From Syntrophales bacterium (GTDB lineage: Bacteria; Desulfobacterota; Syntrophia; Syntrophales; UBA2210): 44,331 nucleotides of DNA. This document shows positions 1 to 44,331 of this stretch, piece after piece. Position numbers and translations under genes: made by a program. Below the pieces are notes generated by a model that had not been told where the DNA came from, searched no databases, and saw only the letters and a program-made list of their open reading frames with translations. The DNA is taken from contig JAUSPK010000183.1 of assembly GCA_030655735.1 (NCBI GenBank), positions 1 through 44,331 of the forward strand. Direction: 5' to 3'. Each line of letters begins with the position of its first letter. The stretch's first letter is position 1.

Positions 1-75
1 GAGAGGAAGCCATCGGGGGACATAGGTGACGATCCCCATCCCGATGAGGATGTACAGATAATCGGCATGTATCAT
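1..75 (-). CDS. azlD: AzlD-like branched-chain amino acid transport protein, N-terminal part (gene runs off the left edge)
   Basis: Reverse translation from ATG at 75..73 gives MIHADYLYILIGMGIVTYVPRWLPL. It is hydrophobic and has the VTYxxRxxP pattern typical of AzlD. The start overlaps the azlC stop (ATGA). It is absent from the ORF track because it is under 60 aa inside the window. Confidence 0.6.
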   Translation of the reverse strand, partial: MIHADYLYILIGMGIVTYVPRWLPL

Positions 76-797
76 GGTTGTCCCTCCGCGCCTGAGGAGA
101 CCCGCGACCGTTTGAGAATAACCCCCAGTGCCGCCGCGATCACCGAGGCAATCACGATGTAGCTGTTTCCGGGGATCAGGAGCGACAGGCCGACGGCAAG
201 GAGACCGGCGATGATGGCGACGATCACGTACAGTCTCCCCCTGAGCTGGAAGATGAGGAGGCAGATAAACATGGCGCTCAGGGCGTAGTCGATTCCGAAG
301 GCCCCGGCGGGGATGAACTGCCCGCCGAATCCGCCCGCCACCGTGCGGGCTATCCAGGGGAGGTTTGTTGTGTGATTCAGGACGAGAGCGCGTCTCCAGT
401 CCCAATTGCCGTCCCTGAACTTGGCGCTGTTGAGGGCGAAGCTCTCATCCGTCACCCCGTAGGCAAAGAGGGAGAGCGGGCCCGTGCCGAGATTGCGCAT
501 AAAGGTCGAAAGCGACGAGCTCATCAGCATGTGGCGCAGATTGACGGTAAAGGTGGTGATCACGATGGGGACGATGCCGGCCCCGGCGCTCAGCATGGAG
601 ACGGCGATAAACTGTGAGCTGCCCGCGTAGACGAGGAGGGACATGAGGCCGATCTCGACGGGGGAGAGCCCCGCCTTCTGGGCGATCACACCAAAGGCCA
701 GGCCGATGGCGAGGTAGCCGAGGCAGATGGGCCACGCGCCGATAATGCCGTCTTTCAGTATTCCCATCCAGTGGATGTTGTGTGATTCAGAATCCAT
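72..797 (-). CDS. azlC: AzlC family branched-chain amino acid transporter subunit
   Basis: 241-aa multi-TM ORF. GAWPICLGYLAIGLAFGV and LLVYAGSSQFIAV segments are typical of AzlC, and it is followed by an overlapping azlD. Confidence 0.85.
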   Translation of the reverse strand: MDSESHNIHWMGILKDGIIGAWPICLGYLAIGLAFGVIAQKAGLSPVEIGLMSLLVYAGSSQFIAVSMLSAGAGIVPIVITTFTVNLRHMLMSSSLSTFMRNLGTGPLSLFAYGVTDESFALNSAKFRDGNWDWRRALVLNHTTNLPWIARTVAGGFGGQFIPAGAFGIDYALSAMFICLLIFQLRGRLYVIVAIIAGLLAVGLSLLIPGNSYIVIASVIAAALGVILKRSRVSSGAEGQP

Positions 798-999
798 GCC
801 TGCTGTCCGTACGTTACGTCGGAAATCCCTGCCAAATCGAGCCCTCAGACCCGAGGGCGACAGGCCGGAGATTTACTACAATACAGACGGGAAGTCAAAG
901 AGGCTTTTGACATGGTCTGGCTCATTGACAGATTCCCGGCGCGCATGTATACAGTACTTCCAGAAGGGAACAAAATACTTTTCAGGGGGGAACGGTGAG

Positions 1000-2166
1000 A
1001 TGCAGAATTTTGTATTCGAAAATCCGACAAAGATAGTCTTCGGAAAGGATCAGATCAAAAAGACCGGCCGCGAAGTCAAGAAATTCGGCCGAAAGGTCCT
1101 GATGGTCTATGGCCAGGGGAGCATCAAGAAAAACGGTATCTACGATCGGGTTATCGCGTCGCTTAATGAAGCGGGACTCCAAATCGTCGAGTTTCCCGGC
1201 GTCAGGTCAAACCCGGTCCTGTCCTATGCCTTGAAGGGGATCGATGTCGCGAAAAGAGAGGGGGTCGATGTGGTCCTCGCGGTCGGGGGCGGGAGTGTCA
1301 TGGATACGGCGAAGACGATAGCAGTCGGGGCGAAAACGGATGATGACGTATGGGATTATTTCGTCTTCAAAAAGGCGGTACAGGGCGCCCTGCCCCTCCT
1401 GACGGTTGTCACCATCTCCGCCAGCGCGTCGGAGATGAATCCGGCGGCGGTCATTACGAAAGAGGAGGATGCTCAGAAGTACAGCTTCAGGTCCCCCTTT
1501 GCCCAGCCGAAGACATCCATTCTCGATCCGACGGCGCTCTTTACACTCAGTCCCGCGTACAGCGCGTACAGCGCGGTCGACGCGATAGCGCACATGCTGG
1601 AACCGTATTTCAAAAATACGGAACCGAACAGCCTCCTTCAGGACAGGCTTGTGGAGGGTCTGGTGAAGACGGTTATGGAAAGCGCGGAGGCCATACTGAA
1701 GGATCCGGCTGATTACGATGCGAGAGCAAACATGATGTGGGCCGCCATACTGGGCTTTAACGGTATGACCACGGCTGGCATAGGACTGATAGGCCTCCCC
1801 GCCCACATGATGGAGCATGCCGTGAGTGCGCTCTACGATATCGCGCACGGCGCCGGGTTGTCGATCACCCTTCCGGCGTGGATGTCGTACATAGTTGGCG
1901 AGAATCCTGCGAAGTTTGCAAGGCTGGCACGTAAACTCTTCGGTATCGAGGAGAAGGACGACCTTAAGGCAGGGATGGCGGGGATTGCCCGTTTAAAAGA
2001 GTGGTTTAAGTCCATCGGAAGCCCCGTTTCGCTCGGAGAGGCGCAGATACCCGAGCAGGACATAGGAAAGATTGCAGAAAACGCGTACGCGCTCTCCCAG
2101 CTTTGGGGGCTTAGTGATTATTATACTGAAGAGGTTATCACCGATATCCTCAAACTGTGTAAGTAG
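1000..2166 (+). CDS. Iron-containing (group III) alcohol dehydrogenase, butanol-DH/YqhD-like
   Basis: The ORF track gives 727..2166, but the first 91 codons overlap azlC and look like noise. The ATG at 1000 (MQNFVFENPTKIVFGKDQI) is preceded by GGGGGGAACGGTGAG. Fe-ADH hallmarks are present: GGGSVMDTAK, DAIAHMLEPYF and EHAVSALYDIAHGAGL. Confidence 0.85.
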   Translation: MQNFVFENPTKIVFGKDQIKKTGREVKKFGRKVLMVYGQGSIKKNGIYDRVIASLNEAGLQIVEFPGVRSNPVLSYALKGIDVAKREGVDVVLAVGGGSVMDTAKTIAVGAKTDDDVWDYFVFKKAVQGALPLLTVVTISASASEMNPAAVITKEEDAQKYSFRSPFAQPKTSILDPTALFTLSPAYSAYSAVDAIAHMLEPYFKNTEPNSLLQDRLVEGLVKTVMESAEAILKDPADYDARANMMWAAILGFNGMTTAGIGLIGLPAHMMEHAVSALYDIAHGAGLSITLPAWMSYIVGENPAKFARLARKLFGIEEKDDLKAGMAGIARLKEWFKSIGSPVSLGEAQIPEQDIGKIAENAYALSQLWGLSDYYTEEVITDILKLCK

Positions 2167-2185
2167 AGGAAAGCTGTAAGGGTAT

Positions 2186-2767
2186 ATGACGGGAATCATA
2201 CTATCGGGGGGCAAGAACGCCCGGATGGGCGAGAACAAGGCGTTTATACGTATAAACGGGGAGCGGATCATTGACCGAACGATACGGATCTTCAGGGAGC
2301 TGTTTGATGAGATCGTCCTGGTCACCAACGAACCCCTTGCATATCTTGAGTTCGATCTGAAGATCGTCACGGATATCATCAAGGGAAAGGCCGCCCTGGG
2401 GGGGATCTATACCGGCCTGTTCCACTCGGCCTGCGAGCACGCCTTTGTCTGCCCCTGCGACATGCCCTTTCTGAACGTCGATTTTATACGGTATATGAAA
2501 GACAGGACGAAGAACTACGATATCGTGGTCCCGGTGGAGCCCGAAGGGTTCCAGCCCCTGCACGCGATATATTCCAGACGGTGCATGCCGGCCATGAAAA
2601 GGTGTATTGACGAGGACCGGCTGAAGATATCCGGCTTTTACGAACAGGTACGGGTTTTGAAGATACCGCCCGAGGCCATCGCACCGTTCGATCCCGAGGG
2701 GAGGATGTTTTCCAACGTCAACTCCCCCGATGACCTCGAAATCGTGGGAAACGGGGCCAATCACTGA
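2186..2767 (+). CDS. mobA: Molybdenum cofactor guanylyltransferase (MobA-like)
   Basis: 193-aa ORF. The N-terminus MTGIILSGGKNARMGENKAF carries the LSGGxxxRMG loop, and a CPCDMPF motif is present. It starts 19 nt after the ADH stop. Confidence 0.8.
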   Translation: MTGIILSGGKNARMGENKAFIRINGERIIDRTIRIFRELFDEIVLVTNEPLAYLEFDLKIVTDIIKGKAALGGIYTGLFHSACEHAFVCPCDMPFLNVDFIRYMKDRTKNYDIVVPVEPEGFQPLHAIYSRRCMPAMKRCIDEDRLKISGFYEQVRVLKIPPEAIAPFDPEGRMFSNVNSPDDLEIVGNGANH

Positions 2768-3622
2768 TCAGGACTGCCGCTGGGCGCACTCCAATGTATT
2801 TTTCAAAAGCATGGCAATGGTGGTGGGGCCGACCCCGCCGAGCCGGGGGGTGATCCATCCGGCTACCTCCGCGACCGATTCATCGACATCGGGAACGAGA
2901 CGTTTCCCCTCCCAGGTAATCCCCCCGCTGATGACCACGGCTCCGGGCTTGACCATCTCCTTCGTCACGATGCCGGGGACACCCGCCGCGGCAATCACGA
3001 TGTCCGCCCTTTTCGTATAGTACGCTATGTTGTCAACCCCCGTATGCACGACCGTCACCGCGGCATTCGCCCCCGCCTTCTTCATTGTCAGCAGCAGCGC
3101 GAGGGGACGGCCCAGGGTGGAGCCTCTCCCAACGATAACCACCTCCCGCCCCTCCACGGGGATCTCATAGTGGAGCAGCATGGCATGGATGCCTGCAGGC
3201 GTGGCCGGTATCGGTCCCGGTTCCTGCAGAACCAATCTGCCGAGGTTCACGGGATGCAGGCCGTCCGCGTCCTTCTCGGGGGCCATCGCCTCGAGTGCCT
3301 CCGAATAGTCAAATCCTCGCGGAACGGGATACTGAATAATGAAGGCATGGACCTGGTCATTCCGGTTGAATTCTCGGACCGCATCGAGCAGGTCCGCCTG
3401 AGAGGCCCCGTCCGCAATGTGCCTGTCGAATGAGGCGAATCCGTTCTCCCTGCACGCTTCATGCTTCTTGCGGACGTAGCCGGCGCTCGCCGGATCGTCT
3501 CCCACCAGGATGGTCCCAAGCCCGGGGATAACCCCCTGCTTTCGCATTTCTCCGACCCGCCCTGCAACCTGTCTGAGCACGGCCTCCGCGACGGGCTTTC
3601 CCTCAAGATAGTGTGCCGGCAT
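2768..3622 (-). CDS. folD: Bifunctional methylenetetrahydrofolate dehydrogenase/methenyl-THF cyclohydrolase
   Basis: The ORF track start at 3637 is a GTG, whereas the ATG at 3622 has an AAAGGAAC Shine-Dalgarno upstream. Motifs present are GLGTILVGDDPASAGYVRKK, VVIVGRGSTLGRPLALLL and GGVGPTTIAMLL. It is convergent with mobA with no gap. Confidence 0.9.
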   Translation of the reverse strand: MPAHYLEGKPVAEAVLRQVAGRVGEMRKQGVIPGLGTILVGDDPASAGYVRKKHEACRENGFASFDRHIADGASQADLLDAVREFNRNDQVHAFIIQYPVPRGFDYSEALEAMAPEKDADGLHPVNLGRLVLQEPGPIPATPAGIHAMLLHYEIPVEGREVVIVGRGSTLGRPLALLLTMKKAGANAAVTVVHTGVDNIAYYTKRADIVIAAAGVPGIVTKEMVKPGAVVISGGITWEGKRLVPDVDESVAEVAGWITPRLGGVGPTTIAMLLKNTLECAQRQS

Positions 3623-3654
3623 CTCTGTTCCTTTCACGATCTCCGGACCGTCCT

Positions 3655-4656
3655 TTATTGTGAATAGCCTTTGAGCGATTCTATCAGCGACGGAACAATA
3701 TCTTTAAGATCACCGACCAGACCGAGGTCACAGTGGGCAAAGATGGCCGCGTTTGGATCCTGGTTGATCGCCACCATCAGGTCGGCCTTTTTGATGCCGA
3801 CCAGGTGGTGCATGTGCCCTGAAATGCCGATGCCGATGTAGAGTCGAGGATAAACGGTTCGGCCGCTCTGACCGACCATCTGGTTTCCCTCGGCCCAGCC
3901 CTCGTCAACCGGCGGCCGTGTCGCACCGACGGCTCCATGAAGCATCGCAGCCAGGTCTTCGATATGGTGCCAGTTCTCCTCGCGGCCAACGCCGTATCCG
4001 CCCACGACGATTACTTCCGCCGTTTCAAGATCGCCGGGTTTCGCCTCCTGGTGGTGCGTTTCGACTATACGATAGCCGAAGTCACTCTGGTCCACGGCTC
4101 CATTGATGTATATTATGCGGCCACGAACCGTGCCCGGCGGAGGCATGTCAAAGATGCCCGGATTGATCGTAGCCATCTGCGGGCGGGTGCGAGGACAGGA
4201 AATCCGGCCGAGACTGTTCCCGCCGGACCAGGGAATGACAGCCAGTAATTCTCCTGTATCGTTCAGTTCGAGGTCGATGCAGTGCGCCGATAAACCCGTT
4301 CGCAGCCGGGCCGCGAGCCGGGGGCCGAGATCGGTTCCCATGGTCGTGGCCCCCAGGAGGAATACCTCGGGTTCGTGTTCCCTGATAGCCCGTTCGAGGA
4401 CTTTTACATAGGCCAGGTTGTGGTACTCGGCGAGCCCTGAAGCATCGGCAACGATTACCTCATGGACACCATAACTGAGGATCTCATCGGCGAGTTTTTC
4501 TACCTGATGGCCAAGCAGGACGGCACCTACCTTCCATCCGATGTCTTCCGCCAGGTTCAGGGCCTTGCCCAGCAGTTCGATACCCACCTCGGCCGGCTTA
4601 CCCTTGCGCTGTTCGACAAAGACCCAGAGTTTACATTCCGATTGAGTCTCAGCCAT
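3655..4656 (-). CDS. etfA: Electron transfer flavoprotein alpha subunit
   Basis: The ORF track gives 3655..4788. The protein-like part starts at the ATG at 4656 (MAETQSECKLWVFVEQ), overlapping the etfB stop by 8 nt. The C-terminal FAD region contains VIVVGGYGVG and LYIGIGISGHMHHLVGI. Confidence 0.9.
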   Translation of the reverse strand: MAETQSECKLWVFVEQRKGKPAEVGIELLGKALNLAEDIGWKVGAVLLGHQVEKLADEILSYGVHEVIVADASGLAEYHNLAYVKVLERAIREHEPEVFLLGATTMGTDLGPRLAARLRTGLSAHCIDLELNDTGELLAVIPWSGGNSLGRISCPRTRPQMATINPGIFDMPPPGTVRGRIIYINGAVDQSDFGYRIVETHHQEAKPGDLETAEVIVVGGYGVGREENWHHIEDLAAMLHGAVGATRPPVDEGWAEGNQMVGQSGRTVYPRLYIGIGISGHMHHLVGIKKADLMVAINQDPNAAIFAHCDLGLVGDLKDIVPSLIESLKGYSQ

Positions 4657-5449
4657 GACAAAACCCCATTCTGTATAACCGGTCCGCCAGGGTTTGAGCC
4701 TGCGCGCGCGCGTCACCCTGAAGCATCTCGGCCTTCGTTTTTTTCTCGGGAACCATAAGATCGACAATCTGAGTCGGCGAGCCCTCAAGACCGATCCAGG
4801 GTTCGTCGAGGATCAGATCATCGGCGGTCAGAACCCGGGCTTCTTTTTGTTCCCCATCAAGAATTGCCATCAGCGTCACGTACCGCGGCTTGTTGATCTC
4901 CTTGACCACCGACAGAACCATCGGTGGGTCGAGCTCGGCAATCATATATCCGTCCTCGATCTGTGACTGGACCCGAAAGGTCTTTTCGTCGGATACCTGG
5001 ACGGAACTGACGTGCATGAGGTTCGGAACGCCGAGAAGTTCCGCGATCTGAGGGCTGACCTGAGCGGTGCCGCTGTCGGTGGTCTCGTCGCCGCACAAGA
5101 GGAGATCGAAGGGACCGATAGACCTGACGGCAGCCGCGATGATCGACGCCGTAGCCAGCGTGTCCGATCCGGCAAACCGCCGGTCGGAAAGCACCACCAT
5201 CCGGTCTGCTCCCATGGCCAAAGCTTCCCGCAGTAGGGGAAGGGAAGCCTCGGGTGCCATACTCACGACAACAATCTCACCGCCGAAACGCTCGCGCAGC
5301 CGGAGTGCCTCCTCGAGGGCGTGTTTGTCCAGAGGGTTGATGACACTCGGCACATCCTGGCGGTTCAAGGTCTTTGTCGTTTCGTCAAGGACCTCCCGGC
5401 CCGCATATTTAGGATCGGGAACCGGTTTGATGCAAACAATGATACGCAT
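4649..5449 (-). CDS. etfB: Electron transfer flavoprotein beta subunit
   Basis: 266 aa. The N-terminus MRIIVCIKPVPDP and the segment DLLLCGDETTDSGTAQV are typical of ETF-beta. It lies 18 nt downstream of the acyl-CoA dehydrogenase gene. Confidence 0.9.
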   Translation of the reverse strand: MRIIVCIKPVPDPKYAGREVLDETTKTLNRQDVPSVINPLDKHALEEALRLRERFGGEIVVVSMAPEASLPLLREALAMGADRMVVLSDRRFAGSDTLATASIIAAAVRSIGPFDLLLCGDETTDSGTAQVSPQIAELLGVPNLMHVSSVQVSDEKTFRVQSQIEDGYMIAELDPPMVLSVVKEINKPRYVTLMAILDGEQKEARVLTADDLILDEPWIGLEGSPTQIVDLMVPEKKTKAEMLQGDARAQAQTLADRLYRMGFCHG

Positions 5450-5467
5450 ACCTGTTTCCGTGTCTCT

Positions 5468-6610
5468 CTATTGGTATTGCTTTATCGCGATACGTGAAAG
5501 CACAAGCTTGGCGATCTCGGCCGTACCTCCCGCGGGAACTGCCACGAGAGCGTCGCGCATCAGTCTCTGAATCGGGTATTCTTTCAGGATGCCATAGCTT
5601 CCGTGAATCTCGATTGCCTTTCGTGCCGATCTGGCAGCCGCCTCGCAGATCCACTGTTTCGCCAGTGTCGCCGCCGCATCCGCCGGGATGTTGTTGTCCA
5701 GCATCCAGCCGGCGCGGTACGCGAGCAGTCGGGCGATTTCCAGGTCCGAATAGATCTCGGTAATATACCACTGTATCGCCTGGAGGTTTGAAATCGGCTT
5801 TCCGTAGAGTTCGCGTTCTGTGGCAAACTTGACCGCCTCTTCGATGACGGCGTTCAGGATGCCGAGGCCCACGCTTGCCATTCCGGGCCGTCCGCAACTT
5901 CCGATGGTTCCGAGCGCTACCGCCATTCCGTTACCCTCACCGCCGATCAGATTTTCTTTCGGTACTTCGCAGTCCTGGAAAACCAGCTCGCCGGTGTTTG
6001 CGCCGCGCAGACCCACCTTGTCTTCAATATGGCCGGTCTTGGCCCCGGGAAAATCTTTTTCCACGATAAACGCCGACATGCCCTTTCGGCCTTCACCTGT
6101 CATGACCGGTACAATCCAGGTGTTCGAGACGTGAGCGTTCGTGATGAAGCACTTCCTGCCGTTCAGTATATATTTGTCGCCTTCCAGCCGTCCCGTTGAC
6201 TTTGTGGCGGCAACATCCGAACCACCCGATGGTTCCGTGACCGCCACTACCCCCAGGGCCTCTCCCTGTGCCAGCGGGGGGAGGTACTTTTTCTTCTGTT
6301 CTTCGCTTCCGAATGTGTTCAGCGCGTAGGTACACATGTGATGAACCTGCAGGGCCATGGGCATGGCGGGACAGACCCGTCCCAGTTGTTCAAGAACCAG
6401 TATTCGTGCCAGGTGCCCAAGACCGGCACCACCATACTCCCGGGGGGTGATGACACCGAGAATACCCATGTCGGCCAGTCCTTTCAAAAGATCCATGGGA
6501 AACTCCCCCGTTTCTTCCATCGTGTCCATGCGTGGGGGTATCTCTTTCTCCGCAAACTCTCGAATTGTTTTCTGAAGCATCTCGTCTCGTTCGGTTAACT
6601 TGAAATCCAT
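5468..6610 (-). CDS. Acyl-CoA dehydrogenase family protein (short/branched-chain-like)
   Basis: 380 aa with ACAD-family segments VAVTEPSGGSDVAATKS, CFITNA and QRLMRDA. It is the first gene of an acd-etfB-etfA operon. The usual C-terminal YEGT reads AGGT here (see findings). Confidence 0.9.
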   Translation of the reverse strand: MDFKLTERDEMLQKTIREFAEKEIPPRMDTMEETGEFPMDLLKGLADMGILGVITPREYGGAGLGHLARILVLEQLGRVCPAMPMALQVHHMCTYALNTFGSEEQKKKYLPPLAQGEALGVVAVTEPSGGSDVAATKSTGRLEGDKYILNGRKCFITNAHVSNTWIVPVMTGEGRKGMSAFIVEKDFPGAKTGHIEDKVGLRGANTGELVFQDCEVPKENLIGGEGNGMAVALGTIGSCGRPGMASVGLGILNAVIEEAVKFATERELYGKPISNLQAIQWYITEIYSDLEIARLLAYRAGWMLDNNIPADAAATLAKQWICEAAARSARKAIEIHGSYGILKEYPIQRLMRDALVAVPAGGTAEIAKLVLSRIAIKQYQ

Positions 6611-6813
6611 ATATCTTTTCCTCCTGTAAATAGTTTATTTGACAAGCATCATGACACAGATAACCCTGTTTGATGCAGGTAACGACGTTGAGGTACATAT
6701 TCCTGTTCCTGTCGTGTATACTCCGGATACAATGCGTCAGCGTCGAGATCTATGGCATTCCCCAGCACGATATGATAGTCCTTCCGGTACTACGCGTATG
6801 AGGGGAAATTTTC

Positions 6814-7968
6814 ATGAGAGCTATCATGTTCCGGCACAAATGTGAAGAACTGATTCGTCTGGCGGCGCTGTGCACCGTCATCACGGTTTTCGGGGCGATG
6901 CTCCCCTTCTCCTCGTCCGCGGCGGATGGCCCGGAGGCGGATATCGGGGCGAAGATCGGGCAGATGCTGATGGTCGGGTTCAGGGGCCTCGAGGTGGATG
7001 AAGGGTCCCCCGTCATTCGGGATATCAGAGAGGGGAGGATCGGGGGCGTCATCCTTTTTGATTATGACGTCCCGTCGGCCGCTCCCGTCAGAAATATCGA
7101 ATCCCTGCAGCAGGTAAAAAAGCTGGTGGCCGCCCTGAAGGGCGCCGCTCCCATTCCTCTCTTTGTCGCGATCGATCAGGAGGGGGGCCGGGTCTGCCGT
7201 CTGAAGGAAAAGTTCGGGTTCCCGCCTTCCGTGTCGGCGCAGTATCTCGGATCCCTGGACAATATTGAGACAACGAAGAAATCCGCGGATGCGACGGCTG
7301 AAACACTGGCGAGTCTGGGGATAAACCTGAACTTCGCCCCCGTCGTGGATCTGAATACCAATCCGGACAATCCCGTGATCGGGAGACTGGAGCGGAGCTT
7401 TTCGGCCGACCCGGCGGTCGTTACCCGGCAGGCGATTGCGGTTATTGATTCTCTGCACGGTCGCGGTATTCTCTCAGGCATCAAACACTTCCCCGGCCAC
7501 GGGAGTTCCACCGCCGATTCGCACGAGGGGTTTGTCGATATCACACAGACCTGGTCTCGCGAAGAGCTGATTCCCTATGATAGGATCATCAAGGCCGAGA
7601 AGTGTGACATGATCATGACGGCCCATGTATTCAACGGGACGCTCGATCCCCGATGGCCCGCAACGCTCTCATCCGAGGTTATGCACATCCTGCGTGATTA
7701 TATGGGGTATGAAGGCGTCGTCATCTCCGACGACATGCAGATGAAAGCGATACGCGAATCCTACGGGTTTGAGACCGCGATAGAGCGGGCCGTGCTCGCC
7801 GGCGTCGACATCCTCGTCTTTGCCAACAACTCCGTTTTTGAGGAGGATGTCGCATCAAAGGCCGGTGCGATACTGGAGAGGCTGGTGCGCGGGGGAACAA
7901 TCTCTGCCGACAGGATAGACGAATCCTACCGGAGGATCATGAAACTTAAGGAGAGGCTCCGCCGCTGA
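6814..7968 (+). CDS. Secreted glycoside hydrolase family 3 N-terminal-domain protein (beta-N-acetylhexosaminidase/NagZ-like)
   Basis: 384 aa. The N-terminus looks like a signal peptide (LAALCTVITVFGAMLPFSSSAADG). GH3 motifs IDQEGGRV, KHFPGHGSSTADSH and VISDDMQMKAI are present. A GAGGGG Shine-Dalgarno sits 8 nt upstream of the ATG. Confidence 0.8.
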   Translation: MRAIMFRHKCEELIRLAALCTVITVFGAMLPFSSSAADGPEADIGAKIGQMLMVGFRGLEVDEGSPVIRDIREGRIGGVILFDYDVPSAAPVRNIESLQQVKKLVAALKGAAPIPLFVAIDQEGGRVCRLKEKFGFPPSVSAQYLGSLDNIETTKKSADATAETLASLGINLNFAPVVDLNTNPDNPVIGRLERSFSADPAVVTRQAIAVIDSLHGRGILSGIKHFPGHGSSTADSHEGFVDITQTWSREELIPYDRIIKAEKCDMIMTAHVFNGTLDPRWPATLSSEVMHILRDYMGYEGVVISDDMQMKAIRESYGFETAIERAVLAGVDILVFANNSVFEEDVASKAGAILERLVRGGTISADRIDESYRRIMKLKERLRR

Positions 7969-7973
7969 GCATT

Positions 7974-9575
7974 CTATTCGGGGAAAATCATACGCAGATC
8001 TTCCTCGATTTCTCTCAGCCGGTCTATCTCGGACTCCTGAATTCGGCCGCCCTTCGCCGTGAGCCGTCTCTTTAACTCCTCCAGTTCCTTTTCCAGGCTG
8101 ATGACAGTGCCGTGCATAATCTGCTGCAGGTCTTCCGGAGCCGCTTCAGGGGCTACCGCGTGGGTCACCTTCTGGGGTTCAAGGATCAGCGATTCTCCCA
8201 GTGTGGGAACATAGGCCTCCAGTTTGAGGTCTTCCCTGAGTTTGGCCGCGAGAGCCTCGCTGGCCGTCGACTCACCATGAATGACAAAGACGCGGGGATG
8301 TGATTCGGCAAAGTGCCCCGCCCACTCAAGGAGGCCCTTCTGATCGGCGTGCGCCGAGAATCCGCCGATGGTAAAGACCTTTGCCGCCACGGCGACGTCT
8401 TCCCCGAAGACCCTGACCCTCTTCTCCCCGTCCACGATCCTCCTGCCGGTGGTCCCCATGGCCTGAAAGCCCACGATAACGACGCTGGCTCCCTCTCGCC
8501 ACAGGTTGTGTTTGAGATGGTGCTTGATCCTCCCCGCGGTACACATGCCGCTCCCCGCGATGACGATTGCGGAGCCCGGCTTTTTGTTGATTGCCATGGA
8601 CTCTTCCGTCGAGGGGGTGAATTTCAGGTTTGGCATGTCAAAGGGGTCGAATCCCTTATTGACGATCTCCATCGCCTCTTCGTCGAAATCCTTTTTGTTT
8701 TTTCGGAATATCTCCGTCGCCTTGATCGCGAGCGGGCTGTCGAGGTAGATCGGTATGTCGGGGAGGGACCCGCTGCGCTGAAATTCACCCAGGATATAGA
8801 GTATCTCCTGGGTCCTCTCGACCGCGAATGCCGGGATAACCACCTTTTCGTTGTTTGATACGGCATACCCGATGGCCTCCAGGAATTCCGCCTTGCTGTC
8901 CTTGAAGGAGCGGTGCAGGCGGTTGCCGTATGTCGATTCGATAAAGAGATAGTCCGCCTGTGCGACCTCGGCGGGATCCTTGACGATCAGCTGGCTGTTC
9001 TTGCCGATATCCCCGGAGAAGACAATCTTTGTCTCTGCCCCCTCGTCATCTATCCACAGCTCTATGATCGAAGATCCGAGGATGTGTCCGGCATTGAGAA
9101 AGCGCGCCTTCATCCCCGGTTCGATGTCGATGATCTGATCCCGATTCACGGGTGAGAGATATTGAAGACTCTTCTGGGCGTCCGCTACGGTGTAGAGCGG
9201 TTCAATCCCCTTTTTACTCCTGCGTTTGTTCTTGCGAGTCTGCCATTCCGCGTCCATCTCCTGCACATGTCCCGAATCTAGAAGCATTACCTCGCACAGC
9301 TGCGCCGTGGGTGGGGAGGTGATAATCCGTCCGCGAAAACCGTCCTTGACAAGTTTGGGAATCCTGCCGCTGTGGTCGATGTGCGCATGGGTCAGCAGAA
9401 GGGTATCTATCTCCCTCGGATCGAACCCCCAGTCCGCCGAATTGCGCCACTCGGTCTGTTTCCCCCCCTGGAAGAGACCACAGTCCACCACTATCCTTTT
9501 GCCGCGGGAATCTTCGATGAGGTAGTTCGATCCCGTTACCGTCCCTGCGGCCCCCATGCAGGTTATCTTGATCAT
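7974..9575 (-). CDS. MBL-fold beta-CASP ribonuclease (RNase J/CPSF-like)
   Basis: 533 aa. It has the HxHxDH motif HAHIDHSG, a beta-CASP middle region and motif C GGFSAHADQ, followed by a charged coiled-coil-like C-terminal tail of about 70 aa. Confidence 0.8.
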   Translation of the reverse strand: MIKITCMGAAGTVTGSNYLIEDSRGKRIVVDCGLFQGGKQTEWRNSADWGFDPREIDTLLLTHAHIDHSGRIPKLVKDGFRGRIITSPPTAQLCEVMLLDSGHVQEMDAEWQTRKNKRRSKKGIEPLYTVADAQKSLQYLSPVNRDQIIDIEPGMKARFLNAGHILGSSIIELWIDDEGAETKIVFSGDIGKNSQLIVKDPAEVAQADYLFIESTYGNRLHRSFKDSKAEFLEAIGYAVSNNEKVVIPAFAVERTQEILYILGEFQRSGSLPDIPIYLDSPLAIKATEIFRKNKKDFDEEAMEIVNKGFDPFDMPNLKFTPSTEESMAINKKPGSAIVIAGSGMCTAGRIKHHLKHNLWREGASVVIVGFQAMGTTGRRIVDGEKRVRVFGEDVAVAAKVFTIGGFSAHADQKGLLEWAGHFAESHPRVFVIHGESTASEALAAKLREDLKLEAYVPTLGESLILEPQKVTHAVAPEAAPEDLQQIMHGTVISLEKELEELKRRLTAKGGRIQESEIDRLREIEEDLRMIFPE

Positions 9576-9594
9576 GTCCCGTTCCTTTCCTGTT

Positions 9595-10977
9595 TCAGAA
9601 TTCTATGTTGTTGGGTGTTCGGGGGAAGGGTATGACGTCTCGTATGTTCGATATGCCGGTGATCAGCATGATCAGCCGTTCGAATCCCAGGCCGAACCCG
9701 CTGTGCGGTACGCTTCCGAATTTCCTGGAGTCCAGGTACCACCAGTAGTTCTCTTTGGGCAGGCCGGTTTCAGCCATTCTTGCCTCCAGGATGTCGAGTC
9801 GCTCTTCACGCTGGCTCCCCCCGATGATCTCCCCGATGCTCGGTACCAGGACATCCATGGCGGCGACGGTCTGCCCGTCCGGGTTTACCCTCATGTAAAA
9901 GGGCTTGATCGTGGAGGGGTAATCGTAGACGATGACCGGCCTCTTGAAGTGCTGTTCGGTAAGGTAGTGCTCGTGCTCGGATTGGAGGTCCTTCCCAAAA
10001 TCCACGTCATAGTCGAACTTTTCTTTGACCGTGCTCAGTATATCCACCGCCTCCCGGTAGGGGAGTCGTATAAAATCCGATGAGGCAATGTTCTCCAGCG
10101 TCGCCATCAGATTCTTGTCGACAAACCGCGCGAAGAGATCGAGGTCGTCACGGCATTCGTCCATCACGTATGCGACCAGGTATTTCACCATCTCCTCACC
10201 GAGGGCCATGTCTCCTTCCAGGTCGCAGAACGCCATCTCCGGCTCCACCATCCAGAATTCGGCGGCATGCCGGCGGGTGTTGGAGTTTTCGGCCCTGAAG
10301 GTGGGGCCGAATGTGTATACATCGCCCAATGCCAGGGCGAACAGCTCGGCCTCAAGCTGCCCCGACACGGTCAGGTTCGCCTGCTTCCCGAAAAAATCCA
10401 GGGAATAATCCACCGATCCGTCCGTCTTCGGGATGTTGTTAGGGTCGAGTGTACTGACCCTGAACATCTCCCCGGCCCCCTCGCAGTCGGAGGCGGTGAC
10501 GATGGGGGTGTGGATATAGGTAAATCCCCTTTCCTTGAAGAATCGGTGGATGGCGTATGACACCTCCGACCGGATCCGGAATGCCGCTCCATACTTGTTC
10601 GTCCGCGGCCTGAGGTGCGCTATGCCTCGCAGAAACTCGTCGCTGTGGCGCTTTTTCTGGAGGGGGTATGAGTCCGGGGCGATGCCGATGATCTCTACAT
10701 CATCGGCCTGTATCTCCCATGCCTGCCCTGTGCCCTGTGACGCCACCAGTCGTCCGGTGACGGCCACCGCGCTCCCCGTCGACAGCTTCAGGATGTCGGC
10801 GTAGTTATTCAGGCCCTGCTCAGCGATGACCTGCACGTTCGCAAGGCATGATCCGTCGTTGATCTCGATAAAGGAGAATCCCTTTGAGTCACGTCTGGTC
10901 CTGACCCACCCCTTGATCAGAATAGCATCTGAAGGCGAGTCTGATTTTAGGAGTTCGAATATCTTCGTGCGTTTCAT
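9595..10977 (-). CDS. asnS: Asparagine--tRNA ligase
   Basis: 460 aa. The OB-fold N-terminus reads IKGWVRTRRDSKGFSFIEINDGS. Class II aaRS motifs FRAENSNTRRHAAEFWMVEPE and GFGLGFERLIMLITG are present. Confidence 0.92.
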   Translation of the reverse strand: MKRTKIFELLKSDSPSDAILIKGWVRTRRDSKGFSFIEINDGSCLANVQVIAEQGLNNYADILKLSTGSAVAVTGRLVASQGTGQAWEIQADDVEIIGIAPDSYPLQKKRHSDEFLRGIAHLRPRTNKYGAAFRIRSEVSYAIHRFFKERGFTYIHTPIVTASDCEGAGEMFRVSTLDPNNIPKTDGSVDYSLDFFGKQANLTVSGQLEAELFALALGDVYTFGPTFRAENSNTRRHAAEFWMVEPEMAFCDLEGDMALGEEMVKYLVAYVMDECRDDLDLFARFVDKNLMATLENIASSDFIRLPYREAVDILSTVKEKFDYDVDFGKDLQSEHEHYLTEQHFKRPVIVYDYPSTIKPFYMRVNPDGQTVAAMDVLVPSIGEIIGGSQREERLDILEARMAETGLPKENYWWYLDSRKFGSVPHSGFGLGFERLIMLITGISNIRDVIPFPRTPNNIEF

Positions 10978-10992
10978 GATACGACCATCCTC

Positions 10993-12033
10993 TTATAATA
11001 GAAAAATCTTGTTTTTACGACACCGCTCAACCATGTCATCTGGCCATATGCTTGCCTGTATCTCGCCGATATGGGCTTTTTTCAGGTAAAACATGCAGAG
11101 CCGCGACTGGCCGATTCCACCGCCGATGGAGAGGGGCAACTCTCCGGCCAGGAGACGCCGGTGAAAGAGCAGATCTTTTCGGTACGTGTCACCCGTAATC
11201 ACCAGTTGCCTGAGAAGGGCCTCCTGGTTTACCCGGATCCCCATGGAGGAAAGCTCATACGCGCAATCGAACATTGGATAGTGGACCAGGATATCTCCGT
11301 TGAGCCCCGTGCGTCCGCCGCCGGTGGGGGTAGACCAGTCGTCATAATCGGGGGCGCGTCCGTCATGCGGTTTGCCGTTTTTCAACTCTCCTCCGATCCC
11401 TATGAGAAAGATGGCCCCATATTCCTTGCATGCGATATTTTCCCGCTCTTTGGGGGTGAGATCGGGATACCGGTCCTCCAGTTCTTCGCTGTGCACGAAG
11501 GTAATCTCTTCGGGAAGGATCGGCTCGATAACGTTCCGCCGGTAGCAGATGTACTTTTCCGTCCGCCGTATGACGTCGTATATTTTTCTGACGATACCCT
11601 TCAGGAATTCCAGATTTCGCTCCTCTTCTGATATCACCCGCTCCCAGTCCCACTGATCCACATATATTGAATGCGTGTTGTCCAGTATATCGTCCGGTCT
11701 TATGGCATTCATGTCGGCGCATAGACCATGGCCCTGTTTTACGCCGTAGTCGGCCAGCATCATCCGCTTCCATTTCGCGAGGGACTGCACCATCTCGACG
11801 CCCACATCGCCGGCGCCTTTTATGTTGAACGAGACGGGCCGTTCGATCCCGTTGAGATCGTCATTGATTCCCGTCCCCGTCTTGACGAACAGGGGAGCCG
11901 TCACGCGCATAAGCTCCAGCTCGAAGGACAGGTTGGTCTGGAAAAAGGTCTTGATCTGACCGATGGCCTTTTCCGTTTCGCGCAGATCGAGCAACGGCTT
12001 GTACTGCTTTGGGATGTACAGACTCGATTTCAT
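10993..12033 (-). CDS. asnA: Aspartate--ammonia ligase (asparagine synthetase A)
   Basis: The ORF track gives 10993..12129. The ATG at 12033 (MKSSLYIPKQYKPLLDLRETEKAI) gives 346 aa, which is an AsnA-like length. Motifs YELSSMGIRV and GGGIGQSRLCMF are present. It lies 15 nt upstream of asnS. Confidence 0.88.
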   Translation of the reverse strand: MKSSLYIPKQYKPLLDLRETEKAIGQIKTFFQTNLSFELELMRVTAPLFVKTGTGINDDLNGIERPVSFNIKGAGDVGVEMVQSLAKWKRMMLADYGVKQGHGLCADMNAIRPDDILDNTHSIYVDQWDWERVISEEERNLEFLKGIVRKIYDVIRRTEKYICYRRNVIEPILPEEITFVHSEELEDRYPDLTPKERENIACKEYGAIFLIGIGGELKNGKPHDGRAPDYDDWSTPTGGGRTGLNGDILVHYPMFDCAYELSSMGIRVNQEALLRQLVITGDTYRKDLLFHRRLLAGELPLSIGGGIGQSRLCMFYLKKAHIGEIQASIWPDDMVERCRKNKIFLL

Positions 12034-12198
12034 ACGGCATCTCCCACTCAGACATTTTCCGTGCGCCGGGGAAGGCGCTTTTGCATAATAATACGGGCGA
12101 ACACTATCAAACCTTGGGATTTGTTGCAAGATAATAGCCGGGTGCTGTTCCCGGTCCCGGCTCGCTGGCGGGTAATGGGGATCAAGGCCGGGAGGGGT

Positions 12199-13263
12199 TC
12201 AGAATGTGCAGGATACCGATATCGCGCCGTACTGCTGGTCTTTTTTCTGGGTCTTAAACTCTTTTGTCTGATAGACGTGGGCGTACGTAATCTTGAAACG
12301 GCCGGCAATGATTCCGATTCCTCCGACGAAACAGGCAACGAAATGTTCCTTATCGACGCTGTGGCTGTCCCTGAACGTGTTTCCGTCGAGCAGGATATTC
12401 CGTGCCACGGCAGTCCCGTCAGCGGCGAGGAAGAGATGGACACCGAGGCGGCGGAAGAGACGGAAGAGTCGCGGATCGCTGCTGTCCAGAGGGGCATTAC
12501 CGTCCGAACCGGGCCTTATGATATAGGTTCCGAAATCATTCGGAAGATTCCATCCGAAGCGTATTTCCCCTCCCACATTGGCCCCGGTGAAGGCGTTTCC
12601 GACACCGCCACCTATGTGGGGAATGAAGTCGTAAGTGAGACCGCGTCCGTATTCCGTCCGAAGCAGGCGCCATTTGCGCTCAAAGAAGGCATTGATGATC
12701 GGTTCATCGCGAAGCTGATGATCCCACCCCTGGGGGTCGGTTGCGGCGACCCACCGATGAGAGACTTTCTGCCCAGCCTCGACATAGGAATGAGGACCGA
12801 TGATTCCCACGTTGAATTCGAGGGTGTCCATCTGCTGTGTGTTCTTGCCATGGAATCCGACTGCCAGATATGTGATGCCGGCGTAAGGCCGTTCATCAGC
12901 CATGAGATCACTGCGCTCTATCTCCTCCGGTGTATACATGCCCTGTCCGAATGAGAACGATACGGAGCGCCGATACCCCGGTTTATTGATAAAAGGCAGC
13001 TGTTCAATAAGCGGGTAACCCCACTCGGGAACGAACGGGGTGTCTCGATGTTCCGTCAGATCGGGCGAGACCCATGAAAGCTTTATCCCACTCGTGTACT
13101 CCCGGTCCGTGTTGTAGAAGAAATCATTTTCCATATACAGGGTAAAGGTACTCATGCGCCGCGCGATATCATCTTCCGCGTGGGCCTGCCAGGGCGGGAT
13201 GAATATACAGCAGAGGAGAAATATGAAAAACAGCTTCGCAGATATAGGGCTATCCGTTTTCAC
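12199..13263 (-). CDS. Outer-membrane LpxR/DUF2219-family protein (putative lipid A deacylase)
   Basis: 354 aa with a GTG start and a signal peptide ending PPWQAHA. The segment MENDFFYNTDREYTSGIKLSW resembles the LpxR-family N-terminal signature. The family assignment is from memory of that motif only. Confidence 0.55.
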   Translation of the reverse strand: MKTDSPISAKLFFIFLLCCIFIPPWQAHAEDDIARRMSTFTLYMENDFFYNTDREYTSGIKLSWVSPDLTEHRDTPFVPEWGYPLIEQLPFINKPGYRRSVSFSFGQGMYTPEEIERSDLMADERPYAGITYLAVGFHGKNTQQMDTLEFNVGIIGPHSYVEAGQKVSHRWVAATDPQGWDHQLRDEPIINAFFERKWRLLRTEYGRGLTYDFIPHIGGGVGNAFTGANVGGEIRFGWNLPNDFGTYIIRPGSDGNAPLDSSDPRLFRLFRRLGVHLFLAADGTAVARNILLDGNTFRDSHSVDKEHFVACFVGGIGIIAGRFKITYAHVYQTKEFKTQKKDQQYGAISVSCTF

Positions 13264-13344
13264 AATGCGTGAGATCTACAATAGTTTTACCGGCCTGTCA
13301 AGCCTGATGAGAGGGCTATGTCGCCGGGGGCATTCACAATTTTC

Positions 13345-13373
13345 TTGACAGCAATTCGCAAAGGCTGTAAGTT
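13345..13373 (+). promoter_or_regulatory. Candidate sigma-70 promoter of the tetR gene
   Basis: TTGACA (13345-13350), a 17-nt spacer, then TAAGTT (13368-13373), about 20 nt upstream of the tetR ORF start. Confidence 0.35.
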
Positions 13374-13391
13374 GACCGCCTAGTTCAAAAA

Positions 13392-14027
13392 ATGACCGGG
13401 TGGTTTTGGGGCATGACGGGCGATAAGAAGCAGGAGCGCAGAAAGGCACTGGAGGCCCTGACGAGGCAAGGCATTCTTGATGCCGCTATCGGCCTGCTGA
13501 TGCGCGACGGTATCCAGGGCCTGACGATGGACCGGGTGGCAACGGAAGCCGGCGTTGCGAAGGGAACGCTGTACGTCTATTTCACAAACAAGGAAGAGAT
13601 CCTGGACGCGACCGTTGATGCGAGCTTTGATCCCCTGATCAGAGAACTGTCTGTCCTGTTGGATGACGATCATGCCCCTGACAGGAAGCTGGCGGAATTT
13701 TCTCTCTGCCATTTGCGGTTCTTCGACGAACACAGGGAACTGATCCGTGTTATTTTTTTCGATCGGGAGAGAATGCACTCCGAGAGAAACCATTATACCG
13801 ACAGTAGGTATCGCACCTTTGTACAGCGGGTGGCCGAGGTTCTGGATGAGGGGGTTGGGCAGGGTCTGTTTTCTCCCCTGGACTCGATGAAGGTCGCCGC
13901 CATGTTTGTCGAAGCCAATATGGGAATGGTGATGCAGCGTATCCATGACGGGATCTCAGGTGATGTTGAAAAGGACGCGCGGCAGGTTACAGACATATTC
14001 ATGGGGGGATTAAGGAACAGGAAATAA
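13392..14027 (+). CDS. TetR/AcrR family transcriptional regulator
   Basis: 211 aa. The N-terminal HTH region reads ILDAAIGLLMRDGIQGLTMDRVATEAGVAKGTLYVYFTNKEEIL. It lies upstream of an RND efflux operon. An alternative ATG exists at 13413. Confidence 0.85.
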   Translation: MTGWFWGMTGDKKQERRKALEALTRQGILDAAIGLLMRDGIQGLTMDRVATEAGVAKGTLYVYFTNKEEILDATVDASFDPLIRELSVLLDDDHAPDRKLAEFSLCHLRFFDEHRELIRVIFFDRERMHSERNHYTDSRYRTFVQRVAEVLDEGVGQGLFSPLDSMKVAAMFVEANMGMVMQRIHDGISGDVEKDARQVTDIFMGGLRNRK

Positions 14028-14058
14028 GGGGCAAGCCGGATTATTCAGCCGCATAAAA

Positions 14059-14224
14059 CTCCAGACTCTTGTCTGGAGATGCAGCGGTAGCCCGGAGGGC
14101 TCAAGCAGATTTAAGCTTGTAGCCCAAAGATGCCCCCGGCTCCTGCCGGGGGAGTATCACTTTAATCACTTGAAGGGCGAGGAAGGCATATGCCATAATC
14201 CCCTGAGTGCGAGATCTTCAGGGG
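14059..14224 (+). other. Four consecutive stem-loops plus a 10-bp palindrome between tetR and the RND operon
   Basis: Stem-loops: ctccagac-tctt-gtctggag (14059-14078); gggct/aagc...gctt/agccc (14097-14125); cccccggc-tcct-gccggggg (14133-14152); cccctga...tcagggg (14200-14224). The palindrome ggcatatgcc is at 14185-14194. Confidence 0.3.
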
Positions 14225-14288
14225 TTCATTCGCAGCGTTTTGCTTCGAGGGGGTTCGTTTTGTTTATCATTTATAATAGGAGAGTCTG

Positions 14289-15506
14289 ATGCAATTCAAT
14301 AGAACTGTTTGCAAATCTCTTACATGGGGAGTGGTCCTGATGGCCCTGTTGGGTGGCTTGTTGCTGGGAGGGTGTGATGGCGGCGATCGATCACAACCCC
14401 CGCGACCGGCACCGGAGGTGGCTGTGGTAACGATTCAGCCGCAAGAGGTTATACTGACCACTGAATTGCCGGGCCGCACCTCTGCCTTCCGTGTCGCTCA
14501 GATCCGACCACAGGCCAGCGGCCTCATACAGAGACGTCTCTTTACGGAAGGATCCGATGTCAAAGCAGGGCAGGCCCTCTATCAGATTGATCCCGCCCCC
14601 TTTCAGGCGGCGCTCGACAATGCCAAGGCCGCCCTTGGCAGGGCTGAGGCCAACCTGCCTGCTATCCGGGGGCGCGCCGAGCGTTTCAAGGAATTACTCG
14701 GCGACAAGGCCGTAAGCCAGCAGAATTACGACGACGCGGCAGCCGCCCTGAACCAGATCCAAGCCGATATCCAGTATTATCGAGCGATGGTGGAGACAGT
14801 TCGGATCAACCTGAGCTACGCGCGGATCACGTCGCCCATTTCCGGCCGCATCGGCAAATCCAGCGTGACTGATGGAGCCATCGTGACGGCCTACCAGCCC
14901 GTCCCCCTGGCAACCATTCAGCAACTCGATCCTATTTATGTGGATGTGCCTCAATCCACCACCGAGGTGCTGCGGTTGCAGCGGCGGATGGCGGATGGCC
15001 GGCTTACTCACGACGGGACAGGCCAGAATGCCGTTCAGATCATCCTGGAGGACGGCACAACCTACCCCCTGAAAGGAAAACTCCAATTCCGCGACGTTTC
15101 AGTGGATCCGACTACCGGTTCCGTGATTCTGAGAATGGTCTTCCCAAATCCGAAGGGTGTTCTCCTGCCGGGGATGTTCATCCGGGCGGTGGTGGAAGAA
15201 GGGGTCAATCAACAGGCGATCCTTGCTCCTCAACAGGCCGTTTCCCGCACCCCGAAGGGAGATCCCTTTGTGCTGATCGTGGATGCCGAGGACAAGGTCC
15301 AGCAGAGAATGATCACGCTCGATCGCGCTATCGGCGATGCATGGTTTGTTTCATCCGGTCTCGCGCCAGGCGAGCGGGTGATCGTCGAAGGGTCGCAGAA
15401 GGTGAGACCCGGCGTTTCCGTGAAGGCTGTTCCTTTTGAAGCCGGTAGCGAAAAAATGAGCGAGGACAGTAACAATACAACCCCGCTGCCTGCAAAATCG
15501 AATTGA
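14289..15506 (+). CDS. RND efflux periplasmic adaptor (membrane fusion protein, AcrA/MexA-like)
   Basis: 405 aa with a lipoprotein-like N-terminus (LLLGGCDGG). The segment GRTSAFRVAQIRPQASGLI is typical of adaptor subunits, as is the overall organisation. It immediately precedes the RND permease. Confidence 0.9.
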   Translation: MQFNRTVCKSLTWGVVLMALLGGLLLGGCDGGDRSQPPRPAPEVAVVTIQPQEVILTTELPGRTSAFRVAQIRPQASGLIQRRLFTEGSDVKAGQALYQIDPAPFQAALDNAKAALGRAEANLPAIRGRAERFKELLGDKAVSQQNYDDAAAALNQIQADIQYYRAMVETVRINLSYARITSPISGRIGKSSVTDGAIVTAYQPVPLATIQQLDPIYVDVPQSTTEVLRLQRRMADGRLTHDGTGQNAVQIILEDGTTYPLKGKLQFRDVSVDPTTGSVILRMVFPNPKGVLLPGMFIRAVVEEGVNQQAILAPQQAVSRTPKGDPFVLIVDAEDKVQQRMITLDRAIGDAWFVSSGLAPGERVIVEGSQKVRPGVSVKAVPFEAGSEKMSEDSNNTTPLPAKSN

Positions 15507-15515
15507 CGGAGGCGT

Positions 15516-18500
15516 GTGATGTTATCGAAATTTTTTCTGGAACGTCCGGTGTTCGCCTGGGTCATCGCTATCATCATCATGGCCGCCGGCGGTCTAGCGA
15601 TCTACAATCTGCCCATCTCTCAGTATCCCCCAATCGCTCCGCCGACCATCTCCCTGTCTGCCGCCTACCCGGGGGCCTCGGCCGAGACCGTGGAAAACAG
15701 CGTGACCCAGATCATCGAGCAGAAGATGACCGGCTTCGAGAATCTGCTGTATATGTCGGCGACCAGCGACTCGGCGGGCACCTGCCGTATCGATCTGACC
15801 TTTGAGGCCGGAACCGACCCGGACATCGCGTGGACGCAGGTCCAGAACAAGCTCCAACTTGCCATGTCGAGCCTCCCCGACGTGGTTCAGAAACAGGGAG
15901 TCAGCGTTCGCAAATCCACCCAAAACTACCTCCTGTTCGTGGGGTTGATCTCGGAAGACGGCAGCATGGACGGCAAGGATCTGAGGGACTACGCCAAATC
16001 CAACATGGAGAGTATCCTGGCCCGGGTGCCGGGGGTGGGCGAGGTTGAGGTCTTCGGCGCCGGGTATGCCATGCGTGTCTGGCTCGATCCCGACAAACTG
16101 ACGGCATATCGTCTTACGGTGCAAGAGGTGATCGCGGCGCTCAAGGCCTACAACGTGGAAATCTCAGCCGGGCAGTTGGGAGGGGTCCCCGCGGTGAAAG
16201 GCCAGCGCCTGAACGCCTCCATCGTCGTCCAGAATATGCTCAAGACGCCCGACGAGTTCGCTGCCATCCCCATTCGAATTAATCCGGACGGCTCCGTCGT
16301 GAGAATCGGCGATGTGGGCCGGACGGAACTGGGGACCGAGTACTACGATGTCGAGACCGCCTATAACGGAATGCCCATCGCGGGGATCGCCGTACGGCAG
16401 GCGGCCGGTGCCAACGCCCTGGATGTGGCCAACGCCGTCAAGGCAAAGATGGCGGAGATGCTCCGGTTCTTGCCCGCAAGCATGAAGGTCGTCTACCCCA
16501 TGGACAGCACCCTCTTCATCAAGGTGGCCATCAATGAGGTGGTGAAGACCCTCTTCGAGGCGATCCTCTTGGTTTTCCTGGTTATGTGGCTGTTCCTGGG
16601 CAATATGCGGGCCACGCTGATCCCGACGATCGCGGTCCCCGTCGTGATCCTGGGGACCTTCGCGATGCTGGGAGTCTTCGGTTTTTCAATCAACATGCTG
16701 ACCATGTTCGCCATGGTGCTGGCCATCGGCCTTCTTGTGGACGACGCCATCGTGGTGGTGGAAAATGTCGAGCGGATCATGGCCGAGGAAGGACTCCCCC
16801 CTCGGGAGGCCACGGCCAAGTCCATGGAACAGATCACCAGTGCCCTCATCGGCATCGGGCTGGTGCTCTCGGCGGTCTTCGGCCCCATGGCGTTTTTCCC
16901 CGGCTCCACCGGCGTCATCTACCGCCAGTTCTCCGTGACCATCATCGCTTCCATGCTCCTGTCGGTGGCCGTGGCATTGATCCTGACGCCGGTCCTCTGC
17001 GCCGCGCTTCTCAAACCGGTCAAGGCCGGCCATGAGCCGGCTGAAAACGCGATCTTCTTCCTGCGTCCCTTTTTCCTATGGTTCGATCGCATGTTCTTCG
17101 GAATCAGAGACCGATATGTTCGGCTTGTCGGACATTCCCTTGCCAGGAAATTCCGCTACCTGATCATTTTCCTTCTGATCGTGACGGGCATGGGTTTTCT
17201 GTACCTCCACATGCCTACCGCCTATCTGCCCGATGAAGACCAGGGGACGCTGTTCGCCCAGGTAATCCTCCCGAGCGGCTCGACGCTGGAACAGACCCAG
17301 ACGGTCTCGAAGCAGATCGAAGCCTATTTTCATGAAAAGGAAAAAGAAGCGGTGTTGTCTACCTTCATCATTTCCGGCTATGGTTTTTCCGGGAGGGCAC
17401 AGAATAACGGCATGGTGTTCATCAAGCTGAAGGACTGGGAACTCCGCGACCGGGACGATCTGAGAGTCAAGGCAGTCGCCGGGCGGGCGACGAAAGCCCT
17501 TGCAAGTATCCGGGGTGCCATGGTCTTTGCCTTCCCCCCTCCTGCCGTTCCCGAGCTGGGCATGGCCAAGGGGTTCGATTTTCAGCTGCTCGACCGAGGG
17601 GGGCTCGGACACGAGAAGCTCATGGAGGCTCAATACCAGCTCCTCGACATAGCGGCAAAAGACCCGAGACTGACTTCCGTCCGGCCCAACAGCATGAAGG
17701 ACGTGTCGGAATACCGCATCGACGTGGACTGGGAGAAGGCGGGCGCTTTGGGGGTCCCCATCACCTCTATCCACCATACGATCTCGGCGGCCTTCGGGGG
17801 TTCCTATGTCAACGACTTTGTTCAGGGGGGCAGGGTCAAAAAGGTATACGTCCAGGCGGACGCCCCCTACCGTATGTTGCCCAAGGACCTTGAAAAACTT
17901 TACGTCCGGAATACGGCCGGGATGATGGTCCCCTTTTCCTCCTTCGCCTCCGGCCGGTGGACCTCCGGTCCTCCCAGGCTGGCGCGCTTCAACGGTTCTC
18001 CTTCCATCAACATCTGGGGGGAGCCGGCACCGGGGAGAAGCTCGGGAGAGGCCATGCAGGCCATGGAGGAGGCGGTTGGAAAACTGCCTAGTGGTATCGG
18101 TTTCGACTGGGCCAGCCTCTCCTACCAGGAAAAGATGTCGAGTACGCAGGCGCCGCTCCTGTACGCGTTCTCCATATTCGTGGTCTTTCTGTGCCTGGCG
18201 GCACTGTACGAGAGCTGGACTATTCCGATCTCGATCCTGCTGATCCTCCCCCTTGGTGTTATCGGGGGCATCATCGCCACGAGCATGCTGGGGCTGGCCA
18301 ACGACATATATTTCCAGATCGGTCTTCTGACCACACTGGGTCTGGCCACAAAGAATGCCATCCTGATCGTCCAGTTCGCCAAGGCCGGACTGGAAAAAGG
18401 CATGGGGCTTATCGAAGCCACCCTGGAGGGGGCAAAGCTCAGATTTCGCCCGATCATCATGACCTCACTCGCCTTCGGTTTCGGGGTTCTGCCCCTTTCC

Positions 18501-18692
18501 ATCAGTACCGGTGCCGGAGCAGGGGCCATGAACGCCATCGGTACCAGCGTATTGGGGGGGATGGTGACCGCCACCGTCCTGGTGATTATTTTTGCGCCCC
18601 TCTTCTATGTCTTGATCGAAAAGCTCTTCGGCAAGCAAAGGAAACGTGAATCAGCCGAAACGGCCGATGTAAATCCATCGGAGGACCAATAA
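15516..18692 (+). CDS. RND multidrug efflux permease (AcrB/MexB-like, HAE1 family)
   Basis: 1058 aa. The N-terminus MLSKFFLERPVFAWVIAIIIM is classic for this family. It has 12 TM segments and two large periplasmic loops, with VDDAIVVVENVER in TM4. Confidence 0.95.
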   Translation: MMLSKFFLERPVFAWVIAIIIMAAGGLAIYNLPISQYPPIAPPTISLSAAYPGASAETVENSVTQIIEQKMTGFENLLYMSATSDSAGTCRIDLTFEAGTDPDIAWTQVQNKLQLAMSSLPDVVQKQGVSVRKSTQNYLLFVGLISEDGSMDGKDLRDYAKSNMESILARVPGVGEVEVFGAGYAMRVWLDPDKLTAYRLTVQEVIAALKAYNVEISAGQLGGVPAVKGQRLNASIVVQNMLKTPDEFAAIPIRINPDGSVVRIGDVGRTELGTEYYDVETAYNGMPIAGIAVRQAAGANALDVANAVKAKMAEMLRFLPASMKVVYPMDSTLFIKVAINEVVKTLFEAILLVFLVMWLFLGNMRATLIPTIAVPVVILGTFAMLGVFGFSINMLTMFAMVLAIGLLVDDAIVVVENVERIMAEEGLPPREATAKSMEQITSALIGIGLVLSAVFGPMAFFPGSTGVIYRQFSVTIIASMLLSVAVALILTPVLCAALLKPVKAGHEPAENAIFFLRPFFLWFDRMFFGIRDRYVRLVGHSLARKFRYLIIFLLIVTGMGFLYLHMPTAYLPDEDQGTLFAQVILPSGSTLEQTQTVSKQIEAYFHEKEKEAVLSTFIISGYGFSGRAQNNGMVFIKLKDWELRDRDDLRVKAVAGRATKALASIRGAMVFAFPPPAVPELGMAKGFDFQLLDRGGLGHEKLMEAQYQLLDIAAKDPRLTSVRPNSMKDVSEYRIDVDWEKAGALGVPITSIHHTISAAFGGSYVNDFVQGGRVKKVYVQADAPYRMLPKDLEKLYVRNTAGMMVPFSSFASGRWTSGPPRLARFNGSPSINIWGEPAPGRSSGEAMQAMEEAVGKLPSGIGFDWASLSYQEKMSSTQAPLLYAFSIFVVFLCLAALYESWTIPISILLILPLGVIGGIIATSMLGLANDIYFQIGLLTTLGLATKNAILIVQFAKAGLEKGMGLIEATLEGAKLRFRPIIMTSLAFGFGVLPLSISTGAGAGAMNAIGTSVLGGMVTATVLVIIFAPLFYVLIEKLFGKQRKRESAETADVNPSEDQ

Positions 18693-18693
18693 T

Positions 18694-20109
18694 ATGAATA
18701 GAAACTTGTTTCTTCTACTGGGTGTGATCGTCTTTTCCCTGGGCGGCTGCTCCCTGGCCCCGGAATACAAAAGGCCCGAGGCTCCGATTCCTGCGGATTG
18801 GTCCAGCACCGCTGCCTACAGGGAGCCCGAGGCCTCAACCGGCACCCCGGTCCAGGTCGTGCCGGAGCTGAGGTGGCGGGAGTTCTTTGCCGATGAACGC
18901 CTTCAAAAAATTCTCGAGATTGCCTTGAGCAACAACCGCGATCTGCGCCTCGCGGCCTTGACTGTTGAAAGGGCACGGGCGCTTTACGGCATTCAAAGGG
19001 CGCAGCTGCTGCCGACGGTAGATGCGGTCGGGAGCGGAAGCAGGGAACGCGTACCTGCCGATCTTTCTTCTACCGGGAGCGCTGTGATCTCCGAAAAATA
19101 CGGTGTCAATCTCGGCATCACTTCCTGGGAGATCGACTTTTTCGGTCGTATTCGCAACCTGAAAGATCGGGCGCTGGAAGAATACCTCGCCACGGATCAG
19201 GCCCGCAGCAGTGCGCAAATTTCGCTGGTATCCGCGGTAGCAGGGGCGTATCTGGCCCTGGCTGCGGACCGGGAAGTCCTCACACTTGCGCGGTCCACGA
19301 TGGAAACACAGCAGGCCGCCTACGATTTGATGCAAAAACGTTACGATGTCGGAATCGTGAACGAACTGGAACTACGCCGATCCCAAACACAGGTTGATGC
19401 GGCCCGCGGGGACCTCGCCCGCTACATCCAACAGGTGGCGAAAGATGAAAACGCCTTGAACCTTTTACTTGGTTCACCGGCGCCGAGCAACCTGTTACCG
19501 GTTGATTTGAGCAGTGTCATTCTTCCAAGAAAGATTTCTCCCGGTATGAGCTCCGAGGTTCTTCTCCTCCGCCCCGACATCCTTCAAGCCGAACACCGAC
19601 TTAAAGGGGCCTATGCCAACATCGGTGCCGCCCGTGCTGCTTTCTTCCCCCGCATCTCCCTGACGACCGCCATCGGAACTGCAAGCGCCGATCTGTCGGG
19701 GCTCTTTAAAGACGGATCGAGTACGTGGAGTTTCGCGCCGCGGGTTGCCATACCGATTTTTGATGCCCGCACGTGGTCGGCATACAGGGTGACCAAAGTA
19801 GACAGGGAAATCGCCTTGGCCCAATACGAGAAGGCCATTCAAACGGCCTTCAGAGAAGTGGCCGACACCCTTGCCGAGCGGGGCACGATAGATCAGCAGA
19901 TAGCGGCGCAACAATCCCTGGTACATGCCGTTGCGGAAACCTATCGCCTCTCAAATAAACGCTATGCAAAGGGGATTGACAGCTACCTGGGCGTCCTTGA
20001 TGCGCAGCGATCTCTTTATGCAGCGCAGCAGGGGATCATTGCGCTCCGCCTGGCCAGACTTGCCAACCAGGTGATGCTGTACGCGGTACTGGGTGGAGGG
20101 AGTGAATAA
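18694..20109 (+). CDS. RND efflux outer membrane factor lipoprotein (NodT/OprM family)
   Basis: 471 aa with a lipobox LGGC. NodT-family repeats are present (NNRDLRLAALTVERARA and others). It starts 2 nt after the permease stop. Confidence 0.9.
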   Translation: MNRNLFLLLGVIVFSLGGCSLAPEYKRPEAPIPADWSSTAAYREPEASTGTPVQVVPELRWREFFADERLQKILEIALSNNRDLRLAALTVERARALYGIQRAQLLPTVDAVGSGSRERVPADLSSTGSAVISEKYGVNLGITSWEIDFFGRIRNLKDRALEEYLATDQARSSAQISLVSAVAGAYLALAADREVLTLARSTMETQQAAYDLMQKRYDVGIVNELELRRSQTQVDAARGDLARYIQQVAKDENALNLLLGSPAPSNLLPVDLSSVILPRKISPGMSSEVLLLRPDILQAEHRLKGAYANIGAARAAFFPRISLTTAIGTASADLSGLFKDGSSTWSFAPRVAIPIFDARTWSAYRVTKVDREIALAQYEKAIQTAFREVADTLAERGTIDQQIAAQQSLVHAVAETYRLSNKRYAKGIDSYLGVLDAQRSLYAAQQGIIALRLARLANQVMLYAVLGGGSE

Positions 20110-20160
20110 TTCTCCCCGCTTACGGTAACCGACCAGGGGCAGGGAACAATACGGCGCTTT

Positions 20161-20185
20161 GGACGGGCCGGAAACCGCCCCGTCC
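20161..20185. terminator. Stem-loop between the convergent OMF and transglycosylase genes
   Basis: ggacggg ... cccgtcc with an inner cgg-aaa-ccg helix. It has no strong T-run, so this is a weak intrinsic-terminator call. Confidence 0.3.
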
Positions 20186-20193
20186 TTCATCCG

Positions 20194-20787
20194 TTATACC
20201 CTGTCGGGCCCCGTCTTATAGCGGTTGTAGTAGGAGAAGACCTTCTTGATGTAGAAGTGTGTGGTCTTGAATGGTGGTATACCCTTATATTCCCTGACCT
20301 TTCTGCTTCCGGCGTTGTATGCCGCGAGGGCCATACTGACGTCTCCGTCGAACCGGTCGAGGAGCCGTTTAAAGTATCTAACCCCGCCGTGTATGTTATG
20401 CTCAGGATTAAAGCTGTCCTCCACACCGAGGGCCTTTGCTGTTGCGGGCATGAGCTGCATGAGCCCGCGTGCGCCTCTCCTGGAGATAGCCTTGGGATTG
20501 TAGCTCGATTCCGCCATGATGATGGCCTGTATCAGCGCAGGCTCTACTCCATAGCGATCCGATGCCTCTTGTATAATAGCAAAGAAGCGGGGGTCGACCT
20601 CTCCCGATGAAGAACTTCCCGGTGATTGAAAGGTGGGGGCTGAAGAGACTACTTCACCACTCGATATTTGAAAATGATTGTAACTGCTGAATATCTCTGG
20701 AGAAATTAAAAGCACAACCGTTCCGATGATAAATGCCATCCGGCGCATCGAAGCGGTGTGCCGGCGTAACGGCAAATCCTCGTTCAC
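20194..20787 (-). CDS. Lytic transglycosylase (SLT domain) protein
   Basis: 197 aa with an N-terminal membrane anchor or signal sequence. The SLT catalytic region reads EPALIQAIIMAESSYNPKAISRRGARGLMQLMPATA. Confidence 0.85.
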   Translation of the reverse strand: MNEDLPLRRHTASMRRMAFIIGTVVLLISPEIFSSYNHFQISSGEVVSSAPTFQSPGSSSSGEVDPRFFAIIQEASDRYGVEPALIQAIIMAESSYNPKAISRRGARGLMQLMPATAKALGVEDSFNPEHNIHGGVRYFKRLLDRFDGDVSMALAAYNAGSRKVREYKGIPPFKTTHFYIKKVFSYYNRYKTGPDRV

Positions 20788-20900
20788 GATAACCTCCTGT
20801 AATAACCGAACAGGCCCTTATTTGGTGGCGAGGGTAAAGGAATAGGAGTGATATGTCAAGAAAAAAATGCCTATTTTATGGGAACAACGAGTAATATCGG

Positions 20901-21680
20901 CTAGATAAATGTGCGTACGGGGACGCCTTTTTGCGCCAGATATTCCTTGATTTGGGCCACGGTATAGCGCTGGTAATGGACCATTGAGGCAATGAGTGCC
21001 GCATCTGCGCCCGATGAGTTGAAGACATCATACAGGTGCTGGGGCTCTCCCGCGCCTCCGGACGCGATGACCGGGATAGAAACGGCTTCGGAGAGGAGAG
21101 AGGTCAGGATGAGTTCATACCCCGCGTTCGTGCCGTCCGCGTCGATTGAATTGAGACATATCTCGCCGGCCCCCAGGTCTTGGGCCCGCCGGGCCCACTG
21201 GATGGCATCCATCGCCACCGGCGTTCTCCCGCCATGTATGTATACCTCGTACCCGGAGGGGATAGACGGGGTCTTTTCCACCCTCTTCGCGTCCATCCCC
21301 AGGACGATGCACTGGCTCCCGAATGCTTTGGCTCCCTTGTAGATGAGATCAGGATCCTCGACGGCGGCGGTATTGATGCTGATCTTTTCAGCCCCGGCGG
21401 CCAGGACGCGGTGCATGTCATCCAGGGAGCGTATACCCCCCCCCACCGAGAAGGGGATGAAGATCTCTTTTGCCACGTTCTCGACCACGTCTATAATGAT
21501 ATCCCTTTTATCGGATGAGGCGGTGATGTCGTAGAAGACCAGTTCATCCACGCCCTGTTCGTAATACTGGGCCGCCATGGCAACCGGGTCGCCTATATCG
21601 ACATTCCTCTTGAATTTGATGCCCTTGGTCGTTTTCCCCTCTCTGACATCCAGGCAGATGATGATTCTCTTACTCAGCAT
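20901..21680 (-). CDS. hisF: Imidazole glycerol phosphate synthase cyclase subunit (HisF or HisF paralogue)
   Basis: 259 aa. Near-canonical HisF segments are present: [38 protein letters not shown] and VIASGGAG. It starts 2 nt after the hisH stop. Confidence 0.9.
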
Positions 21681-21682
21681 AT

Positions 21683-22297
21683 CTATTCCCTGCCGTTCCA
21701 GCTGCAGAAGTTTTTCAATATCTGCAGACCGTGCCGGCCGCTCTTTTCGAGGTGAAATTGTGTCGCTATGACGTTACCGTGGCCGATTATAGACGCAAAT
21801 ATGAGACCGTAGTCGGTCGTCGCTATGATATCCTCCTGCTTTTCAGGCGCGGGGTAGTACGAGTGAACAAAATAGAACTGTGCCCTCGCGTCCACTCCCT
21901 CGAGGAGGGGATGGGAGCGTGCAATGGATATATCGTTCCACCCCATATGCGGAATCTTGATGCCCTCGGATCGGAACCGCTTCGCCGTGCCGGGGATTAT
22001 CCCCAGGCAGGGAGTGCCGTTATCTTCTTCACTTTCCCCCAGTATAATCTGTGCGCCCAGGCATATTCCGAGGAAGGGCTTCCCCTGCTCGATGGTCTCG
22101 CGGATCACGCCGTCAAGGCCTTCGCGCCGTATGATCTCCATCGCCTCTCCCGCGGCACCGACGCCCGGGAATATCACCCGTTCGGATGCAAGGATCTCAT
22201 CGTGCTGTTTGGTGATCCGGCACTCTACACCGATGTGTCTCAGTGCCCGTGCAACCGACGTCAGATTTCCCGCCTCATAATCGATAATAGCAATCAT
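21683..22297 (-). CDS. hisH: Imidazole glycerol phosphate synthase glutamine amidotransferase subunit (HisH or paralogue)
   Basis: 204 aa. Class I GATase triad context is present: GICLGAQ, HMGWN, FVHSYY and QFHLEKS. It starts 3 nt after the stop of the giant upstream gene. Confidence 0.9.
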
Positions 22298-22300
22298 TGT

Positions 22301-25300
22301 TTATTTGCCGTTTTCCAGGGAGTTCATGATGGCCTCCGCGATGACGTTGATTCCTTCACCCAGAAGAAATGCAACGGGGAGGGGGTCGAGATACTCGTCG
22401 TTCCACGAAACGTTGTATTCGTTGATGATATCCCTGATCTGGCCCAACTTGTCGCCGAGGACTGCTTTCTTCTCTGATGAGCTCAGGGCCTCTTTAAAGA
22501 TTATGTGGAGAAGCAGTATCTTGTCTATGAAGGCCTCCCCTTCGATGAGCGAGATAATAACAAGTGGCGCGTGATCGGATTTCCCGAGCCCCGCGTACAC
22601 GTCCCTGGTACTCACTATCGTTTTCTTCGCGCCGCTGAGCGGGATCGAAGTCTCCGCCCGTGACTTCATATGGAGAGAGATACCCCCTCTCTTCTCGATC
22701 AATATGGTGGTCGCCTCTGTCGGCGTTCCTTCATCGTCAAGGCCATCTATGGCATACAGCGTGTAGCCCCGTACATCGGAAATGACCTTCTGTAGCCTCC
22801 CGATGGTGAGGCCGCCCCTGCTTGTCAGGTTGTCGGGCGAGAAGCCGAGGTCCTTCAGCGAATCGAAGATCACACCCCGTGCGGCCTCCTCTTTTCTGCT
22901 GGTCCCTACCGTGACCGTTTTTGCCTGGTGCCTGATTGCGTCTATGGGCCTCGCCAGTTCATCGATGGCCCTGCCGAGGGAGATGTCCAGCATGTCGAGG
23001 GGCGAAGAAGAAACCTGCTTTTCCTTGAAGTCTATACGAAACTCTTCGAGGGGCAGTTTCCCTGAGGCGTATTTGAGCAGGAGTGTGATATCCGATGCCA
23101 CATCAACCCCCAGGGATGAAAAAGATCCAAGGTTTTTGCGGGCATGAAAGGGTGCAGAAAACTCGTCTATCAATTTGTGAAGACCGGGATCTGTCAGCTT
23201 TTCAACGAGAAGACCTTCCTTCGCGTCCAGTTCATCTGTCTTGAGCAGCAGCCTCTTCCTGAAGTCGCGGATAAACTCCCCGTCTTCATTGATGGTGCAG
23301 GCCGCATAATAGCCCCACAGATGTCCGGCCAGGGTGTTCAGGATGACGGACGTCGGAAAGGATGCCTTCGGCACGTGGATCACCGAATCAGCGATGCCGT
23401 CAAAGGCCGTCTCACCTTTGTCCGCGATGACAACCACCGAAGCGGCGTGTGCCTTGAAGATCAAAACCTCCTTGGCGATATCCGCTAGCACATAGTCCGG
23501 TGTCCCGGCGACGCACGCAATGATAAGAGGTTCCGAAGAGAGATCGATATGCTTTTTGTCCTCGACGATATCCGATGAGATCGTCTTGTAACACAGCTCG
23601 CTCAGCTTGATCCGTATCTCGTCCGCGGCAACCTTGTTTGGGCCGCTCCCCACAACCGCCCAGTATCTCTTCCTCCCGGCAAGCGCGCGGGCGGTTTCCC
23701 ATACATGTTCTTTCCCCGCAATCACGAGGTTCATCGCGTCGGGGGCCTTTTTGAGGCTCTCCAATACCCCGGCCGTCAGGTCATCCGGCAGGGTGCCGAG
23801 GGTCTGGGCCAGATAGAGGGCCAGGACATATCCAGCAACGATCTGGGAATAAAATGCCTTTGTCGACGCCACGGACATCTCTATGTCCCGCCCGTCGCTT
23901 GTATAAAAGACGCCGTCCGCCACATGGGTGATATCAGACTGTCTCCGGTTGACGATGGCGATCAGGTGCGCCCCCCGCTCCTTTGCCATGGCCACGGCCC
24001 TGTTGGTGTCGGTCGTTGTCCCGGATTGTGTCACCGCGATAACGAGTGTGTCCTTCATGTCTTCTTCGAGATAGAACCCGCTCAATTCAGATGCCGTCTT
24101 AGCCTCGATCGCGATGCCCAGGCCCTTTATATATGTTGAGAATGCCCCGGCGATCGCCGCGCCCGCCACAGCCGCCGTCCCCTGTCCTATCACGAAAATA
24201 TTTCGTATATCTCCCCGCGAAAGGGCACCCTTCAACCTCTGGGGGATGATATCATCCCCCAGATTGAAGGTTACCTTCGCCTTCCCGTTTCCACTGTAAT
24301 CAATATGGTGTTTGCCCCGCAGGGTCTTTTTGACAGACAAGGGCGCGTCCGTGATTTCCTTCAGGAGAAAGTGGGGATATCCTTTGCGGTCGATATCCCT
24401 CGTGGTGATCTGGGCCCTCTGGATCTTTTCATTCCCGCCTTCGAGGGGGTGCCCGTCATAACAGGATGCATGTCTCCCGCCGCCATCCTCCAGCACATAG
24501 AGCTGGCCCTTTGTCTCGGGCCTGCCGGGTATCCGTTCGACCTCCCCATCCATCTTGATGAAGCGAGGGGTGAGTTCCACGAGTCCGTACACCTCCGAAG
24601 AGAACATGTACTGGTTGTCGCACAGACCGATATAGAGCGACTGGCCGCTCCCCCTCAGTGCGAGGAAGACCTTCCCCGGTTCCAGGTTGCTCTGCATGGC
24701 GATGGCGTGAGATCCCTCAAAATCGTTCAGGGCCAGACGGAACGCCTTCTGAAGATCGCACCCCTCATAAAGATATTTTTCTATCTGAAGGGCGATGATC
24801 TTGGTGTCCGTGGTTACCCGGTGATCTATGAGCTCCGCCCCGTCTGCCTCGATTGATGTCCGAAGAGAGCGGTAGTTGTCTATATCTCCGTTGAGCGCGG
24901 CATGGATCGCCCAGTTGCCGGAGCCGTAGTGGGGATACTTCTTGACGGAGAGCGGGATTCCGGACGAGGTGTCAAGGCTATCTGCCAGGGTGAAATTGTT
25001 CACGGGATGGCAGTTTTCCACATTGATGGCCCCTACGGAGGCCCAGCGTGTGTGGGCGAGGAGCGTTTCATGCCCTGTCCCTCCAGTCATACATGCCCTG
25101 AGTATGTCGTCCGATTGGATCCTTTCCCTCAGATACCGAGTGTTTTCGCCCAAGGCCCCGGTGACGGAGGCCCGCTTGTAGGTAAAGGTCAGGAGCGGAT
25201 CGGTGCCTGAAGACAGGCCGGACAGGGTGATGGCGCCGTCCAGAAGGTCGCCGGGAGTCGTTCTCCTCAGGAAATCTTCATAGAGTCCACCGGCCTTCAG

Positions 25301-26023
25301 GGTCTGCATGATGGTGTCCAGCGACGCTCGATCCTCCGGACAGAATGATATCTCTATCCCCGCAGAGTCCCTCCCCCGGATCTCTATCCGGTCCAGTGAA
25401 TTGAGAAGCAGGTTGACCCTCCAGTATATGCCGAGACCCTCTCCGGACAGGGTCTCGCGTGCGGGACCGGCAAGGCGCATGGTCTTTTCCAGGTTGTCCA
25501 GGATATCCTTTTCCAGCGCCCACGCGGCGTCCTTCAGTACCTCGAGGGCTTCGTTGATGATCTCCATATCGCCCGTGGAAAGCCCGCTCGCGGCCTCCTC
25601 TATCAGGATATCTTCCCCCGACAGGAAGGAGTTCATTGCCTTCGACAGGGCGGTAAGGTCTGAGCTTCCATTGTGAGCGAAGAGGCCCAGTGGATCCTTT
25701 TTGAGGTCGAGGATGAGCCCTTCCAGTCTGTGTAGCAGCTCCCGGCCTCCCAGATAGTTCTGCGGGGCTATGGGGGTGGCGAGGAGGGTCGTGAGATTGT
25801 GTTTCCGGAGCTCTTCAAAGAGGGAGGCAATTGAACCGTCGGTGCGCTTTTCCCGCTGCGGTTTTATCGCGAGGATGCCCGCCAGGCCGCAGGGCAGGGT
25901 CGCCGGGGTCAGCGGAAAGATAATAACGGACCTGACCGGGGCGCGGTTCGGGTTGCGACCGATAAAAACACGCCACCGTTTCAGGCGCCGCAAAACAAGT
26001 GGTATATCTCCAGGTTTGAACAT
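22301..26023 (-). CDS. 1240-aa GlmS-like protein: class II (Ntn) glutamine amidotransferase + two SIS domains, with extra N-terminal, internal and C-terminal segments
   Basis: GlmS-type motifs occur in order: CGLAGIL (Cys at codon 45), RGRDSAG, HTRWASVG, LNGDIDNY, TDTKIIA, then SIS motifs VIGQGTAAVAG and AVTQSGTTTDT, a second SIS region (VVGSGPNKVAADEIRIKLSE), and a GlmS-like tail QAKTVTVG. About 200 further residues follow that tail. Confidence 0.8.
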   Translation of the reverse strand: MFKPGDIPLVLRRLKRWRVFIGRNPNRAPVRSVIIFPLTPATLPCGLAGILAIKPQREKRTDGSIASLFEELRKHNLTTLLATPIAPQNYLGGRELLHRLEGLILDLKKDPLGLFAHNGSSDLTALSKAMNSFLSGEDILIEEAASGLSTGDMEIINEALEVLKDAAWALEKDILDNLEKTMRLAGPARETLSGEGLGIYWRVNLLLNSLDRIEIRGRDSAGIEISFCPEDRASLDTIMQTLKAGGLYEDFLRRTTPGDLLDGAITLSGLSSGTDPLLTFTYKRASVTGALGENTRYLRERIQSDDILRACMTGGTGHETLLAHTRWASVGAINVENCHPVNNFTLADSLDTSSGIPLSVKKYPHYGSGNWAIHAALNGDIDNYRSLRTSIEADGAELIDHRVTTDTKIIALQIEKYLYEGCDLQKAFRLALNDFEGSHAIAMQSNLEPGKVFLALRGSGQSLYIGLCDNQYMFSSEVYGLVELTPRFIKMDGEVERIPGRPETKGQLYVLEDGGGRHASCYDGHPLEGGNEKIQRAQITTRDIDRKGYPHFLLKEITDAPLSVKKTLRGKHHIDYSGNGKAKVTFNLGDDIIPQRLKGALSRGDIRNIFVIGQGTAAVAGAAIAGAFSTYIKGLGIAIEAKTASELSGFYLEEDMKDTLVIAVTQSGTTTDTNRAVAMAKERGAHLIAIVNRRQSDITHVADGVFYTSDGRDIEMSVASTKAFYSQIVAGYVLALYLAQTLGTLPDDLTAGVLESLKKAPDAMNLVIAGKEHVWETARALAGRKRYWAVVGSGPNKVAADEIRIKLSELCYKTISSDIVEDKKHIDLSSEPLIIACVAGTPDYVLADIAKEVLIFKAHAASVVVIADKGETAFDGIADSVIHVPKASFPTSVILNTLAGHLWGYYAACTINEDGEFIRDFRKRLLLKTDELDAKEGLLVEKLTDPGLHKLIDEFSAPFHARKNLGSFSSLGVDVASDITLLLKYASGKLPLEEFRIDFKEKQVSSSPLDMLDISLGRAIDELARPIDAIRHQAKTVTVGTSRKEEAARGVIFDSLKDLGFSPDNLTSRGGLTIGRLQKVISDVRGYTLYAIDGLDDEGTPTEATTILIEKRGGISLHMKSRAETSIPLSGAKKTIVSTRDVYAGLGKSDHAPLVIISLIEGEAFIDKILLLHIIFKEALSSSEKKAVLGDKLGQIRDIINEYNVSWNDEYLDPLPVAFLLGEGINVIAEAIMNSLENGK

Positions 26024-26076
26024 GACTGATATCCCGTGTAAAGCTTCTCCCGTTAGCCCCTAGTGGACTGGCTCCC

Positions 26077-27684
26077 TTAACCCTTGTTGGTGTTGTACTT
26101 TAAGGAGGCCCGTATAAATTCCGTGAAGAGCGGATGGGGCCTTCTCGGTTTTGATTTGAATTCGGGATGGAACTGGCAGCCCAGAAACCACGGATGATCA
26201 GCGATCTCGACTATCTCAACGAGGTTCCCATCGGGGGCGGACCCGCTTATGCGCAGTCCCCCTTTGGTAAGGACATCTTTATAGTCGTTGTTGAATTCAT
26301 ACCGGTGCCGGTGCCGTTCACTGATCTTCTTGTGTCCGTATGCCTCGGACGCGAAGGAGGGCTTTTCGAGAACACAGGGGTAAGCCCCCAGCCGCATGGT
26401 TCCCCCCTTATCAGAGATCTCTCTCTGTTCAGGAAGGAAGTCGATCACCGGATTCGGCGTATCGGCGTCGAATTCAGTGCTGTTGGACTTTTCCAGTTTG
26501 CAGACATTCCGTGCGTATTCAATCACCGCCATCTGCATCCCCAGGCAGATTCCAAAGAAGGGAATCCCCTGTGTCCGCGCGTAGGTGACCGTCTGAATCA
26601 TCCCCTCTATACCCCGTTTTCCGAATCCCCCCGGCACCAGGATGCCGTCGATGTCGTCAAATTGACTGTCGATCCCCGTCTGCTCTAAGTGTTCCGAGTC
26701 AATGAACCGGAGCGTAACACGGCACTCGCTGGGGAGGCCGCCGTGGACCAGCGCCTCATTCAGACTCTTGTAAGAGTCCTTCCAGTCGACATATTTCCCC
26801 ACTATGGCAATGATAACCTCGTGAGAGGGATTTTTCAGTTTGCGAAGCACCTCTTCCCAATCACTAAGGTCCGGCTGGCCGGTCCAGATATTGAGAAGAT
26901 CGACGATCTTCTGATCCACCCCTTCCTGATGATATATGATGGGAACTTCGTAGATGTACTCCACGTCCTTGGCGGTGAAGACCGCCCCCGGTTCCACGTT
27001 GCAGAAGAGGGATATCTTCTCCCGGATCTCTTTCGACAGGAACTCCTCCGTCCGGCACAGGAGGATGTCGGGCTGGATGCCGATCTCCCGGAGGGCCTTG
27101 ACGCTGTGCTGGGTGGGTTTTGACTTCACTTCTCCGGCGGCCTTGAGGTAGGGGACCCAGGTGAGATGAATGAATATCGCATTTTCTTTCCCCACTTCAT
27201 TCTTGAACTGCCGTATGGCCTCCAGAAAGGGGAGGCTTTCGATATCTCCGACGGTCCCCCCGATCTCCACGATGGCCACATCGCTATCGTTTGCCGCCGC
27301 CTTGATATAATCCTTTATCTCATTGGTAATATGGGGGATTACCTGAACGGTGCCCCCCAGATACTCCCCGCGCCGCTCCTTTGATATGACCGAGAAGTAT
27401 ACCTGCCCGGTGGTCAGGTTGTTTTCCTTGCCGAGGTGGCTGTCGGTGAAGCGCTCGTAATGTCCCAGGTCCAGATCGGTTTCCGTGCCGTCATCGGTCA
27501 CGAAGACCTCTCCATGCTGGAAGGGGTTCATTGTTCCGGGATCGACGTTGATGTAGGGATCCAGTTTTTGATGAGCGATCTTAAGCCCCCGGCTTTCCAG
27601 GAGGGCTCCTATGGAGGCTGCCGCAAGACCCTTGCCGAGGGAGGAAAGCACACCGCCGGTGATAAAGATAAATTTCGTTCGCAT
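26077..27684 (-). CDS. pyrG: CTP synthase
   Basis: 535 aa. The N-terminus is [19 protein letters not shown], the GATase region reads [16 protein letters not shown], and QFHPEFKS is also present. Confidence 0.95.
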
Positions 27685-27802
27685 ATATTTGCCTTCCCTT
27701 GTCTGTGTTGCCGTAAATAATCATGGGACCCGGCTTATGTCAATATACTTTTTCTCGCAATGTCCAGGACCCCCGACGTGCTGCTGTCAGACGACTGTCA
27801 CC

Positions 27803-29305
27803 TTACGCGGGAAGATCGGCATAATCGGTCTGAATCGCCCCGCGGGGGCAGACGGCGGTACAGGTGTAACAGAGCAGGCACTTCGATTCATCTATGGTAA
27901 AGACCTCCCCGTTGCGTGTTATCGCCTCCTGGGGGCAGTTCTCAATGCATTTATCACAGAGGATGCAGGTGCCGCAGCTGATACATCGTTCGATATCACC
28001 TGCTTCTCCGCCGAAATATACGGTGCGGATCCTGTTTTTGGAAACCGGGTTCTTCTTCGGATATAGAAATTCTTCGTTATTGAGAGAAGCATGGATCTGC
28101 ATGGCCGCCAGGCGTCCCATCCCGATCGCGTCGCTTATGAGTCCGGGCGCGATGATATCTCCCGCCCCGTACACCTTTGGATCGCTGCTCCGGAAGGACT
28201 TTTCGCCCGTTACCATGTAGCCACGCTCATCCAAAAAGACCGATTCAGGGAGAAACGAGGTGTCCGGTGCCTCGCCGATGCTGAAAAAGATGACATCGGC
28301 CTTTATGGTGGTTTTGTCGGTGAGGTAGATGGTCTTGGCTGTAACCTTCTCTACCTTTTTCGGCCACAGGATCTGTGTCCCAAGACTGGTTGCCATCTCC
28401 AGTTCCTTCCCGAATGCCAGGGGTTTCTGGATATCGAGGGCTGTCACCTTTTTCGCGCCCATCCGCCAGGATTCGCAGGCCATATCCATGCCGACGTTCC
28501 CCGCGCCTATGATGACCACCTCGCGTCCGCTCAGGTCCATCGGTTTCCCATCGTTGATGTCCATCAGAAATTGCAGGCCCGACAGGATTCTCTCGCCGCC
28601 CGGATACGGGATCCTCTTTGTCAGCTGTGCGCCCGTGGTGACCAGGACGGCATCGCTCTCATCATGGAGTTTCTGAAGGGTATCACGGTCTATAGTCTGG
28701 TTTTTCTGCAGTTCTATCGGCAGGGAGAAGATCCGGGCAATATCTCTATCCAGGGCCTCGTCGGAGAGGCGATCTCTGGGTATTGCCCGCCGTACCTTTC
28801 CCCCGGGGTTATTCCCGGAGTCGTATATCCTGACACGGTACCCGCGCCTCGAGAGCTGCCATGCCGCCGACAGACCGGCAGGGCCTGCGCCTATGATGGA
28901 GATCAGCTCCTCCCTTTTCTTTCCGAGCATTTTCGGCGCGAAATCGGGGTAATATTCCCTGGCAACCCGCTGGATTTCAACGGGGCCGTCCAGCATATTT
29001 CTGCTGCACCCGTCCATACAGGGGGCTGGGCAGACCGTACCGCATACCGACATCCTGAAGGGGGTGTACTCATCCATCAGGGTCTGGGCTTCGATGATCT
29101 TTTCGTCTTTGATCAGGTTCAGAAAGATCGGCGTGGGAATTCCGGTCGGACAGTTATAGGCGCACGGCGGGGTGAGATCGACGTGGAGGGGTTTGCTGGT
29201 CTTTATGTTCATCCCCGGGGTGTAGAGTTTACCAAAAGGTCGGGCGCCCTTCTTGGTGATTTTGGTAAAGTCGCCGGGGGAAATCCGTGTAAGATCTATC
29301 TCCAT
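27803..29305 (-). CDS. GltD-like NAD(P)H-dependent FAD oxidoreductase subunit with C-terminal 2x[4Fe-4S] ferredoxin domain
   Basis: 500 aa. N-terminal Cys clusters are present (CAYNCPTG, CGTVCPAPCMDGC). The dinucleotide fold is IIGAGPAGLSAAWQLSRRG with a second VVIIGAGNVGMD. The C-terminus carries CISCGTCILCDKCIENCP and CLLCYTCTAVCP. Confidence 0.85.
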   Translation of the reverse strand: MEIDLTRISPGDFTKITKKGARPFGKLYTPGMNIKTSKPLHVDLTPPCAYNCPTGIPTPIFLNLIKDEKIIEAQTLMDEYTPFRMSVCGTVCPAPCMDGCSRNMLDGPVEIQRVAREYYPDFAPKMLGKKREELISIIGAGPAGLSAAWQLSRRGYRVRIYDSGNNPGGKVRRAIPRDRLSDEALDRDIARIFSLPIELQKNQTIDRDTLQKLHDESDAVLVTTGAQLTKRIPYPGGERILSGLQFLMDINDGKPMDLSGREVVIIGAGNVGMDMACESWRMGAKKVTALDIQKPLAFGKELEMATSLGTQILWPKKVEKVTAKTIYLTDKTTIKADVIFFSIGEAPDTSFLPESVFLDERGYMVTGEKSFRSSDPKVYGAGDIIAPGLISDAIGMGRLAAMQIHASLNNEEFLYPKKNPVSKNRIRTVYFGGEAGDIERCISCGTCILCDKCIENCPQEAITRNGEVFTIDESKCLLCYTCTAVCPRGAIQTDYADLPA

Positions 29306-29329
29306 ATCCCGGGCGTATTCCGCCAGCGC

Positions 29330-29947
29330 CTAGCTCAGGAAGGCACTGTCAGCGTCGTCGATATCCGAGAAGCTCGCGCCGATTCCCAGCTGATGGGGCT
29401 CGATGTGCCCCCTCACATAGATTATTCCTCCGTGGATACCGGTACCGATGTCCTGCCCCACGGGGGAACCTGCCACGTTGTTCAGGTTGAGGACCACCAG
29501 CTTTCCGCCCGCCATGTATTCCCCGCAGTAGTCCTTCGTCGTGCCGCCGATGATGAGCCAGGGGACCTGGTCCAGATATTCCTTCATGTGTATCCCGGCG
29601 CGGTACTCGACGTCCCCCTTTATAAAGACCTTCCCTCCCCGCATGGAATGGCCGGGGATCTCTCCGGCCTTCCCGTGAATGACGATCTTGCCGGCATTCA
29701 TGGTGTTTCCCACGCCGTCCTGCGCGTTTCCGAATACCGTTACGCGGGAACCGTTCATGAAGGCCCCGAGATCCTGCCCCGGGGTTCCGTATACCTCCAG
29801 CAGGGCGTCGCTGTTCAGCCCTCCGCCAATGTATCGTTGCCCCAGGATGTTCTTCAGGAGGATCCTGTTTTCACCTTTGGCGAGATATCCCCGTATATGT
29901 CTGTTCAGGGATTTATAATACAGTCCCTTTGTGTCTATCGTCAGCAT
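29330..29947 (-). CDS. Glutamate synthase GXGXG-domain subunit (GltB C-terminal domain homologue)
   Basis: The ORF track gives 29330..30190. The upstream 81 codons overlap the preceding gene, and the ATG at 29947 (MLTIDTKGLYYKSLN) lies 5 nt after its stop. Repeated beta-helix GXGXG-type segments are present (VFGNAQDGVGNTMNAGKIVIHGKAG, GGKVFIKGD). Confidence 0.85.
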   Translation of the reverse strand: MLTIDTKGLYYKSLNRHIRGYLAKGENRILLKNILGQRYIGGGLNSDALLEVYGTPGQDLGAFMNGSRVTVFGNAQDGVGNTMNAGKIVIHGKAGEIPGHSMRGGKVFIKGDVEYRAGIHMKEYLDQVPWLIIGGTTKDYCGEYMAGGKLVVLNLNNVAGSPVGQDIGTGIHGGIIYVRGHIEPHQLGIGASFSDIDDADSAFLS

Positions 29948-29952
29948 GTTAT

Positions 29953-31476
29953 TTATGCACCGGCGTGTTTGATTTCTAAGATTCTCAGTTCTTCTTCGTT
30001 CAACCCGACCCCTCTGAGCCTGTCGCGATTGCTTCGGAGGGCCTCTATGGCGCTGATGCCCATCGATCCCATCAGCTCCTTCATCTCTTCCCCCCACGCG
30101 TGGAGGAGATTTTTGAGGGCCTGCGTCGCCTGCTCGACATCGATCCGTTCCGCAAGACCCGGCTTGTTCGTTGTGATCCCGTAGGCGCACTTACCGCTGA
30201 AGCACCTCTGGCATAACCCGCATCCGAGCGCTACCAGGACAGGTGTTCCGATATAGACGGCATCAGCACCCAGGCAGATGGCCTTCAGTACATCGGACGA
30301 GCACATGATCCCCCCCGAGGCTACGAGGCTGACGGTATCCCTGATCCCCTCTTCACGCAGGCGTGTGTCGGCGGCGGATATGGCGAGCTCGATGGGAATT
30401 CCCGTGCTCTGCCGTATCTGAAGCGGGGTCGCCCCCGTGCCGCCCCTGAATCCGTCGATGGCTATGATATCCGCGCCGGCCCGCGCAACCCCGCTCACTA
30501 TCGGGGCAACGTTATGCACGGCGGCGATCTTGACGGAGACGGGGACCTTGTATTCCATGGCCTCCTTGATTGCGTAGATGAGCTGCCGCAGGTCCTCGAT
30601 GGAGTATATGTCGTGGTGGGGGGCGGGTGACAGGGCGTCGCTCCCCTCTGGTATCATCCTCGTCTCCGAGATGGCCTTCAACACCTTTTCGCCGGGCAGG
30701 TGGCCCCCAATCCCCGGTTTCGCGCCCTGGCCTATCTTGATCTCCACGGCCGCGGCCGATTTCAGGTAGTCTTCGCTGACGCCGAACCGCCCCGAGGCGA
30801 CCTGGACGATCGTGTTTTCCCCGTATATCCTCAGATCCTTGAAAAAGCCGCCTTCCCCCGTGTTCCAGTACGTCCCGACATCCTTCGTCGCACGGGCCTC
30901 CGCCTCCTGGACCCGTTTGTTCACGGCGCCGAAACTCATGGCCCCGAACATGATCGGAACGTCCAGTTTGAGCTGAGGCCCGATCTCTTCCCCGTACTGT
31001 GCGGGTTTTCTTCCCAGATACCGACGAATCTCCATCGGCTCTCTCAGGGGATCGATGGAGGGATTGGTTACCTGGCAGGCATCGAACATGATATGGTCGA
31101 AGTATCGCTTCTGCGGCCCTGTCGCGCCGTTTCCGACTAGTAGAACGCCCCCCTCATCCCCCGCCTGCCGCCAGATGTTACTTGCGTAATCGGATGTCCA
31201 GTATCCGTGAGAGGTATGCATCGGCTGAAACTCGATGTGGATCGCGCCCTCGGGGCACATCTTCACGCACCGCTGGCAGGAATTGCACGCGGTGAGATTT
31301 GCCCGGGGCCGGTAGCGCACCTCCCCATCATCATCCTTTACCGGGTGCATGGATATCTCTCCGAAGGAGCACTCCTTCGAGCAGATACTGCAACCGTTTT
31401 TGTAGTCGCACCTTTCGATATCAAACTCGGGGTGAAAGGCGGGGATCGTCTTCCAGTTGTTTTCCATGCCGTTCAT
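29953..31476 (-). CDS. Glutamate synthase FMN/[3Fe-4S] domain subunit with N-terminal ferredoxin-like domain (archaeal-type GltB domain 2)
   Basis: 507 aa. The N-terminus carries CNSCQRCVKMCP. The FMN barrel shows GEGG, GAKPGIGGHLPG, IDGFRGGTGA, VASGGI and CLGADAVYIGT. Its start overlaps the upstream stop (ATGA). Confidence 0.9.
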   Translation of the reverse strand: MNGMENNWKTIPAFHPEFDIERCDYKNGCSICSKECSFGEISMHPVKDDDGEVRYRPRANLTACNSCQRCVKMCPEGAIHIEFQPMHTSHGYWTSDYASNIWRQAGDEGGVLLVGNGATGPQKRYFDHIMFDACQVTNPSIDPLREPMEIRRYLGRKPAQYGEEIGPQLKLDVPIMFGAMSFGAVNKRVQEAEARATKDVGTYWNTGEGGFFKDLRIYGENTIVQVASGRFGVSEDYLKSAAAVEIKIGQGAKPGIGGHLPGEKVLKAISETRMIPEGSDALSPAPHHDIYSIEDLRQLIYAIKEAMEYKVPVSVKIAAVHNVAPIVSGVARAGADIIAIDGFRGGTGATPLQIRQSTGIPIELAISAADTRLREEGIRDTVSLVASGGIMCSSDVLKAICLGADAVYIGTPVLVALGCGLCQRCFSGKCAYGITTNKPGLAERIDVEQATQALKNLLHAWGEEMKELMGSMGISAIEALRSNRDRLRGVGLNEEELRILEIKHAGA

Positions 31477-32537
31477 CAGACCGCTTCCTTATATCCTTCG
31501 AGCATATCGATCATAACCGGTTCACCGCCCCTCGGTGACCATATCCTGTCCACCTCTGGGGACAGAAACCGTATGCTGCACTCTTCGGATGACGCGTAGT
31601 AGGTGTTCCCCACCTGTGCGCACACGACGGGACGAAGCTTATTACGGTCATTGAGGACTATCGCGCCGTCCCGATGTGTCAGGACGATGCCGAAGGGGCC
31701 GTTGACAATGGCGGTGCCGTAAATCTGTCTGAGATACCGGTCCTTCTCGTCGCCTCTCCTGTCGATTTCCTCCCAGAGGGCCGGAGCCATAACATAGCAG
31801 GCATCCCTCTTAGAGAGTCCGTCTCTCCTGGTGAGCTTGTCGTATATATACGAAATGACCTCCGTGTCCGTCTGCAGGAGACACTGGTATCCGTTCATCT
31901 CAAGCCACCGCACATTGGTGCCGTAGCTGGTTATCTCGCCGTTGTGGACGACCGTTTTGTCGAGGATCGTAAAGGGGTGAGCGCCGCCCCACCATCCGGG
32001 CGTATTGGTGGGGAACCGGTTGTGGGCCACCCACATATAGCCCTGGTAGTCTTCGATGCGGAAGTAGTCCGCAATATCTTCGGGATACCCCATTCCCTTG
32101 AATACGCCGACATCCTTCCCTGAAGAGACCACGAAGGCATCTTGCATAGAGTTGATGTGCATGACGATCTCGACGATATAATCCTCCTCCGTCTGCTGCG
32201 GAGAGAGGAACTCCTCTATGGGCTTGAGGAAATACCGCTTGAAGTAGGGTCCCCGGGGTATGCGGTCGTTCGGATAGACCGGTATCTGCTCCGACTGGTA
32301 TACATTCGCCCTGCTCTGGAGGTAGTCTTCGACGGCTGAAACGGCCGGGTTGTGCCGGTCCCCCTCATACATGATATGGAAGGCGTATTTGTCCCTGTTT
32401 TCGGGATACGCGCCGTAGACGGCAAAGCCGCCCCCCAGGCCGTTTCCCCGGTCCCTCTGGATACGGATGGCCTCCTGTATATGGCTTCCATCAATACGGT
32501 GTCCGTCGGTATTGATAATCCCCACTATCCCGCACAT
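31476..32537 (-). CDS. Glutamate synthase class II glutamine amidotransferase subunit (GltB domain 1 homologue)
   Basis: The ORF track gives 31476..32624. The ATG at 32537 gives MCGIVGIINTDG, with the nucleophile Cys directly after Met, and AAGGGG lies 6-7 nt upstream. Also present are VAHNRFPTNT, VVHNGEI and TDTEVISY. Confidence 0.9.
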   Translation of the reverse strand: MCGIVGIINTDGHRIDGSHIQEAIRIQRDRGNGLGGGFAVYGAYPENRDKYAFHIMYEGDRHNPAVSAVEDYLQSRANVYQSEQIPVYPNDRIPRGPYFKRYFLKPIEEFLSPQQTEEDYIVEIVMHINSMQDAFVVSSGKDVGVFKGMGYPEDIADYFRIEDYQGYMWVAHNRFPTNTPGWWGGAHPFTILDKTVVHNGEITSYGTNVRWLEMNGYQCLLQTDTEVISYIYDKLTRRDGLSKRDACYVMAPALWEEIDRRGDEKDRYLRQIYGTAIVNGPFGIVLTHRDGAIVLNDRNKLRPVVCAQVGNTYYASSEECSIRFLSPEVDRIWSPRGGEPVMIDMLEGYKEAV

Positions 32538-32577
32538 GACATACCCCTTCGTAAATAAAAATAAGCACCGATAGTGT

Positions 32578-33287
32578 CTATTGTCCTTCGGCTGAGACAG
32601 ACGCCCTCCGGTGCAGATCAACAAGCCATAAAAAATTAGAATATATCCTTTTTGCCTGGGTGTAAAGTGTCCCTTCTATTGTTTCAAAGGTTCGCACGCA
32701 CCCATCGCGGGAAGGCATCGTCTCCGCCCAGTCGAGCAACATGTCCCGCGTCATCTCAATATGAAACTGGAGGGCGTACGCGTTGCGGTATCTGAAGGAC
32801 TGGTTCGGGCATGCCCCCGAGGTCGCGAGGAGTTTTCCCCCGTACGGTATGTCGAAGGTGTCCTCGTGCCACTGAAAGACCTGCATCGTGCCGGGGATAC
32901 CTTCGAACAGGATATCCTTGCTTCCGGCATTTGTGAGGGAAACGCTCCCCCCCCCACCTCCTTGTGGGAGGCCTTGACGACGGGAGCGTAACAGGCCTTG
33001 GCGATCAGCTGGGCGCCAAGGCAGATGCCGAGTGTGGGGATGTTGGCATTGATAACCCTTCTGAGAAACTCGGTTTCCTCACGCAGAAAGGGATATTTGC
33101 CCTCCTCGTAGACATTCATCGGTCCGCCCATCGATACAAGGGCATCAAAGCCGCCGATATCATCCGGGAATGGATCACCCTTATAAGCTTGAACGGTTCG
33201 AATCTCCGCCTCTACTCGGCCCAAAAAACTCCCAAGCGTTCCCGGCCCTTCAGCCTCCGCATGTTCAACAATCAACACCCTTGTCAT
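32578..33287 (-). pseudogene. Class I glutamine amidotransferase (GuaA-like stand-alone GATase) interrupted by a frameshift in a G9 run
   Basis: ORF 32751..33287 encodes the N-terminal half (GICLGAQLIAKA with the nucleophile Cys). ORF 32578..32886, in another frame, encodes the C-terminal half (FQWHEDTFDIP, LQFHIE). The frames meet at the homopolymer at 32947-32955, and adding one nucleotide there gives a continuous protein of about 236 aa. Confidence 0.8.
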
Positions 33288-33300
33288 AATATATATTCGG

Positions 33301-34632
33301 TTACAGTATCGACAGATACTTGTCTATCTCGTAGTCACTGACGTGTGTCCGATACTGATCCCACTCCATTTTTTTGTTTGCTATGAACTTCTCGAAGATA
33401 TGATCGCCCAGTGCCTCCCTCACGAGATCGCTCTGTTCGGTAATAGCGATGGCCTCTCCCAGGCTACCGGGGAGGGAGTCGATGCCGTTGGCCTCACGTT
33501 CGGCAGCGGTCATCTCAAAGATGTCCTCTTCAATCGGGTCGGCCAGCGAGTATCCTTCCTCCATACCCTTCATGCCTGCCGCCAGCATTACCGCAAAGGC
33601 GAGGTACGGGTTGCAGGCGGGATCGGGACAGCGGAACTCCATACGAGTGGCGTTTGCCTTGCCCGGTTTGTACATCGGAACGCGGATGAGGGCGGAGCGG
33701 TTTCTCCGTGCCCATGAGATGTACACGGGGGCCTCATAGCCCGGCACCAGCCTCTTGTATGAATTAACCCACTGCGCAACGATCGATGACAGCTCTTTGG
33801 CATGTTTGAGCAGCCCCGCGATGTAGCATTTTCCTGTTTTAGACAGATAATATTTGTCGCCCGGATCGTAGAAGGCATTGCCCCCCTCTCCGAAGAGGGA
33901 TTGGTGCACGTGCATGCCGCTTCCGTTTTCGCCGAAGATGGGCTTCGGCATGAACGTGGCGTACACGCCGTGCTGCATGGCCACCTCTTTAACGGTCAGA
34001 CGGTATGTCATCGCCGCGTCGGCCATCGCAAGGGCCTCCGTATAGCGCAGATCGATCTCATGCTGGCTGGGAGCAACCTCGTGGTGGCTGTACTCCACAA
34101 TAATCCCCATGGATTCCAGGGCCGTGATCGTATCGCGCCGAAGATCGCTGGCGACATCCAGGGGGGTCAGGTCAAAGTATCCCCCTCGATCGAGGGGTTC
34201 GGTTCCCTCCGAATTTTTGAAATAGAAGAATTCAAGTTCCGGGCCCACATTCAGGGTATACCCCATATCCGCGGCCTTTTTAAGATTTCTCTTGAGCGCC
34301 CAGCGGGGGTCCCCTTCGTACGGGGTGCCGTCCGGTTTCAGGATATCGCAGAACATACGGGCGACATTCTCATCCCCGCTTGCTCGCCAGGGGAGAACCA
34401 CAAAGGTGCTCGGGTCGGGCATCGCCACCATATCGCTCTCTTCGATCCGCGCGAACCCTTCTATGGACGAGCCGTCGAAGCCCATGCCCTCTTCAAAGGC
34501 GAGCTCCAGCTCCCGGGGCGAGATGGCGAAGCTCTTGAGAACACCGAGAACATCCGTGAACCACAGGCGGACAAACTTTACATTCTTCTCCTTTACCTGT
34601 TTCAATACGTGTTCTTTGTCTTTTCCAGCCAT
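33301..34632 (-). CDS. glnA: Glutamine synthetase type I (443-aa, GSI-alpha-like)
   Basis: 443 aa with VRLWFTDVLG, FDGSSIEGF, KPIFGENGSGMHVHQSL and NRSALIRVP motifs. A GGGAGGG Shine-Dalgarno sits 7 nt upstream. Confidence 0.95.
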   Translation of the reverse strand: MAGKDKEHVLKQVKEKNVKFVRLWFTDVLGVLKSFAISPRELELAFEEGMGFDGSSIEGFARIEESDMVAMPDPSTFVVLPWRASGDENVARMFCDILKPDGTPYEGDPRWALKRNLKKAADMGYTLNVGPELEFFYFKNSEGTEPLDRGGYFDLTPLDVASDLRRDTITALESMGIIVEYSHHEVAPSQHEIDLRYTEALAMADAAMTYRLTVKEVAMQHGVYATFMPKPIFGENGSGMHVHQSLFGEGGNAFYDPGDKYYLSKTGKCYIAGLLKHAKELSSIVAQWVNSYKRLVPGYEAPVYISWARRNRSALIRVPMYKPGKANATRMEFRCPDPACNPYLAFAVMLAAGMKGMEEGYSLADPIEEDIFEMTAAEREANGIDSLPGSLGEAIAITEQSDLVREALGDHIFEKFIANKKMEWDQYRTHVSDYEIDKYLSIL

Positions 34633-34687
34633 CTTTTTTCCCTCCCATACACGACAGGATTTGTCTTATGTTTCCCGTATACCACAA

Positions 34688-34703
34688 AGCAACATCGATG
34701 CCA
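34688..34703 (-). promoter_or_regulatory. Sigma-54 (-24/-12) promoter of glnA
   Basis: The reverse strand reads cTGGCATcgatgTTGCTt, with exact GG-N10-GC spacing and TTGCT at -12. The -12 element is about 55 nt upstream of the glnA ATG. Confidence 0.7.
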
Positions 34704-34800
34704 GCACGTACCGCAACGTGACAAGGCAAGGCATGCGCTTGATATATTGGGGGTTTTTGTCGAAGAAACCGAAGGCCGATGCGCCCAGTTTTATGATCAG

Positions 34801-34817
34801 GGTACATATTTGTAGGA
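34801..34817. promoter_or_regulatory. Candidate enhancer (UAS) site, copy 1 of a shared 17-bp motif
   Basis: ggtacatatttgtagga has an imperfect palindromic core GTACA-N4-TGTAG and lies about 105 nt upstream of the glnA -24 element. It matches 15/17 with 41771-41787 and, by transitive hand comparison, is also similar to 36447-36463. Confidence 0.5.
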
Positions 34818-34837
34818 TAAAAACGCTGTGACTACCT

Positions 34838-36400
34838 CTATGTTCGAAACCGCCGGGGATCGATCCCATACTTGCTGATGCGGAGCCCTATAATCCTTTC
34901 TGTGAGACCGAGATTCTTGGCGGCCTTGGCCATATTGCCGCGGGATGTCTTGAGGGCATCCATAATGAGGTCATGTTCCAGATGATCCAACTCTTCCTGC
35001 AGGGTGCCGCTGAACGATGTTCCCGAATAGCCCGATGTCTGAAGCGACGGTGGGAGGTGATAGCCGTAAATGACGCCGTCGGTACTCAGGAGCGATGCCC
35101 GTTCTATGCAGTTTTCAAGTTCCCGTACGTTCCCCGGCCAGTGGTAGCTCATAAACATGTCCAGGGCGTGCGTACAGATCCGGGATATCTGTTTGTTATT
35201 GATCTTGGAGTAGCGCTCCACGAAAAAATCGGCCAGATGGGATATATCGGTCTTCCTCTCGCGAAGGGGGGGTATATAGATGGGGAACACGTTCAGCCGG
35301 TAATACAGGTCTTCTCTGAACTTGCCCTCTTCCATAAGGGTCTCGAGATTGCGGTTTGTCGCCGCGATAATCCTGACATCCGTCTTGATCGGCGCATTCC
35401 CTCCGACCCTCTCAAATTCCCGTTCCTGCAGCACGCGCAAGAGCCGTATCTGCACGGTAGGGGAAAAATCTCCCACCTCGTCAAGGAATATGGTCCCCCC
35501 GGAGGCCATCTCAAACCGCCCCTTCCTCTGGGACACGGCTCCCGTAAAGGACCCCTTCTCATGGCCGAAGAGCTCGCTCTCAAGGACCGTCTCAGGAAGC
35601 GCCGCGCAGTTGACCTTTATAAAGGCCTTTTGGGCCCTGAGGCTGTTGTAGTGGATGGCGTTGGCGACCAGTTCCTTCCCCGTTCCGCTCTCACCTCTGA
35701 TCAGGACCGTGGCCTGGCTCTTGGACACCTGTGCTATCAGCTGGTACACGTCCTGCATTCCCTTTGATTTTCCTATGATATTGGCTGGGTGGAATTTTTC
35801 CTTGAGTTCATTCTGCAGGCGCAGGTTTTCCTGAATCAGAAGTTCGCGTTCCTCCTGTGTCTCCTGACGGAGGCGAACGGCCTGCGCGATCATCGATGCG
35901 ATCAGGGTCAAAAGCCGCATGTCTTTCTTGAGAGGAGCGGCTCCATCGAAGAGACGGTCGGCGCTTAATGTCCCTATGACCTCCCGCCCCAGTTTGATAG
36001 GCACGCAGATAAATGAGACATCCTGCTTGTTGATATCCTTCCGGGAGCCGGTACGGTCCAGAAAGAGCGGTTCGTCGGAGATGTGCGGCACGATAACGGC
36101 CTTCCCAGTCTCGACCACCTTTCCGGTGATGCCCTCTCCCACCTGGTATTTCCCGCGCCTCTTCTCTACATCGGAAAGGCCGTGAGCGGCCTCTATGTAG
36201 ATTTCTCCGCTCTTCCGGTTCAGCAGCGTCAACGTGCCATGCGACATTCCGACACGCTCCGCCAGGGTGTTGAGCACCGGGCCAACCACCTCGCGGATAT
36301 CCATGCTGCGTCCCAGTGCCTGGCTTATTTCCCACAGGAGCGACAGTTCCTCGATTTCTCTTCCCTTGGAAAGCTCTTTTTCGCTCTGGGCAGGTTTCAT
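34838..36400 (-). CDS. Sigma-54-dependent transcriptional activator with N-terminal GAF domain (NifA-like)
   Basis: 520 aa. It has a GAF-like N-terminal region, an AAA+ sigma-54 interaction domain ([40 protein letters not shown]) and a C-terminal Fis-type HTH ([27 protein letters not shown]). Confidence 0.9.
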
Positions 36401-36446
36401 ATAAGACTCGTTCCCTCGCGTAGAGTAGGATTTTGCTTGGAATAAT

Positions 36447-36463
36447 GTTACCAGATTGTAGGA
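36447..36463. promoter_or_regulatory. Copy 3 of the 17-bp motif, upstream of the activator gene
   Basis: gttaccagattgtagga matches 14/17 to 41771-41787. It is centred about 55 nt upstream of the activator start codon (36400). Confidence 0.4.
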
Positions 36464-36555
36464 TTTAACGGCCCGAAAGTCAAGTCAGAACGGCAGTGAC
36501 AGCGACTATTTTTTGCCACACGCTGTTTTGTGTCTTAGATACGCAATATTTCCAA

Positions 36556-37398
36556 TTACATAAAGCAGTGGGGGTCGCGGGCTTCAAAGATGTCAAAGCC
36601 CTGTCCGTACATAACGGCGAGACATCCGCCACAGACGGGTCGGATTGAACAGGATTGGCATGCCTGGGTCCCGGCGCGGTAACGGCGGGCGGCATCGGAA
36701 TCATATATCTCACCGATGCTCTGGTGGTAGACATTGCCGATGTATGAGGGGAACTTGCGACAGGCGTGGGCTTCTCCGTCGGGCAGAATGGCGATAAAGT
36801 TAAATGCCGCGCTGCATCCGTAGCCGGCGCAGCCTCCGAAGAGCGCCTCGCCTCGTTTATGGAGGATGATGTTGGTGAGATTATCCTTCAGGGACATCAC
36901 GGGGTTTGTCTTCGCGGCCTCGACGTAGTCGGTCAGAAAATCTCTGTATTCATCACGGCTGGGGATGGCAAGCTGCGCCCCCTCTCCGACCTGGGACAGA
37001 CGATTAAAGGTAAAGCTGTCTGCCTCGTTGCGTAATAGCTCGGCAAGGGGCAACACCTGATCGATGTTGTCTCTGGAAAGGGTGAGCATGACCTGAGCCT
37101 GAATCCCAAGGTCCCGGAGAATCGGCAAGAAGGCCAGAACATCTCTGCAATTTCCATCTCCCCGGATATAATCGTTGTATTCCTCAAGCCCCTCAAGACT
37201 GACCTGATAGTGGGACGGTTTTTGAATCTCTACTATTCGCTCCAGGGTTTCCCGTGGTGCGGGATTGCCAAGAATGGCCGTTACGAACCCCCGTTCGGAG
37301 GCGGCCTGGTCCAGATCAAAAAAGTGGGGGTGGAGGAGGGGGCAGGGGTTCTCGGTGGATCTTTTGTGCGGGATTAAGGGGACGGGGATAAGGGTCTC
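36556..37398 (-). pseudogene. 5'-truncated radical SAM/SPASM-domain gene (no CxxxCxxC region, no start codon for the conserved part)
   Basis: The ORF track starts at a TTG at 37128. Hand translation of 37129..37398 in the same frame continues as a radical-SAM core (PLLHPHFFDLDQAASERGF, YQVSLEGLEEYNDYIRGDG) up to the TAG at 37399-37401. The C-terminus is a clear SPASM domain (GGCAGYGCSAAFNF, CRKFP, CQSCSIRPVCGGC). The roughly 70-90 N-terminal residues carrying the SAM cluster are missing. Confidence 0.7.
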
Positions 37399-38337
37399 CT
37401 ATGCGGCGACGAATCTGTCGCCGATCCGGGATACCCGCCCGTGCCGTTCCATTCTCAGAAGGTGTTTCTTGATCGTGATGAACTCCCACATGTATACCCA
37501 GGCGTCCACGTGGAATTTCCTGCCGTATATCAATCCCAGCCGAGCCACCTCTTCCAGCGAAAGGGGCGCGGAGAGGACGGAGAGTATCTGCCTGTCTCTC
37601 TCATCGATAACCGCCAGATAGCCGTCCATGCCTGCCCGGAATTCTTCCCTGCTGAGGGTCCCCATTTCATGGCCGGTTATGAAGAATTCGGCATCGACGT
37701 TCTCTACCTCCCGGCACGATGAGATAAACTGATCGATATCGCCGTCGGACCCGGCATACCAGGGCCCGAACGGTGTGAGATCCAGATCCGCCACATAGAT
37801 CGCGCCGTACCGGGGGAAGTACATGCAACTGAAACCGCCTGAGTGTCCCGGGGCGCCGATGACGTGCATCTGCGTCTTTCCGAAATCCAGGACTTCCCCC
37901 CATTTGTATTCCCCATCCAGCCGGGCGGTTGAGAGCCACCATTCGTGGTTGTTCTGGGGGGAATAGGGGCTTCTCTCGGTCGTGGGGTCGGCGATCCGCC
38001 CAAGCCAGCCATCGACCCACTCCTTCCCGTACACCTCCTCTATGCCGATGACCGGGGGGATCGCCCTCCTGTCGCGAAAGCAGGGGGCCTCCTTGTCGTT
38101 GATGAGGATTCTGGATTCATCGAAGAGATAATTGTAGGAGATATGGTCAAAGTGAAAATGCGTGTTGAACACCATGTCGACATGGTGCTTCTTTTTCAGT
38201 TCGGTCAGTCGCTGCTGCCCCGCTCCGGGATCGACCAGGACCTTCACGTCATCGTCGATAAAAATAGAACGACAGTACGGGTATCGACTGCCGTCTTCTC
38301 CATCTACAACCTTTATAGGGCCGAATTGGAGTGTAAT
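37399..38337 (-). CDS. MBL-fold metallo-hydrolase (start probably non-canonical ATT; ORF-track GTG start at 38247 is the conservative alternative)
   Basis: The HFHFDH metal motif and HSGG are present. The conserved-looking N-terminal strand region ITLQFGPIKVVDGEDGSRYPYCRSIFIDDD lies upstream of the GTG at 38247 in the same frame. That stretch has no ATG/GTG/TTG back to the stop at 38410-38412. An ATT at 38337-38335 sits 7 nt downstream of AAGGAG. Confidence 0.6.
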   Translation of the reverse strand: MTLQFGPIKVVDGEDGSRYPYCRSIFIDDDVKVLVDPGAGQQRLTELKKKHHVDMVFNTHFHFDHISYNYLFDESRILINDKEAPCFRDRRAIPPVIGIEEVYGKEWVDGWLGRIADPTTERSPYSPQNNHEWWLSTARLDGEYKWGEVLDFGKTQMHVIGAPGHSGGFSCMYFPRYGAIYVADLDLTPFGPWYAGSDGDIDQFISSCREVENVDAEFFITGHEMGTLSREEFRAGMDGYLAVIDERDRQILSVLSAPLSLEEVARLGLIYGRKFHVDAWVYMWEFITIKKHLLRMERHGRVSRIGDRFVAA

Positions 38338-38430
38338 GTCACTTCTCCTTTGTGGGTTGCTTTCCGATACGCCCCTGCCGCGTATCTCTGAGGGCCCATG
38401 ATATACCTGTCAATGCTGGACAGGTCAACC

Positions 38431-38540
38431 ATTTGTCGATATTTTTGTCCTGGAATTTTCATCCGTCCGGCGGCAGAATACCTGACAGGAAATGTGTCAG
38501 GGCATGTGGCAGGGAAGATACCCTGAGTTGCCTGCGCATG
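38431..38540 (+). repeat. Conserved noncoding element, copy A (partner at 40620-40738)
   Basis: Hand alignment with copy B gives four ungapped blocks: atttgt 6/6; tggaattt 8/8; 20/25 across tcatccgtccggcggcagaatacct; and 25/30 across aaatgtgtcagggcatgtggcagggaagat. Small indels separate the blocks. Confidence 0.6.
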
Positions 38541-38588
38541 CCCAGGTCCCTTCCGGGTCTTTGTCTGGCATAGTGTTCTTGCTTTCCG

Positions 38589-38704
38589 CACGACACAATT
38601 GTACTATCCACTTAAAGGTAGCGTTCTCTGAAACTTCCCCCCCTCCAATCCACCTATGAAGCTGGCCTGCGTGTGCGATAGCATGTGCCATTTCCCCTCT
38701 GACG
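38589..38704. repeat. Degenerate tandem repeat unit U1 (period about 185 bp)
   Basis: It aligns with 38774-38886 at roughly 70 percent identity by hand count. The best block is atgaagctggcctgcgtgtgcgat against atgaatctggtctgcgtgtgggat (21/24). Confidence 0.55.
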
Positions 38705-38773
38705 GAGAGAGAAATTGCGTATACGTAAGTTCCTTTCACATATCCCCCTGGTTATGATGTTTTTGTTTGCATT

Positions 38774-38886
38774 AACAACACAATGGTAGTATTTACTAAA
38801 ATGTAGTGTTCATTCAAACGCCACGCTATCCGATTCACCCATGAATCTGGTCTGCGTGTGGGATGGGCACGTGCCGCTCTGTTGGG
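38774..38886. repeat. Degenerate tandem repeat unit U2
   Basis: This is the partner of U1 (see above). It contains tttactaaaatgtagtg (38792-38808), an 11/17 match to the 17-bp motif. Confidence 0.55.
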
Positions 38887-38967
38887 AAGTTCTAACGGCT
38901 GTTTTTATATGGCGGTTCGGTGCGTCGTGATACCAGGATGAGACTGCCTCGCGGCAGGCAGTAGGAC

Positions 38968-38975
38968 TGTATAAT
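38968..38975 (+). promoter_or_regulatory. Candidate extended -10 (TGTATAAT) promoter for gdhA
   Basis: TGTATAAT lies about 90 nt upstream of the gdhA ATG. The -35 region is weak. No GG-N10-GC sigma-54 match was found in this region. Confidence 0.4.
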
Positions 38976-39065
38976 GGTGTGAGGTGGGAGGAGAGGTATG
39001 GTTCCCTTTCATACCACGATGCAGGGAGATGAAAAAAACAAATGAAATGAAGGGAGAGCTTAAGT

Positions 39066-40415
39066 ATGTCAGATTTTATGAAGATGTGTGAGGCCAATAA
39101 TACGGGAGAGCCCGAGTTTCTTCAGGCAGTTTCGGAGGTTGTTGAGTCGGTGGCACCGGTCTTGGATAAGCATCCGGAATACCGCAAGGCGAAGATTCTT
39201 GAGCGCATGGTTGAGCCTGAGAGGGTTATCATGTTCCGTGTGCCCTGGGTGGATGACAGGGGCGAGGTACAGATCAACAGGGGCTACAGACTTCAGGTGA
39301 ATAGCGCGATAGGTCCCTACAAGGGCGGTTTCCGTTTTCATCCGTCGGTCAACCTGAGCATTCTCAAGTTTCTGGGGTTTGAACAGACCTTTAAGAATGC
39401 CCTGACGACCCTTCCGATGGGAGGAGCGAAAGGCGGGTCCAATTTTGATCCCAAGGGCAAGTCGGATGTTGAGGTGATGCGTTTCTGTCATAGTTTCATG
39501 TCCGAGATATTCAGGCACATCGGTCCCAATACGGACGTCCCTGCCGGCGATATCGGTGTCGGAGGGAGGGAGATAGGGTTCCTGTTCGGGATGTATAAGA
39601 AGCTGCGCAATGAATTTACGGGCGTCCTGACCGGTAAGGGCCTTACCTGGGGCGGCAGCCTGATACGTCCTGAAGCCACGGGATACGGCGCGGTCTATTT
39701 TGCAGCGGAGATGCTTGCCACGCGTGGTGAGACCCTTGAAGGGAAGACCTGTCTCGTATCCGGTTCCGGGAATGTTGCCCAGTATACGGTGGAGAAGATT
39801 CTCGACCTGGGCGGCAAGGCGGTGACTCTGTCGGATTCTTCGGGATATATATACGATGAAGAAGGCATCGATCGCGGCAAGCTGGCTTTCATCATGGAGC
39901 TCAAGAATATCAAACGCGGTCGTATCAAGGAGTATGCCGATAAGTATCCGGGGGCAGTATATACACCGATCGATCCTGCTCTCGATTACAATCCCCTCTG
40001 GAGCCACAAGGCGGACGGTGCATTCCCCTCCGCGACCCAGAATGAGGTCAATGCGAAGGACGCGAAAAATCTTGTCGCCAACGGCATCCAGTTTGTGAGC
40101 GAGGGTGCGAACATGCCGACCGTGCCGGAAGGGGTACAGACATTCGTTGACGCCGGGATCCTGTATGCGCCCGGAAAGGCCGCGAATGCCGGCGGGGTCT
40201 CCGTCTCCGGACTTGAGATGGCCCAGAACAGCATGCGTCTGAGCTGGAGCCGCGATGAAGTGGATGACTATCTGAAGAGGATCATGAAGAGCATCCACAC
40301 CGCCTCTGTCGAGGCCGCCAGTGAGTATGGCACGCCCGGCAATTACGTCAATGGCGCCAACATAGCTGGTTTCACGAAGGTCGCAGAAGCAATGATGGCC
40401 CAAGGGGTTGTGTAA
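39066..40415 (+). CDS. gdhA: NADP-specific glutamate dehydrogenase
   Basis: 449 aa. Motifs are KGGFRFHPSVNLSILKFLGFEQTFKNALTTLPMGGAKGGSNFDPKG and the dinucleotide fold LVSGSGNVAQY. A GGGAGAG Shine-Dalgarno lies upstream. Confidence 0.95.
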   Translation: MSDFMKMCEANNTGEPEFLQAVSEVVESVAPVLDKHPEYRKAKILERMVEPERVIMFRVPWVDDRGEVQINRGYRLQVNSAIGPYKGGFRFHPSVNLSILKFLGFEQTFKNALTTLPMGGAKGGSNFDPKGKSDVEVMRFCHSFMSEIFRHIGPNTDVPAGDIGVGGREIGFLFGMYKKLRNEFTGVLTGKGLTWGGSLIRPEATGYGAVYFAAEMLATRGETLEGKTCLVSGSGNVAQYTVEKILDLGGKAVTLSDSSGYIYDEEGIDRGKLAFIMELKNIKRGRIKEYADKYPGAVYTPIDPALDYNPLWSHKADGAFPSATQNEVNAKDAKNLVANGIQFVSEGANMPTVPEGVQTFVDAGILYAPGKAANAGGVSVSGLEMAQNSMRLSWSRDEVDDYLKRIMKSIHTASVEAASEYGTPGNYVNGANIAGFTKVAEAMMAQGVV

Positions 40416-40445
40416 TAGAGTAGTACAGAGAGATGTTATCACCAT

Positions 40446-40483
40446 AAGGCGGCGGCTTCCATCGACGATGGGTCCGCCGCCTT
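40446..40483 (+). terminator. Intrinsic-terminator-like hairpin after gdhA
   Basis: The stem aaggcggcgg ... ccgccgcctt is a 10-bp perfect helix with an inner ccatc-gac-gatgg helix, followed by attctat. Confidence 0.6.
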
Positions 40484-40619
40484 ATTCTATCCCCCTCCGT
40501 CCCGCTGTTCGTTGCATGGCGGTTTCACCCCGATATATATAAGAAGGTAGCGGAAGCTCCGAATCGCTGAGGCACAAAGGTTTTCTGTTGTGTGGGATCT
40601 TGCTCTGCCAAGTCGAAAT

Positions 40620-40738
40620 ATTTGTGCGTCACCTTTTTATACTGGAATTTCCAGCCGTCCGGTGGCAAAATGCCTAGGGAAGCTCTCCAAGAAATGCATC
40701 AGGGAAGGTGGCAGAGAAGATGGTCCGGGTTGCATGCG
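40620..40738 (+). repeat. Conserved noncoding element, copy B (partner at 38431-38540)
   Basis: See copy A. It ends about 25 nt upstream of the cupin start codon. Confidence 0.6.
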
Positions 40739-40762
40739 TATCAAAAGGAAGGCTGGGTAAAA

Positions 40763-41143
40763 ATGAAGGAGAAGATTATACGGAGCGATGAAGGCTCTGA
40801 GTTCTACACGGACGAGGGGAGTTTCATCCTTGAACTGTCGAACTCAGCGGAAGACGAGGCCGTTTCGATAGCGCGCGCGAGAGTGGCGCCGGGGATTACC
40901 ACGGGGCTCCACCGCCTGCGAGGTGTGACGGAGCGGTATATGATCCTTAAGGGGAAGGGGTATGTGGAGGTGGGCGATCTGCCCCCCACGGATGTTGGCC
41001 CCGGCGATGTTATCCTGATCCCTCCCGACTGCACTCAGCGGATAACGAACACCGGGACAGGGGATATGCTCTTCCTGGCCGTGTGCACGCCGCGCTTCAC
41101 CCCCGACATTTATGAAGAGGCGGGAGAAGCTCCGGGACAGTAG
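40763..41143 (+). CDS. Small single-domain cupin protein
   Basis: The ORF track gives 40592..41143. The ATG at 40763 (MKEKIIRSDEGSEF) has an AAGGAAGG Shine-Dalgarno upstream and gives 126 aa. The cupin beta-barrel pattern is GLHRLRGVTERYMILKGKGYVEVGD ... GDVILIPPDCTQRITNTG. By eye, the second His of motif 1 and the His of motif 2 look substituted (L and Q). Confidence 0.75.
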   Translation: MKEKIIRSDEGSEFYTDEGSFILELSNSAEDEAVSIARARVAPGITTGLHRLRGVTERYMILKGKGYVEVGDLPPTDVGPGDVILIPPDCTQRITNTGTGDMLFLAVCTPRFTPDIYEEAGEAPGQ

Positions 41144-41699
41144 TGTACCCTTCTGTAACACAGTGGGGGTCAAGCAGAAAGTCCTGTTTAAAAGTGTCAA
41201 AAATGCACGAGCATAGTATCCCATTAGCCCCTGTGGGGGGTGTACGGAAAAGGCATAAGACAGGGCGCGTGTTTTTGGCTCAGCTTAACTCAGCTTTTCT
41301 AGAAGAATATGTTTTGGTTCTAACGCATTACTGCCACGATGAATCATTTTATCATGCTAAAAACGGCTAAAAATAGACATACGAGAGAAACATCAGGGGG
41401 AACAGTCGGAAACGCAAAAAACTCCATGAAAACACCTCAAATCCGTGATAGGCTTACAAACAGTCAGGACGTCATAAAAATGCCCGGAGCTTGGAGGCTG
41501 GCCGGGCAGGCGATGAGATATTATTGACTACCGTCCTGTTTAGCCGAGCTCCACTACATCATATTTCTCCCCTTGTCAAACAATTTTGGTTTGGCGGAAA
41601 GAAAAAGATGGGGTCTATGTCTCAACAATCCACATTCTTATTGTTGAAATATGGCAATATAGGGACACCCCCCCATATTTGCAGGCGGCTTAATATTAG

Positions 41700-41768
41700 G
41701 ATGACCTGCTCTTCCTGGCCATCTGCACGCCGCGTTTCACCCCTGATATCTATGAAGAAGCGGATTAA
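41700..41768 (+). pseudogene. 3'-terminal remnant of a second, paralogous cupin gene
   Basis: It translates as DDLLFLAICTPRFTPDIYEEAD*, against DMLFLAVCTPRFTPDIYEEAG at 41063-41125. Identity is 51/60 nt over 41703-41762 versus 41063-41122. An in-frame TAG lies immediately upstream at 41697-41699. Confidence 0.75.
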
Positions 41769-41770
41769 TG

Positions 41771-41787
41771 GGTACAAAATTGTAGGA
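41771..41787. promoter_or_regulatory. Candidate enhancer (UAS) site, copy 2 of the shared 17-bp motif
   Basis: ggtacaaaattgtagga is centred about 104 nt upstream of the glnN -24 GG. It matches the glnA copy at 15/17. Confidence 0.5.
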
Positions 41788-41881
41788 GGTGAGCACCATA
41801 ATCAACAGAAATGTTCTTTAAATGAACGATCCTGAAGGGTGCTTCTCATGTAACTATCCGATAAAATTATAAATAAAATAT

Positions 41882-41897
41882 TGGTACGTCTCTTGCT
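41882..41897 (+). promoter_or_regulatory. Sigma-54 (-24/-12) promoter of glnN
   Basis: tTGGTACgtctcTTGCTc has exact GG-N10-GC spacing (GG 41883-84, GC 41895-96). It lies about 83 nt upstream of the glnN ATG. Confidence 0.65.
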
Positions 41898-41921
41898 CTG
41901 TCCCTCTGGGAGAGAGCAAGA
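41891..41921 (+). other. 31-nt inverted repeat overlapping the -12 element, followed by TTTTATT
   Basis: The arms tcttgctctgtccc and gggagagagcaaga flank a tct loop (14-bp arms, one mismatch). Confidence 0.5.
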
Positions 41922-41979
41922 TTTTATTGCCATATCTCTCAAACAATGAGAATCTGATATGCAATGAAAGGGGAAAATT

Positions 41980-44076
41980 ATGGATGTGACAGAAATTTTT
42001 GGTTCTAATGTTTTTAACAACAAGGTGATGAAGCAGCGCCTGCCTAAGGATGTCTGCAAGGCCCTGATGGAAACCATTGAAAACGGCACCCCGTTGCGTC
42101 CCGACATTGCCGACGTGGTCGCCAACGCCATGAAGGATTGGGCGATTGAGAAGGGCGCAACTCATTATACGCACTGGTTTCAGCCCCTGACCGGGTTTAC
42201 CGCCGAGAAGCATGACGCCTTCATCGCCTCGGCTGCGGACGGCGGCAGCACCATGGAATTTTCCGGCAAGCAGCTGATCCAGGGTGAACCGGATGCATCG
42301 TCCTTCCCCAGCGGCGGACTGCGCGCCACCTTTGAGGCCAGAGGCTACACGGCCTGGGACTGCACCTCCCCCGCGTTTTTAAAGACCGATGAAAGCGGCA
42401 ATGTGACACTGACAATTCCGACGGCCTTCTATTCCTATCATGGAGAGGCTCTCGATAAGAAGACCCCCCTGCTGCGGTCCATGGTGTCCGTCTCCAAACA
42501 GGCCCTGCGGGTTTTAAAGGCACTGGGTAATACCACCGCCACCAAGGTCATCTCGACGGTGGGTCCCGAGCAGGAATACTTCCTGGTGGACAGAGATTTT
42601 TATCTGGACAGACTTGACTTGATGCTGACCGGCAGAACGATCTTTGGTGCCCCCTCGCCCAAGGGTCAGGAGCTGGATGACCAGTATTTCGGCGCCATCA
42701 AGGACCGGGTCGCCGATTACATGTGGGATCTGAATAACGAACTCTGGAAGATGGGCATTACCTCCAAGACCCAGCATAACGAGGTTGCGCCGGCGCAGTA
42801 CGAAATGGCCCCCCTGTATGCAACCACGAACATTGCGACCGACCACAACCAGCTGGTCATGGAGACCATGCAGAAGGTTGCGCTTCGGCACGACCTGGTC
42901 TGCCTGCTCCATGAAAAACCCTATGCCGGCATCAATGGCTCGGGCAAGCACAACAACTGGTCTCTTTCCACGAGCGACGGCGTCAATCTGCTGAAACCGG
43001 GCCGTACGGCCAGCGATAATGTCCAGTTCCTCGTTTTCCTGGCCGCCCTGATCAAAGCCGTCGACACCCATGCCGACATCCTGAGGGCCACCTGCGCCAG
43101 CGCCGGAAACGATCACCGTCTGGGCGCCAACGAAGCGCCTCCGGCCATTATCTCCATCTTCATGGGGGAAGAGTTGACGGAGATCCTGGAGAATATTGCA
43201 AAGGGCAAGAAAAACGCTTCGAAAGACGCACAATTCATTAATGTCGGTGTCGATACGCTGCCCCAGTTTCCGAAGGACAATACCGACCGCAACCGGACCT
43301 CCCCCTTCGCCTTTACCGGGGATAAGTTCGAGTTCCGGACGGTTGGCTCGGCCCAATCGGTTGCCGGGGTGAATGTCGCGTTGAACACCATCGCGGCCGA
43401 AGCCCTCGACGAGATCGCCACCCGTCTTGAAAAGGCCAAGGATAAGAACGCCGAAGTGGCAGCGATCATCAAGGACATCTACAAGAAGCACGGCCGGATC
43501 CTCTTCAACGGCGACAACTATACCGACGCCTGGCTGAAAGAGGCCACAAAGCGAGGCCTGCCCAACGCGACGAACGCCGTGGACGCCTTGAAGGCCTTTG
43601 TAACCCCGAGATGCCTCAAACTCTTCGAGAAGTATGAGGTCCTCTCAAGCAAGGAGCTGCATTCCCGCTACGAGATCTATGTCGAGATCTATGCCAAGCA
43701 GATCAACATTGAAGCGATGACGGCTATCGACATGGTCAAGAGGCAGTTCCTCCCCACAGGGATTGACTACGCGACCCTCCTGGCGGATTCCTCTGCCAGT
43801 CTTAAGGGTGCGGGTATTACCGCTCTGGTCCAGAATGATCTCCTGAAGAAGGTCAGCACTCTTCTGGCCTCTGCCTACAAAAACCTGGCGAAGCTGGAAG
43901 CGGCGGCGGCAAAGGCGAAGAATACTGGCGAGACCGTCAAGCAGGCCGAAGTCTACCGGGACAAAGTTGTCCCGGCCATGAAGGCCCTGCGCGTCGATAT
44001 TGACGCACTGGAAATGCTGGTACCCGCGGATATGTGGCCCGTACCGACCTACGCTGATCTGCTCTTCAAACTATAA
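41980..44076 (+). CDS. glnN: Glutamine synthetase type III
   Basis: 698 aa. GSIII-type segments are present: [43 protein letters not shown] and [16 protein letters not shown]. An AGGGGA Shine-Dalgarno lies upstream. Confidence 0.93.
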
Positions 44077-44102
44077 CAGTCGCTAACTGCATTCAGACAA
44101 AA

Positions 44103-44133
44103 GGGCCGGTTTCGAAAAACCGGCCCTTTTTTT
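44103..44133. terminator. Rho-independent terminator after glnN (A-tract upstream makes it potentially bidirectional)
   Basis: gggccggttt-cgaa-aaaccggccc is a 10-bp perfect stem with a tetraloop, followed by seven T. It sits between glnN and a convergent gene. Confidence 0.85.
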
Positions 44134-44166
44134 AGCGGTGAGCATTACTGTTTGAAATCATGTCTG

Positions 44167-44331
44167 TTAAAGTTTATACCCTTTTTCCAGAAATAATCTC
44201 AGACAGGCATCTACGACATCCTTATCGTACAGGGTTCCTCTATTTTCCCTGATTTCTTTCAGCGTCGCCTCAATGCTCCAGGCCACACGATAGGGCCGAT
44301 GGGAGGACATGGCTTCCACCACGTCGGCCAC
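44167..44331 (-). CDS. C-terminal end of an HD/HD-GYP-domain protein (gene continues beyond the right edge)
   Basis: Reverse translation from the window edge gives VADVVEAMSSHRPYRVAWSIEATLKEIRENRGTLYDKDVVDACLRLFLEKGYKL*. The D..EAM.S.RPYR segment is characteristic of HD-GYP-type HD domains. It is not in the ORF track because it is under 60 aa. Confidence 0.6.
   Translation of the reverse strand: MADVVEAMSSHRPYRVAWSIEATLKEIRENRGTLYDKDVVDACLRLFLEKGYKL

Follow-up and report, generated by a model that had tools for sequence, protein, structure and literature searches.

Glucosamine-6-phosphate synthase (GlmS) carries out the first step of cell-wall amino-sugar synthesis. Bacterial GlmS (608 aa in E. 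coli; PDB 2J6H, 1JXA, 4AMV) and GFAT1 (PDB 6R4E and others) are built on the same core, an Ntn class-II glutaminase followed by two SIS domains. GlmS proteins are of 600–700 aa, carry the catalytic cysteine right after the initiator methionine, and end on an AKSVTVE tail that is the true C-terminus. Other Ntn amidotransferases are made as proenzymes; the propeptide has 11 residues in PurF of B. subtilis and about 36–43 residues in the glutamate synthase large subunit GltB.

The window analysed here, a stretch of 44,331 nucleotides from a Syntrophales bacterium, encodes a 1240-aa protein of about twice the GlmS length. We read it, with a probability of about 0.7, as a long-form glutamine:fructose-6-phosphate amidotransferase (GlmS, EC 2.6.1.16) that is most likely the organism's glucosamine-6-phosphate synthase. 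A double-length GlmS is not previously characterised. The NCBI name of the protein, "SIS domain-containing protein", is no more specific, and the scores lie far under the curated GlmS cut-offs.

A GlmS core with four additions

The features of the gene are as follows, in the order of the protein.

22301..26023, minus strand: long-form GlmS ORF, 1240 aa plus stop, complete, ATG start
25892..26023, minus strand: N-terminal extension, residues 1–44, putative propeptide with conserved motifs
25889..25891, minus strand: codon 45 (TGC), Cys predicted as the N-terminal nucleophile (Cys1 in E. coli GlmS), in an invariant C45-G46-x-x-G49
25409..25861, minus strand: helical insertion 1, about residues 55–205, placed after strand beta-1 and before helix alpha-1 of the glutaminase domain
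24389..25408, minus strand: class-II (Ntn) glutaminase domain core, residues 206–545 (Pfam GATase_6/7)
23282..24388, minus strand: isomerase (2 x SIS) domain, residues 546–914 (Pfam SIS 607–736; NCBIfam glmS alignment to 914)
22943..23281, minus strand: helical insertion 2, residues about 915–1027, following the isomerase domain and preceding the C-tail
22895..22942, minus strand: GlmS-type C-tail D1028-A-I-R-H-Q-A-K1035-T-V-T-V-G-T-S-R1043, K1035 being E. coli Lys603
22304..22894, minus strand: C-terminal alpha/beta domain, residues 1044–1240, new at the sequence level, with a weakly GAF/PAS-like fold

The landmarks of GlmS occur in the GlmS order, as originally predicted: C45 (TLPCGLAGIL), R216-G-R-D-S-A-G, H324-T-R-W-A-S-V-G, L377-N-G-D-I-D-N-Y, TQSGTTTDT (665–673), VASTKAF (718–724), IRIKLSELCY (803–812), KKH (823–825) and HQAKTVTVG (1032–1040). 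The two SIS domains that had been claimed stand in part. Pfam detects the class-II glutaminase through GATase_6/7 (GATase_6 weakly) and one SIS domain only, at 607–736; the second SIS subdomain becomes visible only when the protein is aligned with GlmS or its structure is predicted. The AF2 model of residues 45–1240 (pLDDT 83, pTM 0.72) has full-length human GFAT1 and E. coli GlmS as its best PDB fold matches (E about 1e-27), and the comparison with GlmS isomerase domains gives TM-scores of 0.83–0.88, normalised to target length.

The equivalents of the catalytic and binding residues of E. coli GlmS are invariant throughout 48 family members and 15 more distant ones belonging to other phyla. 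In the glutaminase domain, R218, R326, W327, H339, N378, G379 and D406 correspond to E. coli R26, R73, W74, H86, N98, G99 and D123 and are all invariant among the 48; the glutamine-site set (R218, R326, W327, N378, G379, D406) is also invariant in the distant phyla. In the isomerase domain, T616, Q666, S667, T670, K806, E809 and H825 correspond to T302, Q348, S349, T352, K485, E488 and H504, again invariant, and the phosphate-binding loop S/T-Q-S-G-x-T is present as an invariant T665-Q-S-G-T-T670. Every position of the C-tail D1028–R1043 is invariant or nearly so, and the low pLDDT there would fit a mobile tail. Both sites are intact, the Ntn glutaminase by Cys45 with the Arg/Trp/Asn-Gly/Asp set and the isomerase by Lys806, Glu809, His825 and Lys1035. 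In the mechanism we propose, Cys45 would hydrolyse glutamine and the ammonia released would travel to the SIS domain, where fructose-6-P is held beneath the conserved C-tail.

Alternatively, the protein could be a specialised paralogue beside a canonical GlmS, either a glutamine amidotransferase with another ketose phosphate as its substrate or a second GlcN-6-P synthase used under particular conditions. The long form is below the curated cut-offs (TIGR01135, 231.4 bits vs 418.05; NF001484, 253 vs 381), the curated GlmS profiles align to residues 316–914 only, and the identity to E. coli GlmS is 24%. Ser303 and Ser347 of E. coli are replaced by A617 and T665, His77 is not retained, and the substitution at Ser303 together with the three extra modules would suit a specialised role. 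Nevertheless, the sugar-site and catalytic residues specific to the chemistry from Fru-6-P to GlcN-6-P are all invariant, and we consider such a paralogue unlikely; the gene neighbourhoods described below bear on it further. A canonical 600-aa glmS in the same genomes, if present, would mean that the long form could be of this kind. Canonical GlmS was found neither in the window nor in the approximately 1.2 Mb of flanking DNA fetched for 80 loci.

Four additions separate the protein of the window from GlmS, namely the N-terminal extension, two helical inserts and the C-terminal domain. Those listed originally are real, and a fourth, the second insert, had been missed. Insertion 1 measures about 146–148 aa (C45 to R218 spans 173 residues, against 25 from Cys1 to Arg26 in E. 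coli), close to the predicted figure of about 145. AF2 predicts long helices for it, with pLDDT mostly 85–94, and Pfam search gave no match. Its E154, D165, W168 and D173 are invariant in the 48 family members, and the motif D165-x-x-W168-x-x-x-x-D173 is retained in distant phyla. Insertion 2 adds about 110 aa (H825 to K1035 spans 210 residues, against 99 from H504 to K603), is likewise without a Pfam match, and falls among AF2 helices (model residues 847–989). It was present in every long-form member found with residues 891–1240 as query.

The 200 residues beyond G1040 agree with the original estimate. The C-terminal domain is modelled at a pLDDT of 90.5 as an antiparallel sheet flanked by helices. 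Pfam and PDB sequence searches gave no match to it, and Foldseek gave no PDB match at or below 1e-3; the best E was 5.6e-3, and the matches were mostly GAF, fRMsr, LOV and dCache sensor domains, those to GAF and fRMsr lying at E 0.01–0.1. TM-scores over these sensor-domain matches were 0.3–0.48. Y1090, S1121, R1122, G1131, K1133, G1147, D1150 and E1202 are invariant across phyla. We infer that the two inserts and the C-terminal domain are regulatory or assembly modules; the C-terminal domain probably binds a ligand, and the long-form GlmS is probably under allosteric regulation.

The three extra modules are common to at least 230 distinct protein clusters of 1125–1290 aa, some of them named Syntrophales, Planctomycetota or Candidatus Xenobia. 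Among the homologues listed, 119 of 120 are longer than 1100 aa, most of them 1218–1293 aa, at 53–100% identity. Since they stem from numerous separate contigs in NCBI, ENA, JGI and Logan, the extra segments are not an assembly artefact, a concern that had been raised with the original prediction. What is new, on our reading, is the form and not the enzyme, and this form occurs in several bacterial phyla.

The N-terminal extension and the catalytic cysteine

The nucleophile lies at codon 45, as had been claimed, with CCC immediately 5′ of its TGC. Upstream of it, ATG, GTG or TTG occurs in frame only at codons 1 (ATG) and 11 (TTG), and therefore at least 34, most likely 44, residues precede Cys45. 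In alignments this cysteine matches the one that follows the initiator Met in distant members and in E. coli GlmS. The extension is found in nearly all Syntrophales loci and is absent from a Syntrophaceae locus (L023) and from about 42 of 56 distant full-length members, which start on Met-Cys-Gly (for three of these 42 the start comes from inspection by eye). These starts fix Cys45 as the Ntn nucleophile.

The predicted 44-residue extension is thus real, and it is conserved at the protein level. It carries the motifs W-R-(I/V)-x-I-G-R-x-P and I-I-F-P, the latter ending about 8 residues before the cysteine; among the 48 family members P37 never varies, and conservation reaches at least 90% at G22 and F36. 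Because the extension of about 45 aa is both specific to a subclade and conserved as protein, it resembles a real propeptide, whose removal would be needed to free the Ntn cysteine. In the Syntrophales-type clade the extension would come off before the glutaminase works, presumably autocatalytically through the cysteine, as in PurF and GltB. No propeptide of a GlmS-type enzyme came up in the literature searched.

An extension that is never removed would leave an inactive glutaminase, and the protein would then be an ammonia-dependent synthase or a sensor of sugar phosphate or glutamine. The absence of a start codon beside Cys45 suits this, as do a conservation beyond what a disposable spacer needs and the presence of a sensor-like C-terminal domain. 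However, the glutamine-binding set and Trp327, the equivalent of the channel residue Trp74, are invariant, with which a dead glutaminase is hard to square, and most family members as well as L023 have a free Met-Cys start ahead of the same downstream architecture. We regard a retained extension as quite improbable, and a cleaved propeptide in a working long-form GlmS as the better account.

Gene neighbourhoods and the hisH-hisF pair

In the window the long-form gene is flanked by pyrG and hisHF and is part of a run of genes on the same strand.

20901..21680, minus strand: hisF, cyclase subunit (TIGR00735, 359 bits vs cut-off 294.55, passed)
21683..22297, minus strand: hisH, glutaminase subunit of imidazole glycerol phosphate synthase (TIGR01855, 224.7 bits vs cut-off 105.4, passed)
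26077..27684, minus strand: pyrG (CTP synthase; NF003792, 860 bits), 53 nt upstream of the long-form gene
27803..34632, minus strand: same-strand block of glnA, a short class-I GATase, a split glutamate synthase (GATase_2, FMN, GXGXG) and a GltD-like flavoprotein
34688..34703, minus strand: sigma-54-like -24/-12 element TGGCATCGATGTTGCT, one mismatch, upstream of glnA

Outside the hisHF-linked clade, the conserved neighbours are glmM, a GlmU-like acetyltransferase gene, a nagB-like gene and pyrG. Among 43 Syntrophales loci flanked on each side by 6 kb or more, glmM (assigned by TIGR01455 at 572 bits, above the cut-off), a GlmU-LbH-like 420-aa gene or a nagB-like gene accompanies the long form in 31. 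The hisHF pair occurs in nine others of the 43, with no overlap between the two groups. The deepest-branching locus (L077) has the order long-form GlmS, GlmU-like gene, glmM. In two more loci (L083 and L089) the order is rplM-rpsI-glmM-[long-form gene]-acpS-yjeF-alr-tsaE-tsaB-rimI-tsaD-groES-groEL, and the slot between glmM and acpS is, we take it, that of glmS in actinobacteria (M. tuberculosis Rv3443c to Rv3417c). The neighbour most often within the fetched locus across Syntrophales is pyrG, which is present in 38 of the 43 and directly adjacent in 31 of 58. The original prediction that this is not a housekeeping glmS finds no support in view of these family-wide hexosamine-pathway neighbours and the invariant catalytic residues of both active sites. 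Both the hexosamine linkage and the glmM-acpS position also count against a specialised paralogue. The setting of the window itself speaks for one: it is a nitrogen-assimilation block and not a set of cell-wall genes, the hexosamine genes being adjacent neither here nor elsewhere in this clade.

The tight spacing downstream was as described before. The stop of the long-form gene (22301–22303) is 3 nt from the hisH ATG at 22297, and hisH, ending at 21683, is 2 nt from the hisF start at 21680. From this an uncharacterised pathway or a physical complex of the giant amidotransferase with HisH/HisF had been proposed, a reading helped by the common strand and by an arrangement kept in 15 related loci, within which the order pyrG, long-form gene, hisH, hisF is stable. 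The synteny expected of homologues of this length is largely missing, however: hisHF lies directly downstream in 15 of the 67 Syntrophales loci with enough flank, all in a single clade of the NJ tree, and no adjacent hisHF is seen in the other 52, in the basal and sister lineages, or in any distant phylum examined. Loci in which hisHF lies elsewhere have a long form of unchanged length and motifs. Moreover, both subunits pass the equivalog cut-offs of true IGP synthase, and HisF is below those of WbuZ (261.8 bits vs 299.7) and AglZ/HisF2 (215.5 vs 310). The HisH/HisF of the window are, by these scores, ordinary histidine-biosynthesis genes. The adjacency reflects local gene order in one clade and is no evidence for a new pathway, and a shared complex is very improbable.

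Upstream, the glnA/glutamate synthase block is conserved in the hisHF-linked clade. With pyrG, the long-form gene and hisHF, it makes up what looks like a clade-specific cluster of enzymes that produce or consume glutamine, and nitrogen status may regulate it. Sigma-54-like matches in the window are in total not above chance, and the position of the element upstream of glnA is alone suggestive. The element adjoins the gene of a GAF-sigma54 activator.

Comparison with known systems

With GlmS and GFAT1 the long form shares the order of motifs, the equivalents of Cys1, Arg26, Arg73, Trp74, Asn98, Gly99 and Asp123 in the glutaminase and of Thr302, Gln348, Ser349, Thr352, Lys485, Glu488, His504 and Lys603 in the isomerase, a conserved AK(S/T)VTV tail, the best structural matches and, in many genomes though not in the window, the linkage to glmM. 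It differs from GlmS in its twofold length, in the 150-aa helical insert after strand beta-1 and the 110-aa insert before the tail, and in the tail itself, which is internal (1032–1040 of 1240) and followed by an extra domain of 200 aa. The cysteine at codon 45, behind a 44-aa extension in the clade of the window, the change of Ser303 to Ala, the low identity and the failed HMM cut-offs are further departures.

Like the proenzymes of PurF and GltB, the protein has a translated N-terminal extension ahead of the catalytic cysteine of a class-II glutaminase domain, similar in length to that of GltB, and relatives without the extension begin with Met-Cys. In sequence, however, the extension is unlike the propeptides of PurF and GltB, and its W-R-I-x-I-G-R-x-P and I-I-F-P motifs are specific to the clade of the window. 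The predicted C-terminal domain resembles the fold of GAF/PAS sensor domains (fRMsr, PtsP GAF, PDE GAF, NreA), a likeness too weak for an assignment to that family. Similarly, the HisH-HisF pair without hisA beside a sugar-modifying enzyme recalls WbuY/WbuZ and AglZ/HisF2 of glycan amidation, yet the HisF of the window passes the cut-off of the true HisF equivalog and fails those of WbuZ and AglZ.

Catalytic core and family of a probable long-form GlmS

A single ORF of 1240 codons occupies window 22301-26023 (-), and the landmarks of glucosamine-6-phosphate synthase (GlmS) follow one another along it from Cys45 through HQAKTVTVG, in the order described in the original prediction.

Landmarks of the long-form GlmS
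Cys45, within TLPCGLAGIL
RGRDSAG, residues 216-222
HTRWASVG, residues 324-331
LNGDIDNY, residues 377-384
TQSGTTTDT, residues 665-673
VASTKAF, residues 718-724
IRIKLSELCY, residues 803-812
KKH, residues 823-825
HQAKTVTVG, residues 1032-1040

The three anomalies pointed out earlier, namely a Cys at codon 45, an insertion after the Cys and residues beyond the C-tail, are all confirmed in the ORF. Cys45 is preceded by CCC; in-frame start codons further upstream are limited to an ATG at codon 1 and a TTG at codon 11. A fourth addition had been overlooked: about 110 extra residues (~915-1027) follow the isomerase domain and precede the C-tail, so that H825 and K1035 are 210 residues apart, versus 99 for H504 and K603 of E. 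coli GlmS. Pfam recognizes one SIS domain only, together with a weak GATase_6 match, and has no match to any added segment.

Residues were mapped in E. coli numbering from alignments with human GFAT1 (HMMER), with E. coli GlmS (BLASTP, E 8e-28, identity 24%) and among 48 members of the family. Every key residue of E. coli GlmS falls in an invariant column of the 48-member alignment except Ser303 and Ser347, which are A617 and T665 in this protein. The same catalytic motifs are retained in 15 distant members from other phyla.

Key residues of E. coli GlmS, their equivalents in the long-form GlmS, and conservation in the 48-member alignment
Cys1; C45; invariant
Arg26; R218; invariant
Arg73 / Trp74; R326 / W327; invariant
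His86; H339; invariant
Asn98 / Gly99; N378 / G379; invariant
Asp123; D406; invariant
Thr302; T616; invariant
Gln348 / Ser349 / Thr352; Q666 / S667 / T670; invariant
Lys485 / Glu488; K806 / E809; invariant
His504; H825; invariant
Lys603; K1035; invariant

Structural matches of an AlphaFold2 model of residues 45-1240 (pLDDT 83, pTM 0.72) include the full-length structures of human GFAT1 and E. coli GlmS (E about 1e-27) and isomerase domains of GlmS on their own (TM-scores of 0.83-0.88, normalised to target length). The curated GlmS cut-offs are missed by far (231 bits versus 418, and 253 versus 381), which counts against formal membership. Our preferred reading of the ORF is a long-form GlmS, to which we assign a probability of about 70%.

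The double length is shared by many relatives. Among the 120 homologues listed in a protein search (53-100% identity), 119 exceed 1100 aa and most are 1218-1293 aa; they come mostly from metagenome-assembled genomes of Syntrophales or other 'Deltaproteobacteria', and are named 'SIS domain-containing protein' (NCBI) or glmS (JGI). Since these long homologues lie on many separate contigs and in several archives, an assembly artefact is ruled out and the extra segments are real. With residues 891-1240 alone as query (insert 2, tail and C-terminal domain), an exhaustive phmmer search gave 407 cluster representatives at E <= 1e-3, of which 231 reached E <= 1e-10. The full-length matches are 1125-1277 aa, with identity as low as 28%, and the few that are named belong to Planctomycetota, Candidatus Xenobia and one unclassified 'bacterium'. 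The occurrence of long-form members in several phyla at such identities indicates that the architecture is old.

N-terminal extension and added modules

Ordinary Ntn amidotransferases begin with Met-Cys-Gly, and PurF and GltB are made with a propeptide. Both kinds of start occur in the family. About 42 of 56 diverse full-length representatives begin with Met-Cys-Gly (39 found by script and three more by eye from the listing), and in about 11 an extension ends in a (I/L)(I/L)FP...CG motif. An extension of ~45 aa is present in nearly all Syntrophales loci, where the motifs W-R-(I/V)-x-I-G-R-x-P and I-I-F-P are conserved, P37 is invariant, and G22 and F36 are conserved to at least 90%. The Met-Cys starts of relatives, together with the conserved extension, fix Cys45 as the nucleophile. 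The same facts show that selection acts on a translated extension and that the fold can do without it. In one Syntrophaceae locus (L023:4406-8101 (+)) the protein starts with Met-Cys-Gly-Phe right behind stop codons, so the order includes a loss of the propeptide, or a lineage that never acquired it.

A basic N-region and a short hydrophobic stretch before a Cys would also suit a lipoprotein signal peptide. This is ruled out because residue -1 is P, F, N, Y, C or H, not G, A or S, because the hydrophobic stretch is short and Pro-rich with no proper hydrophobic core, and because most family members start with Met-Cys. The profile of the extension is that of a propeptide, by analogy with PurF and GltB, and its removal would be expected; the long-form GlmS of the window's clade would then be a proenzyme activated by cleavage.

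For insert 1 (~residues 55-205) the model gives long helices at high confidence; the insert carries an invariant motif, D165-x-x-W168-x-x-x-x-D173, that is kept in distant phyla too. Insert 2 (~residues 915-1027) is helical and displaces the conserved tail, whose low pLDDT is as expected of a mobile lid. The C-terminal 200 aa are modelled with confidence (pLDDT 90.5) as an antiparallel sheet flanked by helices. Foldseek matches of this domain are mostly GAF, fRMsr, LOV and dCache sensor domains, none of them significant (best E 5.6e-3), and searches of PDB and Pfam with the single sequence and a profile gave no match. A BLASTP alignment of residues 1085-1172 of the domain (window 22304-22894 (-)) with E. 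coli GlmS 115-198 has E 0.85 and was treated as chance. The invariant residues of the domain (Y1090, S1121-R1122, G1131-x-K1133, G1147, D1150 and E1202) suggest a binding pocket, and the domain may have a regulatory, ligand-binding role. The function of the three conserved added modules is probably regulatory.

Gene neighbourhoods in the window and across loci

The spacing reported earlier is correct: 3 nt separate the stop codon from the start of hisH, and 2 nt separate hisH from hisF. On the same strand, glnA, a short GATase gene, a split glutamate synthase, a GltD-like gene, pyrG, the long-form glmS, hisH and hisF form a run with short intergenic gaps; a GAF-sigma54 activator gene and a well-placed sigma-54-like element lie upstream of it.

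Features of the window around the run
27803-32624 (-), glutamate synthase in separate pieces, archaeal-style: a GATase_2 protein of 382 aa, a protein that has an FMN domain and an N-terminal 2x[4Fe-4S] region, a GXGXG protein, and a flavoprotein that is GltD-like and ends in a ferredoxin domain
32751-33287 (-), truncated class-I glutamine amidotransferase of 178 aa directly after glnA, matching the first half only of models of ~235-250 positions and kept in related loci
34688-34703 (-), between 34838-36400 and 33301-34632, sigma-54-type -24/-12 element TGGCATCGATGTTGCT, ~56 nt upstream of glnA and beside a GAF-domain sigma-54 activator gene; the window-wide count of the motif is not above chance
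9595-13263 (-), 6814-7968 (+) and 39066-40415 (+), more nitrogen and cell-envelope genes: asnA (ammonia-dependent asparagine synthetase) with a class-II aaRS as a pair, LpxR (outer-membrane lipid A deacylase), a GH3 NagZ-like hydrolase, and NADP-glutamate dehydrogenase

A promoter and terminator scan of 19800-37500 gave counts equal to chance and nothing usable inside the operon. HisH (224.7 bits, cut-off 105.4) and HisF (359 bits, cut-off 294.55) are above the curated equivalog thresholds set for true IGP synthase; a glycan-amidation role of the WbuY/WbuZ type is ruled out, as HisF is below the WbuZ and AglZ cut-offs. The run is most simply read as a grouping of enzymes that make or use glutamine rather than as a new pathway.

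The window's neighbours were mapped onto 80 fetched Syntrophales loci, with partners identified by clustering of flanking ORFs, NCBIfam typing and tblastn. The gene pair hisH-hisF lies directly downstream in 15 of the 67 loci with enough 3' flank, and in a neighbor-joining tree the hisHF-linked loci all fall in one clade, which also has glnA-GOGAT-pyrG upstream. With this restriction to one clade and an ordinary IGP synthase, the proposal that the coupling marks a new system is not borne out. The commonest partners are pyrG (44 of 80 loci, directly adjacent in 37 of these), a GlmU-like protein of 420 aa (46 of 80), glmM (21 of 80; 572 bits, above cut-off), a nagB-like gene (14 of 80), guaA and gdhA. 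In a comparison of 43 loci whose flanks both reach 6 kb or more, hexosamine genes are found in 31, hisHF in 9, and both in 0. The large Smithella/Syntrophus sister clade has the hexosamine linkage rather than hisHF, and so does the deepest branch (L077), with long-form glmS, the GlmU-like gene and glmM.

Other genes beside the long-form glmS in Syntrophales
L074:6661-7923 (+), L041:6676-7959 (+) and L019:6566-7834 (+), the 420-aa neighbour, no Pfam match; the first 230 aa bear a weak resemblance to the left-handed-helix acetyltransferase domain of GlmU (36 bits), and the protein is possibly a stand-alone GlcN-1-P acetyltransferase with a C-terminal half of no assigned role
L037:11868-12893 (+) and 16 other Smithella-type loci, conserved ORF of ~342 aa just downstream, with no NCBIfam match, preceding gdhA, the GlmU-like gene, glmM and the nagB-like gene
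L034:7296-7607 (+) and some 40 further loci of the Smithella/Syntrophus-type clade, conserved upstream set of moaC, an unknown protein of 171 aa and a Fis-like HTH protein of 103 aa (NtrC C-terminal-like)

Outside Syntrophales, two loci (L083:7495-22178 and L089:5558-19735) share the order rplM-rpsI-glmM-[gene]-acpS-yjeF-alr-tsaE-tsaB-rimI-tsaD-groES-groEL, in genomes of about 2-2.7 Mb, that of L089 being a 2.07-Mb contig, possibly circular to judge by the '_c' at the end of its name. The position between glmM and acpS in this cluster is that of glmS in actinobacteria. Other distant members lie in unrelated housekeeping contexts and have no conserved partner.

The family could instead be a distinct, zymogen-controlled amidotransferase machine that is not isofunctional with GlmS. 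Activation would then be controlled by the propeptide, and the two helical inserts would remodel the ammonia channel or the oligomer. The 200-aa domain at the C-terminus would either bind a metabolite or carry out an additional catalytic step and, in the clade of the window, the enzyme would be tied in function to its glutamine-using neighbours PyrG and HisHF under nitrogen control. We regard this as improbable. The original claim that the gene is not a housekeeping glmS is not supported, given the invariant catalytic residues and the linkage to hexosamine genes across the family.

Relation to known GlmS enzymes

GlmS is the entry enzyme to UDP-GlcNAc, hence to peptidoglycan and LPS, a classic model of ammonia channelling and an antibiotic target. 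As annotation pipelines give the long form no name beyond 'SIS domain-containing protein', glmS may be wrongly scored as missing when the metabolism of Syntrophales and other carrier lineages is reconstructed. Literature searches for long GlmS, for a GlmS propeptide and for glmS in Syntrophus or Smithella found no relevant paper. To our knowledge no GlmS-type proenzyme was known earlier, and that of the window's clade would be the first. Known regulation of GlmS differs greatly between organisms and includes the glmS ribozyme, the small RNAs GlmY/GlmZ, GlmR, and UDP-GlcNAc feedback in eukaryotes; the long-form GlmS, with ~600 extra residues, a sensor-like domain and a propeptide in one clade, would add a further mode of control that is built into the protein.
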